Shown here piece by piece: positions 1-32,000 of a stretch of DNA of 32,000 nt. Under the pieces are notes generated by a model, which worked only from the letters and a program-made list of their open reading frames with translations, made no database searches and was not told where the DNA came from. The position numbers were made by a program, and so were the translations under genes. Where the stretch lies: the NCBI RefSeq assembly GCF_001457595.1, contig NZ_LN831039.1, positions 5,070,001 through 5,102,000 on the forward strand, written 5' to 3'. Numbering within the stretch: the stretch's first letter is position 1; every line of letters starts with the position of its first letter. The stretch comes from Mycolicibacterium smegmatis. Lineage in GTDB: Bacteria > Actinomycetota > Actinomycetes > Mycobacteriales > Mycobacteriaceae.

Positions 1-11
1 ACTGTTTTCGG

Positions 12-989
12 TCATGGACCGTCTCTGCGCGGCTGCACCCCAAAGAACGCGCCCCCACCCGAACCCGGTTGATTGTCAAAGCCGGTGTAGTCAAAAGTGA
101 TTCCGTTTGTGTCCCACCCGCCAGGGTTGCCGATGGACGGACCCCAAATCCCGCCAGGCATCATGACGTAAGGTGTTGAAACCGTGAGCCTTTCGGCGAA
201 CTGATCGAGCATGTCGGGTTCCTGTTGCCGCGCTTTCTCGAATAGCTCCGCTTGGCGTTGGCGGTCACTGATGTAAAGCCCGGTTCGGATCGCTTGGCCG
301 GGCTTGTCGAGCACGACAGTCATCACGTTGTCGCCCACCTTGTCTGTGAGCGCGCTCGTTTCCAGTACGGCGTCCCTGAGAATGTCCCTCACTTGGTCGG
401 GGACTTCATCGGCGGGGCAACTGAGCGCAGTCAATCGTGCCTTCGCACGGTCGATGATCGGGTTATTCACCATACCAACAGCATCGATGTAGAACGCTTT
501 GAATTGCTGTGTATCAGGCCGCATTTCGATGCTTGTGACCGAATCACCTTGGGCCTTAGTGCGAAACATTACCTTGGTTACCATGCCGTCTTTGCGTTGC
601 ACACCTGACGCGAGAACGATTGTCGCACGCTTCTTTTCACTGGCTAGCAGATGTGAGTAAGCGTCTCGCAGCGCGTTCTCCACGCGGTTGCGAATCTCTC
701 GGTAATGCAAGTCCGGTGGCGGCTGCCAGAACGTCATCATGGCGGGCGCAAGCTCGTCGTATCCGCTGATCGCTTCTGCGATGAGTCGATCAGTCGGCTT
801 GCCGTCGAGAAACGCCAGCCCGGTATAGCCCAGCACGACCCAACAGTCGATGCCCAGAACTACAACGGTCTTGTTGCTGTGCGGATCGTATTCGCCGGTT
901 GGATTATCTGGCGTCGGCTCGACGCTAACGAATCGGTCGCTCGCATGGAACGCCCAATTTCCCACGACTGCGGCGACGATCAGCGTCAT
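12..989 (-). CDS. Orphan protein, 325 aa; possible N-terminal-nucleophile (HslV/proteasome-beta-like) hydrolase; function unknown
   Basis: Complete ORF. Its ATG (989-987) overlaps the integrase stop (988-986) as ATGA, which implies co-transcription and translational coupling. The N-terminus MTLIVAAVVGNWAFHASD...NKTVVV...LGYTG parallels HslV TTIVSV...AGD...KKVRRL...AGFAG: Thr follows Met directly and Asp sits at mature position 17. No other family recognised. GC is lower than the core. Confidence 0.65.
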   Translation of the reverse strand: MTLIVAAVVGNWAFHASDRFVSVEPTPDNPTGEYDPHSNKTVVVLGIDCWVVLGYTGLAFLDGKPTDRLIAEAISGYDELAPAMMTFWQPPPDLHYREIRNRVENALRDAYSHLLASEKKRATIVLASGVQRKDGMVTKVMFRTKAQGDSVTSIEMRPDTQQFKAFYIDAVGMVNNPIIDRAKARLTALSCPADEVPDQVRDILRDAVLETSALTDKVGDNVMTVVLDKPGQAIRTGLYISDRQRQAELFEKARQQEPDMLDQFAERLTVSTPYVMMPGGIWGPSIGNPGGWDTNGITFDYTGFDNQPGSGGGAFFGVQPRRDGP

Positions 990-2176
990 GCCGACACGCC
1001 CACGCTGGCTGCCAACGTATCGGCCCGCAACGCCGAGAGAGCGTCGGCAACGGCGATGTCACGGCCCGACACCTGTTGCTGATAGATCAGGCTGGCTTTG
1101 TGGGTGGAATGCCGCAGCCGCGCCATCGTCTCGACCAGGTTGCCGACCTGAGCCGTCATGGTGCCCGCGAAGTGACGCAGATCGTGCACCCGCATATCGT
1201 TGTGCCCAACTGCACTCAGCGCCGGTTTGAAAACGTCTTTGGCGAACACCCGATCATTGACGTGGCACCCGCCGCGCGCGGGCGTGAACAGAAGCGAATC
1301 ACCCGCTTTATCAACGTGATTGGCTAGGTGCGCTCTTATGTCATCCCGAATGTGTGGAGGGATCACCACCTTGGCGGGCTTGCCGTCTTTAGGCGTGTCG
1401 ATGATGCATTCGCCGCTTCGGTGGGTTACACCACGCGCCACCGTGACCACAGTGCAATCGGCATCGAAGTCTTTTCGGCGCAGCTCCGACACTTCCCCGT
1501 ACCGCAGGCCGCACCACGCAGAAATCAACACCAGGGCGCGGAAGCGGGCGTTTTTGGTGTCGCCACCCAACTTGTCGGCAATGGCCTCAAGCTCGGGAAT
1601 CGTTGGCACAACGGCCTGGCGCTTGGTCTTCGGGTTCATTGCCCGTTCGATCATGCAGGGGTTGCGCTCAATCAATCCGTCTCGTACGGCGGTATTGCAA
1701 ACCATGTTGAGCAAACCGTACGCGTGAGCGTTGCGCGTCGGGTGCGTCGAGCCGAGGCCGGAGAACCACGTCCGCACCAAAGCAGGACTCAGGTCACGAA
1801 CCGCGTACTTGCCGAGCTTGGGCGCGATGTAGTTCGTCAGCGACGCCTCATAACCGATTCGGGTTCGCGGTTTGAGGTTGCGTTCACTGATCACCGCTTT
1901 CGCGTATTCGGCGACGGTGACCGCCACGGCCTTATTTTCCTCGGTGATCACTTCGGGCGGTTTCCACGACGACAGTCCCTCATCGCTCGCCGCGCACCGG
2001 TCGATCCGTTCCTTTTCTTTGTTGAGCCATCGTTCGGCGATCATTTTCGAGTCGAAGGTGACTGGCGCGAAGTGCCGCCGCAGATCGGGACCGATGTAAG
2101 ACGCTTGGAAGCGCGCCGATTTGGTGGGTTGCTTGCGAATAGATCCCCACTCGCGAGGGTTCTTTTTACCGGCCAT
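986..2176 (-). CDS. int: Tyrosine recombinase / phage-type site-specific integrase
   Basis: 396-aa ORF. The catalytic pattern is visible: CGLRYGEV (Arg I), VHDLRHFAGT (His-x-x-Arg) and LRHSTHKASLIYQQ (His plus Tyr nucleophile). The basic N-terminal arm-type region (MAGKKNPREWGSIRKQPTKSARFQASYIG) is typical of actinobacterial phage/ICE integrases. Confidence 0.93.
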   Translation of the reverse strand: MAGKKNPREWGSIRKQPTKSARFQASYIGPDLRRHFAPVTFDSKMIAERWLNKEKERIDRCAASDEGLSSWKPPEVITEENKAVAVTVAEYAKAVISERNLKPRTRIGYEASLTNYIAPKLGKYAVRDLSPALVRTWFSGLGSTHPTRNAHAYGLLNMVCNTAVRDGLIERNPCMIERAMNPKTKRQAVVPTIPELEAIADKLGGDTKNARFRALVLISAWCGLRYGEVSELRRKDFDADCTVVTVARGVTHRSGECIIDTPKDGKPAKVVIPPHIRDDIRAHLANHVDKAGDSLLFTPARGGCHVNDRVFAKDVFKPALSAVGHNDMRVHDLRHFAGTMTAQVGNLVETMARLRHSTHKASLIYQQQVSGRDIAVADALSALRADTLAASVGVSA

Positions 2177-2395
2177 TTCGTATGCACCCCTTCGTGAAAT
2201 CCCACCGGGTTCCCGGTAGGAATCCTGCGGCCCTCGTCGTTAACCAGTGGGTTTGCTAGGTCCCAACTATGTTCCAACGATGTGAACCATTCTACCCTGT
2301 GCAGGGTGCGCGAAGTGAGCGAACTTTCTTGGACTCAAATCGGTTGTGTTGCAAAGTGATTGCAGGTCACCACTCATATCGGCGCTTCAACGGAC

Positions 2396-2425
2396 GGCAC
2401 TTTCGAATCCTGCCGGGGGCACCCA
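2396..2425 (+). other. tRNA 3'-end-like fragment (T-loop TTCGAAT plus acceptor-like CGGGGGCA CC(C)A); candidate att core, not an intact tRNA
   Basis: The sequence ggcac-tTTCGAAT-cctgc-cgggggc-a-ccca sits 220 nt from the integrase start. The T-stem has mismatches (gcact versus cctgc). No complementary 5' acceptor strand (tgccccc/gcccccg) occurs within 90 nt upstream, so it is only a 3' fragment. Confidence 0.35.
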
Positions 2426-2703
2426 GTCTCTTCCTGGCAAGGCACGCGGCATTGCAATTTTTCCCATGCGCCACCTGTTTTTTGACGGAGTCCACAGCTC
2501 CATGCGACTGCTGGCCGCAGGGCGTCGCTGTGCGACTCCTCAGCCGCAGTGATCGCCCAAAAGGCCGCCGCCGAGGTGCTGTACATCGCACGTTTTGCCG
2601 TCACCGTGGCCCGATAGCGTGGAATCACTGCAAGACTGGCGGGCTGATTCACATGAGGATGTTCAAGTGCCGAACTTGCTGAACCGACCGACTGCGCGGC
2701 TCC

Positions 2704-4068
2704 TTAATCGGGTTGGAATCCGTCGGCGAAAGCCAGGACGTGGGGAGAGAGCAGGCTGAAGGGCGGCACTTTCACACGATGGGTAAAACCAGGCCCCGTC
2801 TGAAGTGCGTACATCCCGCGCCTGCCCCCGAAGCGACCGATGAGTTCCCGCACCACCTCGGCGTTGTATGCCACGTCGGGGTACAGAACGGCCTCAATTT
2901 GGGGATGCAGGTCGCGGATGAGCGGTTGAATGTTTTGGATCATCGCCAACACGCTCGGGTCGGAGTCCATCGCTTGCAGTTCGCTACGTTTCAGCCATCG
3001 CTTATTCCAAGACCACTTGGTGTAGTCGAGCAGCGCGCTGCGGTCGACATCGACAACAACTGCAGGCTCACCGTGCAAACTTGCGGCGAAGTTGTACTTG
3101 AAAGCGTCGATACTTACGTGTCGCAACACGTCTCCCTGCACCATCAGCCAACGGTAGTCGAATGACTTCTTCTTCAAGTTTTTGAACAACTTTCGGGCGG
3201 ACCGCGTTTCATGCGCGAACCGCCCGAACTTCTCCCGAGCTCTCCTGATCGTCTGTTCTTCTAGAATTTGAAGGGCACCAGTGAACGAAACCAGCGCAGA
3301 CCGCAACTTGCGCTTGCGCTCCTCTATCGCCTCGGTATCGGTGAACGATATACCGCCAGCTTGAAGGTGGGTGATGATGTCGATCACCACATCACAAAGC
3401 CGGTCGCTTTCATCGGAAAGATGCTGAAACAAGTCAGCCTCTAACATCTTCTCCAGCGCTCTGTATGCGTGGAGATAACGGGTGTGATCAGCCGGGGTGA
3501 AAGAGGCCACCTTTTCGAAGATCGGTGCGTCAGACCGGTTTGGGTCCCGATGAAACAAGATCGCCCCGTAAGGGTCCGCCCCGGCTTCAGCGTCATCCGC
3601 ATCCAACTTAGCTTCGATGTGTGCGCCAACATCCAGCGCCGCTGTAAAAGTTGCCCCAGTGAGAGGCATTCGCTGTCTGATCTGTTCAGCGGTGGGCATT
3701 ACATCGGTGAGCCACGTTTCGCCTTCCTGCAGCAGGCGCTCTAGCGCTTCACGCAGCGATTGCTCGGCTTCAGCACGAGTGGCCCGGTCCCTAGCATCGG
3801 GCGTCTCGTAGTGGTCTCTTGTTGCGGAGTTCATCGCCTGTACCAACGCGCGCGACGTCTCGGCAATGATCACCATCGCTGGAGTGCCCGGCGGTGGCGC
3901 AGTATCCGGCGAAAGACCACTGTGCCACGCATCGGAGGCGCTCTCGCAAAAGTCCAGCGGAGTGTCACCGTCTAGCCGCGGTAATGATGCGATGAATCTG
4001 CTGAGCCAATCCAACCAGCACCGAAGCAGCACAGGATCGTTGTCATCGGTATTGCCTTCGCCAGCCAC
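2704..4068 (-). CDS. Orphan protein, 454 aa, apparently soluble and helix-rich; function unknown
   Basis: Long ORF with a GTG start at 4068, preceded by AAGGGG 9 nt upstream. No TM segment, no Walker A and no recognisable catalytic motif. Spot GC of 48-60% is well below the core. Divergent from the 4239 gene. Confidence 0.75.
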   Translation of the reverse strand: MAGEGNTDDNDPVLLRCWLDWLSRFIASLPRLDGDTPLDFCESASDAWHSGLSPDTAPPPGTPAMVIIAETSRALVQAMNSATRDHYETPDARDRATRAEAEQSLREALERLLQEGETWLTDVMPTAEQIRQRMPLTGATFTAALDVGAHIEAKLDADDAEAGADPYGAILFHRDPNRSDAPIFEKVASFTPADHTRYLHAYRALEKMLEADLFQHLSDESDRLCDVVIDIITHLQAGGISFTDTEAIEERKRKLRSALVSFTGALQILEEQTIRRAREKFGRFAHETRSARKLFKNLKKKSFDYRWLMVQGDVLRHVSIDAFKYNFAASLHGEPAVVVDVDRSALLDYTKWSWNKRWLKRSELQAMDSDPSVLAMIQNIQPLIRDLHPQIEAVLYPDVAYNAEVVRELIGRFGGRRGMYALQTGPGFTHRVKVPPFSLLSPHVLAFADGFQPD

Positions 4069-4214
4069 TGGATCCTGCCCCTTTCTAACTTAGCGTCCGA
4101 TCCTATGCCTCGGTACCGACAAGCAGGCGAACCGCCAAAGCGCGTTCGAGCGCTTTTACGACACAGGTCGGAACAGTTCCCACTGGTCGGCGAGCCACCT
4201 GCACACGAGCCAGA

Positions 4215-4233
4215 GATGCTATTCGATAGCATC
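4215..4233. promoter_or_regulatory. Perfect 8-bp inverted repeat GATGCTAT-tcg-ATAGCATC immediately upstream of the 4239 start codon
   Basis: Read directly from the sequence. It ends 5 nt before the GTG at 4239, occupying the position where a Shine-Dalgarno would be expected. Candidate operator or translational hairpin. Confidence 0.3.
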
Positions 4234-4238
4234 CGCTC

Positions 4239-5243
4239 GTGAGCAGTTTCAAACACCGCAGGCAACGCATAGAGGAAGCTCTTGGCTTCAGCGCCACAAC
4301 TTTGACCTTCCTTGGCCTGATGTTCGTCGCGGGAATTATTCTCTGCATTTCGCTCTCACTCACCGATCTCGGGATTGGTTTTACTGAACCTGCATTGCTC
4401 ACGCGATTCAACGGAGAGTGGCTGCGAAGCCACTCCTACATACCCAACATTCTCGCCGGCTTGACGGGATTTTTAGTGGGGGTGCCGGTTGCGCTAGTGG
4501 TTCTCCAAACTGTAATTGGAAAGCGCGAGGATAACGTCGAGTTAGCCAAAGCCAAGCGTGTGACCGCCGCAGCATGGCGCGACTTCCGCAGTGCGGCATT
4601 TGAATTTGGCTCTCCTACTCGACGCAATGCGTTGCTCAGCATCGCACTCCACGAGGTCTATCCGCTGTACGAAGAGATCTTTAAGCGTCTCCAGGATTAC
4701 CGAGGCCAGAAACCCTTCGTTTCTCCGACCCAGGACCAGCACGACGAACTCATCGCGTACCTGAAATCCAAAGAAGCCGAGTTCAAGCGGAAGATTGATT
4801 CGGTGACAGCGAAAGTCGGCAATATAGATGAGTTGCTGAAATTATGGTCACGCGTGCTTTCAACTTGGTCTGTGGTAAATGTATACGTGCGCTCGCGCAG
4901 AATCGAGTTGGGTCTTTCTTGGTTTAATGACGACTCGAACTCGATTTTAGTTTCCGCACTAGCCACTACAGCAAGCCCCCTTGCCGATTTCACACACGTC
5001 CATAACGGCTTCGGCGCAAGGCCACCGGCCAGTATGGACATGGCGCATCAATGGATTTTGAGCTATATACGCTGGGAGAAAGACAAGCTTGACCGAACGC
5101 TGCAGTCTGACGACAAAGTGTTCGGCGTCGAGGGTGTCGAGGACTATCGGAAACACACCCAGCAGGCCGCGCTTTTTCTGAATGGCCTTCACCACGCGAT
5201 TAAGCAGATCGATGAAGAAGGCTGGCCGGATCAGTCGGCCTGA
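4239..5243 (+). CDS. Orphan membrane protein, 334 aa: two N-terminal TM helices plus a roughly 240-aa soluble helical domain; function unknown
   Basis: ORF with a GTG start. Hydrophobic segments are TLTFLGLMFVAGIILCISLSL and ILAGLTGFLVGVPVALVVLQTVIG. This is the lowest-GC part of the window (47-48% in lines 4801-4920). No known family recognised. The start codon is uncertain because no SD is present. Confidence 0.75.
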   Translation: MSSFKHRRQRIEEALGFSATTLTFLGLMFVAGIILCISLSLTDLGIGFTEPALLTRFNGEWLRSHSYIPNILAGLTGFLVGVPVALVVLQTVIGKREDNVELAKAKRVTAAAWRDFRSAAFEFGSPTRRNALLSIALHEVYPLYEEIFKRLQDYRGQKPFVSPTQDQHDELIAYLKSKEAEFKRKIDSVTAKVGNIDELLKLWSRVLSTWSVVNVYVRSRRIELGLSWFNDDSNSILVSALATTASPLADFTHVHNGFGARPPASMDMAHQWILSYIRWEKDKLDRTLQSDDKVFGVEGVEDYRKHTQQAALFLNGLHHAIKQIDEEGWPDQSA

Positions 5244-5714
5244 ACATCAAGACCGGAAAAACACATTCCCAAGAGCCTTGGGGCGGAGTCCGACCGCAGC
5301 GGCTTCGCGGGTAAGCCGTCAGTTCCCAAGGCCCGCACGCTGCACGACGCCGATACAGCACGAACAGTCGGCCCGCGGCGGCCGCTGCCGACTACCCCAG
5401 CGGCCCGCGTGAACACGTCGAAGAAGTCTTCTGAGCGCATTGAGGGCAGATTCAGACGCGCGCTAAAAGCGGCAAATCGGCCTCGCCTCAGCGTGCGATC
5501 AAGCTCCATCCTCCGTTAATGGCACCTACTGAGGTACCCACCCTGCGGGGACACTCAGATCAGACACTCTCCACGCGGACCGTGGCACCTCTCACACAGC
5601 TTATCGGGAATTTTTTCAAATCCCCGCAGAAACTTGCTGGCCGCAACCGCCTCCGACCGATTACGCTGGCGCTACGAGTTGTGCGCATCACTCCAGGACA
5701 CAGGGGACACAGAC

Positions 5715-6143
5715 ATGAACAAGTTCATCGCAGCGGCGGTGGCCGCCGGAGCACTCGGTGCGGGGCTTGCCTTCGCCGCGCCTGCCTCGGCAGCACCCAA
5801 CTGCTCCGACGTCGTCGACAAGATCAACAACGGCGTTGAGGTCGACGGGGAGACGCAGGACTACACGCCGAGCTACACCGAGAGGTGGACCTGCGCGGTC
5901 GACATCCAGGCCAACAAGTGGGCTACGTTCCCCGGTGACCTCGCCGGCAAGTGGGCCGGTTTCCCCGCTGACACCGCCAACAAGTGGGCCGAATTCCCCG
6001 GCAAGACCGCCAAGAAGTGGACCGATTTCCCCGGCGACCTCGCTGAAAAGTGGGGCGTCGGAGGAGGGGGCGGCGGCGGTAACGGCGGCGGCAACGAGAA
6101 CGGCGGCGGCGGCGAGAACGGCGGCGGCGGCAACGAAGGCTGA
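5715..6143 (+). CDS. Secreted repeat protein, 142 aa: signal peptide, 4.5 copies of an 11-aa A-x-K-W-x-x-F-P-G-D-x repeat and a Gly/Asn/Glu-rich tail
   Basis: ATG at 5715 is preceded by AGGGGA. The signal peptide MNKFIAAAVAAGALGAGLAFAAPASA has an AxA site. Repeats read ANKWATFPGDL AGKWAGFPADT ANKWAEFPGKT AKKWTDFPGDL AEKW. The tail is GGGGGGGNGGGNENGGGGENGGGGNEG. A paralogue lies at 13130-13531. Confidence 0.8.
   Translation: MNKFIAAAVAAGALGAGLAFAAPASAAPNCSDVVDKINNGVEVDGETQDYTPSYTERWTCAVDIQANKWATFPGDLAGKWAGFPADTANKWAEFPGKTAKKWTDFPGDLAEKWGVGGGGGGGNGGGNENGGGGENGGGGNEG
5910..6056 (+). repeat. In-frame 33-bp tandem repeat (4 full units plus a partial one) encoding the KW..FPGD 11-mers
   Basis: Units start at 5910, 5943, 5976, 6009 and 6042, each beginning gcc/gct-(a/g)a(c/g/a)-aag-tgg. 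Confidence 0.9.
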
Positions 6144-6165
6144 CGCCCCACTCACGATCCACTCA

Positions 6166-6200
6166 ATCAGTGGCGATCCGCTCAGCGGGTCGCCACTGAT
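6166..6200 (+). terminator. Intrinsic-terminator-like hairpin after the repeat-protein gene
   Basis: ATCAGTGGCGA-t-CCGC-tca-GCGG-g-TCGCCACTGAT: an 11-bp plus 4-bp stem joined by a U-G pair, with a 3-nt loop, followed by cgTTTat. It lies 23 nt after the stop codon. Confidence 0.55.
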
Positions 6201-6379
6201 CGTTTATCCGGGACTTTCTCACCGCATTCACTTTTTGCGGATTCAATTGACTACCAAAACAGTCGGCAAAGAGAAATTCTCGACCGCCGGAATCGAAACC
6301 TCTCGCCGCGATACAGTCACGTTGATCGGCATCCGAGTCAGTTGGCACCTGACAGTGACACGCCGAAAGAGGGTCTCGT

Positions 6380-7720
6380 ATGCCCACGACTGCCGGCGAG
6401 TGGTTCGTCCAGATCCTGATCTTCGTGCTGGTCGCCTACCCGATCGTGGGCGGCCTGGCGTTCATCGTGTCGAGCTTCTACTACCACGTGTTCATGGAGA
6501 AGCGCGAACTGCCGCGTCATCTCGAATACGGAACGCCGTTCGTCTCGATCTTCATTCCTGCGCACAACGAAGAAGCCTCGATCGCCGGCACGATCCACTA
6601 TCTGCAGAACCAGATCAACTATCCGCCCGATAAATTCGAGATTCTCGTCATCGACGATGCGTCGACCGACAAGACGCCGCAGATCCTGGCCGATCTGCAG
6701 GACCAATATCCGGACCTTCGTGTCGTCACGATCGTCAAGAACCGAGGCAAGGCGCACGGCCTGAACGTCGCCCTCGCGTTCGCCAAAGGCGACTTCATCC
6801 TGTCGAACGATGCCGACACCAAGCCGAACCCCGACGCGCTGTGGCAGTACATGAGCTACTTCGAACGCGCGGGCGGCCACAACGTCGGGGGTGTCACGGG
6901 AAACATGCTGGCCGCCAACCGCACCACCATCACCGCGCTGGCACAGGAGAACGAGTTGAACTCGATCATCGGCCTCATCAAGCGGTCGCAGATGTCCTAC
7001 GGGGCGCTGTTCGCGTTCTCCGGCGCCAACACGATGTACCGCAAGCAGGCCGTGCTCGACGTCGGCGGCTGGCACGCCGAACAACCGACCGAGGACATCG
7101 CCATCGCATGGGACATGCAGACCGCGGGCTGGCGCGCCCTCTTCGCACCCCATATCCGGTTTTTCCTGGACGTTCCGGAGCACCTCAGGTCACTGGTCAA
7201 GCAACGGCGTCGCTGGTCATCGGGCGGCATCTACGTGCTGCTGACCAAAGGCTGGCCGTTGATGAGGCACCCGCTGCGCAACTACCGGATGATGCCGGTG
7301 ATTCTCGATTACGGGTTCAGCATCGCCTGGAGCTTCCTGTACTGGGTCGCCATGGCGCTTTTCATCCTGAGCCAGGTTTACTTCGCCGGCACCCAGAACT
7401 GGGAACGCTTCGTCCACAACTGGTACATGGTCGGCATTTTCGTGGCGATGCAGATGGTCGTCGGTGTCGTCCAACTCACCGCGGCCTCGTACTACAACGA
7501 CGGCGGCAAGACCCTCAAGTACATCCTCTTCGCGCCCTTCTACATGCTCATCTATTGGATGGTGAACACCGGGACCGTCGTCTATGAGTTCATCCCGACC
7601 GTCCGCAAGATATGGGCACAGAAAGAGGGTGGTGTCTGGAAGTCACCCGACCGGTCGGCCAGCCTGCAGGAGATCGAGCAGGCGACCACAGATCACGGCA
7701 CGGAGACGGGGCGCCCGTGA
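6380..7720 (+). CDS. Processive family-2 glycosyltransferase, PgaC/IcaA-like (poly-beta-1,6-GlcNAc synthase-like)
   Basis: 446 aa with AGAGGG upstream of the ATG. GT2 synthase motifs occur in order: IPAHNEE, VIDDAS, SNDADT, TED and the QRRRW signature of the cellulose/chitin/PNAG synthase class. There is an N-terminal TM segment plus several C-terminal TM helices. Confidence 0.9.
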   Translation: MPTTAGEWFVQILIFVLVAYPIVGGLAFIVSSFYYHVFMEKRELPRHLEYGTPFVSIFIPAHNEEASIAGTIHYLQNQINYPPDKFEILVIDDASTDKTPQILADLQDQYPDLRVVTIVKNRGKAHGLNVALAFAKGDFILSNDADTKPNPDALWQYMSYFERAGGHNVGGVTGNMLAANRTTITALAQENELNSIIGLIKRSQMSYGALFAFSGANTMYRKQAVLDVGGWHAEQPTEDIAIAWDMQTAGWRALFAPHIRFFLDVPEHLRSLVKQRRRWSSGGIYVLLTKGWPLMRHPLRNYRMMPVILDYGFSIAWSFLYWVAMALFILSQVYFAGTQNWERFVHNWYMVGIFVAMQMVVGVVQLTAASYYNDGGKTLKYILFAPFYMLIYWMVNTGTVVYEFIPTVRKIWAQKEGGVWKSPDRSASLQEIEQATTDHGTETGRP

Positions 7721-8223
7721 CGGAGAAGCCGGCCTACGTCGTGCACGAGGTGCACGAGAAAGACGTCACCGTGGACTGGTTCTTCGGTGCTGCGCCGCTG
7801 TCCAGGAAAGTCGCGCAACTGATCTGCGTCGCGATCGGATGGTTCTTCGTCGTGCTTCCGGTGGTCATTCTGATTTCCGCTGTCACGCACCGGAACACCG
7901 AGGGCGGGTGGTGGAGCTATCACGAGGGTTTCGTGATGTTCGACCTGACGATCCGCTACCTGGGTTTTCTGTTCGTGGTTTTCGTGATCGGGTTCCTGGC
8001 ATTGCATCTGGTCAACCGATGGCAGAGTAGAGACCGCGATCGACGGATGACGTACGACCAGAAGCGTCTGGCTCAGCGCTTGGAGCTCTCCGACGACCTG
8101 TACACGAGCAAGTACGGCGCTGAACATCTTCGCCTGCAGCAGAAGACCATCCGGATCGAGCCGTACGGCGACTTCGAGACATACGAACTGCGTGATCGTT
8201 ACCGCACGTATGGAGTGGGCTGA
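7717..8223 (+). CDS. PgaD-like small two-TM membrane protein (putative synthase accessory subunit)
   Basis: The GTG start overlaps the synthase stop (GTGA at 7717-7720). Two TM helices (ICVAIGWFFVVLPVVILISAV and YLGFLFVVFVIGFLALHLV) are followed by a basic stretch and LAQRLELSDDLYTSK, which resembles E. coli PgaD LAIPDELYQQL. The start is chosen by coupling; the track ORF begins at 7612. Confidence 0.6.
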   Translation: MTEKPAYVVHEVHEKDVTVDWFFGAAPLSRKVAQLICVAIGWFFVVLPVVILISAVTHRNTEGGWWSYHEGFVMFDLTIRYLGFLFVVFVIGFLALHLVNRWQSRDRDRRMTYDQKRLAQRLELSDDLYTSKYGAEHLRLQQKTIRIEPYGDFETYELRDRYRTYGVG

Positions 8224-9176
8224 TGTCGTTGTCGACCGCAGACCGGCTGCTGATCGAGAGCATGAAGCAGCGGGAGTTCAACCTCAAGAAGAGGCAGCGC
8301 GCAGCCAACGCGATCTTCCACGAAACCCGGCGCTACCGCGTGCTTCTGGTGGCCACGTGGGCCGTGGTCGTGGCGGGCGTGATGACAGGCGTCTGCGTCG
8401 GTCTGGGAAACACTTTGCGGTACGTGTCCGACCCGTGGCGCATGTCACTTGTGGTTTTCGCCGTCGGTTCGGTGTTCGGCGCGCTGTCCGGGGCCGGCTG
8501 GGTGCGCACTCCGGCCGGGGAGAAGTTGCTCGCCAACAAGGAGCGCCGACTGCACCACAAGTACGGCGGCGATCTGCACGCCGGACGACGCTGGCAGCAG
8601 TTCTACCACCGCGGCGAGGACATCTCGGTCTACATCGGGCAGATCCTGTACGTCGTCGACAGCGAGCAGCGCTTCGAGTGCGTGGACGATGCGCTTGCGT
8701 TCGTCAAGGCGCACAGCGGCGAAATCGCCAGGTTCAGGCAGCGCGGACTCGAGATGTTCAACGCAGTCGTCACCGGGACCACCTTGCTCGTGGTGTCGAG
8801 CGTGAACGAAAGAGGCGAAGTATCAAGCCGTTTCATGCGCTTCGTCAAGACAGACCGGCCCGGTGTGTGGTTCGTCACCACATCGCCGGATTCACCGAAG
8901 GTGCGTGAATTCGACAGCGGCGCTGTCGCATTGATCACCGTGCCGAATGCCGACGGTGCGACGATCAGCAGCAATCGTGTCCGAATTGCACGGTCCGGTC
9001 TGCCCTTTGGCGCAATCGCCGGGCTGTACCGAGATCAGGTGCCCGAATACCTCGACGGCATGACCGAACAGGACCAGCGTCGCGAACTGGTCTACGAATT
9101 GACACTCGAATCGGCGAAGATCGACACCTGGGTCGATCACGAACTGGTCGTATTCAACGGATCAGACAGCGTCTGA
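8223..9176 (+). CDS. Orphan two-TM membrane protein, 317 aa; third gene of the synthase operon
   Basis: The ATG overlaps the upstream stop (TGATG at 8221-8225). TM helices are VLLVATWAVVVAGVMTGVCVGLG and SLVVFAVGSVFGALSGAGWV, followed by a roughly 220-aa soluble C-terminal domain. No deacetylase (NodB-type) or other motif recognised. Confidence 0.7.
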   Translation: MSLSTADRLLIESMKQREFNLKKRQRAANAIFHETRRYRVLLVATWAVVVAGVMTGVCVGLGNTLRYVSDPWRMSLVVFAVGSVFGALSGAGWVRTPAGEKLLANKERRLHHKYGGDLHAGRRWQQFYHRGEDISVYIGQILYVVDSEQRFECVDDALAFVKAHSGEIARFRQRGLEMFNAVVTGTTLLVVSSVNERGEVSSRFMRFVKTDRPGVWFVTTSPDSPKVREFDSGAVALITVPNADGATISSNRVRIARSGLPFGAIAGLYRDQVPEYLDGMTEQDQRRELVYELTLESAKIDTWVDHELVVFNGSDSV

Positions 9177-9191
9177 CCTGCACGCAACAGA

Positions 9192-9437
9192 TCAGTGCGG
9201 TACCGCGAAACCCTCAGGCGTGGTCCACGTGAACGGCGGCTTGGCTACCGACGTTTCCGGCGCTGTAGGCGCAGTCGACTGCGTGACGGTGGCGCCCGTC
9301 TGCATGGGCCCCATCGCGTAATCCGGCCCGCTGACGGGCGAATAGCTTGACATCAAACTCAACGCGGCCATCGCGACGACTGCTGCCAGGCCGACAATGC
9401 CTGACACGATCTTGAAGCGCGCCTTGGGAATTCGCAC
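9192..9437 (-). CDS. Small membrane-anchored Pro/Thr-rich protein (about 81 aa); start uncertain
   Basis: The C-terminal part of track ORF 9192-9746 looks coding: a basic N-terminus (VRIPKARFK) and the TM segment IVSGIVGLAAVVAMAALSLM. The upstream 100 codons look non-coding. A GTG at 9437 is taken as the start. Confidence 0.4.
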   Translation of the reverse strand: MRIPKARFKIVSGIVGLAAVVAMAALSLMSSYSPVSGPDYAMGPMQTGATVTQSTAPTAPETSVAKPPFTWTTPEGFAVPH

Positions 9438-9736
9438 CTTCCGGGCTATATGAGAAATTCGCGTCTGTGAGTACACCTCTGACCACTCCACTCGGTCTCG
9501 GGTCGACCGCCCCCTGTGAGCGACGCCGCTTTGTGTAAGGCATCCGGTGCCGGTTTTATTCCGCGTGCAACGAGACGAAGACCACAGTCGGCAAACACCT
9601 GGCGCAAACGGTCCCACGTGCGGCATATCAGCGAACTCACGAATCATGATCAGGTAGTTCACAACTGGGGAGGTAAGACGAGCCACCCAAGGCGTCGCGA
9701 AGAACAGACACCCCGAAAGAAAATGGAGCTTCGCGT

Positions 9737-10996
9737 ATGACCTCAAGCCGGCAGGACCACACCGCCACCGAAACTGCCACGCTCGTACGCCCCGTCGATG
9801 CGCTCGAGCGCCTGTTCTACCGCTACAGCGACCGAAACCCGGTGCATTTCATGCTGGTTGCCGAGTTCGACGACGTCCTCGACGAAGATGCGGTGCGATC
9901 GGCACTGGAACTCCTCAGCAGACGTCATCCGCTGCTGCAGGTGCACGTCGAGGACCGGCAAGGCGGCCGCCTCGGGTTTCATCGCATCGAGAATCCCGAA
10001 CCGGTACCGCTGCGCGTGGTCGAGACCACAAATTGGCAGGCGGTGGCCGCCGAGGAGTTCGTCGAACCCTTCGACCGGTCACGGGCACCGCTGATGCGCG
10101 CGGTTCTGCTCGTCGACGCCACGTCATCGGCACTACTGCTCACCATCGACCACACCATCGGCGACGGTATCTCGACAATCCAGGCCCTTCGTGACGTCCT
10201 TGCTGTACTCAACGGCGAGACGCTGCCGGTTCTTCCCGTGCCGCCCTCGCAAGAAGTGATGCTGGAGAACGTGTTCGGCCCGAGGCAGCAGTGGACGCTC
10301 GTCACGCCGCCGGATCCGGACCCGCGCATGCTCAGGCCCACGTCGGTGCGCGAGTTCGACAGAACCCCGACCACCATCCACAGCTTGGCGATACCGGCCC
10401 ACGACACGGCGGCCCTACTGCGCCGGTGCCGCGCCGAGCGCACCACGGTGCACGCGGCGATCGTCACCGCGGCCTCGCGCGTACGCAACCGGTGGGGTGG
10501 CGAAGACTTCGTACGCGTGCTGAGCCCCATCAACTTCAGGTCACTGATCCGGGCCGACGACGAGGTCGCGCCGTACTTCAGCTGCGTCATCACCGGTATG
10601 GCGCCACAAGACGGCGCGTCGTTCTGGGATCAGGCGCGCAACGTGACCGCGGATCTGGCCGCGGCCCGCTCGGCGCCCAGAACCCTGGCTGCCTCGGCAG
10701 GGGTTCAACAGCTCATCGGCGTCGATGCCGACACCGCAACCGCCGAGGAGGTGTTCACCAGGGCCATACCGTTCGACCTGTTGATCACGAACCTGGGCAT
10801 CCAGGACCTCGAGGGGACGGGTCCGCTGCGGCCGACGGCGGTGTGGGCCCCGGTGCTCGAAAGCCAGATCGCCGGCAACGTCGTCATCGGGATCACCACC
10901 TACGCGGGAGTCCTGCGCATGGTGGCGTGTGGGTACGCACCCGTGCAGGAGTTCCTCGAACCCGTCGCGCAAACCCTGGTCGACGAATCAGCGTGA
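9737..10996 (+). CDS. Condensation-domain acyltransferase, PapA5-like (HHxxxDG superfamily)
   Basis: 419 aa with GGAG upstream of the ATG. The active-site-like motif is LLLTIDHTIGDGIS, a variant of HHxxxDG. The N-terminal LERLFYRY...VLDEDAVRSALELLSRRHPLLQVHVE parallels PapA5 SEEVFAQY...DALSDAFDALLETHPVLASHLE, and the length is similar to PapA5. Confidence 0.75.
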   Translation: MTSSRQDHTATETATLVRPVDALERLFYRYSDRNPVHFMLVAEFDDVLDEDAVRSALELLSRRHPLLQVHVEDRQGGRLGFHRIENPEPVPLRVVETTNWQAVAAEEFVEPFDRSRAPLMRAVLLVDATSSALLLTIDHTIGDGISTIQALRDVLAVLNGETLPVLPVPPSQEVMLENVFGPRQQWTLVTPPDPDPRMLRPTSVREFDRTPTTIHSLAIPAHDTAALLRRCRAERTTVHAAIVTAASRVRNRWGGEDFVRVLSPINFRSLIRADDEVAPYFSCVITGMAPQDGASFWDQARNVTADLAAARSAPRTLAASAGVQQLIGVDADTATAEEVFTRAIPFDLLITNLGIQDLEGTGPLRPTAVWAPVLESQIAGNVVIGITTYAGVLRMVACGYAPVQEFLEPVAQTLVDESA

Positions 10997-12214
10997 GCGC
11001 CGCGCGAAATCAGGTGCATGTTCGGGCAGCGGTCCCACCCCCACCAGATAGGCCGGGACCTTCGCCAGGCCCGGGAACCGGCTGAGCACCGCGCCCACGG
11101 CCTTCAGCACGCGCTCGGGCGGCTGTCTGATCTCGCCGCCGAGCAGCGCCCGCCGCAGACCGATGTGCAGCACCCGCTGGACCGCCTGGATAACCGCGGC
11201 AGGCACGTACCGGCGCTTCTCGACAGCGGCCAGGTCGCGCCGGGTGACCCGGCCGGTGCGCAGCGGTTCGGCGAGGATGCGCGCAGCGGCGACCGCGTCG
11301 GCGATCGCGAGGTTGATGCCGACGCCGCCGACCGGGGACATCGCGTGTGCGGCGTCGCCGATGCACAGCAACCCGTCGCGGTACCAGCGGCGCAACCGGT
11401 TGAGCTTGACGTCCAGCACCTTGACGTCGGCCCACGACGTCAGCCGGTCGACCGAGGCCTCGGGCACCGCTTCGGCGACCTGCGCACGGAACACCTCGAG
11501 CCCGCGTGCGTGCAACTGCTTCTCGCCGCCCTTGGGCAGGAAGCAGCCGGCCTGGAAGTAGCCCTCACGCGGAATGAGGATGAGCGCCTGCCCGGACGAG
11601 ATCCGCGGTGTCAGTTGGTAGGCGGTCTCCTTGATGCGGTCGATGCGGAACCAGCCCACGTCGAAGGGGACGGGGTACTCCCGCGGCGCCAGCCCGGCCT
11701 CTTTGCGCACGCGTGACGTGCGTCCGTCGCACGCGACGGTGAGATCGGCGCGCAACTCCCCCGGCCCGTCGGGGGCGTGGTAGCGGACGCCGGTGACGGT
11801 GTCGCCGTCTTTGAGCAGCCCCGTGACCTCGGTCTGCATGCGCAGGGTGAACGTGGGTTCCTCCTTGGCCGCATCGGCGAGCAGATCGAGGAAATCCCAT
11901 TGCGGCACAAGGGCGATGTAGCGGTGCGGCAGGTTCAGCCTGCCGAAGTCGACGACCGTGACCTCGCGGCCACCGAGGTCGAACCGCGCCCGTTCGACGC
12001 GGCTGTGCTGCAGCGCGTCGAACTTCTCGAACAGGCCCAGTTCGTCGAGCAGGCGCAGGGTCGCCGGATGCACGGTGTCCCCGCGGAAGTCGCGCAGGAA
12101 GTCGGCGTGCTTCTCGAACACCGTGACCTCGATCCCCGCGCGGGCCAGCAGCAGGCCCAGCACCATGCCTGCGGGACCGCCTCCGACGACGGCGCATGTG
12201 GTCTTCTCGGTCAT
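10988..12214 (-). CDS. FAD-dependent monooxygenase (UbiH/aromatic-ring hydroxylase class)
   Basis: The real start is MTEKTTCAVVGGGPAGMVLG (GxGxxG dinucleotide fold). The motif GDAAHAMSPVGGVGINLAIADAV is present. The 71-codon N-terminal extension in the track is Arg-rich and rejected. A GTG at 12220 is an alternative start. Confidence 0.9.
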   Translation of the reverse strand: MTEKTTCAVVGGGPAGMVLGLLLARAGIEVTVFEKHADFLRDFRGDTVHPATLRLLDELGLFEKFDALQHSRVERARFDLGGREVTVVDFGRLNLPHRYIALVPQWDFLDLLADAAKEEPTFTLRMQTEVTGLLKDGDTVTGVRYHAPDGPGELRADLTVACDGRTSRVRKEAGLAPREYPVPFDVGWFRIDRIKETAYQLTPRISSGQALILIPREGYFQAGCFLPKGGEKQLHARGLEVFRAQVAEAVPEASVDRLTSWADVKVLDVKLNRLRRWYRDGLLCIGDAAHAMSPVGGVGINLAIADAVAAARILAEPLRTGRVTRRDLAAVEKRRYVPAAVIQAVQRVLHIGLRRALLGGEIRQPPERVLKAVGAVLSRFPGLAKVPAYLVGVGPLPEHAPDFARRSR

Positions 12215-12216
12215 CG

Positions 12217-13011
12217 TCACTCGCTTTCTCCCGTGGTGACGGCGCGCACGAAGGTATCGGCGAACACGTCGCAGGCGCTGTCGATGTCGGGTAGGCCCAC
12301 GAAGGCCAGGTTCGCGCTGGTCGGGCGCACGAACAGGTGCATCAGCATCGGCGCCATCAACTGCTGTGCCAGCAACAGGACAGGTAGATCTCGCACGCGT
12401 CCGGCCGCAACCTCGCCGGTGAGCCACTCGGCGAGCAGTCCGAGCATCCGTGGCGCACCGTGACCGACGACGGCCTGCACAGCGGGGCTGTGCGGCCGCG
12501 CCAAGGCCTCGGCGAAGATGGCCGGCACCACCCGCGGTGGGCGGTCCAGCGCCCGCGTGAGCATGCCGTAGAACGCCCGCACGGTGTCGCGCAGGTCGCC
12601 GTGGCGCTGCGACAGGAACGCCTCGACATCGCGGACCGGGCTGTACTGCTCGAAAACCTCGCGCAGCAGACCGTCACGTGTGCCGAAGACCGCGTGGAGG
12701 CTGGGCACGGAGCATTCGGCCCTGTCGGCGATCGCCTCCAATGTGACAGCACCCAAACCGATCTCGCCGATCAGCTCGGCTGCCGCGCCGACCGCGCGCA
12801 CCCGCACCGGGGGCAGGCCGCCTGGATCGGTGCCGCGCGCGCGTACGGCCTGGTCGAGGGCCGAGCGGGAGCCCCCCAGGCGGCGCAGCAGCGTGCTTCG
12901 CGACATTCCCGCATGACGCGCGATCACTTCGGCAGGCACGTCGGCGACCCCCCTGCCCAGCTCCGCCGCGGCGCGCAGTGCCGCATCGACGAGTTCTTCG
13001 GGGACCGCCAC
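12217..13011 (-). CDS. TetR-family transcriptional regulator
   Basis: The N-terminal HTH reads VIARHAGMSRSTLLRRLG. A GTG start at 13011 is preferred because GGGAGG lies 8 nt upstream and the 13039-13053 palindrome then falls outside the coding region. Its stop is adjacent to or overlaps the monooxygenase start. Confidence 0.85.
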   Translation of the reverse strand: MAVPEELVDAALRAAAELGRGVADVPAEVIARHAGMSRSTLLRRLGGSRSALDQAVRARGTDPGGLPPVRVRAVGAAAELIGEIGLGAVTLEAIADRAECSVPSLHAVFGTRDGLLREVFEQYSPVRDVEAFLSQRHGDLRDTVRAFYGMLTRALDRPPRVVPAIFAEALARPHSPAVQAVVGHGAPRMLGLLAEWLTGEVAAGRVRDLPVLLLAQQLMAPMLMHLFVRPTSANLAFVGLPDIDSACDVFADTFVRAVTTGESE

Positions 13012-13038
13012 CGCGATCACCTCCCGTCGAATCAGCGT

Positions 13039-13053
13039 TATAGGAATCCTATA
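13039..13053. promoter_or_regulatory. Candidate TetR operator: perfect palindrome TATAGGA-a-TCCTATA
   Basis: AT-rich 15-bp palindrome lying 28 nt upstream of the preferred TetR start codon, in otherwise GC-rich DNA. Confidence 0.4.
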
Positions 13054-13129
13054 CCCGTGTGTCAACAGCGGCGAAAAAACGAGCGTGCGCGAAATCCACG
13101 CCCGCTCGTTCCTGCCGAACAGCCAGAAC

Positions 13130-13531
13130 TCAGCCGAGGCCCAGTTTCTTGGCTGCTTTGGTCAAACCCCCCAGACCGGCCCACTTCGCCGCGGTCTCAA
13201 GCGGGAACGTTGCCCACTTCTGGGCGGTGTCACCCGGGAAGTTCGCCCACTTCTCGGCGGTGTCGCCCGGGAAGTCGACCCACTTCTGGGCGGTGCCGCC
13301 GGGGAGGTTGGCCAGCTTGTCCGCGACGGTCTCCCTCGAATCCGAATCGCCGAGGACGGGCACGGGCGCGGCGGACGACGACGTCTTGCCCGGGCCCGTC
13401 GAGGACACCCGGTTGCACGGCGAGCATCCGACGGAGCTCTGGGAATCGGCGGCTGCCGGCGCGGCCAGCGCGACACCGGCACAGAGCGCCCCCGCGGCGA
13501 CCGTCGCGGCGATCAGTTTGTTCTGCATCAT
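13130..13531 (-). CDS. Secreted repeat protein, 133 aa; paralogue of the 5715-6143 protein (KW..FPGD 11-mers)
   Basis: Starts at MMQNKLIAATVAAGALCAGVALAAPAAA, a signal peptide nearly colinear with that of the paralogue. Repeats read TAQKWVDFPGD TAEKWANFPGD TAQKWATFPLE TAAKWAG. The upstream 166 codons of track ORF 13130-14029 are Arg/Gly/Pro-rich and rejected. Confidence 0.8.
   Translation of the reverse strand: MMQNKLIAATVAAGALCAGVALAAPAAADSQSSVGCSPCNRVSSTGPGKTSSSAAPVPVLGDSDSRETVADKLANLPGGTAQKWVDFPGDTAEKWANFPGDTAQKWATFPLETAAKWAGLGGLTKAAKKLGLG
13178..13310 (-). repeat. In-frame 33-bp tandem repeat (about 4 units) encoding the KW..FPGD 11-mers
   Basis: Trp codons (cca on the + strand) recur at 13181, 13214, 13247 and 13280, an exact 33-nt period. 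Confidence 0.85.
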
Positions 13532-13617
13532 GGGTCCCCCAACCGTTCTGATCCTGCTGTTGCAGTACACCCGAACGTTAGCTTTCCTCCGGCGCTCATG
13601 CACCGCGAACCGGGAGC

Positions 13618-14298
13618 TCAGTACGCGTCGTGCAGGCGCATCCACTCGTACGGCGGGCGCTGCGGCCAACCCTGCGGCGAGTCCTCCCAGGTCTCCTGAC
13701 GGCCGTACGGCGTGAGGTCCAGCAGGTCGAACACCACCATGAAGGGTTCCTCGCCGCGCCGGTAGGTCGAATACGTGTGGAACACCCGCTGCCCGTCGCG
13801 CAGGAACACGCTGATCCCGTGGTGCTCCTCGTCGTCGACCGTGACGTGGAAGTCCTCGTTGAACGTCGTCGCACCCGACGACACCCACGGCAGGTCCCAG
13901 CCCATGCGGTCTCGGAACGCGAGCAGCGCCCCCACAGGCGCGCGGGACACCAACGCGAACGACGTGTCCTTGGCGTGCAGGTGTGACAGCGGCCCGACGT
14001 GATCGGCCATCATCGAGCAGCCGACACAACCCTCGGCCCAGTCGGGGTGGAACATGAAGTGCTGCACGATGAGCTGGCGCCTGCCGTCGAACAGGTCGAG
14101 CAGTGACACCGGCCCGGTCTCGGTGTCGAAAACGTAGTCGCCCGCGGCTTTTTCGGTGATGTCCACCATGGGCATCCGACGGCGTGCGGCGCTGACGGCA
14201 TCCTTGAGGCGGGTCAGCTCCTTTTCACGGACGAGCAACTCGGCGCGTCGCGCCTCCCATTCGGCGCGCGAGACGATCGGTGGCAGCCCTGAGGTCAT
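13618..14298 (-). CDS. DUF899 thioredoxin-like family protein
   Basis: The 226-aa product starts MTSGLPPIVSRAEWEARRAELLVREKELTRLKDAVSAARRRMPMV. It continues ...LLDLFDGRRQLIVQHFMFHPDWAEGCVGCS...MGWDLPWVSS, a pattern characteristic of DUF899 proteins. The ATG overlaps the upstream stop (ATGA at 14295-14298). Confidence 0.85.
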   Translation of the reverse strand: MTSGLPPIVSRAEWEARRAELLVREKELTRLKDAVSAARRRMPMVDITEKAAGDYVFDTETGPVSLLDLFDGRRQLIVQHFMFHPDWAEGCVGCSMMADHVGPLSHLHAKDTSFALVSRAPVGALLAFRDRMGWDLPWVSSGATTFNEDFHVTVDDEEHHGISVFLRDGQRVFHTYSTYRRGEEPFMVVFDLLDLTPYGRQETWEDSPQGWPQRPPYEWMRLHDAY

Positions 14299-15188
14299 GC
14301 GAAATTCTGTACCGCCTCGGCCACCCGGCGCAGCTGATCGATGTTGGCGCTCGTCGGGATCAGGTGGATCTCGTCGGTGCCGATGTCCTCGAACTTGCCG
14401 AGCAGCTCGACCAGATCGTCCTCGGTGCCCGCCCACCCGGTGGTGGGCGCCATGGCGTCGACGTACTCGGCCGGGATCCAGTTCATGTAGCGGAGCAGAT
14501 GCCGGTGGACCTGGGCGCGGGCCACCTCGGGCTCGCCGAGCGCGAACCAGAACGACGTCGCCAGATGCGGTTTCGGCTTGCCCTCCTGCGCCCAGGCCGA
14601 CCTCGCGATCTGGAACAGCTCGGCCTGCTTGCCGAGGTCGAGGTCCAGCGTGGTGCCCGCGACACCGTCGGCCCATGCCGCGGCGTCGCGCACGGTCTTC
14701 GGGCCTATGGTGCCGATGTGCAGCGGCGGTCCGCCGGTCTGCGCTGGTGGCGGTCCGACCGGCAGCACCGATTCGGTGACCTTCTCGCCGGCCCACACGC
14801 GCTTCATCACCGCGACCGCGTCCGCGAGCCCCTTGCGGTTCTGCGCCGACAGGTCGGCGCCCACGGCTCGGTAGTCCTCTTCGCGCCCGCCGATGCCGAG
14901 GCCGACGGTCAGCCTGCCGCCGCTGAGCATGTCGCCGGTGGCCAGGGCCTTCGCGAGCGCCACCGGATCGTGCAGTTGCGGGACGATCACCGTGGTCACC
15001 AGCCGCACGCGGTCGGTCCACGCCGCGAGCGCTCCCAGCAGGGTCAGGCTGTCCGGATTGTCGAACGCGATGCGTTCGCCCCAGCACAACGACGAGAACG
15101 GGCCACCGTCGATGACGTGTGCCCACGCCCGCAGTGTGGCCGCATCCAACTGTGGTTCCATGACCGGCAGGGTCATCCCAATCCGCAC
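14295..15188 (-). CDS. LLM-class (luciferase-like) flavin/F420-dependent oxidoreductase
   Basis: 297 aa. MRIGMTLPVME...RLVTTVIVPQLHDPVALAKALATGDMLSGGRLTVGLGIGGREEDY is typical of actinobacterial luciferase-like monooxygenases. GTG start at 15188; an ATG at 15176 is an alternative. Confidence 0.87.
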   Translation of the reverse strand: MRIGMTLPVMEPQLDAATLRAWAHVIDGGPFSSLCWGERIAFDNPDSLTLLGALAAWTDRVRLVTTVIVPQLHDPVALAKALATGDMLSGGRLTVGLGIGGREEDYRAVGADLSAQNRKGLADAVAVMKRVWAGEKVTESVLPVGPPPAQTGGPPLHIGTIGPKTVRDAAAWADGVAGTTLDLDLGKQAELFQIARSAWAQEGKPKPHLATSFWFALGEPEVARAQVHRHLLRYMNWIPAEYVDAMAPTTGWAGTEDDLVELLGKFEDIGTDEIHLIPTSANIDQLRRVAEAVQNFA

Positions 15189-15281
15189 TGATCGAGTCTC
15201 CCATCGAGGGGTGGTTAACCCCCACCCGGCTCTGGGGAAAACGCTGTGTCGCCGGGCGCGCAGAGTTCGTAAGTTGAAGGC

Positions 15282-16556
15282 ATGGCTGCAATCAGCGCAA
15301 CCGTGACAAGACCACGCAACATCGGTGTGGTGCCGGCCGCCTCCATGGTCACCGGCGCCGCGATAGCGACGGTGTGGTTCTGGATACCGTTGGCAATAAT
15401 GATCATTGGCGTTTCATCGATACCTTCGGTGATCGGCTTCCTGCTCGCGGGCGTGGTGTTCATCTACCTCATGCGCGGCGTCGAGTGGGTGGAACGCGCC
15501 CGCAGCGAGGCGGTTTTCGCCCTCAACATCAGCATTCCGCCGCGTCCGCGCACGCACCACAGCGGTTTCCAGGGCTGGGCGCACCAGCTGTGGCTCGACG
15601 TCAGCTGCACCCGGTTCTGGAAGGGCGTGGCGCACCACTACCTGCGGATGATCTACGACCTGCTGGCGGCCGGAATCGCGTTCGCGTTGCTCGCGTTCGC
15701 GTTCATCGGCCCGGCCGCGTCCATGGCCATCCGCGACAGCGACGACGACGCGGGACTGGTGTTCCTCTCACCGCCGATCGCGTGGCTCCTGGCGGTCATC
15801 GCGGTCGCCGCGGCCGCGGCCATCCTGGTGTTCGCGCCCGCGCTCGACGCGGCGATCGACCGGTGGCTGCTCTCACCGTCGCCCACGGCGGCCCTTCAGC
15901 ACCGGGTCAACGCGCTCGCCGACGCGCGGGAGGGCGCGGTCTCGTCGGCGCAGACCGAGCGCCACCGCATCGAGCGCGACCTCCACGACAGCGTGCAACC
16001 ACGCCTGGTGTCGCTGGCCATGACCATCGGCCTGGCGCAGACCAAGCTGGATTCGGACCTGCCCGCGGCCAAGGAGCTGATCGCCGAGGCACACGACGAG
16101 GCCAAGAACGCGCTGGTGGAGTTGCGCAACGTCGTGCGCGGCATCGCCCCGACGATCCTGGCCGACCGCGGCCTGGACGCAGCCTTGTCGTCGGTGGCGC
16201 AGCGCGCGCAGAACTCCGGTGTGCCAACCACATTGGACGTGCATCTACCGCACCGGCTGCCCGACGAGGTGGAGTCCGTCGCGTACTTCGTGGCGGCCGA
16301 GGCGCTCACCAACGTGATCAGGCACGCCCAGGCCAACCAGGCCGTGGTGACCGTGCGTCTCGACGAACCGAGCGCGACGCTGCACGTCTCGGTGTTCGAC
16401 GACGGCAAGGGCGGCGCGCGCATCGAATCGGACGCCAACGCGACCGGCCTGCGCGGGCTCGCCGAACGTGTGCGTGCGGCAGGCGGAACCTTCGACGTGT
16501 CCAGCCCGGCGACCGGGCCGACGATCGTGACGGCGGTGCTGCCATGCGGATCGTGA
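15282..16556 (+). CDS. Sensor histidine kinase (HisKA_3/NarL-partner class) with an N-terminal multi-TM sensor region
   Basis: H-box ERHRIERDLHDSVQPRLVSL. HATPase motifs EALTNVIRHA (N box), DDGKGG (G1) and GLRGLAERV (G2). Several N-terminal TM helices. Confidence 0.92.
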   Translation: MAAISATVTRPRNIGVVPAASMVTGAAIATVWFWIPLAIMIIGVSSIPSVIGFLLAGVVFIYLMRGVEWVERARSEAVFALNISIPPRPRTHHSGFQGWAHQLWLDVSCTRFWKGVAHHYLRMIYDLLAAGIAFALLAFAFIGPAASMAIRDSDDDAGLVFLSPPIAWLLAVIAVAAAAAILVFAPALDAAIDRWLLSPSPTAALQHRVNALADAREGAVSSAQTERHRIERDLHDSVQPRLVSLAMTIGLAQTKLDSDLPAAKELIAEAHDEAKNALVELRNVVRGIAPTILADRGLDAALSSVAQRAQNSGVPTTLDVHLPHRLPDEVESVAYFVAAEALTNVIRHAQANQAVVTVRLDEPSATLHVSVFDDGKGGARIESDANATGLRGLAERVRAAGGTFDVSSPATGPTIVTAVLPCGS

Positions 16557-17188
16557 TCGCAGAGGATTCGGCGCTGCTGCGCGCCGGTATCGAACGGATA
16601 CTCGCCGACGCCGGTCACGACGTGATCGCGGGGGTGCCCGACGCGACGAACCTGCTGAACCTGGTCAACGAGCATCGGCCCGACCTGGCGATCCTCGACG
16701 TGCGCATGCCGCCGACGTTCACCGACGAGGGCATCCGGGCCGCCGCACTGTTGCGCAAACAGAATCCTGAATCCCCCGTGCTGGTGCTGTCGCATTACGT
16801 CGAAGAGCGTTATGCCTCCGACCTGATCGCCTCGGACACAAAGGGTTTCGGTTATCTGCTCAAAGACCGGGTGGCCGACGTGCCAGCGTTCCTCGACGCC
16901 GTCGAGGTGGTGGGGCGCGGCGGAACGGTGCTCGACCCAGAGGTGGTGAGTCAGATCTTGGTCCGTTCCCATCGACGTAGCGCGCTGGACCAACTGACCC
17001 CGCGCGAACACGACGTCCTGCAACTCATGGCCGAGGGCAAGACCAACTCGGCGATCGCCTCGGCCCTGCACATCTCGATCGGCTCCGCCGAGAAACACAT
17101 CGCATCGATCTTCACCAAGCTCGACCTGGCCCCCGACGAGAGCGAGAACCGCCGCGTGCTGGCGGTCCTGCGCTTCCTCGAGACCTAG
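16544..17188 (+). CDS. Response regulator, NarL/LuxR family
   Basis: Receiver domain MRIVIAEDSALLR...PDLAILDVRMP carries the phospho-acceptor Asp. The C-terminal LuxR HTH reads LTPREHDVLQLMAEGKTNSAIASALHISIGSAEKHIASIFTKL. The start overlaps the kinase stop by 13 nt. Upstream codons of track ORF 15374 are rejected. Confidence 0.93.
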   Translation: MRIVIAEDSALLRAGIERILADAGHDVIAGVPDATNLLNLVNEHRPDLAILDVRMPPTFTDEGIRAAALLRKQNPESPVLVLSHYVEERYASDLIASDTKGFGYLLKDRVADVPAFLDAVEVVGRGGTVLDPEVVSQILVRSHRRSALDQLTPREHDVLQLMAEGKTNSAIASALHISIGSAEKHIASIFTKLDLAPDESENRRVLAVLRFLET

Positions 17189-17205
17189 ATCGGAAAGGAT
17201 CCATC

Positions 17206-18093
17206 GTGACCGTCACCGCGCCCCCGATCGAACCCGGGATCGAACCGCCGCCCCGGCTGTCCCCCGGCGGCCGCACCACGTTCCGCTTCCTGCTGGTCGC
17301 CGCGGCCGCGGTGATCCTCACCGCGGCGCTGGTGGGCCTGGGCGTCGCCGCGTGGGGTGTCAACGCCGTACGCGTCGTCACCGACCACCAGGCCCTGCCC
17401 GCGACCATGCGATCGGTGGTGATCGACACCGCGCGGGTGCCGATCGCGATCCGCATCGTCGCCGACCGCGAGACCCGGGAGGCCACCGCGAACCTGCGAC
17501 TGCTCAACACCACGCACAGCGGCGAGCACCGTCTCGGGGTGGTCAACGAGGGCCCCGACACCCGGATCACGATCGAGGGCAATCCGTCACCGGCGCTCGA
17601 ATGGGCCCGCGGCGGGGAGATCACCATCTCGCTGCCACCCGAGCAGGCCCGCAGGCTCACGGTGCGCACCGAGCAGAAGATCGGCGCCGTCATCGCCTCG
17701 GCCGACATCGACCAGCTGATCGCGAACAACACCGAAGGTGCGATCGTGCTCGGCGGGGCGGCGCGCAACATCGAACTGAACACCGTCAACGGCGAGGTGA
17801 TCTCGCGGGATCCCATCGCGGTCGCCGAACGGTTCAGTGCCACGACGTCCGACGGCGACATCGAGGTCGACTTCCGCGACAAGGCGCCGCGCACCATCGA
17901 CGCGGTCAGCCGCTCCGGTGACGTGATCCTCGGGGTGCCGGGACCCGGCCCCTACCTGGTGCACGCCGACTCGCGCGCGTCGACCAAGGTACGGGTGAAC
18001 GAGACCGGAAGTCCCAGCGCCGCGGCCGGCGAGATCACGGCACGCTCGGTCACCGGCGAGGTGGTCGTCGAGGACATCGCCCTCGACGAGTGA
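17206..18093 (+). CDS. DUF4097/LiaG-like membrane-anchored beta-repeat protein
   Basis: GTG start is preceded by GGAAAGGA. There is a single TM segment (FRFLLVAAAAVILTAALVGLGVAAW). Repeated motifs NGEVISRD, DGDIEVDF, SGDVILGV and TGEVVVED are typical of DUF4097 proteins that follow LiaS/LiaR-like systems. Confidence 0.75.
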   Translation: MTVTAPPIEPGIEPPPRLSPGGRTTFRFLLVAAAAVILTAALVGLGVAAWGVNAVRVVTDHQALPATMRSVVIDTARVPIAIRIVADRETREATANLRLLNTTHSGEHRLGVVNEGPDTRITIEGNPSPALEWARGGEITISLPPEQARRLTVRTEQKIGAVIASADIDQLIANNTEGAIVLGGAARNIELNTVNGEVISRDPIAVAERFSATTSDGDIEVDFRDKAPRTIDAVSRSGDVILGVPGPGPYLVHADSRASTKVRVNETGSPSAAAGEITARSVTGEVVVEDIALDE

Positions 18094-19116
18094 TCACGGG
18101 ACCAGCCGGCCCATGATCTCGGCGACGGTTCCGGGCCCGATGGCCCGGAACCCGGTGCCCGCCCAGATGTTGGTGGCGTGCGGATCACCCGCCGCCACCG
18201 ACGCCTTGCGCACCGGGCTGGTCAGGTAGTGGACCTCCGGGTAGCCGAACGGGGCCTGCGCCTCGTGGTCGACGACGAAGCGGTTGCGCAGCCCGCGGGC
18301 GTAGCGACCCGAAAACGCCCGTGTGACCACGGTTTCGGTGAATTCAGGGTTCTGCAGCGCGGCGCGGTGCACGTCGCTGCTACCGGCCTCCTCGGCCAGC
18401 AGGAACGCCGTACCCAGTTGCGCGGCAACGGCTCCCGCGGCCAGTACACCGGCCACATCGTCCGCGGTCACCAGACCGCCCGCGGCGATCACCGGCATGT
18501 CCATCGCCGCGACCACATCGTCGAGCAGTTCCTCCAGCGACTGGGTGGCCGGCGCCGCGGCGGGGTCGAACGTGCCGCGGTGCCCACCCGCGTTCGGCCC
18601 CTGCACGGCCAGCGCGTCGACGCCACGGCCATCGGCCTGCTCGGCCTCGTCGTAGCTGGTCACGGTGGCGACCGTGGTGATGCCGGCCTGGCGCAGGCGC
18701 TTGACCTCGTCGTCGTCGGGCAAGCCGAACGTGAACGACACGACCTCGGGCCGCAGATCTGCCACCACGTCGAGCTTGGCGGCCCAGGCGTCGTCGTCAT
18801 AGCGCGGCTCACCGAGTGCGACGCCGTAGCGCTCGGCCTCACCCGCCAGTGCCTGCGCGTAGGCCGCGATCTGCTCGGGTGTACCCGCACTCGGTTGCGG
18901 TGCAAAAAGATTCACACCGATCGGCTCCGAGGTGAGTTCACGTGTGGCCTTGATGCGTTCGGCCAGCGCGTCGGCGGTCAGGTACCCCGCGGCGATGAAC
19001 CCGAGGCCGCCGGCGTTGCTGCCCGCGGCCGCCAGCGCAGGCGTCGACGGGCCACCCGCCATCGGCGCGACGATCACCGGCCTCGTCAGCCCCCGCAGAT
19101 CGAAATCACCCATCAC
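18094..19116 (-). CDS. Nitronate monooxygenase (2-nitropropane dioxygenase family, FMN-dependent)
   Basis: PVIVAPMAGGPSTPALAAAGSNAGGLGFIAAG...VQGPNAGGHRGTF...PVIAAGG are typical NMO motifs. The start is either GTG at 19116 or ATG at 19113. Confidence 0.9.
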   Translation of the reverse strand: MMGDFDLRGLTRPVIVAPMAGGPSTPALAAAGSNAGGLGFIAAGYLTADALAERIKATRELTSEPIGVNLFAPQPSAGTPEQIAAYAQALAGEAERYGVALGEPRYDDDAWAAKLDVVADLRPEVVSFTFGLPDDDEVKRLRQAGITTVATVTSYDEAEQADGRGVDALAVQGPNAGGHRGTFDPAAAPATQSLEELLDDVVAAMDMPVIAAGGLVTADDVAGVLAAGAVAAQLGTAFLLAEEAGSSDVHRAALQNPEFTETVVTRAFSGRYARGLRNRFVVDHEAQAPFGYPEVHYLTSPVRKASVAAGDPHATNIWAGTGFRAIGPGTVAEIMGRLVP

Positions 19117-19646
19117 CGCACCGCCTTTCCGAACATCAACACATCCTGGGGTTCATTGCCGAGGTTGGGGAACACGCTGTACCGCACGAGGCGGCCCTCC
19201 AGGGTCAGGCCGCAGTGCCGCAGCACGCCGGCAGAACCCGCGTTGTCCACATGGCAGTACGCCGAGATCCGATACACGCGCGGATCGCGCTCGGTGTCGT
19301 CGATCAGCACCGACATCGCCTCGGACATGAGTCCGCGCCGCCACCAGGGCCGCCCCAGACAGTAGCCCAGTTCGACCTCGTGTGCCTGCGGCCGGCGCCT
19401 GCCACACAACCCCACCACCTCACCATCGGCCTCGATCAGCCACGACTCCTCGGATCCGATGTTGAACAACGTCGTGATGACACGGCGCGTTTCCGCCACA
19501 TCCGCATGAGGTTTCCAGGACAGGTACCGCGTGACCTCGGGATCTGACGCTACCCGCGTGTACAGGGCCTCGGCGTCATCGGGCACGGGTTCGCGCAGGC
19601 GCACACGCGGGCCGGTCAGCGTCGGGACGTGCAGCATGGTTCCCAT
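19113..19646 (-). CDS. GNAT-family N-acetyltransferase (RimJ/RimL-like)
   Basis: 177 aa. The text LTGPRVRLREPVPDDAEALY...GYCLGRPWWRRGLMSEA shows the acetyl-CoA-binding region pattern. Its stop overlaps the NMO start. Confidence 0.85.
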   Translation of the reverse strand: MGTMLHVPTLTGPRVRLREPVPDDAEALYTRVASDPEVTRYLSWKPHADVAETRRVITTLFNIGSEESWLIEADGEVVGLCGRRRPQAHEVELGYCLGRPWWRRGLMSEAMSVLIDDTERDPRVYRISAYCHVDNAGSAGVLRHCGLTLEGRLVRYSVFPNLGNEPQDVLMFGKAVR

Positions 19647-19686
19647 CCTGCAGGGTTGCCGCGCTCGCGGGCCACGGGTTTACTCG

Positions 19687-20076
19687 ATGACGATGGCCAT
19701 AGCGTTCAACCACACCATCGTCGCCGCCAGGGATCGGCGGGAATCCGCCACGTTTCTCACCGAACTGTTCGGGCTTCCCGAACCGAAGGAGTTCGGCCAT
19801 TTCCTGGCCGTCGCACTCGAACACGGCGTCACCCTCGACTACGCGCAGGTCGGCGAGAGTGAGGAGATCCGGCCGCAGCACTACGCATTTCTGGTGTCCG
19901 AGGACGACTTCGACGCGATCTACGGCAAGATCCGCGACCGGAACCTGCCGCACTGGGCCGATCCGCGCGGCAGCAGGCCCGGCGAGATCAACCACAACGA
20001 CGGCGGACGCGGCGTGTACTTCCAGGACCCGTCCGGGCACTATCTGGAGATCATCACGCGCCCGTACGGCGGCTGA
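19687..20076 (+). CDS. VOC (glyoxalase/bleomycin-resistance/dioxygenase) family protein
   Basis: 129 aa from MTMAIAFNHTIVAARDRRESATFLTELFGL. Continues ...HYAFLVSEDDFDAIYGKI...GVYFQDPSGHYLEIITRPYG. The upstream 52 codons of the track ORF are rejected. Confidence 0.85.
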   Translation: MTMAIAFNHTIVAARDRRESATFLTELFGLPEPKEFGHFLAVALEHGVTLDYAQVGESEEIRPQHYAFLVSEDDFDAIYGKIRDRNLPHWADPRGSRPGEINHNDGGRGVYFQDPSGHYLEIITRPYGG

Positions 20077-20547
20077 TCAGCCGTGGCCGCGCTGTTCTTC
20101 CTGAGCGCGGTAGACGTCGGCCAGTTTCACGACGTGGGCAGGCAACGCCCCGGCCGCCACGTCGGAAAGACTGGTCTCCTCCAGCACCGAGCGCATGCTG
20201 GCGCGCAGGGCCCGCCACACATCCGTCAGCGCGGCCGTCGGCCCGGAATACGGCAGGTCGCCGAGCCCGATGTCGCGCACGCTGGCCAGCGGACCGTCGA
20301 TGCAACGCAGCACGTCGGCGATGCTGATCGCGTCGGCAGGCCGCGCCAGCGCGTATCCGCCGTCGCGGCCGCGGTGGCTGCGCACCAGCCGATCGGTGCG
20401 CAGGTCGGACAGGATGTCGACGAGGAACTGTGCGGGGATGCCCTGGGCCCTGGCCAGATCGTCGGTTTTCAGCAGTTCGCCGTCGCTGACGGTGGCCAAC
20501 TGAACCATGGCGCGGACGGCATACTCCGCCTTCGCCGACATCCGCAT
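20077..20547 (-). CDS. Rrf2-family transcriptional regulator
   Basis: [18 protein letters not shown]...[46 protein letters not shown] is a canonical Rrf2 winged helix. Its position corresponds to Rv1287, next to cysN, in M. tuberculosis. Confidence 0.9.
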
Positions 20548-20589
20548 GCCCTGGATTCTGCCAGCCCACCGGTGCGGGCCGGCCTCCAC

Positions 20590-21264
20590 CTACCGTGCGC
20601 GCGTGTTGCGCAGATCGCCGGTCATGCCGCGCACCGACGGCGGCAGCGGGGTTCCGGCAGGGACGTCCGGGGCGGTGAGCGGCGCACCGTACCGCGTCGT
20701 CAGCGGGACGACGCCGGCCCACCCGCCGGCCGCGATGTCGTCGTCGGCGTCGTCGGGCCACCCCTCGCTGAGCTTGAGCGACCAGTTGTCGTCGCCGATC
20801 GGGAGTGCCAACGCGAGCGTCGCCGCGAGTTCCTTGCGCGTGCTCGCGCGCAGTTCGGCGGTGCGGCCCGGGATGAAGCGGTCGGTCAGCGCGTCCAGAT
20901 ACCCGGGTTTGGCGTCCTCGGCGATCACCGCGAACGTGCCGAACAGCGTCGCGCTGCGGTAGCGGAACGACGATTCGAAACTGCTGCGCGCCACCACCAC
21001 ACCGTCGAGCGCGGTCACCGACACCGCGGCGGGCGCACCCTCGGCGAGTGCGCGCAGCCACGGTGATCCGGTGGAGCCGTGGATCACCAATTCGTCGCCG
21101 ACCCTGCCGAATCCGATCGGGAACGCGACGGGATGACCGTCGCGCACCAGTGCGACGGTGGCCAGCGGGATGGTGTCGAGCAGATCGTCCAGCCGTTCGC
21201 GCGACGTGCTCTGCTTCTCATCGAGACGCGTGACGCGAGTGGATGGTTTCGAGACGTCGGTCAA
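20590..21264 (-). CDS. Pyridoxamine 5'-phosphate oxidase-like (FMN-binding split-barrel) family protein
   Basis: TRLDEKQSTSRERLDDLLDTIPLATVALVRDGHPVAFPIGFGRVGDELVIHGSTGS is typical of this family. The only in-frame start near the conserved region is a TTG at 21264, overlapping the upstream stop (TTGA). The upstream 65 track codons are rejected. Confidence 0.7.
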   Translation of the reverse strand: MTDVSKPSTRVTRLDEKQSTSRERLDDLLDTIPLATVALVRDGHPVAFPIGFGRVGDELVIHGSTGSPWLRALAEGAPAAVSVTALDGVVVARSSFESSFRYRSATLFGTFAVIAEDAKPGYLDALTDRFIPGRTAELRASTRKELAATLALALPIGDDNWSLKLSEGWPDDADDDIAAGGWAGVVPLTTRYGAPLTAPDVPAGTPLPPSVRGMTGDLRNTRAR

Positions 21265-21857
21265 TCCGGGATGCTTCCCACGTCCGGGACGACGACGGCG
21301 AACAGATCGGCGATGGCCGCCAGGCTCGCCGACTGCATGGCCGAGGCGGGAACCAGATTGCCGTCGGGGCCGGGCAGCGAACGCGTCGCGGTCGCTGCGG
21401 CCACCACGGTCGGGGCGAACCCGAGGTTGAACGCGCCGCGCGCCGTGGAGTTGACGCACATATGCGTCATGAACCCGGCCAGCACCAGGTTCGAGGCGCT
21501 CACGGCCTGCAGGCGCTCCTGAAGATCGGTCTGCACGAACGAGTTCGGGAAGTTCTTGACCACCACGGGCTCGTCGCCGCGCGGCGCCACCGAGTCGACG
21601 ATCGCGCCGATCTCCTCACGGACGTCGTACGGCGAACCCGGTCCTGAATCGTGCTGGATGTGGATGATCGGGATTCCCGCGGTGCGGGCGCGGTCGAGCA
21701 GTTCGGCCGTCGCGTCGAGCGCGGCCTGCACGCCCTCGAGCTCCATGACACCCCGGGTGTAGGTGTTCTGGCAGTCGATCAGCACCAGCGCCGAGTCCGC
21801 GAGGCGCACCGGCTCGGCGGGCAGGCTGGAGATCTCACGCAGTGTGGGTCGGGTCAC
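21261..21857 (-). CDS. Isochorismatase-family cysteine hydrolase
   Basis: ALVLIDCQNTY...VVVKNFPNSF...LVLAGFMTHMCVNSTARGA shows the Asp/Lys/Cys triad context of isochorismatase-like hydrolases. Confidence 0.87.
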   Translation of the reverse strand: MTRPTLREISSLPAEPVRLADSALVLIDCQNTYTRGVMELEGVQAALDATAELLDRARTAGIPIIHIQHDSGPGSPYDVREEIGAIVDSVAPRGDEPVVVKNFPNSFVQTDLQERLQAVSASNLVLAGFMTHMCVNSTARGAFNLGFAPTVVAAATATRSLPGPDGNLVPASAMQSASLAAIADLFAVVVPDVGSIPD

Positions 21858-21904
21858 GGCGCCAGCCTACTGACCGGCGCCTCGCGGCAACAGAGGCGCA
21901 CCGA

Positions 21905-22636
21905 TCAGGACCGCGTGACCGCCAGTACCTGCTCGGCCAGTTCGGGGCGGCACACGATCAGATCGGGCAGCCTGGGATCGCGGGCGTTGTAACGCAGCGG
22001 CGACCCGTCGATGCGCGAGGTGTGCATACCCGCCGCGCGGGCCACGGCGACGGGCGCCGCCGAATCCCACTCGTACTGGCCGCCCGCGTGCACGTACACG
22101 TCGGCGTGCCCGCGGATGACGGCGGCGACTTTGGCTCCCGCCGAACCCATTTCGACCAGCGTGCCGTCGAGCGCGTCGCGCACCGCCAGCGCGATCGCCG
22201 GCGGCCTGGTACGTGACACCACGACGCGCGGCGGCCCTTCGAGCGGCAGCGGGCCGGCCACCTCGGGTGTGGACAGCGTCATGTTCTGCGCGGGCAGCGC
22301 GACCGCCCCCGCGACCAGCTCCCCCGCTTGCCACAGCGCCACGTGCACGGCCCAGTCCTCGCGGCCGAGTTCGGAGAACTCGCGTGTGCCGTCGAGCGGG
22401 TCGACGATCCACACCCGCTCGGCGTCCAGCCGCGCGGGATCGTCGACACCCTCCTCGGACAGCACCGCGTCACCGGGGCGCTGCCTGGCCAGCTCGGCCA
22501 TGAGGAAATCGTGGGACTGCTTGTCGCCCGCGGCCTTACGGTCCTGCGCCGGCGCGTCGGCGAAATCGGCACGCACGTCGAGCAGCAGGTCCCCGGCGCG
22601 GGTCGCGAGCCGGGCGGCCAGCTCGTGGTCGTTCAC
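21905..22636 (-). CDS. cysQ: 3'(2'),5'-bisphosphate nucleotidase (inositol monophosphatase family)
   Basis: IMPase motifs SEE, WIVDPLDGTREF and WDSAAP. Its start overlaps the cysNC stop, within a sulfate-activation operon. Confidence 0.87.
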   Translation of the reverse strand: MNDHELAARLATRAGDLLLDVRADFADAPAQDRKAAGDKQSHDFLMAELARQRPGDAVLSEEGVDDPARLDAERVWIVDPLDGTREFSELGREDWAVHVALWQAGELVAGAVALPAQNMTLSTPEVAGPLPLEGPPRVVVSRTRPPAIALAVRDALDGTLVEMGSAGAKVAAVIRGHADVYVHAGGQYEWDSAAPVAVARAAGMHTSRIDGSPLRYNARDPRLPDLIVCRPELAEQVLAVTRS

Positions 22637-24486
22637 CTACGGGTCTCCAGCATCTCGATCACCATATCGGCCAACTCGTCGAGCGAATGCTCGGGCGTGA
22701 GCCGCAGATCGGGATGCTTGGGCCGCTGGTACGGGCTGTCGATACCGGTGAAATGCGTGATCTCACCGGCGCGGGCCTTGGCGTACAGGCCCTTGGGATC
22801 GCGTGCCTCGCAATCGGCCAGCGGCGTGTCGCAGAAGACCTCGAAGAACTCGACACCGCTCTCGGTGGACACCCGCCGCGCCAGTTCGCGGTGCTCCTCG
22901 AGCGGGCTGATGGCAGGCACCAGCACGATCTGCCCGGAATCGGCGAGCAGCGACGCGACGTGCGCCAGGCGGCGCAGGTTCTCGGCGCGGTCGGCCATCG
23001 AGAAGCCCAGATCGGCGTTGAGGCCGTGGCGCAGGTTGTCGCCGTCCAGCACGTACGCCGGGACACCCTTGCCCAGCAGCTTCTGCTCGACGAGCATCGC
23101 GACCGACGACTTGCCCGAACCCGAAAGGCCGGTGAACCACACGGTGCGCCCGCGGGTCAGCCGGTCCTCGGCGGTGATCAGGTTCTCGTGGCGCACGGTG
23201 TTGGGGCTCGCGGATTCGTTGCGGGCGTCGCGCAGCACCATGCCCGCACCCACGGTGCCGTTGGTGTGCGGATCTATCAGGATGAACGAGCCCGTCGCGG
23301 GGTTGCGGCTGTACTCGTCGAGCAGCAGCGGCGTGCGCGTGCGCAGTGAGATCCGGCCCAGCTCGTTGAGTTTGAGCGCGGTCGCGGACTTGTCGCGGTG
23401 CAGCGTGTTGACGTCGAGGCGGTAGTCCAGATCGACCACCTTGGCGCGCGTGGTGCGCGTGGTGTGCTTGATCAGGTACTCGCGGCCCGGTTCGAGCGAT
23501 GCGTCGTCGGCCATCCAGCACACCGTGGCGTCGAAGTCCTGCGTGACGCGGGGCTGGTTGCCCGGCCGGGCGATCATGTCGCCGCGGCTGATGTCGATGT
23601 CGTCGGCCAGGCTGATCGACACCGCCATCGGCGGGAACGCCTCGTCGACCGGCCCACTGGGACCGGCGATCTCGGTGATGCGGCTGGACTTGCCGCTGGG
23701 CAGCACCACGATCTCGTCACCCGGGCGCATGACGCCGCTGGCGACGGTGCCCGCGTAGCTGCGGTGGTCGGCGTGGTCGAGCGTCTGGGGCCGGATCACG
23801 TACTGCACGGGGAACCGCACGTCGACCAGGTTGCGGTCACCGGCGATGTAGACGTCTTCGAGGTGGGCCAGCAGGGCCGGGCCCTCGTACCACGGGGTCT
23901 TGTCACTCTTGGTGACGACGTTGTCGCCCTGCAGCGCCGACAGCGGGATGGCGGTGACGTCGTGGACGTCCAAACGCGCTGCGAATGTGTGGAATTCGTC
24001 GCGGATCGCCTCGAAGCGCTCCTGGTCCCAGCCGATGAGGTCCATCTTGTTGACGGCCAGCACGATGTGCCGGATGCCCAGCAGCGACGCCAGGAACGCG
24101 TGCCTGCGCGACTGTTCGAGCAGGCCGTTGCGGGCGTCGACCAGTACGATCGCCAGCTGTGCGGTGGACGTGCCGGTGACCATGTTGCGGGTGTACTGGA
24201 TGTGGCCCGGGGTGTCGGCGATGATGAATTTCCGCTTGGCCGTGGCGAAGTAGCGGTAGGCGACGTCGATCGTGATGCCCTGCTCGCGCTCGGCGCGCAG
24301 ACCGTCGGTGACCAGCGCCAGATCGGTGTAGTCGTGCCCGCGTTCCTTGGAGGTGCGCTCGACGGCCGCGAGCTGATCCTCCATGACGGCCTTCGAGTCG
24401 TACAGCAGCCGGCCGATCAGCGTGGACTTGCCGTCGTCGACCGAACCCGCCGTCGCAAGCCGCAGCAGAGTCGTGTTGGCGCTCAT
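22633..24486 (-). CDS. cysNC: Bifunctional sulfate adenylyltransferase subunit 1 / adenylylsulfate kinase
   Basis: 617 aa from MSANTTLLRLATAGSVDDGKSTLIGRLL (GTPase G1), with DTPGH and NKMD. The C-terminal APS kinase has the P-loop FTGLSGSGKSS. The start overlaps the cysD stop (TGATG). The 48 upstream track codons are rejected. Confidence 0.95.
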   Translation of the reverse strand: MSANTTLLRLATAGSVDDGKSTLIGRLLYDSKAVMEDQLAAVERTSKERGHDYTDLALVTDGLRAEREQGITIDVAYRYFATAKRKFIIADTPGHIQYTRNMVTGTSTAQLAIVLVDARNGLLEQSRRHAFLASLLGIRHIVLAVNKMDLIGWDQERFEAIRDEFHTFAARLDVHDVTAIPLSALQGDNVVTKSDKTPWYEGPALLAHLEDVYIAGDRNLVDVRFPVQYVIRPQTLDHADHRSYAGTVASGVMRPGDEIVVLPSGKSSRITEIAGPSGPVDEAFPPMAVSISLADDIDISRGDMIARPGNQPRVTQDFDATVCWMADDASLEPGREYLIKHTTRTTRAKVVDLDYRLDVNTLHRDKSATALKLNELGRISLRTRTPLLLDEYSRNPATGSFILIDPHTNGTVGAGMVLRDARNESASPNTVRHENLITAEDRLTRGRTVWFTGLSGSGKSSVAMLVEQKLLGKGVPAYVLDGDNLRHGLNADLGFSMADRAENLRRLAHVASLLADSGQIVLVPAISPLEEHRELARRVSTESGVEFFEVFCDTPLADCEARDPKGLYAKARAGEITHFTGIDSPYQRPKHPDLRLTPEHSLDELADMVIEMLETRR

Positions 24487-25421
24487 CAGAAATACCCCTC
24501 GCGCTTGCGGTCTTCCATGCCGGCCTCGGAGATGCGGTCGTCGGCGCGGGTCGCGCCGCGCTCGGTCAGCCGCGACACCGCGGTCTCGGCGATGACCTGT
24601 TCGACGGTGGCCGCGGTGGACTCGACGCAACCCGTGCAGGTGACGTCACCGACGGTGCGGAACCGCACGGAGGTCTCGAAGACCTCTTCGCCGTCGCGGG
24701 GCTGCATGAACTCGTGGACGGCGAGCAGCATGCCGTCGCGTCCGAACACCTTGCGCTGGTGCGCGTAGTAGATGGAAGGGAGCGTGATGTCCTCGGCGCC
24801 GATGTAGGCCCAGATGTCGTACTCGGTCCAGTTGGACAGCGGGAACACGCGGATGTGCTCCCCCTTGCGGTGGCGGCCGTTGTAGATGTTCCACAGTTCG
24901 GGGCGCTGGGCCTTGGGGTCCCACTGGCCGAACTCGTCGCGGAAGCTGAACACGCGCTCCTTGGCGCGGGCCTTCTCCTCGTCGCGGCGCGCGCCGCCGA
25001 ACGCGGCGTCGAACTTGTTCTCACGGATGCCGCGCAGCAGCGTCACGGTCTGCAGCGGGTTGCGCGACGGGCCGTTGTCCACCACGCGTCCGGCGTCGAT
25101 GTCGTCCTGCACGCTGGCGACCACCAGACGCAGGCCGTGCTTCTCCACCAGCGCGTCGCGGGTGGCGATGACCTCTTCGAAGTTGTGGCCCGTGTCGACG
25201 TGCATGACCGGGAACGGCAGGCGACCGGGTGCGAACGCCTTGATCGCCAGGTGCAGCATCACGATCGAGTCCTTGCCGCCGGAGAACAGCAGCACGGGAC
25301 GCTCGAACTCGGCGGCCACCTCACGGATGATGTGGATGGCCTCGGCTTCCAGGGCCCGCAGGTGGCTCAGCTCGTACTGACCGGTGCGGGTCTGCGCTGG
25401 GGCGCTGTCGACTGCGGTCAT
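24486..25421 (-). CDS. cysD: Sulfate adenylyltransferase subunit 2
   Basis: 311 aa with the PP-loop LLFSGGKDS and strongly conserved CysD text (HVDTGHNFEEV, RVFPLSNWTEYDIW). Confidence 0.95.
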   Translation of the reverse strand: MTAVDSAPAQTRTGQYELSHLRALEAEAIHIIREVAAEFERPVLLFSGGKDSIVMLHLAIKAFAPGRLPFPVMHVDTGHNFEEVIATRDALVEKHGLRLVVASVQDDIDAGRVVDNGPSRNPLQTVTLLRGIRENKFDAAFGGARRDEEKARAKERVFSFRDEFGQWDPKAQRPELWNIYNGRHRKGEHIRVFPLSNWTEYDIWAYIGAEDITLPSIYYAHQRKVFGRDGMLLAVHEFMQPRDGEEVFETSVRFRTVGDVTCTGCVESTAATVEQVIAETAVSRLTERGATRADDRISEAGMEDRKREGYF

Positions 25422-25473
25422 CTACTTCCCCATTAAGTTGGTAGAACTGGCCAGGATTGTAAGCATGACGTGG

Positions 25474-25502
25474 AATGTAACGGCGGGTCTGACGACTGTC
25501 AA
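25474..25502 (-). promoter_or_regulatory. Candidate sigma-A-type promoter for cysD: TTGACA, 17 nt spacer, TACATT
   Basis: On the minus strand the -35 TTGACA is at 25502-25497 and the -10 TACATT at 25479-25474. Both lie in the AT-richer 102-bp gap upstream of cysD. GGGGAAG precedes the ATG. Confidence 0.3.
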
Positions 25503-25523
25503 TAATTCCGCTCACGCACCTGC

Positions 25524-26891
25524 TCAGCGGTGGCCGCTGACGTGGCTGCCCGCGCTCTTGGGCAGCCGCACGGTCTCCACGAGCGTCAGCGCCAGCACCG
25601 CGCCGAGCACCAGGAACGTCAGCGAATACGAGGTCAGCTGGCTCAGCAGCAGGGCCGCGAACGCGATGCCGAGACCTGAGGCGAGTTCCTGCACCGACGC
25701 GTTGAGCGTGTTGCCGTGCGTGAGGTCGTCGCCCTCTACATCGGAGAACGCCAGGCTGTTGTAGGCCGTGAAACCGATCGAGCGCAGCGCGCCGCTGATA
25801 TAGAGGATGACGGCCATGAGCACGACGGGCAGGCCGGGCCGCAGCACCGCCAGCAGGCCGAAACAGGCCACCGACGCCGCGCCGTTGACCAACAGCACGG
25901 TCCGGATGCCGAAGCGGCGCATGAGCGGCGTGGTGATGGGTTTGATGGTGAGGTTGCCCGCGAACAGCGCGGCCACCATCGCGCCTGCGGCCAGGGGCGT
26001 CCACCCGAACTGCAACTGGAACTGCAGGGGCAGCAGGAACGGCACCGCGGTGATCACCATGCGGTACAGCGAGCCCGCCGACACCGTGATGCGCAACGTC
26101 TGCACCCGTAGGACGCGCAGTTGCACCAGCGGGTTCGGCACCGTCAGCAACCGGCGCAGCGCGACGGCCAGGAGCAGCACCGCGGCCACCCCGAAGCTGC
26201 CGACCAGAGACCAGTGCGTGCCGGAGACCCGGATGTTCTCCAGGGCGAGCAGCGTCGCGGCGATGCCTGAGCCCAGCGTCAGCAAACCGAACCAGTCCAG
26301 CGAGCGCGGCCGTGCGGGCGCGTCGCCGTGGATGAGCCTGAGCGCGAACAGAATTCCGATCAGCCCGATCGGAACGTTCACCGCGAAGATCCACCGCCAG
26401 TCACCCAGCGTCGCGATCGCCCCGCCGAGCACGGGCGCCACCACGGGCGCCGCGAGCGCGGGCCACGTCAGCAACGCGATGGCCCGCACCAGATCGGCCT
26501 TGTCGCTCGAGCGCAGCACCGCCAGCCGCCCGACGGGGACCATCATCGCGCCGCCGACACCCTGCGCGACACGCATCGCGACGAGCATGGGCAGCGACAC
26601 ACTCAGCGCACACCCCACCGAGGCCAGCGTGAACACCGCGATCGCGCTGATGAACACGCGGCGCACGCCGAACCGGTCGGCCATCCAGCCGGTGGCGGGG
26701 ATCAGCACGGCCACGGTGACCAGGTAGGCCGATATCGCGACGTTGACGTCGACGGCCGCGACGCCGAACGACTCCGCGATCAGCGGGATCGCGGGCGCGA
26801 GGATCGTCGCGTCGAGGATCTCCATGAACAGCGCCCCGGCCACCAGCAGGGCCGTGCCGCGCGGGAACGACGGCTGCTGACGAGTGGGCAC
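25524..26891 (-). CDS. MFS transporter (DHA2/EmrB-like drug:H+ antiporter type)
   Basis: 455 aa and highly hydrophobic. The MFS signature region reads GWMADRFGVRRVF, with ILDATILAPAIP near the N-terminus, typical of 14-TMS DHA2 members. Confidence 0.9.
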   Translation of the reverse strand: MPTRQQPSFPRGTALLVAGALFMEILDATILAPAIPLIAESFGVAAVDVNVAISAYLVTVAVLIPATGWMADRFGVRRVFISAIAVFTLASVGCALSVSLPMLVAMRVAQGVGGAMMVPVGRLAVLRSSDKADLVRAIALLTWPALAAPVVAPVLGGAIATLGDWRWIFAVNVPIGLIGILFALRLIHGDAPARPRSLDWFGLLTLGSGIAATLLALENIRVSGTHWSLVGSFGVAAVLLLAVALRRLLTVPNPLVQLRVLRVQTLRITVSAGSLYRMVITAVPFLLPLQFQLQFGWTPLAAGAMVAALFAGNLTIKPITTPLMRRFGIRTVLLVNGAASVACFGLLAVLRPGLPVVLMAVILYISGALRSIGFTAYNSLAFSDVEGDDLTHGNTLNASVQELASGLGIAFAALLLSQLTSYSLTFLVLGAVLALTLVETVRLPKSAGSHVSGHR

Positions 26892-26910
26892 CCGTGAAAT
26901 GTAGCCGCGT

Positions 26911-27927
26911 CTAACTGTCGAGGACGAACTCGATGCGCCGCGCGCACACGTCGGCGAGATCGACGCCGGGGATGTCGAATCTGCGGTTGAGCCGCACGAG
27001 CGCGACCGCCAGCAACAGCGGGGCGCTCACGTCGCCGAACGCGAGGTTGCCGACGCTTCTGCCCACCGCGCGCTCGTAGCGGGCGATGGTCTGCTCGCGG
27101 CTCGGTGTGCCCGGCGCGGGCGCGTTGCCGGGCAGCGGGCTGCTGATCCAGTCGGTCATGAACAGCCAGCTGAGGTCGGCGGCCTGATCGCCCAGATAGG
27201 CGATCTCCCAGTCGAGCGCGGCCACGGGCGTCAGGTCGGGCCGGTACAGGACGTTGGACATCCGGCTGTCGCCCCAGCACAGCCCCACGTGTTCGGGCTC
27301 GTAGAGATGGGCCCGCAGCCAGTGCAGCGCGCGCGTGAACGTGGGGTGGACCGGATTGTCGCCGTAGGCCCAGCCGATCGCGTGGCGCAGGAAGTCGACG
27401 AGCGCGCCCGGCGTGGACGCGCCCAAAAAGCCCAGGCGGTACTGCTGCGGGTCGAGCCGGTGCACCGCGGCGATCATGTCGACGCAGCCGTTCCACAGCG
27501 CGGCGCGGCCCGCGTCGTCGGTCTCGGCGAACAGGCCGTGCTGGTGATAGGGCGGGACGTCGCTGACGCCGACGACGTGGTCGATGCGGTCCATCACCAG
27601 GTACGGCGTGCCCAGATCGCTTCCGTCGGCGTCGATCCAGCGCACGCCCGGCACGGGCACGGGTGACAGCGCGAGCCGTTGCATCACCAGGTACTGCCTG
27701 CGCAGGTCGTAGCCGGGCAGGATCTGGTACTCCGGCGGCCGGCGGAACACCAGCCCCAGCGTGTCGCAGGCGTCGAGGCCCTCGACGTCGAACAGGTATG
27801 TCTCGGTGGAGAACCCGGCCGTACTGGCCGACCAGTTCGCGACGCGCGCGTTCTCCGCACCCGGGAGGCGTTTGCGGACAACGGCTTCCACGGCGCCCGG
27901 CAGTTCGTCTGCGGCGATCCTCACCAT
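26911..27927 (-). CDS. Aminoglycoside-phosphotransferase-like (APH/kinase-fold) family protein
   Basis: 338 aa from MVRIAADELPGAVEAVV. The catalytic-loop-like motif is CWGDSRMSNVLY followed by ALDWEIAYLGD. The start overlaps the upstream stop (ATGGTGA). The upstream 63 track codons are rejected. Confidence 0.8.
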   Translation of the reverse strand: MVRIAADELPGAVEAVVRKRLPGAENARVANWSASTAGFSTETYLFDVEGLDACDTLGLVFRRPPEYQILPGYDLRRQYLVMQRLALSPVPVPGVRWIDADGSDLGTPYLVMDRIDHVVGVSDVPPYHQHGLFAETDDAGRAALWNGCVDMIAAVHRLDPQQYRLGFLGASTPGALVDFLRHAIGWAYGDNPVHPTFTRALHWLRAHLYEPEHVGLCWGDSRMSNVLYRPDLTPVAALDWEIAYLGDQAADLSWLFMTDWISSPLPGNAPAPGTPSREQTIARYERAVGRSVGNLAFGDVSAPLLLAVALVRLNRRFDIPGVDLADVCARRIEFVLDS

Positions 27928-29048
27928 CCGGTGTATCCGTATCGCGGGTAGGCGCCGACGAACACCATCTCGACCAGGCCGTGGCCGATCTTGGGCCCGG
28001 AACCGCTGTCCATGCTCACCTCGCACAGCGTCTCGGACAGGAAGCTGACGGGTTTGACGACGTCGATGTCGCCGATGTCGGCGGTGAACCCGTCGATGAA
28101 ATCCCTTCCGCGCCAATGCCCTGACGCGTAGCCGTCGACCTCCATGTAGCCCGCGAGGCCGGGCCAGAAGTCGGTCATGGGGCGGACCTCGATGGTGCTG
28201 GTGGTGCGGTCACCGCGGTGCACGGTGAACGTGCCGCCGCTGATCACGCGCAGGTCGTCGCGGAACTTCAGATCGTGCTCGACGTCGATGATCGTTCCCG
28301 CGGGGCGGCCGGTTTCGATGGGGTACAGCACCTCACCCTCGAACTGCCACCGCTCCCCCGTGCTGGTCTCGCGCTGTGCGAAATGCACCAGCTCGTCGTC
28401 GAACTGGAAGATGCCCATGTAATAGAGCGTGCCGTCGGGAATCTCCTGCGGTTGCAGGTGCGCACCCTCGGACAGGCTACCGCCGCCAGGGCCGTTGCGG
28501 ATACCCCACGAATGGTCCCTGCCGAACCACCAACTCCCCGGGTCGATCTCGATGCGTTCGCCGTCGATCTCGATCCAGCCCTCCACCTGACCGTTCTGGT
28601 AGAAGCGGCGGGCATCCTCGCTGACGCGGCCGCGGCTGCGGTGGAACGCCGGGGTCTGTTCGTAGGTGGGGAACTGTCCGCGCAGCCTCAGATCGAGGCT
28701 CACGCCCTGCTCGTTGGGCGCGAGTACGGCCCGCACGGTGCGCAAGGGTTCCTCGATGGTGTAGGTGTACGGCCCCACCGAATACGACCCGAGCGGGCCG
28801 GTTTCGGGGTTGAGTTCGGTGGACATGCGCACGACGCGGGCTGTCGCGTCGCGGCGTGTGATCATCGCGTAGGCGTCGGTCACGTTGCGGTTGGGGTAGC
28901 GCGCGAGGCCCGTCATCACATTGATGTCGCCCGAGCGGTCGAATCCGTACATCACGATGCGCTCGGTCCACCGCAGATCTGACTGGTCGACGTGGTCGAA
29001 CGTCGTCGGCAACTGATGGCAGAGCAGTTCGTCGTGCGGGGTGAGCAT
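27921..29048 (-). CDS. Conserved hypothetical protein, 375 aa (no family recognised)
   Basis: Long ORF with core-like GC. It is the first gene of an operon with the kinase-like gene and is divergent from a TetR gene. The sequence starts MLTPHDELLCHQLPTTFDHV and is apparently soluble. Confidence 0.75.
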   Translation of the reverse strand: MLTPHDELLCHQLPTTFDHVDQSDLRWTERIVMYGFDRSGDINVMTGLARYPNRNVTDAYAMITRRDATARVVRMSTELNPETGPLGSYSVGPYTYTIEEPLRTVRAVLAPNEQGVSLDLRLRGQFPTYEQTPAFHRSRGRVSEDARRFYQNGQVEGWIEIDGERIEIDPGSWWFGRDHSWGIRNGPGGGSLSEGAHLQPQEIPDGTLYYMGIFQFDDELVHFAQRETSTGERWQFEGEVLYPIETGRPAGTIIDVEHDLKFRDDLRVISGGTFTVHRGDRTTSTIEVRPMTDFWPGLAGYMEVDGYASGHWRGRDFIDGFTADIGDIDVVKPVSFLSETLCEVSMDSGSGPKIGHGLVEMVFVGAYPRYGYTGW

Positions 29049-29060
29049 GCGCCGGTCCTT

Positions 29061-29083
29061 CCCCAGGTACTTACGTTATGGGC
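29061..29083. promoter_or_regulatory. Candidate TetR operator: TTACGTTA-tgggccg-TAACGTAA (perfect 8-bp inverted repeat)
   Basis: Lies in the 78-bp divergent intergenic region between 29048 (minus gene start) and 29127 (TetR start). Confidence 0.45.
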
Positions 29084-29126
29084 CGTAACGTAACAGGAAG
29101 CCCGCACAGCCGGTAGCGTTTTCGCA

Positions 29127-29690
29127 ATGACCGGTGCCCTGGGGCGGCCCCGCGATCCGTCCAAGGACGTCGCGGTGCTCACCGCGGTGCGTGAACTGCT
29201 GGTCGAAGAGGGCTATCAGGGCACCACCGTGCTGGCGGTCGCGCGTCGCGCCGGCGTCGGCGCGCCCACGATCTACCGGCGCTGGCCCACCAAGGAGGCC
29301 CTTGTCGAGGACGCGGCATTCGGGCATCCCAGCCCCGTGCCGATGCCCGCGCCCACCGGCGACCTGCGCGCCGACCTGCGGGAGTGGGTCGCGATGTTCC
29401 TCGACTGGCTCGCACAACCGGTCACGCGTGCCGCGCTGCCGGGCCTGATCACGGCCTACCACCACGACGAGACGCTCTACGAGCGGCTTGTGCTGCGGTC
29501 GGAGACCGACGTGCGCGCGGCGATGGTCGACCTGCTCGACGGGGACCGCAGGCGCACCGACGCGGTGTTCGACTTCCTGGTCGCCACCACGGTGGTCCGT
29601 GCCATGACCCGGGGTCTCACCGACCGCGACGCGTTCTGCGACCGCACGGCCGATGCGCTGTTCGCGCTGGCGCGGTCGGATCACCTCTGA
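29127..29690 (+). CDS. TetR-family transcriptional regulator
   Basis: N-terminal HTH: VLTAVRELLVEEGYQGTTVLAVARRAGVGAPTIYRRWPTKEALV. Confidence 0.88.
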   Translation: MTGALGRPRDPSKDVAVLTAVRELLVEEGYQGTTVLAVARRAGVGAPTIYRRWPTKEALVEDAAFGHPSPVPMPAPTGDLRADLREWVAMFLDWLAQPVTRAALPGLITAYHHDETLYERLVLRSETDVRAAMVDLLDGDRRRTDAVFDFLVATTVVRAMTRGLTDRDAFCDRTADALFALARSDHL

Positions 29691-29741
29691 TTACCTGCGA
29701 GGTAATTGAACCGGTCTTCCGGGGTGCGCAGACTCCTCGAC

Positions 29742-30158
29742 ATGACTCGTTCGATGACCGGTTCCGACGTGATGGCCCAGTTCCTGCCCACCTCACCGTT
29801 GGTGGCCAAGCTGGGCATCGTGGCCGAGAACCTCGCGGATGGCCAAGTGCGCCTGCGGATGCCGTGGGACCCGTCCAACGCCACCATCGCGGACATGGTG
29901 CACGGTGGCGCGATAGCCACGCTGGCCGACGTCACCGTCATGGCCACGGCCTGGGCCGGCGCCGAGGTCCCCGGCGAACTGCGCGGCGTGACCGTGTCGA
30001 TGTCACTGCAGTACCTGGCGCCGGCCCGCGCGACCGATCTCATCGGCGTGGGACACGTGCTGCGCCGCGGACATTCGCTGGTGCACTGCGACGTCGACGT
30101 CCTCACCCCCGACGACACACCCGTGGCGAAGGCCGTCGCGACCTACAAGCTCGGGTGA
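29742..30158 (+). CDS. PaaI-family (hotdog-fold) thioesterase
   Basis: VRLRMPWDPSNATIADMVHGGAIATLADVT and ...LVHCDVDV... show the typical PaaI pattern. The start is uncertain: TTG 29706, ATG 29742 and ATG 29754 are all possible and none has a clear SD. Confidence 0.8.
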   Translation: MTRSMTGSDVMAQFLPTSPLVAKLGIVAENLADGQVRLRMPWDPSNATIADMVHGGAIATLADVTVMATAWAGAEVPGELRGVTVSMSLQYLAPARATDLIGVGHVLRRGHSLVHCDVDVLTPDDTPVAKAVATYKLG

Positions 30159-30163
30159 TCACT

Positions 30164-30223
30164 CGCGAATGTGAAACGTCAGCGAGAAAACTGCCCAAAA
30201 ATCGCTGAGGATTCACACTCGCG
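30164..30223. terminator. Composite 60-nt hairpin between convergent genes (candidate bidirectional terminator)
   Basis: The outer stem CGCGAATGTGAA / TTCACACTCGCG pairs at 11 of 12 positions. The inner stem TCAGCGA / TCGCTGA pairs at 7 of 7 positions, with a 16-nt loop. Confidence 0.4.
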
Positions 30224-30246
30224 GAGGAGATTTCGGCCCAGCGAGC

Positions 30247-30738
30247 TCAGAGCGTGACCTCGGCGAGCTTGCCCGTCGCGACGTCGAAGATGAAGCCGCG
30301 CAGGGATTCGTGCTTGGTGACGAACGGGCTGGCCTCGATGCGGCGCAGCGACTGCCGGACATCCTCTTCGAGGTCGGTGAACGACTCGGCGGCCCACTCG
30401 GGTTTGATGCCGGTCTCGTCCTGGATACTGCGCTTGAACTCGTCGTCGGTGAACGTCAGCATGCCGCAGTCGGTGTGGTGGATGAGGATGATCTCCTTGG
30501 TGCCCAGCAGGCGCTGGCTGATGGCCAGGGACCGGATCTCGTCGTCGGTGATCACGCCGCCCGCGTTGCGGATCACGTGGGCCTCACCGTCGCCGAGGCC
30601 CAGGATGCGGTAGACGTCGAGCCGGGCGTCCATGCAGGCCACCACCGCCACGTGCTTGCTGGGCGGCAGCGGAAGTGGCCCGCTGAACGTCTTCGCGTAT
30701 TCCTCGTTGTTCGCCAGGTACTGATCAGTGACAGACAT
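30247..30738 (-). CDS. canA: Beta-class carbonic anhydrase
   Basis: 163 aa from MSVTDQYLANNEEYAKTF. The zinc-ligand context is VVACMDARLD and IHHTDCGM. Both the length and the N-terminus match the Rv1284 type. The upstream 16 track codons are rejected. Confidence 0.92.
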   Translation of the reverse strand: MSVTDQYLANNEEYAKTFSGPLPLPPSKHVAVVACMDARLDVYRILGLGDGEAHVIRNAGGVITDDEIRSLAISQRLLGTKEIILIHHTDCGMLTFTDDEFKRSIQDETGIKPEWAAESFTDLEEDVRQSLRRIEASPFVTKHESLRGFIFDVATGKLAEVTL

Positions 30739-30782
30739 GTGCGGCAGGCTAGGCCATACTCCGTTTTCGTCACGCATCTGGA

Positions 30783-32000
30783 TCAACGGGATTGCAAGTC
30801 GTACACCGTGACCCCGCCGACCTCGGTCTTGGGGAAGTTCTCCTTGACCCAGTTGGTGATGTCTCCGGCGCTGCCGTGGCGGAAGCCACCGGGGCCGCGC
30901 CTGCCCTCGGCGGGTGCGAGGAAGTACCGGACGTCTCCGCGTTCGACGTACTGCTGGAACTGTTCGAGGGTCGGTGAATCGTCTGCGCCCATGAACCCAC
31001 CGATCGCCATGAGCGACTCACCGGTCTTGAGTTCCAGGTCACTGACCATCCACGAGCCCACACTCGCTGCCGCCCACCGGTTGTCGGTGTCGGAGATCAG
31101 CTCGCGAAGCGCCGTGTCGTCGTCTCGTTCGCCGCGGTGCGGCCCTCCGAACCCGAAACCGCCTCCGCGCTGCGGGCCCGCCATGGGGAGCGGCCCGCCG
31201 CTCTGCCCGTTGGCCACGGTCTCCACCGAGTACGCCAGCGTCGAACCCAGGCCCAGCACCACCGCCGCCAACGCCAGCGCCGCGGTGACCTGACCCGGCC
31301 GGTGTGCGCGCAGCGCGAGCAGCACCGCGACGACGACCGATCCGATCAGCACGACCCACCGCAGGGCGGGCCACCAGTCGGGCGTGCGGTTCAGCAGCAC
31401 GAACGCCCACACCCCGGTCAGGCCCATCATGGCGGCCAGCAGCAGCCGGATGCCGACGTGAGAACGCCTGCGCCACAACTCGACCACCGAGATGCCCGCG
31501 AGCGCCGCGACGGCCGGGGCCAGCGCCACGGTGTAGTACGGGTGGATCGTGCCGTCCATGAAACTGAACACCACACCGGTCACCGCCAGCCAACCGCCCC
31601 ACACCAGCAGACCGGCCCGCGTGGCCGAAGTGCGGACAGTGTGCCGGGTCAGCCACAGCAACACGACCAGACCGATCAGTGCCACCGGCAGCAGCCACGC
31701 GACCTCGGTGCCCAAGGCGTCGTTGAACAACCGGCCGATACCGGGGTCGCCGCTGTGGAAGATGCCTCGCGAGCCGCCCCCACCCGGGCCGGGGCCACCT
31801 CCACCAGGGCCGGGGCCACCGCCGAAGCCGGGACCGCCACCGCGGCCGACAATGCGCTCGATGCCGTTGTAGCCGAACGCCAACTGCAGCAGGCTGTTGT
31901 CGGTCGAACCGGCGATGTACGGCCGCGATCCGGCGGGCCACAGCGCCACCAGGGCCAGATACCACCCGGCCGAAACCGCCATGGCGACACCGCCGGCCAG
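30783..32000 (-). CDS. GT-C fold glycosyltransferase (family 39 / ArnT-PMT-like), C-terminal part; 5' end lies beyond the window
   Basis: The reading frame stays open to position 32000. It has multiple TM helices, the motif STDNSLLQLAFGYNGIERI and the C-terminal soluble text MAIGGFMGADDSPTLEQFQQYVERGDVRYFL, typical of actinobacterial GT39 proteins. Confidence 0.7.
   Translation of the reverse strand: MAGGVAMAVSAGWYLALVALWPAGSRPYIAGSTDNSLLQLAFGYNGIERIVGRGGGPGFGGGPGPGGGGPGPGGGGSRGIFHSGDPGIGRLFNDALGTEVAWLLPVALIGLVVLLWLTRHTVRTSATRAGLLVWGGWLAVTGVVFSFMDGTIHPYYTVALAPAVAALAGISVVELWRRRSHVGIRLLLAAMMGLTGVWAFVLLNRTPDWWPALRWVVLIGSVVVAVLLALRAHRPGQVTAALALAAVVLGLGSTLAYSVETVANGQSGGPLPMAGPQRGGGFGFGGPHRGERDDDTALRELISDTDNRWAAASVGSWMVSDLELKTGESLMAIGGFMGADDSPTLEQFQQYVERGDVRYFLAPAEGRRGPGGFRHGSAGDITNWVKENFPKTEVGGVTVYDLQSR

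Follow-up and report, generated by a model that had tools for sequence, protein, structure and literature searches.

A composite strain-specific island with conserved, unstudied cargo families at a tRNA-Arg(CCG)/argS hotspot in Mycolicibacterium smegmatis

The published proteasome-like family is defined by Thr1, Asp17 and Lys33 plus Gly47 (PMC8665760), and lysogens of the Gordonia phage CarolAnn transcribe its genes 34–36 (PMC6426606). Connectase has ligase activity, and the ICEBs1 protease ImmA is encoded in an immR-immA-int operon. RexA/RexB and CarolAnn gp44/gp43 each pair a soluble sensor with a membrane effector. We analyse a 32,000-nt stretch of M. smegmatis DNA (the window; NZ_LN831039.1, positions 5,070,001–5,102,000), in which a composite strain-specific island, located at the tRNA-Arg(CCG)/argS hotspot, very probably has its right-hand end at positions 1–5602. 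This DNA is foreign, integrase-linked and accessory within the species, and its three cargo families are conserved but unstudied and recur beside known anti-phage genes. Island structure and an accessory conflict-gene function, taken together, have in our estimate a probability of roughly 0.6. The island is of an ordinary kind, and its cargo supplies testable candidate genes. Its features are, by position in the window:

12–989, minus strand: 325-aa proteasome-beta/HslV-like homologue of N-terminal-Thr hydrolases (AF2 model and Foldseek)
986–2176, minus strand: tyrosine integrase, 396 aa (PF00589, E = 3e-7; PF14659; PHROG_1, E = 6e-47)
2402–2425, plus strand: att remnant (displaced tRNA-Arg(CCG) 3′ end), right end of element A
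2426–5602: segment B1, 3.2-kb insertion with divergent 454-aa and 334-aa genes (GC 57.0%; no mc2-155 counterpart)
2704–4068, minus strand: soluble protein of 454 aa, mostly helical, from a family conserved in Mycobacteriales (homologue clusters and AF2)
4239–5243, plus strand: membrane protein of 334 aa, with a helical cytoplasmic domain in addition to two predicted TM segments
5715–6143, plus strand: 142-aa secreted Gly-rich repeat protein (PHROG_6023, E = 1.7e-15; signal-like segment at residues 3–24)
6206–9190, plus strand: segment B2, strain-specific insertion absent from mc2-155
6380–7720, plus strand: PgaC-like GT2 of B2 (TIGR03937, E = 1e-86, 291 bits against a 422-bit cutoff)
7717–8223, plus strand: PgaD-like membrane protein of B2 (TIGR03940, 21.9 bits against a cutoff of 31.45)
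8223–9176, plus strand: 317-aa membrane protein with a PNPOx-like domain, third gene of B2
9191–11143: start of the shared core, with a 91/94-aa ORF, a condensation-domain gene and an FAD monooxygenase gene (96.7% nt identity)

A preliminary description had drawn 1–5250 as a single compositionally foreign island, and the six 60-nt GC values counted by hand for it were all exact on recount (46.7, 48.3, 60.0, 48.3, 60.0 and 71.7%). The discontinuity also held in a sliding-window calculation: in 500-nt windows, mean GC is 59.2% over 1–9190 (sd 3.4, n = 35) versus 68.6% over 9191–32000 (sd 2.7, n = 90; Mann-Whitney p = 6e-17). GC3 is 61–73% in the four genes of 1–5250 versus 82–90% in core genes, and near-native (79–87%) in the genes at 5715–9176. 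The right limit of 5250 thus fits the compositionally foreign part, whose junction lies at ~5602, but the strain-specific tract extends beyond it, to 9190. Comparison with the mc2-155 empty site by blastn and local alignment placed four junctions (2425/2426, ~5602/5603, 6205/6206 and 9190/9191) and three strain-specific pieces, element A (ending at 2401), segment B1 (2426–5602) and segment B2 (6206–9190). Since int and the 454-aa gene are separated by the att remnant, the two halves of 1–5250 are separate insertions, and the single island gives way to the end of element A and a distinct two-gene segment.

Element A covers ~10.9 kb, from a tRNA that lies ~8.5 kb beyond the window's left edge to position 2401, so the leftward continuation that had been suspected does exist. 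It is flanked by the intact tRNA-Arg(ccg) (L001 20648–20723, 3′ end toward the island) and by a 24-nt copy of the tRNA 3′ end at 2402–2425. This copy, which had been recognised as a tRNA-3′-like remnant, matches the tRNA 3′ pattern at 22 of 23 positions (0 matches in 100 shuffles) and is a direct repeat of L001 20649–20675 at a spacing of 10,895 nt. It agrees with the native mc2-155 tRNA end at 24/24 nt and retains the 'CACCCA' tail; the intact tRNA at the island now ends 'CACCACCTC', an ending that would derive from the attP of element A. The integrase, also called correctly at first reading, has LRYGE at residue 224, HDLRH at 331 and LIYQ at 363, which supply the catalytic residues R(224)...HxxR(331)...Y(363); its gene occupies the end of the element farthest from the tRNA, with transcription directed away from the att remnant. 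Besides int and the 325-aa gene, element A carries two IS elements and two defence genes outside the window. Both defence genes lie just beyond its edge: a SIR2-like gene matching the PADLOC PDC-S25/ThsA models and a GmrSD-like gene matching PDC-M55C (E = 3e-60) and HEC-05. We found no structural, lysis or replication genes in the island.

B1 starts directly after the native tRNA 3′ end position, and similarity to mc2-155 resumes at 5603. Element A would have integrated into the tRNA when B1 was already present, displacing the old tRNA end together with B1 from the tRNA. A second att remnant delimiting B1 was not found, the alignment scores being within shuffle noise, so its origin as an 'older element' is one that we infer.

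The empty site, as seen in mc2-155 (CP000480, CP001663), consists of argS, the tRNA, the secreted-protein gene, the 91-aa ORF and the condensation gene. It is found, with an intact native tRNA end, in ~19/24 contigs and the present island in four, which agrees with the earlier proposal of foreign, accessory DNA. At the same att site, CP027541 carries another island, which is accompanied by a 48-nt att remnant, and an IS-plus-passenger unit sits at different positions in two island-bearing strains. These distributions, the second, directly repeated copy of the tRNA 3′ end beside an intact integrase, and a GC3 15–25 points under the core make it very improbable that M. smegmatis had the region ancestrally and that the 'empty' strains, mc2-155 among them, lost it by deletion. 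An old presence is compatible with metagenome contig L042, from a second mycobacterium, in which the 454/334 pair adjoins tRNA-Arg(CCG)/argS, with the relative orientation unchanged and element A missing (68–71% nt identity).

The three ORFs of 325, 454 and 334 aa exist as first described, and profile searches gave no match for any of them at E ≤ 0.1 in Pfam, NCBIfam or PADLOC; 'entirely orphan' does not hold, since full-length homologues of each number in the dozens to hundreds. In PHROGs, the 325-aa ORF had a single insignificant match (phrog_26607, E = 0.062). Its AF2 model (pLDDT 89, pTM 0.90) matched 20S beta subunits and HslV in a Foldseek search of the PDB (E ~1e-6, probability 1.0; 111 hits at E ≤ 1e-3), with TM (target) values of 0.55–0.69 and rmsd values of 5–7 Å. 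Among 39 homologues T2, D18 and K40 are at least 90% conserved and G54/G57 are invariant, in agreement with the published family definition (PMC8665760). We are confident from the model that the protein has a proteasome-beta/HslV fold with a conserved Thr1, Asp17 and Lys signature, contrary to the first impression that no enzymatic signature was recognisable. Neither Pfam nor a PDB profile search detected a sequence link between this family and proteasomes, and an hhalign comparison with E. coli HslV, whose sequence was entered by hand, yielded no match. The family comprises at least 59 clusters at 90% identity, and its profile search reached 1085 representatives at E ≤ 1e-3. The 325-aa protein is probably an N-terminal-threonine hydrolase of the proteasome superfamily: removal of Met1 would expose the Thr, and this residue, together with Asp17 and a Lys, would cleave a protein substrate or, on the model of connectase, ligate it.

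The ATG of the 325-aa gene overlaps the int stop codon (ATGA, 986–989), an arrangement of translational coupling, so the gene lies downstream of int in one transcription unit. The protein would be co-expressed with the integrase, much as the Gordonia-phage homologue is from the prophage. Homologues in temperate Gordonia phages (CarolAnn gp36, Blino gp36 and Ruthy gp33) sit in the lysogeny region, with the tail genes on one side and int/repressor on the other. A 325-family gene again follows int in M. paragordonae, in an att-bounded ~5 kb element that also has a 454-family gene, and the Ruthy homologue shares a leftward block with int and a RelE/RelB pair. The coupling to int, the M. paragordonae order and the Ruthy block speak for genes that serve the mobile elements themselves and not host defence, with the Thr hydrolase processing or degrading an element protein such as integrase, directionality factor or repressor to control excision and maintenance, by analogy with ImmA of ICEBs1, and the 454/334 pair stabilising the island as a toxin-antitoxin-like addiction module. 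The 454-family genes do lie at the extreme edge of elements, adjoining att or tRNA, and those of one clade are directly downstream of complete AbiEi/AbiEii TA-type modules. However, the CarolAnn homologue adjoins a serine integrase unrelated to the tyrosine integrase of the window, the M. gilvum homologue has no integrase within 8 kb, and on contig L017, which combines the three families with an integrase and a D5-type primase, an opposite-strand gene parts int from the 325-family gene; the tie of the family to a particular recombinase is therefore loose. In addition, ~1085 representative clusters are above expectation for the regulator of one element family, and Ruthy encodes its own ImmA-like metalloprotease beside the repressor. 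We consider a purely element-serving role unlikely.

The 454-aa family forms at least 130 clusters at 90% identity (~450 aa, 40–80% identity) in Mycobacterium, Mycobacteroides, Nocardia, Rhodococcus and Tsukamurella. The window's copy had no match in PHROGs and no predicted TM segment, and neither the sequenced-phage collection nor IMG/VR contains the family. Its AF2 model (pLDDT 88.6, pTM 0.66) had no Foldseek match in the PDB or BFVD, and neither HEPN nor another fold was found (best HEPN hit E = 3.8). The family shares the motif YRWL..(L/M)[R/G](D/G)AL(Q/L)HGDINAF, in which the window's copy has Gly at the Arg position and lacks Rx4H. Arg312 of Rx4H is replaced by Gly in 12/53 sequences, exactly the clade of at least 60% identity in which the 454/334 pair is kept, a correlation that is limited to this one clade and so amounts to a single evolutionary event. 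In clades without the 334 partner, the family retains Rx4H, a motif that may itself be catalytic.

The 334-aa protein has predicted TM segments at about 14–49 and 68–96 (Kyte-Doolittle) and at least 36 homologue clusters (90% identity); PHROGs and the PDB gave no match. Its gene adjoins a 454-family gene in the window, L027, L028 (split by an IS21) and L042, and the neighbouring locus tags NJB1507_08330/08340 suggest the same adjacency in M. marinum. Linkage among the three families is not obligate, as 325-like and 334-like genes occur at only a few of the 454 loci examined. In the pair, the soluble helical 454-aa protein would sense infection and its two-TM partner would execute the response, a proposed likeness to RexA/RexB and CarolAnn gp44/gp43.

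Elsewhere, 454-family genes have as neighbours Shedu (SduA, E = 5e-131), NsnA/GmrSD-like (NsnA, E = 1e-57), AbiE (AbiEi/AbiEii), DUF4145 (a DUF4145/PD-T7-4-like gene), type IIG R-M, MADS and PARIS genes. At metagenome loci, complete AbiEi-AbiEii pairs stand directly upstream on the same strand, and type IIG R-M, MADS, AriA and AbiL genes are also present. Of 28 loci with a near-full-length 454-family match, 10 have a tRNA within 3.3 kb (8/26 when two near-duplicates are left out). The suggestion that the island hides anti-phage systems gains partial support from the defence genes in element A and beside 454 homologues, but PADLOC models match none of the three candidates. By guilt by association, an anti-phage role of the cargo is plausible; that at least one of the 325-, 454- and 334-aa genes confers phage resistance is, from the same neighbourhoods, a tentative proposal that we rate a little below even odds. 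The three genes would then be accessory conflict genes, acting in phage exclusion or abortive infection, on mobile elements.

To the right of B1, the 142-aa gene shows 79% nt identity to the mc2-155 gene adjoining tRNA-Arg versus 96.7% in the flanking core and is a resident of the locus in a highly divergent allele. The B2 genes have a native-like GC3 (79–87%), and this, with the separate junctions, marks B2 as an independent insertion. From 9191 onward, identity to mc2-155 is 96.7% over 1955 nt, and core gene order is identical in all strains examined.

The strain-specific PgaC/PgaD-like synthase pair, the secreted Gly-rich protein with its PHROG match and the predicted membrane location of the 334-aa protein would suit a low-GC tract that is a decayed prophage or satellite remnant. 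Its genes would be lysogenic-conversion 'morons' for envelope or physiology and not anti-phage, for example through surface polysaccharide made by the PgaCD-like genes, the secreted repeat protein or the membrane protein. The M. gilvum 325-homologue, 1.2 kb from a phage capsid gene, and the D5-type primase of L017, a gene typical of satellites and integrative elements, fit this as well. Yet the lack of structural, lysis and replication genes in the island, the independence of B2 and the defence-type character of the recognisable element A cargo make such an origin decidedly improbable, and we prefer the reading as accessory conflict genes. Islands carry non-defence cargo too, represented at the present locus by the PgaCD-like genes and the secreted protein.

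The preliminary description had proposed a single, compositionally foreign integrase island at 1-5250, carrying the following genes.

12-989, minus strand, 325-aa protein
986-2176, minus strand, tyrosine integrase (int)
2704-4068, minus strand, 454-aa protein
4239-5243, plus strand, 334-aa protein

The six 60-nt GC counts behind that proposal were all exact on recount, and sliding-window GC and codon usage likewise revealed a discontinuity. In 500-nt windows, mean GC was 59.2% over 1-9190 and 68.6% over the remainder of the window (Mann-Whitney p = 6e-17), with 57-59% in the island DNA, and GC3 ranged from 61 to 73% in the four genes listed above as compared to 82-90% in core genes. GC3 separates foreign from core DNA better than plain GC. 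Because the genes at 5715-9176 have a GC3 of 79-87%, the strongly foreign part ends close to the right limit originally drawn.

We then compared the locus among close relatives. Exact look-up of the core response regulator encoded at 16544-17188 returned strains with differing arrangements at the locus, and 24 contigs were read. Exact look-up of the FAD-monooxygenase returned island-bearing strains only, and scanning genome contigs with the condensation-domain protein for an empty site yielded only a MAG and two Clostridia loci. Identical copies of the window proteins are encoded in several Mycolicibacterium smegmatis genomes, CP082846 and CP089215 among them. Of the 24 contigs, about 19 turned out to be empty at the site, four have the present island and one (CP027541) has a different one. 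In mc2-155 (which we take CP000480 and CP001663 to be) and several other strains, argS is followed by tRNA-Arg, the gene of a small secreted protein, a 91-aa ORF and the condensation-domain gene; in mc2-155 and the other empty strains, only 1.45 kb separates argS(-tRNA) from the condensation gene. The other island, in CP027541.1 (positions 1-2005 of fetched locus L038), encodes an HNH protein and others; it occupies the same tRNA-Arg(CCG), and its att remnant is 48 nt long. The site is a multi-allelic integration hotspot.

Alignment to mc2-155 set the boundaries to the right of the integrase region and showed that the locus is composite rather than one island at 1-5250.

2426-5602, segment B1 (the 454/334 gene pair), without counterpart in mc2-155
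5603-6205, secreted-protein gene region, 79% identity to mc2-155
6206-9190, segment B2 (PgaC/PgaD-like genes), without counterpart in mc2-155
9191 onward, core resumes, 96.7% identity to mc2-155

The segment to the left of B1, element A, is an integrase element that runs from tRNA-Arg(CCG) to 2401. Both features by which it had first been recognized stood up to closer inspection: the integrase at 986-2176 (-) matches PF00589 (E = 3e-7) and PHROG_1 (E = 6e-47) and has the R...HxxR...Y signature at residues 224, 331 and 363, and 2402-2424 agrees with the searched 23-nt tRNA 3' pattern at 22 of 23 positions, with 0 matches in 100 shuffles. The stretch 2402-2425 is identical to the native mc2-155 tRNA end over 24/24 nt, 'CACCCA' included, and is a direct repeat of the 3' end of tRNA-Arg(CCG) at a spacing of 10,895 nt. 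ARAGORN detected no tRNA inside the window. The tRNA-Arg(ccg) lies at 20648-20723 of the fetched CP082846 flank (L001; window coordinate = 12177 minus L001 coordinate), with its 3' end toward the island, which continues ~8.5 kb to the left of position 1, as had been suspected. In the island strain the intact tRNA ends in 'CACCACCTC' and not in the native 'CACCCA', as is expected if an incoming element brought its own 3' end, displacing the native one. From the window outward, the left flank encodes a 150-aa ORF, an IS3 transposase, a SIR2_2 protein, PRiA4_ORF3 with an ISL3 transposase, and a GmrSD_N protein, followed by tRNA-Arg(CCG), argS and lysA. In PADLOC, the SIR2_2 protein matches PDC-S25/ThsA-like models (E = 6e-15) and the GmrSD_N protein matches PDC-M55C (E = 3e-60) and HEC-05. 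The ISL3 transposase and its PRiA4_ORF3 passenger are located between the SIR2 and GmrSD genes in one flank (L001 16394-18425) and between the GT2 and secreted-protein genes in the flank from CP089215 (L002 3774-5805); these different sites indicate recent transposition within the island.

A search for a second att remnant bounding B1 or B2 scored 12-13, where shuffled sequences averaged 11.7 and reached up to 15, and so found none. On a metagenome contig from a related mycobacterium (L042), the 454/334 pair is found beside tRNA-Arg(CCG)/argS in the same relative orientation and without an integrase element. Taken together, the junctions, the displaced tRNA end and L042 suggest an older B1, a later element A and a separate B2. 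B1 (2426-5602) would be an older two-gene occupant of the tRNA-Arg locus, element A, from the tRNA to 2401, would be a later arrival inserted between the tRNA and B1, and B2 (6206-9190) would be an independent insertion farther to the right. That the island at this tRNA-Arg hotspot is composite and arose through three or more insertions, of which one is an integrase element with a clear att repeat, is well supported. As such, the locus is a standard object of a well-known kind. It shares with tRNA-targeting tyrosine-integrase islands an intact tRNA at one end, a direct repeat at the other and an integrase beside the repeat; with these and with defence islands low GC and GC3, empty conspecific sites, composite occupancy of a hotspot and IS insertions; and with defence islands SIR2-like and GmrSD-like cargo. 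It differs from tRNA-targeting islands in that the integrase is at the tRNA-distal end, no Xis-like domain or excisionase was recognized among the island genes examined, and B1 has neither its own integrase nor a second repeat. Rfam detected no RNA family in the window, and promoter and terminator scans of the window were at or below shuffle expectation.

We next turned to the cargo. The three proteins had been called entirely orphan, which no longer holds: although the 90%-identity clusters that contain them are tiny and confined to Mycolicibacterium smegmatis, we found families of at least 59 (325-aa), 130 (454-aa) and 36 (334-aa) clusters, whose members are annotated as hypothetical. The claim that they match no known family did hold in sequence searches. 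Pfam, NCBIfam and PADLOC v2 at E <= 0.1 returned nothing for any of the three (0 PADLOC families), PHROGs gave a single insignificant match (325-aa protein, E = 0.062), and sequence-profile searches of the PDB gave no significant match for any family. Scanning every member of the three family alignments yielded only sub-threshold noise, and the distant members scanned have no Pfam domain. We also considered whether the three genes form one system and rejected this, as the three families co-occur only sporadically in HMM searches. Co-occurrence as on contig L017, where distant members of the three families are found along with an integrase, a resolvase and a D5-type primase, is the exception.

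The 325-aa family is broad. Its profile matched 1085 of 1.84 billion representatives at E <= 1e-3 and 498 at E <= 1e-10 (~1085 clusters at 50% identity), nearly all of them 305-340 aa long and aligned from residue 1. In an alignment of 39 close homologues, T2, directly after the initiator Met, is at least 90% conserved; it is present in all 15 distant homologues inspected, which keep the same overall pattern. The proteins start with Met (or a GTG/TTG start) followed by 'TL' or 'TQ', and removal of Met1 would probably expose the Thr. Further conserved elements are 'HASDR' with Asp18, 'NKT' with Lys40, an invariant G54-Y-T-G57 and a C-terminal 'QPR.P.P'. An AlphaFold2 model built from the family alignment (pLDDT 89, pTM 0.90) gave 111 Foldseek matches in the PDB at E <= 1e-3, and the best 50 of these 111 are all 20S proteasome beta-type subunits or HslV (E ~1e-6, probability 1.0, target-normalized TM 0.55-0.69).

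Fuchs et al. 2021 (PMC8665760) define the proteasome-like family by fold and by Thr1/Asp17/Lys33 plus Gly47. Candidate equivalents here, judged by sequence position, are the conserved D18 (mature 17), K40 (mature 39) and G54/G57. The protein resembles 20S beta subunits, HslV, Anbu, BPH and the families of that study in its predicted fold, in the Thr after Met1, in the Asp at mature position 17, and in conserving a Lys and a Gly. It differs from known proteasome-like Ntn hydrolases in having the Lys at mature 39 instead of 33, a length of 325 aa as compared to 175-230 aa, and no profile match: Pfam PF00227 did not match, the family profile did not match any proteasome or HslV chain in the PDB, and hhalign of the family against E. 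coli HslV (hand-entered sequence) gave a probability of 0.3%, with no relationship found. Since there is no detectable sequence-level link to proteasomes, the assignment is based on fold and motifs, and we file the protein as a predicted proteasome-fold protein with a putative catalytic signature that would act as a Thr-nucleophile hydrolase. Among the described families, DAH ('Distant Actinobacterial proteasome Homolog') carries an additional C-terminal domain and has phage members as well (PMC8665760). The 325-aa protein, compared with DAH by description only, fits that description, with a ~60-aa extra C-terminal domain and occurrence in Actinobacteria and their phages. An association with integrases or prophage lysogeny modules is not mentioned where that paper describes DAH.

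Such an association is what we observed. In the window, the ATG of the 325-aa gene overlaps the int stop codon. In M. paragordonae, a 325-family gene follows an integrase fragment in a ~5-kb att-bounded element that also has 454-family and DUF4145 genes, and in M. gilvum the homologue is 1.2 kb from a phage capsid gene. Gordonia phages encode homologues with 33-34% identity (E = 1e-41), namely gp36 in both CarolAnn and Blino and gp33 in Ruthy. All three belong to the leftward lysogeny block, which has the tail genes on one side and int/repressor on the other; CarolAnn genes 34-36 show low-level transcription in lysogens (PMC6426606). According to the main rival explanation for the three genes, they would serve the elements themselves, either in control of integration or excision or in addiction. 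We consider it most likely that they are accessory conflict genes of mobile elements, a functional account that draws on the company kept by the 454-aa family described below; no PADLOC defence model matches any of the three proteins, and literature searches yielded no report on homologues of proteasomes or HslV in phage defence.

In Mycobacterium sp. SMC-8, a 278-aa protein with the pattern 'MTL...SDR...NK...GFSG' is encoded between the 454- and 334-family genes (L028 8912-9748, minus strand). It aligned to the 325-aa family in hhalign over its first ~54-55 residues only (probability 52%, E = 1.4e-4), was absent from the hmmsearch results, and may be a weak or distant relative.

The 454-aa family comprises at least 130 clusters of ~450 aa at 40-80% identity, from Mycobacterium (marinum, canettii, paragordonae), Mycobacteroides abscessus, Nocardia, Rhodococcus fascians and Tsukamurella; no member was found in sequenced phages or IMG/VR. 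Its AF2 model (pLDDT 88.6, pTM 0.66) is mostly helical with three small beta hairpins, and Foldseek against the PDB and BFVD returned no match, including no HEPN fold. The most conserved stretch, YRWL..(L/M)R(D/G)AL(Q/L)HGDINAF, contains an Rx4H motif (R-(D/G)-x3-H, consensus LRDALQH) with the Arg in 41 of 53 members and the His in 53/53, and in those 41 it resembles the HEPN signature. The corresponding residues of the window protein are QGDVLRH, so that the Arg is replaced by Gly, as throughout its clade. The window protein lacks the Rx4-6H motif of HEPN-domain RNases and gave no match to their four-helix fold, and the window has no AbiE genes. In HEPN domains the motif is at the start of the last helix, whereas in the AF2 model it is at the end of a helix. 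We treat the HEPN-like motif of the family as a lead only. A second candidate, CARD_2 (PF16739), was detected in 14 of 53 members over ~55 residues spanning Rx4H (family residues ~257-321, window ~3106-3300, minus strand). Bacterial CARD-like domains occur in defence systems; with a best score of 20.7 bits against a gathering score of 28.2, we judged these matches to be probably helical noise.

Neighbours of 454-family genes in sequenced genomes are as follows.

M. canettii: Shedu SduA (E = 5e-131), an AAA and S8-peptidase pair, and a HEPN_Swt1/DUF499 protein
R. fascians: NsnA/GmrSD-like, HEPN_MAE and AAA_21 genes, directly after tRNA-Leu
M. paragordonae: DUF4145 and AbiEi/AbiEii, beside tRNA-Met
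M. abscessus: the gene is beside tRNA-Met
Mycobacterium sp. SMC-8: integrase and HTH_17 genes

Among 79 metagenome loci, six contigs from one clade have AbiEii (PF08843, E = 2e-19) ~50 nt upstream on the same strand, with AbiEi in front of it in two of the six. On contigs L045 (2573-5438) and L050 (2853-5867), AbiEi, AbiEii and the 454-family gene are co-directional, AbiEi and AbiEii overlap by 4 nt and a ~50-nt gap follows, which looks like a three-gene array in that clade. Further metagenome neighbours match type IIG R-M, MADS, AriA and AbiL models. 454-family neighbourhoods are rich in defence genes. Of the 28 loci with a near-full-length match, 10 have a tRNA no more than 3.3 kb away (8/26 without two near-duplicates), so that the suggestion that these genes 'always' abut a tRNA was too strong.

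Two TM segments are predicted in the 334-aa protein, along with a cytoplasmic part that is helical, and no family or PDB match was found. A 334-family gene accompanies the 454-family gene, divergently oriented, in the clade with at least 60% identity, which is the clade that lost the motif Arg; HMM searches showed that the partner is missing from most 454-family loci. The two genes are adjacent in the window, in fetched locus L027 and in L042, and probably also in M. marinum, judging from neighbouring locus tags; in Mycobacterium sp. SMC-8 (L028) the 334 homologue is split by IS21. The pair is reminiscent of lambda RexA/RexB, CarolAnn gp44/gp43 and Sbash gp30/gp31, in which a soluble protein of ~370-450 aa is paired with a small multi-TM partner, and which are similarly found on an integrated element adjoining the att/int region (PMC6426606). 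It differs from them in having no sequence or fold similarity, no DUF4747, a divergent rather than co-directional arrangement, and a membrane partner that is missing at most 454-family loci. By analogy, the 454/334 pair would consist of a soluble sensor and a membrane effector of the RexAB or CarolAnn gp44-gp43 kind.

A more specific version of the conflict-gene reading is tentative, and we give it about one chance in four. The 325-aa family would be a class of protease or ligase borne by mobile elements and not recognized before, namely an N-terminal-Thr hydrolase of proteasome fold to which a C-terminal domain has been added. Integrase-coupled here and transcribed in a Gordonia prophage, it would act to exclude phages or in conflict between element and host. 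The 454-aa family would be a new-fold, single-gene abortive-infection protein whose effector role has been handed to the 2-TM partner in this clade. If true, this would place one of the 'new proteasome homologs', so far known from sequence only, in a biological context for the first time; an integrase-coupled, prophage-expressed proteasome-fold Thr-hydrolase with a proven role would be a new enzymatic class in mobile-element biology. The value of the locus is practical, as three conserved uncharacterized families repeatedly travel with anti-phage genes in Mycobacteriales. Since mc2-155 naturally lacks the whole island and has a clean empty site, the candidates are directly testable with the large mycobacteriophage collection.

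Between B1 and B2, 5715-6143 (+) encodes a 142-aa secreted protein whose N-terminus is signal-like and which has four 'KWaxFPGdlA'-type repeats as well as a Gly-rich tail; it matches PHROG_6023 (E = 1.7e-15). Its mc2-155 counterpart is in the same place with 79% nucleotide identity, as compared to 96.7% for the adjacent core, and the gene is a hyper-divergent allele adjoining the integration hotspot. B2 itself contains three genes.

6380-7720, plus strand, PgaC-like GT2 (TIGR03937 end to end, E = 1e-86, 291 bits against a 422-bit cutoff)
7717-8223, plus strand, PgaD-like small 2-TM protein (TIGR03940, 21.9 bits against a cutoff of 31.45)
8223-9176, plus strand, 317-aa membrane protein with a PNPOx-like domain

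As in the PgaC/PgaD poly-beta-1,6-GlcNAc synthase, a GT2 gene is followed by that of a 2-TM protein with overlapping stop and start codons. Unlike PgaCD, both scores are below the NCBIfam equivalog cutoffs, PgaA and PgaB are not present, and the 317-aa PNPOx-like membrane protein follows instead. B2, whose GC3 is near-native, may be a surface-polysaccharide module. Farther to the right, strong AT-skew peaks of 0.3-0.4 coincide with two minus-strand membrane-protein genes, for an MFS-type transporter at 25524-26891 (-) and a Gly-rich membrane protein at 30783-31982 (-), and are ordinary.

Follow-up and report, generated by a model that had tools for sequence, protein, structure and literature searches.

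Regulated proteolysis has its textbook examples in proteasome homologues, and to our knowledge the only bacterial ones with a known function are HslV, Anbu, BPH and connectase. In Mycolicibacterium smegmatis, the start of a gene for a 325-residue protein overlaps the end of a tyrosine integrase gene, and a sequence-only reading had seen in it an HslV/proteasome-like Thr1-Asp17-Lys pattern coupled to a recombinase. Two questions follow: is the product a proteasome-like hydrolase, and does it work with the integrase or merely travel beside it? The window, i.e. the whole 32,000-nucleotide stretch analysed, contains the following features of the locus.

12–989, minus strand: gene of the predicted proteasome-like Ntn hydrolase, 325 aa (ORF list; stop codon 12–14).
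986–2176, minus strand: tyrosine integrase gene, 396 aa (Pfam Phage_integrase and Phage_int_SAM_3; PHROG 1 integrase, E 6e-47).
2402–2423, minus strand: distal att repeat, a 22-nt exact copy of the tRNA-Arg(CCG) 3' end (direct repeat).

The ORF translation (12–989, minus strand) has the N-terminus MTLIVAAVVGNWAFHASDRF, opening MTLIV, and ends in a tail rich in Gly, NQPGSGGGAFFGVQPRRDGP, as the sequence-only reading had described. The protein is a 100% match to an M. smegmatis entry annotated 'hypothetical protein'. Its ATG at 987–989 is the first start possible downstream of an in-frame stop, which excludes a longer N-terminus. A recount of the ORF agrees that, with Thr taken as residue 1, Asp falls at position 17 and Lys at position 39, and that LGYTG (residues 53–57 of the precursor, GYTG being 54–57) lies 13 residues past Lys40. 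The pattern ^MT.{15}D.{15,23}K is matched by 32 of the 1,024 ORFs that span 150 aa or more in a six-frame translation of all DNA fetched, namely 30 family members, E. coli HslV and one chance match, so that the resemblance goes beyond chance. In precursor numbering, the parts of the protein are as follows.

198–986, minus strand: predicted Ntn core, residues 2–264 (S1–S10 and H1–H5 in proteasome beta order; DSSP of the model).
984–986, minus strand: Thr2 codon (ACG), predicted N-terminal nucleophile once Met is removed (conservation; start of S1).
936–938, minus strand: Asp18 codon (GAC), putative equivalent of proteasome Asp17, SDR motif (conservation; end of S2, strand 12–18).
870–872, minus strand: Lys40 codon (AAG), putative equivalent of proteasome Lys33, NK motif (NKTVVV), directly before S3 (strand 41–45).
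819–821, minus strand: Gly57 codon, candidate oxyanion-hole glycine (Gly47 equivalent), GYTG motif, directly after S4 (strand 49–56).
15–197, minus strand: C-terminal extension, residues 265–325 (short beta strands and a conserved tail, Q-x-R-x-x-x-P).

The AlphaFold2 model (pLDDT 89.8, pTM 0.90) reproduces the element order of a proteasome beta subunit, S1–S10/H1–H5. DSSP assigns strands to residues 3–9, 12–18, 41–45, 49–56, 123–133, 136–147, 150–156, 166–172, 222–228 and 233–239, and helices to residues 66–75, 96–112, 176–187, 193–214 and 243–264. Foldseek returned 61 PDB matches at E <= 1e-3 (best E 4.3e-7), and the top 50 consist of 20S beta subunits or HslV only, at probability 1.0; the top matches have TM scores of 0.64–0.68 on the target and 12–17% identity in the structural alignment. 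The Ntn fold suspected earlier is thus the one predicted. Among the structural matches in BFVD are a siphovirus protein annotated 'Proteasome beta type-2 subunit' (3e-8) as well as proteins of Gordonia phages. The conserved Thr2, Asp18, Lys40 and Gly57 occupy the topological positions of Thr1, Asp17, Lys33 and Gly47 in the model, an equivalence judged by topology in the predicted structure rather than by 3-D superposition. The C-terminal extension had been estimated at roughly 150 aa, which is too long: it comprises about 60 aa, and the remaining extra length over HslV is accounted for by insertions in the S2–S3 and H1–H2 loops and by the helix-5 region. In the full-length model, pLDDT is 81–92 over residues 241–300 and 63–75 over the last 25. 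When residues 240–325 are modelled separately, confidence is low (pLDDT 63.6, pTM 0.42); we therefore regard the extension as non-autonomous, a part of the protein that does not appear to form a domain of its own.

Conservation points to the same residues. In an alignment of 107 divergent homologues (A2; down to ~20% identity, mean column identity 22%), only Thr2, Lys40, Gly129 and Pro273 are invariant, and Asp18, Arg19, Asn39, Tyr55, Gly57, Thr66 and Asp67, together with P284 and R321 of the C-terminal extension, are at least 90% conserved. Of 153 relatives of full length, 144 have Thr2, 148 Asp18, 152 Lys40, 151 Gly57 and 139 P325. The three residues on which the sequence-only reading was built are therefore invariant or nearly so across a highly divergent family. 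The latter comprises 1,091 clusters at 50% identity with E <= 1e-3 (508 with E <= 1e-10), for the most part metagenome-derived, and homologues come from Mycobacteriaceae, Gordonia phages, Sphingobium, Desulfobacteraceae, Methylophilus and Acidobacteria MAGs; a second search, started from the A2 alignment, was dominated by close mycobacterial relatives.

Sequence profiles do not connect this family to any described one. Scans of the window hydrolase and diverse members gave no match to Pfam, NCBIfam, PHROG or PADLOC models; PF00227, the Pfam family named in the sequence-only reading, was matched neither by the window protein nor by any of the 107 members at E <= 1, and no other recurrent Pfam family appeared among these members at that threshold. 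PADLOC-DB 2.0 contained no defence-protein model matched by the hydrolase at E <= 0.1, and the PDB, searched by sequence and by profile, yielded chance matches only (TIM, enoyl-CoA hydratase, OSCP). Aligned by hhalign to one single E. coli HslV sequence, the 107-sequence profile gave a probability of 1%, with the active-site region unaligned. Since a sequence-profile link to the proteasome family was not found, the homology call depends on the predicted structure and the motifs, which together support it. On this basis, the protein appears to be a true relative of the proteasome/HslV proteases that is as yet uncharacterised and has a conserved Thr-Asp-Lys. Literature searches turned up no experiments on the family.

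Comparison with the known families places it more closely. Like HslV (ClpQ), a two-ring Thr1 protease, the hydrolase has Thr after the initiator Met, an Asp17 equivalent, Lys where S3 begins, an S4–H1 turn that is rich in Gly and followed by (T/A)-D, and a fold predicted to be alpha-beta-beta-alpha; among the Foldseek matches are the HslV structures 4hnz and 3ty6 (about 1e-5 to 8e-5). It differs from HslV in length (325 versus about 175 aa), in six extra residues between Asp and Lys, and in its short H1, long H1–H2 loop and 60-aa C-terminal extension. Furthermore, it has no linked hslU-type gene and no detectable sequence-profile similarity, and it is carried by mobile elements, whereas HslV is encoded by a housekeeping heat-shock gene. 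The best structural matches are 20S beta subunits (E 4e-7; 3mka at 2.5e-5; M. tuberculosis PrcB included), with which the model shares strand and helix order as well as the positions of the catalytic triad. In contrast to these, the hydrolase lacks a propeptide, an alpha-subunit partner and a Pup/Mpa context, and the identity is 12–17%.

A closer counterpart may be the 'Distant Actinobacterial proteasome Homolog' (DAH), one of 22 proteasome-like subfamilies defined by Fuchs, Alva and Lupas in 2021, which was described bioinformatically and is experimentally uncharacterised (PMC8665760). DAH is enriched in Actinobacteria and also occurs in Proteobacteria, other bacteria and phages, in agreement with the distribution of our family. 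Its proteasome-like core, conserved active-site residues and absence of a propeptide fit as well, and its additional C-terminal region unlike known structures is in line with the ~60-aa extension without an independent fold. We conclude that the family probably corresponds to DAH, matched by description only; the DAH representative WP_085249540.1 was absent among the family accessions listed. The published set comprised 77 sequences at nr90, compared with about 1,100 clusters at 50% identity here, and the association with mobile elements and defence islands seen in our data is not mentioned in the paper. The same study describes PPH and AAH, phage-spread proteasome-like proteins found in prophage contexts as is the hydrolase (PMC8665760). 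However, PPH has about 140 aa and lacks H2, whereas our family has about 320 aa and H1–H5, and AAH is a compact protein according to that study, for which no carrier among actinophages was found, whereas our family occurs in Gordonia phages.

By analogy with established proteasome/HslV chemistry, we infer a course for maturation and activity. Met1 would be taken off by methionine aminopeptidase, as permitted by the small Thr that follows; Thr would then be residue 1, its amine free, and there is no propeptide to process. The Thr hydroxyl would be activated by Lys40, oriented in turn by Asp18, and the oxyanion would be stabilised by the Gly57 backbone. Attack on a peptide or amide bond of the substrate would yield an acyl-ester intermediate, which could be resolved by water (protease or amidase) or perhaps, as in the ligase connectase, by an amine. 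The family-specific extension of ~60 aa would pack on the core; a part in controlling access or partner binding is speculative. As for the oligomeric state, the long H1–H2 loop and the extension could be either compatible or incompatible with ring formation.

The last steps leave room for a sequence-specific transpeptidase/ligase or a small-molecule amidase that uses Thr1 chemistry in the manner of the monomeric connectase. Proteasome-like proteins include a specific ligase (PMC7980362); ring formation could be prevented by the insertions and the C-terminal extension, an argument made by Fuchs et al. for other proteasome homologues (PMC8665760); and an AAA+ unfoldase is not consistently linked to the hydrolase. 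On the other hand, H1 and H2 are present in the model, whereas connectase lacks both. We consider such an activity unlikely; it would be a variant of our preferred explanation and would leave the fold assignment unchanged. That explanation, which we hold to be probable given the predicted structure and the contexts described below, is a catalytically competent proteasome-like Ntn hydrolase encoded by a stand-alone cargo ('moron') gene of mobile elements.

In the window, the hydrolase belongs to an integrated tRNA-Arg island of ~10.9 kb bounded by the att repeat. The 22-nt tRNA-Arg repeat has a single match in the window, with 0 expected by chance, and neither a third att copy nor a tRNA or Rfam element was found there; the att direct repeat pairs positions 8567–8593 of locus L001 with the tRNA-Arg at L001 19461–19536. 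Besides IS elements, the island encodes the defence genes SIR2_2 and GmrSD_N. The integrase TGA (986–988) and the hydrolase ATG (987–989) overlap as ATGA at 986–989 on the minus strand, so this detail of the sequence-only reading is exact, and translational coupling of the hydrolase to int is predicted from the arrangement.

Does this overlap mark a two-component recombination module, in which the hydrolase processes, activates or degrades Int or an excision factor? A survey of about 20 independent homologue contexts makes this very doubtful. The ATGA overlap with an integrase recurs in M. elephantis/M. asiaticum, M. marinum and M. paragordonae have an integrase or an integrase remnant directly upstream on the same strand, and a recombinase is found within ~3 kb in 9 of the contexts. 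However, about half of the contexts have none nearby, among them the interior of a conjugative element, a mobilisable element of Sphingobium and chromosomal sites. Where present, the recombinases are not related to one another, with several tyrosine and two serine types among them, and their position varies: upstream, downstream, convergent or several genes off. In Mycobacterium sp. URHB0044, moreover, an equal 4-bp overlap joins the hydrolase to a DUF222 gene instead. Two tRNA-Arg islands carry SIR2 genes that are ~90% alike and hydrolases only 39% identical, which indicates cassette shuffling and not a fixed module. The profile of an integrase accessory factor (excisionase/RDF) does not fit either, given a 325-aa hydrolase fold and recombinases that are unrelated and often absent. 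Thus, the overlap with int, although present in this island and in M. elephantis/M. asiaticum, is not conserved across the survey, and the hydrolase is probably not an integrase helper. Unrelated or missing recombinases point instead to a place typical of cargo genes, the margin of a mobile element.

The remaining neighbourhoods agree with a stand-alone cargo gene. No hslU-like gene adjoins the hydrolase in the window or in the about 20 contexts, and an all-against-all comparison of neighbour ORFs with targeted phmmer searches found no conserved partner gene; proteins of 302 and 380 aa and SIR2_2 are shared by no more than two or three islands, where they are arranged differently. In Gordonia phage Ruthy, the homologue (gp33) adjoins RelBE and a tyrosine integrase, and in phages CarolAnn and Blino (gp36) it lies near a serine integrase; the Ruthy and CarolAnn genes are encoded on the leftward lysogeny strand, and CarolAnn genes 34–36 are transcribed in the lysogen (PMC6426606). 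One homologue resides in a TrwC/VirB4-type conjugative element with an EccA-type AAA gene upstream, that of Sphingobium adjoins Relaxase, MobC and PIN genes of a mobilisable plasmid or element, and one context appears plainly chromosomal. Among the carriers are temperate actinophages, tRNA-integrating islands, conjugative elements and a mobilisable plasmid, and the usual site is the edge of the element by a recombinase.

It is also improbable, and strongly so, that the protein is a catalytically dead or structural scaffold like proteasome alpha subunits, in which Thr, Asp and Lys are kept for folding. In favour of this reading, the family has neither a propeptide nor an evident unfoldase partner, and one could expect toxicity from a free Thr1 protease that is not regulated. 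Yet Thr immediately follows the initiator Met in 136 of 153 annotated proteins, and the invariance of Thr2 and Lys40, in an alignment where just four columns do not vary and mean identity is 22%, is a signature of selection on catalysis. Inactive proteasome homologues, by comparison, have lost Thr1 or buried it behind N-terminal extensions. A phage morphogenesis enzyme (prohead or scaffold protease) remaining in degraded prophages is hardly credible, since the homologues that adjoin capsid, portal and terminase genes in two contexts are convergent to the structural operon and not part of it, the one in Ruthy that borders tail and lysis genes is, as in CarolAnn, on the lysogeny strand and the CarolAnn gene is transcribed in the lysogen, conjugative and mobilisable elements and islands without virion genes carry the gene as well, and no PHROG family is matched.

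What would a catalytically competent hydrolase do as cargo? Besides the defence genes of the M. smegmatis island, AbiE, TIR, SIR2 and toxin-antitoxin genes occur near individual homologues. By guilt by association, we tentatively suggest, as the most likely role, a protease that takes part in conflicts of mobile elements with phages, e.g. in exclusion or abortive infection. Against a defence role stand the lack of a PADLOC match and of a conserved partner gene, and the context that appears chromosomal. A more specific version, for which the chances appear rather low, is a single-gene anti-phage or abortive-infection effector, a Thr1 protease that would cleave a phage or host protein upon sensing infection. 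Plating of phage Ebert on CarolAnn lysogens is reduced independently of gp43/44 (PMC6426606), and such an effector, if real, might account for this drop; it would also be the first defence protein with a proteasome fold.

The family is large, yet it is unseen by Pfam, NCBIfam, PHROGs and PADLOC and annotated as 'hypothetical' throughout. Even if its role were element housekeeping only, annotation as a proteasome-like hydrolase, and not as an integrase cofactor, would still be useful. Its placement among SIR2, GmrSD, AbiE, TIR and toxin-antitoxin genes offers a testable setting for a free-standing Thr1 hydrolase, and large phage collections and genetic tools are at hand for both M. smegmatis and Gordonia terrae.

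The gene of interest encodes a 325-aa product and lies directly downstream of a 396-aa tyrosine integrase gene (int); residues are numbered with Met1.

12-989, minus strand, hydrolase gene, 325-aa ORF, N-terminus MTLIVAAVVGNWAFHASDRF
984-986, minus strand, Thr2 codon
936-938, minus strand, Asp18 codon
870-872, minus strand, Lys40 codon
residues 53-57 of the hydrolase, minus strand, LGYTG
986-2176, minus strand, tyrosine integrase, 396 aa, stop TGA at 986-988

The ATG at 987-989 is the earliest usable start past the upstream in-frame stop. It overlaps the int TGA at 986-988 to give ATGA, as claimed in the sequence-only reading. Its residue count is likewise borne out by the ORF: with Thr as residue 1, Asp is residue 17 and Lys residue 39. 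Since a pattern match in one sequence is weak evidence alone, the background rate was measured over the six-frame ORFs of 150 aa or longer (1,024 in total) from all DNA retrieved for the analysis. Of these, 32 fitted the pattern ^MT.{15}D.{15,23}K, namely, 30 family members, one E. coli HslV and one chance ORF.

An identical sequence is annotated in M. smegmatis as a ‘hypothetical protein’, and all of the 59 close relatives that carry an organism name are mycobacterial; none of the 59 has a Pfam domain. When 1.84 billion cluster representatives were searched with a profile, 1,091 proteins scored E <= 1e-3 and 508 of them E <= 1e-10; the majority are 300-340 aa long and align from the first residue. 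Across an alignment of 107 members, some with as little as ~20% identity (column identity averages 22%), four columns alone never vary: Thr2, Lys40, Gly129 and Pro273. Conservation is 90% or more at Met1, Asp18, Arg19, Asp35, Asn39, Tyr55, Gly57, Ala59, Thr66, Asp67, Gly219, Pro284 and Arg321. Thus, the three residues of the proposed pattern are indeed conserved. Among 153 full-length relatives, Thr2 is kept in 144, Asp18 in 148, Lys40 in 152 and Gly57 in 151, and Thr immediately follows the initiator in 136 annotated proteins. The Asp18-Lys40 spacing varies in length, as expected of a loop. Searches of Pfam, NCBIfam, PHROGs and PADLOC gave zero matches for the hydrolase and diverse family members alike; PDB sequence searches and a comparison of the family profile with one HslV sequence also gave no match.

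The AlphaFold2 model built from the family alignment (pLDDT 89.8, pTM 0.90) contains the following elements.

strands S1-S4: residues 3-9, 12-18, 41-45, 49-56
helices H1, H2: residues 66-75, 96-112
strands S5-S8: residues 123-133, 136-147, 150-156, 166-172
helices H3, H4: residues 176-187, 193-214
strands S9, S10: residues 222-228, 233-239
helix H5: residues 243-264, then short strands up to residue 318

This order is identical to that of proteasome beta subunits, S1-S2-S3-S4-H1-H2-S5-S6-S7-S8-H3-H4-S9-S10-H5 (PMC8665760). Judged by topology rather than by superposition, the putative active-site residues would correspond as follows.

Thr2, start of S1: proteasome Thr1
Asp18, end of S2: Asp17
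Lys40, just before S3: Lys33
Gly57, just after S4: Gly47
Gly172, end of S8: Gly128-Ser129-Gly130 region
Gly219, just before S9: Ser169-Gly170 region

Foldseek with the model gave 61 PDB matches at E <= 1e-3, and each of the best 50 is a 20S beta subunit, HslV or M. tuberculosis PrcB (best match E 4.3e-7, probability 1.0; target-normalised TM 0.64-0.68). Among viral models, the matches extend to Gordonia phage Nymphadora (9.5e-14) and to a siphovirus ‘Proteasome beta type-2 subunit’ (3.2e-8). The predicted structure is therefore of the Ntn type, and together with motif conservation it vindicates the core of the sequence-only reading, a proteasome/HslV-like Thr1 pattern. Because sequence databases gave no match, the assignment rests on predicted structure and motif conservation rather than sequence statistics; on this basis, we consider the proteasome-like fold and active site highly probable. 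The C-terminal extension, previously put at ~150 aa, shrinks to about 60 aa (265-325) in the model. It is predicted to be no independent domain, because the C-terminal 86 residues modelled in isolation score poorly (pLDDT 63.6, pTM 0.42) compared with the full-length model (pLDDT 81-92 for residues 241-300, 63-75 for the last 25), and it presumably packs on the core.

Fuchs, Alva & Lupas (2021) catalogued 22 new proteasome homologues, including DAH (Distant Actinobacterial proteasome Homolog; 77 sequences at nr90, representative WP_085249540.1), found in Actinobacteria, Proteobacteria, Cyanobacteria, other bacteria and phages, with no propeptide and an extra C-terminal region resembling no known structure (PMC8665760). 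The published description fits our family and, compared by description only, the two are probably the same. A literature search found no experimental work on the family. By analogy with the Thr1-Lys33-Asp17 triad and Gly47 oxyanion hole of the proteasome and HslV (PMC4792962, PMC8665760), methionine aminopeptidase would take off Met1, and the exposed Thr1 would attack a peptide or amide bond, Lys40 serving as the base and Asp18 orienting Lys40; the acyl-ester intermediate would then be hydrolysed or possibly passed to an amine. As there is no propeptide, control would have to come from assembly, the C-terminal extension or substrate specificity.

The overlap with int is real here, but the proposed integrase coupling is not general. 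Among about 20 independent contexts compared, only M. elephantis/M. asiaticum has a homologous integrase with the same 4-bp overlap. M. marinum and M. paragordonae have an unrelated tyrosine integrase or remnant immediately upstream, and one lies downstream and convergent in two other mycobacteria; in phage Ruthy a tyrosine integrase is five genes away, and phage CarolAnn and one soil MAG have a large serine recombinase nearby. Contexts without a near recombinase comprise a 4-bp overlap with a DUF222 gene and, elsewhere, a DUF222 neighbour; a TrwC/VirB4-type conjugative element; neighbouring capsid/portal/terminase genes; TIR and rolling-circle Rep proteins; AbiEii; a second species' copy of this tRNA-Arg hotspot, with SIR2_2; Relaxase/MobC/PIN in Sphingobium; and one chromosomal site of ordinary appearance. 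No conserved partner gene was found among these contexts. The gene is thus stand-alone cargo tending to element edges, which explains its frequent, non-specific closeness to recombinases. The only AAA+ neighbour is an EccA-type ATPase in one conjugative element (L029 5763-7538, ~460 bp upstream, same strand), which may simply belong to the secretion apparatus of that element. One copy (L038 7956-8941, a 52.6-kb IMG/VR UViG) is split into two overlapping ORFs of 139 and 264 aa; it is a frameshifted pseudogene, or else the sequence contains an error. Contig DATIWG010000039 (L017/L027), labelled Nitrosotalea sp. and placed in an archaeal MAG, encodes sigma-70, a large serine recombinase and a LysM-peptidase M23; the contig is in all likelihood mis-binned bacterial or prophage DNA, so it provides no evidence of the family in archaea.

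GC content is 54-62% across window positions 1-10,000 vs 65-72% beyond, and the hydrolase gene lies near a tRNA-derived repeat.

2402-2423, minus strand, 22-nt exact copy of the tRNA-Arg(CCG) 3' end, ~220 bp upstream of int
L001 19461-19536, tRNA-Arg(CCG) gene at the other island end, beside argS, beyond the left edge of the window

With this repeat as one boundary, int and the hydrolase gene form the distal end of an island of ~10.9 kb that has integrated into tRNA-Arg. Longer contigs with an identical hydrolase read int, hydrolase gene, truncated 302-aa-family gene, IS3 transposase, SIR2_2, PRiA4_ORF3, ISL3 transposase, GmrSD_N, tRNA-Arg(CCG) and argS; in a second assembly (L002), PRiA4_ORF3 and the ISL3 transposase are located elsewhere. 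The truncated gene, the convergent downstream neighbour (L001 11114-11755, off the window), appears to have been cut by insertion of the IS3-family transposase (L001 11637-12898); the family is intact in Mycobacterium sp. NAZ190054. The SIR2_2 proteins at this hotspot in M. smegmatis (L002 13797-15251) and NAZ190054 (L033 5467-6921) are ~90% alike (1,029-1,036 bits vs 1,124-1,126 self-match), but the hydrolases next to them share just 39% identity; these islands are therefore mosaics, which points to cassette shuffling. Outside the att-bounded island, a second low-GC block (2424 to about 10,000; 54-62% vs 65-72% in the core) is separate and presumably an older insertion at the same hotspot.

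2704-4068, minus strand, 454-aa protein, no Pfam or PADLOC match
4239-5243, plus strand, 334-aa protein, no Pfam or PADLOC match
6380-7720, GT2 glycosyltransferase
8223-9176, PNPOx-like protein
9737-10996, condensation-domain gene, around which the core genome resumes

A homologue of the 454-aa protein (L019 4249-5643, phmmer E 2e-119) lies 2.2 kb from the hydrolase gene of the M. paragordonae tRNA-Met island, and hence both genes co-occur in two different islands. The block also encodes a small, predicted secreted protein (5634-6143, plus strand) with the signal-like start MNKFIAAAVAAGALGAGLAFAAPASA, a 33-bp x3.9 tandem repeat (5910-6038) coding ANKWA-FPGD units and a Gly/Asn/Glu-rich tail with an 18-bp x3.5 repeat (6069-6131).

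Gordonia phage homologues are 33-34% identical to the hydrolase, keep all motifs and are encoded on the lysogeny strand, which reads leftward. CarolAnn lysogens transcribe genes 34-36 weakly, and phage Ebert shows poor plating on the lysogen, yet is not a target of the characterised gp43/44 system (PMC6426606); gp36 is, speculatively, one candidate for this effect. The family, probably already listed bioinformatically as DAH, is without annotation in every model library. Overall, the hydrolase is likely to be a mobile-element accessory protease, and a specific action in phage/mobile-element conflict is a more tentative suggestion.

What the first reader, a model, noticed from the sequence alone, without database searches (positions are those of the whole stretch)
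2704..5243. Divergent orphan pair: 454-aa soluble protein and 334-aa two-TM protein, a candidate two-gene conflict/defence module
The two genes are transcribed divergently from a shared 170-bp region (4069-4238).

The 454-aa product is acidic and helical, with no TM segment and no motif I recognise. The 334-aa product has two N-terminal TM helices and then a helical cytoplasmic domain. A cytoplasmic partner paired with a small membrane protein is the architecture of many abortive-infection-type systems (sensor plus membrane-disrupting effector). Here neither half resembles a named family.

This stretch has the most deviant base composition in the window.
Basis: inference. Interest (0 to 1): 0.75.

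Follow-up and report, generated by a model that had tools for sequence, protein, structure and literature searches.

The report
Mobile HEPN-like gene with membrane partner
Two unannotated genes beside a tRNA-Arg integration hotspot in Mycolicibacterium smegmatis form a horizontally acquired pair: a cytoplasmic protein from a defence-island family with an RNase-type (HEPN) motif, which has lost its key arginine only in the lineage that also carries the neighbouring two-helix membrane protein.

Summary
ORFs 2704-4068(-) and 4239-5243(+) are real, divergent and 170 bp apart. One is acidic and soluble, the other has two TM helices. They lie in the lowest-GC patch of the window and match no Pfam, NCBIfam, PADLOC or PHROG family and no PDB fold.

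They are not orphans. The 454-aa protein (A454) belongs to a Mycobacteriales-wide family: at least 130 close clusters and 235 with remote members. Its C-terminal ~290 aa also occur as stand-alone proteins with a near-invariant YR..LR[N/D]xxxH block, a HEPN-type Rx4-6H signature at the end of a helix. Relatives are single genes on plasmids, integrative elements and defence islands, next to AbiE, Shedu, GmrSD, PD-T4-6 and R-M genes.

The membrane protein (B334) accompanies only the ≥60%-identity subclade, always divergently. In that subclade the motif Arg is replaced by Gly. The pairing is strong but not obligatory: one locus lacks B334 and one has it split by an IS.

The nearby integrase is a separate, later insertion into tRNA-Arg(CCG).

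Best reading (inferred): a mobile conflict or abortive-infection-type cassette in which a degenerate HEPN-like protein works with a membrane partner. The HEPN fold and any phage phenotype are untested.

The parts
2402..2425 (+). 3' end (~22-24 nt) of tRNA-Arg(CCG): the att remnant marking the junction between a separately inserted integrase element (to the left, <=2401) and the A454/B334 cassette
   Evidence: In another M. smegmatis strain (L079) an intact tRNA-Arg(CCG) at 8030-8104 lies directly beside A454, and homology to the window starts inside the tRNA (L079 8083 = window 2402). The sequence occurs once in the window.
2704..4068 (-). A454: 454-aa acidic cytoplasmic protein, long-form member of an unannotated Mycobacteriales family
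   Evidence: ORF. At least 130 homologous clusters with conserved length of about 451 aa. AF2 pLDDT 86.8. No library or PDB match.
3589..4068 (-). A454 N-terminal helical extension (aa 1-160), present only in the long (Mycobacteriales) forms
   Evidence: The stand-alone ~295-325-aa relatives match only profile positions ~160-450. The AF2 model has helices 11-31, 37-50, 63-88, 98-121 and 127-163.
2707..3588 (-). A454 C-terminal domain (aa 161-454), the widespread core of the family; HEPN-like by motif
   Evidence: Profile search and alignment. BLASTP to short forms gives 22-29 % identity, E 1e-16 to 1e-33.
3118..3156 (-). Motif block YRWLMVQGDVLRH (aa 305-317): family consensus YR.L..LR[N/D]xxxH, with Gly-Asp in place of Arg-Asn/Asp in this protein
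   Evidence: H317 is invariant, and R312, Y305 and R306 are >=90 % conserved across the wide family. Motif census: RD 77, RN 31, RG 21, RH 8, GD 23; every GD belongs to the >=60 % clade. The block sits at the end of helix 303-317. The window protein contains no R.{4,6}H anywhere.
4069..4238 (.). 170-bp divergent intergenic region with two perfect inverted repeats (4137-4143/4150-4156 and 4215-4222/4226-4233)
   Evidence: On the minus strand an SD-like AAGGGG lies ~10 nt before the A454 GTG. TAGCAT (4227-4232, TANNNT) ends 6 nt before the B334 GTG, the geometry of a leaderless transcript (inference). The repeats are not conserved in the other compact locus L093. No sigma-70 consensus promoter and no Rfam hit.
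4239..5243 (+). B334: 334-aa membrane protein, predicted N-in/C-in, with two TM helices and a helical cytoplasmic domain
   Evidence: ORF. 36 homologous clusters. The N-terminal extension is conserved, supporting the GTG at 4239. AF2 C-domain confident. No library or PDB match.
4281..4523 (+). B334 membrane module: TM1 (aa ~15-49), a 25-aa external loop and TM2 (aa ~68-95); the most conserved part of the protein (YIPNILAG.TGFLVGVPVA nearly invariant)
   Evidence: Hydropathy. Alignment A2: 22 of the 40 invariant columns lie between aa 28 and 89, even in 30-37 %-identity relatives whose C-terminal domain has diverged.

Best explanation
The region holds a horizontally acquired two-gene cassette sitting immediately next to tRNA-Arg(CCG), an integration hotspot.

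A454 is a long-form member of an unannotated protein family of Mycobacteriales. Its conserved C-terminal domain carries a HEPN-type R-[N/D]-x3-H motif. Family members are typically single, self-contained genes scattered in defence islands, plasmids and integrative elements, so the family most likely consists of conflict (abortive-infection or toxin type) RNases.

In the subclade that includes the window, the motif arginine has been replaced by glycine. Only this subclade has acquired, and kept, the divergently transcribed two-TM protein B334.

I propose that A454 no longer acts, or no longer acts alone, as the nuclease here. It would work with B334 as a two-component conflict module. A454 would be the cytoplasmic sensing or regulatory subunit. 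B334, whose membrane segments are its most constrained part, would be the membrane-acting partner.

Shown: gene reality, family membership, motif, the clade-specific Arg-to-Gly change, clade-specific co-occurrence, mobility, neighbourhood content, and independence from the adjacent integrase.

Inferred: the HEPN fold and RNase chemistry, a physical or functional A-B interaction, which partner is the effector, and any antiphage role.
For: (1) Real, conserved genes with no named family.
(2) The family core is a stand-alone ~300-aa protein with YR..LR[N/D]xxxH. H is invariant, R is >=90 % conserved and a polar residue follows R. The motif ends helix 303-317 of a confident model, and an upstream E271-x3-R275 lies in the preceding long helix. 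These positions match those described for HEPN domains in PMC3710099.
(3) All 23 'GD' sequences (plus one 'GA') belong to the >=60 % clade; every other long form keeps R.
It is absent from about 35 loci outside the clade.
(5) The pair persists at different sites (tRNA-Arg, tRNA-Met, a TrwC-relaxase contig, an IS-rich integrase region) and with 0, 1 or 2 unrelated genes inserted between the partners. A and B divergences run in parallel.
(6) Neighbours of family members include AbiEi/AbiEii (7-8 loci), Shedu SduA_C, GmrSD_N + HEPN, Swt1-HEPN/DUF499, AAA+/S8 peptidase, PD-T4-6 (3 loci), Eco57I-type methylase, and integrases and transposases.
(7) All four independent short-form loci have an adjacent, unrelated multi-TM protein, one of them a 2TM protein ending in LRLRNRIAHG.
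(8) The cassette is foreign in composition (GC3 0.61-0.66) and directly abuts tRNA-Arg in a strain that lacks the integrase.
Against: No fold or profile link to any HEPN family: Foldseek against PDB and BFVD gave nothing, HMMER against Pfam, NCBIfam, PADLOC and PDB gave nothing, and hhalign against two single HEPN sequences was insignificant. The HEPN call therefore rests on a short motif and its helix position.

The pairing is not obligatory. L094 has A454 without B334 within 8 kb, and in SMC-8 B334 is split by IS21 while A454 is intact.

Both families occur mostly as solo genes, so the adjacency could simply be inherited island structure.

TM neighbours are not enriched for long forms in general.

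The intergenic palindromes are not conserved in L093.

There are no homologues in 50,697 phage genomes or in IMG/VR.

No interaction model could be run and no experimental data exist.
Confidence: 0.45

Rival explanations
1. The two are independent single-gene cargo genes. A454 would be a self-sufficient conflict protein, as its relatives appear to be, and B334 an unrelated membrane protein. Their adjacency would reflect common descent of one island backbone and not a functional module. The Arg-to-Gly change would be an unrelated lineage-specific feature, possibly compensated by another basic residue such as R306, or R316 in the window protein.
For: Most A454 relatives have no B334 and no other fixed partner. 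Distant B334 relatives are solo. L094 lacks B334, and L083 has it IS-disrupted with A454 intact. Unrelated genes are inserted between the two in several genomes. The genes are divergently transcribed and not an operon. HEPN families that lack R but keep H and may still be active are documented (PMC3710099).
Against: Intact B334 is present in about 13 of 15 clade loci, at several unrelated chromosomal and plasmid sites and with conserved divergent orientation. The appearance of B334 coincides exactly with loss of the motif Arg. Both genes share a GC3 distinct from that of both flanks.
Confidence: 0.3
2. The pair is an addiction or stabilisation (toxin-antitoxin-like) pair that maintains the mobile element or tRNA island and does not provide antiphage immunity. 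One product would be toxic and the other would neutralise it.
For: The pair is always found on mobile DNA: tRNA-adjacent islands, next to integrases or Xis-like HTH_17 genes, on a relaxase contig, and on plasmids. Relatives lie next to the AbiE type IV TA pair. HEPN proteins are classical TA toxins (PMC3710099).
Against: In M. smegmatis the cassette persists next to tRNA-Arg without any integrase of its own. B334 can be destroyed by an IS, or be absent, with A454 intact, so B334 is unlikely to be an essential antitoxin. At 334-454 aa both proteins are large for TA components. The predicted catalytic Arg of the would-be toxin is missing.
Confidence: 0.12
3. The pair has an ordinary physiological function unrelated to genetic conflict, for example a membrane-associated regulator or stress protein and its cytoplasmic partner, linked to the neighbouring glycosyltransferase/cell-envelope genes.
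For: GT2, a small membrane protein, a secreted repeat protein and a PNPOx-like gene lie downstream on the B334 strand. No defence-library hit for either protein.
Against: The downstream genes have native-like GC3 (0.75-0.87), unlike the pair, and they do not accompany the pair in other species. The phyletic distribution is patchy and strain-variable, on plasmids and islands. Housekeeping synteny is absent.
Confidence: 0.05

Closest known systems
HEPN superfamily RNases used as stand-alone abortive-infection/defence proteins (Abi2/AbiD/AbiF, AbiV, RloC/PrrC; in mycobacteria the Butters prophage gp57r, bioRxiv 10.1101/2023.01.03.522681)
   Same: All-alpha core. The family has a near-invariant R-[N/D]-x3-H at the end of a helix, with an upstream acidic residue. 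Members are single genes on mobile DNA and in defence islands. As with gp57r, the HEPN assignment rests on the motif and not on a library hit.
   Different: No detectable sequence, profile or Foldseek similarity to any HEPN family. The ~290-aa core is much larger than a minimal HEPN domain and includes three beta-hairpins. The long forms add a 160-aa helical N-domain. The window protein itself lacks the Arg and contains no Rx4-6H at all.
HEPN families that lost the motif Arg but keep His (Parep1/8), and inactive HEPN domains reused as binding or sensor modules (eukaryotic Swt1), per PMC3710099
   Same: His is retained, Arg is lost in a whole clade, and the protein remains under purifying selection (full length, 60-80 % identity, other motif residues kept).
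   Different: Here the loss coincides with gain of a specific membrane-protein neighbour. No alternative catalytic residue has been demonstrated.
Csx28 of type VI-B CRISPR systems (TM protein with divergent HEPN that forms a membrane pore when Cas13b is activated; bioRxiv 10.1101/2021.11.02.466367), and HEPN-TM fusions listed in PMC3710099
   Same: A HEPN-type module is combined with a small helical membrane protein in a defence setting, with membrane perturbation as the plausible output. A true 2TM-HEPN protein (L090 4141-4896, ...LRLRNRIAHG) sits next to a short-form family member.
   Different: In the window the soluble and membrane parts are separate, divergently transcribed genes. B334 has no Rx4-6H. 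There is no CRISPR association. The resemblance is in how it may work, not in homology.
Two-component prophage defence of cytoplasmic plus membrane protein in mycobacteria (Butters gp30/31, cited in bioRxiv 10.1101/2023.01.03.522681)
   Same: The host genus, and a pair made of a soluble protein and a membrane protein acting as an exclusion system.
   Different: No homologues of A454 or B334 in any sequenced phage. No sequence relationship was tested or expected. The precedent shows only that the architecture works in this host.
AbiE (AbiEi/AbiEii) type IV toxin-antitoxin abortive-infection system
   Same: In 7-8 loci an AbiEi-AbiEii pair lies 62-95 bp upstream of an A454 homologue on the same strand. 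HEPN proteins paired with nucleotidyltransferases are a classical combination.
   Different: A454 is neither AbiEi nor AbiEii. The window has no AbiE genes. The association is confined to another subclade.

Membership tests
HEPN superfamily (criteria from PMC3710099) | Conserved Rx4-6H motif | tested here: inconclusive
   Met for the family: H is invariant and R is >=90 % conserved with a 4-residue spacer. Not met for the window protein and its whole subclade: it reads QGDVL[R/Q]H, and there is no R.{4,6}H anywhere in A454.
HEPN superfamily | Residue after the motif Arg is polar (N, D or H) | tested here: met
   Dipeptide census: RD 77, RN 31, RH 8 (also RG 21). The window has D at that position.
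HEPN superfamily | Motif lies at the end of a helix (helix-3) and the start of the following loop, with His exposed | tested here: met
   In the AF2 model (pLDDT 86.8) helix 303-317 ends at H317 and is followed by a loop and beta-hairpin 323-341. Solvent exposure was not measured because no coordinates were available.
HEPN superfamily | Upstream conserved acidic residue, often Ex3[K/R], in the preceding helix | tested here: inconclusive
   Long forms have E271-x3-R275 with invariant Q272 in helix 245-281. Short forms conserve QEQ but not the K/R.
HEPN superfamily | Four-helix up-down bundle detectably similar to solved HEPN structures | tested here: not met
HEPN superfamily | Profile-level similarity to a known HEPN family | tested here: not met
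   No consistent Pfam, NCBIfam or PADLOC hit for 37 family members. The PDB profile search was empty. hhalign against HEPN_MAE_28990-like and 2TM-HEPN single sequences gave probability <1 %. HHpred against profile libraries was not available.
Two-gene abortive-infection/defence module (soluble partner plus membrane partner) | The two genes co-occur across genomes beyond shared local synteny | tested here: inconclusive
   Within the >=60 % clade about 13 of 15 loci have intact B334, at several unrelated sites. There are exceptions (L094, L083), and the count is zero of about 35 outside the clade.
Two-gene abortive-infection/defence module | Enrichment near known defence genes | tested here: inconclusive
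   Many defence neighbours for the A454 family: AbiE, Shedu, GmrSD, PD-T4-6, Swt1-HEPN/DUF499, R-M. One B334 relative lies after DUF1156 + Swt1-HEPN. No genome-wide background was computed. In the window itself no known defence gene flanks the pair.
Two-gene abortive-infection/defence module | Toxicity or growth arrest on activation, and protection against phage | not testable with these tools
   Needs expression and plaque assays.
Two-gene abortive-infection/defence module | Physical interaction of the two products | not tested
hhalign shows no shared domain.
Csx28-like TM-HEPN pore proteins | TM helix/helices fused to a (divergent) HEPN domain with an Rx4-6H-like motif | tested here: not met
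   B334 has two TM segments but no R.{4,6}H, and its invariant residues (R107, W113, R128, W203, W210, R221, E223, F251, H255) do not form such a motif.
tRNA-linked genomic island cargo | Abuts a tRNA gene or att repeat, has deviant composition, and is variably present or variably organised among relatives | tested here: met
   The cassette is directly next to tRNA-Arg(CCG) in L079 and next to the tRNA 3' remnant in the window. GC3 is 0.61-0.66 against 0.75-0.87. It occupies the same argS/tRNA-Arg site with different extra genes in M. cosmeticum, and sits beside tRNA-Met in M. septicum. No flanking direct repeats and no integrase of its own in the window.
Part of the integrase-bearing element at 1-2401 | Lies between that element's att sites and is absent when the element is absent | tested here: not met
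   Strain L079 has A454 and B334 (99.9 % DNA identity) but no integrase and no 325-aa gene. The junction is inside tRNA-Arg.

The most novel reading that the evidence does not exclude
The window captures an evolutionary transition inside a previously undescribed defence-protein family. A self-contained HEPN-type RNase effector, common in mycobacterial and nocardial defence islands and plasmids, lost its catalytic arginine and was converted into the cytoplasmic sensor or regulator of a new kind of two-TM membrane effector (B334). B334's nearly invariant Pro/Gly-rich helices would form the killing or depolarising device. The result would be a new two-component antiphage system of Mycobacteriales, with the broader family (short forms next to unrelated multi-TM proteins) repeatedly pairing the same soluble domain with different membrane effectors.
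Probability: 0.25. Interest if true: 0.72.

Novelty: new variant of a known kind. Interest (0 to 1): 0.55.

Why it matters
Mycobacterial antiphage immunity is poorly mapped, and it matters for phage therapy of M. abscessus and for the genetics of M. smegmatis. This family is absent from Pfam, NCBIfam and PADLOC. It is nevertheless widespread in Mycobacterium (including M. canetti, M. abscessus, M. marinum), Nocardia, Rhodococcus and Tsukamurella, on plasmids and islands and next to known defence systems.

If the family is a HEPN-type effector, it adds a new defence family. The Arg-less, membrane-partnered subclade would be a natural experiment in how a nuclease effector is rewired into a sensor for a membrane effector.

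Even the modest reading is directly testable in M. smegmatis. It also corrects the local picture: the integrase next door is unrelated to the pair.

Tried and rejected
1. Library annotation of both proteins (Pfam, NCBIfam, PHROGs, PADLOC) gave nothing. The same was true for 37 family members including short forms.
2. PDB sequence-profile searches with A1, A2 and A3 returned only noise.
4. Idea that the integrase at 986-2176 mobilises the pair: rejected. Strain L079 has the pair without it, and the junction is inside tRNA-Arg.
5. Idea that the pair is prophage-borne: no homologues in IMG/VR or in 50,697 phage genomes.
6. Search for a universal partner of A454 by neighbour clustering: none found. 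Only clade-specific neighbours appeared (B334; AbiEi/AbiEii).
7. Idea that membrane neighbours are a general feature of long forms: not supported, about the background rate.
8. Idea of a conserved small upstream ORF: rejected, the matches were alternative-frame artefacts.
9. Conserved ~110-nt leader of other subclades as a structured RNA: RNAalifold found only a 6-bp hairpin with no compensatory pairs, and there was no Rfam hit.
10. Window intergenic palindromes as a conserved operator: not conserved in L093.
11. Direct repeats bounding the cassette, or a second att copy: none.
12. Shared domain between A454 and B334: none.
13. hhalign to two available HEPN sequences: insignificant.
14. The single-protein scan of GTDB genomes returned only one locus because the patterns were too specific. 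The M. marinum locus could not be fetched.
Full report
**1. Observation.**
The window contains ORF 2704-4068 on the minus strand (454 aa, GTG start; 'A454'). It also contains ORF 4239-5243 on the plus strand (334 aa, GTG start; 'B334'). The two are separated by 170 bp, 4069-4238.

A454 is acidic (pI 5.45) and has no hydrophobic segment. B334 has two, at aa 14-49 and 68-96. AlphaFold2 models built on family alignments are confident for A454 (pLDDT 86.8). That model is mostly helical, with beta-hairpins at 167-190 and 323-341 and strands at 419-439. The cytoplasmic helical domain of B334 (aa 100-330) is also confident.

The lowest-GC kilobase windows of the whole 32 kb start at 3901-4501, with GC 0.53-0.56. 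The rest of the window beyond 9.7 kb averages 0.687. GC3 is 0.657 for A454 and 0.612 for B334, against 0.75-0.87 for the five genes to their right.

Both frames are conserved end to end in many homologues. This includes the N-terminal extension of B334, which NCBI's 307-aa annotation omits.

**2. Not orphans.**
A454 has at least 130 homologous 90 %-clusters. They come from Mycobacterium/Mycolicibacterium/Mycobacteroides (M. marinum, M. canetti, M. abscessus, M. paragordonae and others), Nocardia, Rhodococcus and Tsukamurella. Nearly all are about 451 aa and all are named 'hypothetical'.

B334 has 36 clusters, plus relatives of about 26 % identity on eight Rhodococcus plasmids. The window itself is M. 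smegmatis: B334 and the surrounding DNA are 100 % identical to M. smegmatis assemblies.

**3. No named family or fold.**

**4. What A454 is.**
An exhaustive profile search found 235 representatives. Many are stand-alone proteins of 295-325 aa that match only profile positions ~160-450. The C-terminal ~290 aa are therefore the ancestral core, and the 160-aa helical N-terminus is a Mycobacteriales 'long-form' addition.

The alignment of long and short forms has one invariant residue, H317 in window numbering. Three residues are >=90 % conserved: Y305, R306 and R312. They lie in the block F.YR.L..LR[N/D]xxxH. This is the HEPN signature as defined by Anantharaman et al. (PMC3710099):
- Rx4-6H, with a polar N/D/H after the Arg.
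[quoted passage not shown] In the model, helix 303-317 ends at H317.
- An upstream acidic residue, often Ex3[K/R]. The window has E271-x3-R275 in the preceding long helix.

Against membership, no profile or fold similarity to any HEPN family could be shown. I therefore call the family 'HEPN-like by motif', at about 0.6 probability, not a demonstrated member.

**5. The clade-specific twist.**
A census of the dipeptide at the R-[N/D] position gives RD 77, RN 31, RG 21, RH 8 and GD 23. Every 'GD' sequence (plus one 'GA') belongs to the subclade that is >=60 % identical to the window protein (P0001-P0022, P0026, P0058). Every other long form keeps the Arg.

The window protein reads YRWLMVQGDVLRH and contains no R.{4,6}H anywhere. 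The rest of the block (Y305, R306, H317, Q272) is kept. The subclade proteins are full length at 60-80 % identity, so they are under selection. If the family's chemistry is HEPN-like, it is altered or lost here. PMC3710099 documents both possibilities: Parep1/8 lacks R but keeps H, and inactive Swt1 HEPN domains act as binders.

**6. Does B334 belong with it?**
tblastn of B334 against all 78 then-available loci found it only beside the >=60 % subclade. The architectures are:
- Window, L079 and L080 (M. smegmatis): 170-bp gap.
- M. marinum NJB1507: adjacent locus tags 08330/08340.
- L093: 238-bp gap, on a contig with a TrwC relaxase.
- M. septicum L001, and L009: 1.3-1.45 kb between the partners. 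In L001 this holds a 272-aa ORF; the gap in L009 was not characterised.
- M. cosmeticum L084: a different 242-aa ORF plus a 68-aa ORF in between.

The orientation is always divergent. Identities of A and B to the window copies fall in parallel: 80/80, 72/72, 63/70, 61/70 and 60/64 %.

There are exceptions. In Mycobacterium sp. SMC-8 (L083), B334 is split by an IS21 element while A454 is intact. In L094, A454 has only the 272-aa neighbour and no B334 within 8 kb. None of about 35 loci outside the subclade has B334 in the available flanks.

The distant B334 relatives are solo genes in mobile contexts. One sits directly after a DUF1156 + Swt1-HEPN/DUF499 cluster.

The pairing is therefore real and persistent, but clade-limited and dispensable. 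It appears together with the Arg-to-Gly change.

**7. B334 itself.**
The positive N-terminus and the charged stretch after TM2 predict an N-in/C-in topology, which places the helical domain in the cytoplasm (inference).

Conservation is concentrated in the membrane module. Of the 40 invariant columns, 22 lie between aa 28 and 89. The TM2 string YIPNILAG.TGFLVGVPVA is nearly invariant even in 30-37 % relatives whose C-terminal domain differs. This is the pattern expected if the membrane segment is functional (oligomerisation, or a channel) and not a simple anchor.

B334 has no Rx4-6H and no shared domain with A454.

**8. Genomic setting.**
In strain L079 the order is rho-thrB-thrC-hom-lysA-argS, then tRNA-Arg(CCG), A454, B334 and the genes beyond. 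There is no integrase.

Homology with the window starts inside the tRNA (L079 8083 = window 2402). Window 2402-2425 is the tRNA's 3' end, and it is present once. The integrase (986-2176; phrog_1, 6e-47) and the 325-aa gene (12-989) therefore belong to a separate element. That element later inserted into tRNA-Arg, and the pair is not its cargo.

The pair is itself foreign DNA at this hotspot. The evidence is its composition, the same argS/tRNA-Arg site carrying extra genes in M. cosmeticum, and a tRNA-Met site in M. septicum. It has no flanking repeats and no integrase of its own.

**9. Neighbourhoods of the family.**
- M. canetti: AAA+/S8 peptidase upstream, Shedu SduA_C downstream, and a Swt1-HEPN/DUF499 gene and an IS nearby.
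- Rhodococcus fascians: GmrSD_N + HEPN_MAE_28990 and an AAA_21 ATPase.
- Eight metagenome loci: AbiEi-AbiEii 62-95 bp upstream on the same strand.
- Census of 132 further neighbouring ORFs: AbiEii x7, PD-T4-6 x3 (E ~1e-122), Eco57I-type methylase x2, integrases x3, and transposases.
- R. opacus plasmid pCP135: next to an integrase.

All four independent short-form loci have an adjacent, mutually unrelated multi-TM protein:
- A 189-aa 3-TM gene overlapping the stop codon (L086).
- A 118-aa 2-TM protein plus a 251-aa 2-TM protein ending in LRLRNRIAHG, on Rhodococcus pRB29 (L088/L090).
- An HTH -> 260-aa 3-TM -> short-form operon on two Mycolicibacterium conjugative plasmids (L091/L092).

For long forms in general, TM neighbours are not enriched. 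No homologue exists in phage collections.

**10. Intergenic region.**
There are two perfect inverted repeats, at 4137-4143/4150-4156 and at 4215-4222/4226-4233. An SD-like AAGGGG precedes the A454 GTG. A TANNNT hexamer (TAGCAT, 4227-4232) ends 6 nt before the B334 GTG. This geometry is typical of leaderless mycobacterial mRNAs (my knowledge; inference).

There is no sigma-70 consensus promoter, no convincing terminator and no Rfam hit. The repeats are not conserved in the other compact locus, L093, so I do not claim a shared operator.

**11. Mechanism.**
My best-supported reading has confidence 0.45. The family consists of mobile conflict proteins, probably HEPN-type RNases acting as single-gene abortive-infection effectors. 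Single-gene HEPN-motif defence exists in this very host (Butters gp57r, bioRxiv 10.1101/2023.01.03.522681).

In the window's subclade the nuclease centre is degenerate. The protein has become coupled to a membrane protein that provides or modulates the output. This is functionally analogous to HEPN/membrane combinations such as Csx28 (bioRxiv 10.1101/2021.11.02.466367) and to cytoplasmic-plus-membrane prophage defence pairs in mycobacteria (gp30/31).

The main rival, at 0.3, is that the two are independent cargo genes whose adjacency is inherited. An addiction-module reading (0.12) and a housekeeping reading (0.05) are less likely.

**12. Novelty and verdict.**
This is an unannotated but widespread family with a known type of catalytic signature. 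It occurs here as a variant (Arg-less, with a clade-specific membrane partner) that has not been described. I rate it a new variant of a known kind, with moderate interest (0.55).

The decisive missing pieces are a domain-level fold or HHpred comparison, a multimer prediction, and toxicity and phage assays in M. smegmatis.

Noticed in passing
window 1-2425 (integrase 986-2176 minus strand; 325-aa ORF 12-989 minus strand; att remnant 2402-2425): A separate integrative element has inserted into tRNA-Arg(CCG). It is absent from another M. smegmatis strain (L079), which has the intact tRNA at this position. The element continues beyond the left end of the window, and no tRNA is seen in the 980 bp further left held in L080.
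   Followed up: partly
L002, L005, L007, L010, L015, L022, L024, L031, L089: ~110 nt upstream of the A454-homologue start codon: A conserved leader (..GACACGCC..TTGTCGGACC..CGATTCTGT.CGGCTGCCCACC.GAAGGGAGCCACAC.ATGATGTGACAGT..GAAAGG..GTG) travels with the gene in diverged loci that have different neighbours. It contains a short hairpin and an ATG-TGA start-stop. RNAalifold gives only 6 bp with no compensatory changes, and there is no Rfam hit. The window clade keeps only TTGTCGGTACC.
   Followed up: partly
L090 3788-5888 (Rhodococcus plasmid pRB29), L086 7001-8523, L091 3827-5927 and L092 3759-5879 (Mycolicibacterium conjugative plasmids, beside an ESX/type VII secretion cluster): Stand-alone short forms of the A454 core are each in an apparent operon with unrelated multi-TM proteins. 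These include a 251-aa 2TM protein with a textbook HEPN motif (LRLRNRIAHG) and an HTH-regulated 260-aa 3-TM protein.
   Followed up: partly
window 12-989 (minus strand); L001 8907-9725; L083 6912-7748; L094 6983-7801: The 325-aa ORF downstream of the window's integrase and the 272-278-aa ORF inserted between A454 and B334 in other species both begin MTL(I/V)...SDR. They may be related (possibly N-terminal-nucleophile-type). Neither has a Pfam hit.
   Followed up: no
window 5634-6143 (plus strand): A 169-aa predicted secreted protein with four 33-nt (11-aa) tandem repeats (ANKWA.FPGDL, 5910-6074) and a Gly/Asn-rich tail encoded by GGCGGC repeats (6057-6137). It gives a weak LPXTG-like Pfam hit only.
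   Followed up: no
window 6380-7720 (plus strand) versus L079 12061-13346: The family-2 glycosyltransferase is intact in the window (446 aa) but split in strain L079, where a ~46-bp indel (window 7034-7080) breaks the frame.
   Followed up: no
L083 2915-6555 (Mycobacterium sp. SMC-8): The B334 homologue is interrupted by an IS21-family element (transposase + IstB) while the adjacent A454 homologue stays intact. This is a natural knockout showing that A454 is tolerated without B334.
   Followed up: yes
L011-L013, L016, L017, L020, L058: 62-95 bp upstream of the A454 homologue: An AbiEi (207 aa) - AbiEii (293 aa) pair lies directly upstream on the same strand, suggesting a three-gene unit that combines a nucleotidyltransferase toxin pair with the HEPN-like protein.
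   Followed up: partly
L084 4362-4541; L083 9378-9581; L094 9423-9626: A small HTH_17 (Xis/AlpA-like) gene converges on and slightly overlaps the 3' end of the A454 homologue in three species. In L083 an integrase follows it. This suggests the pair sits at the integrase-proximal end of an integrative element there. No counterpart was noticed in window 2426-2703, and this was not searched specifically.
   Followed up: no
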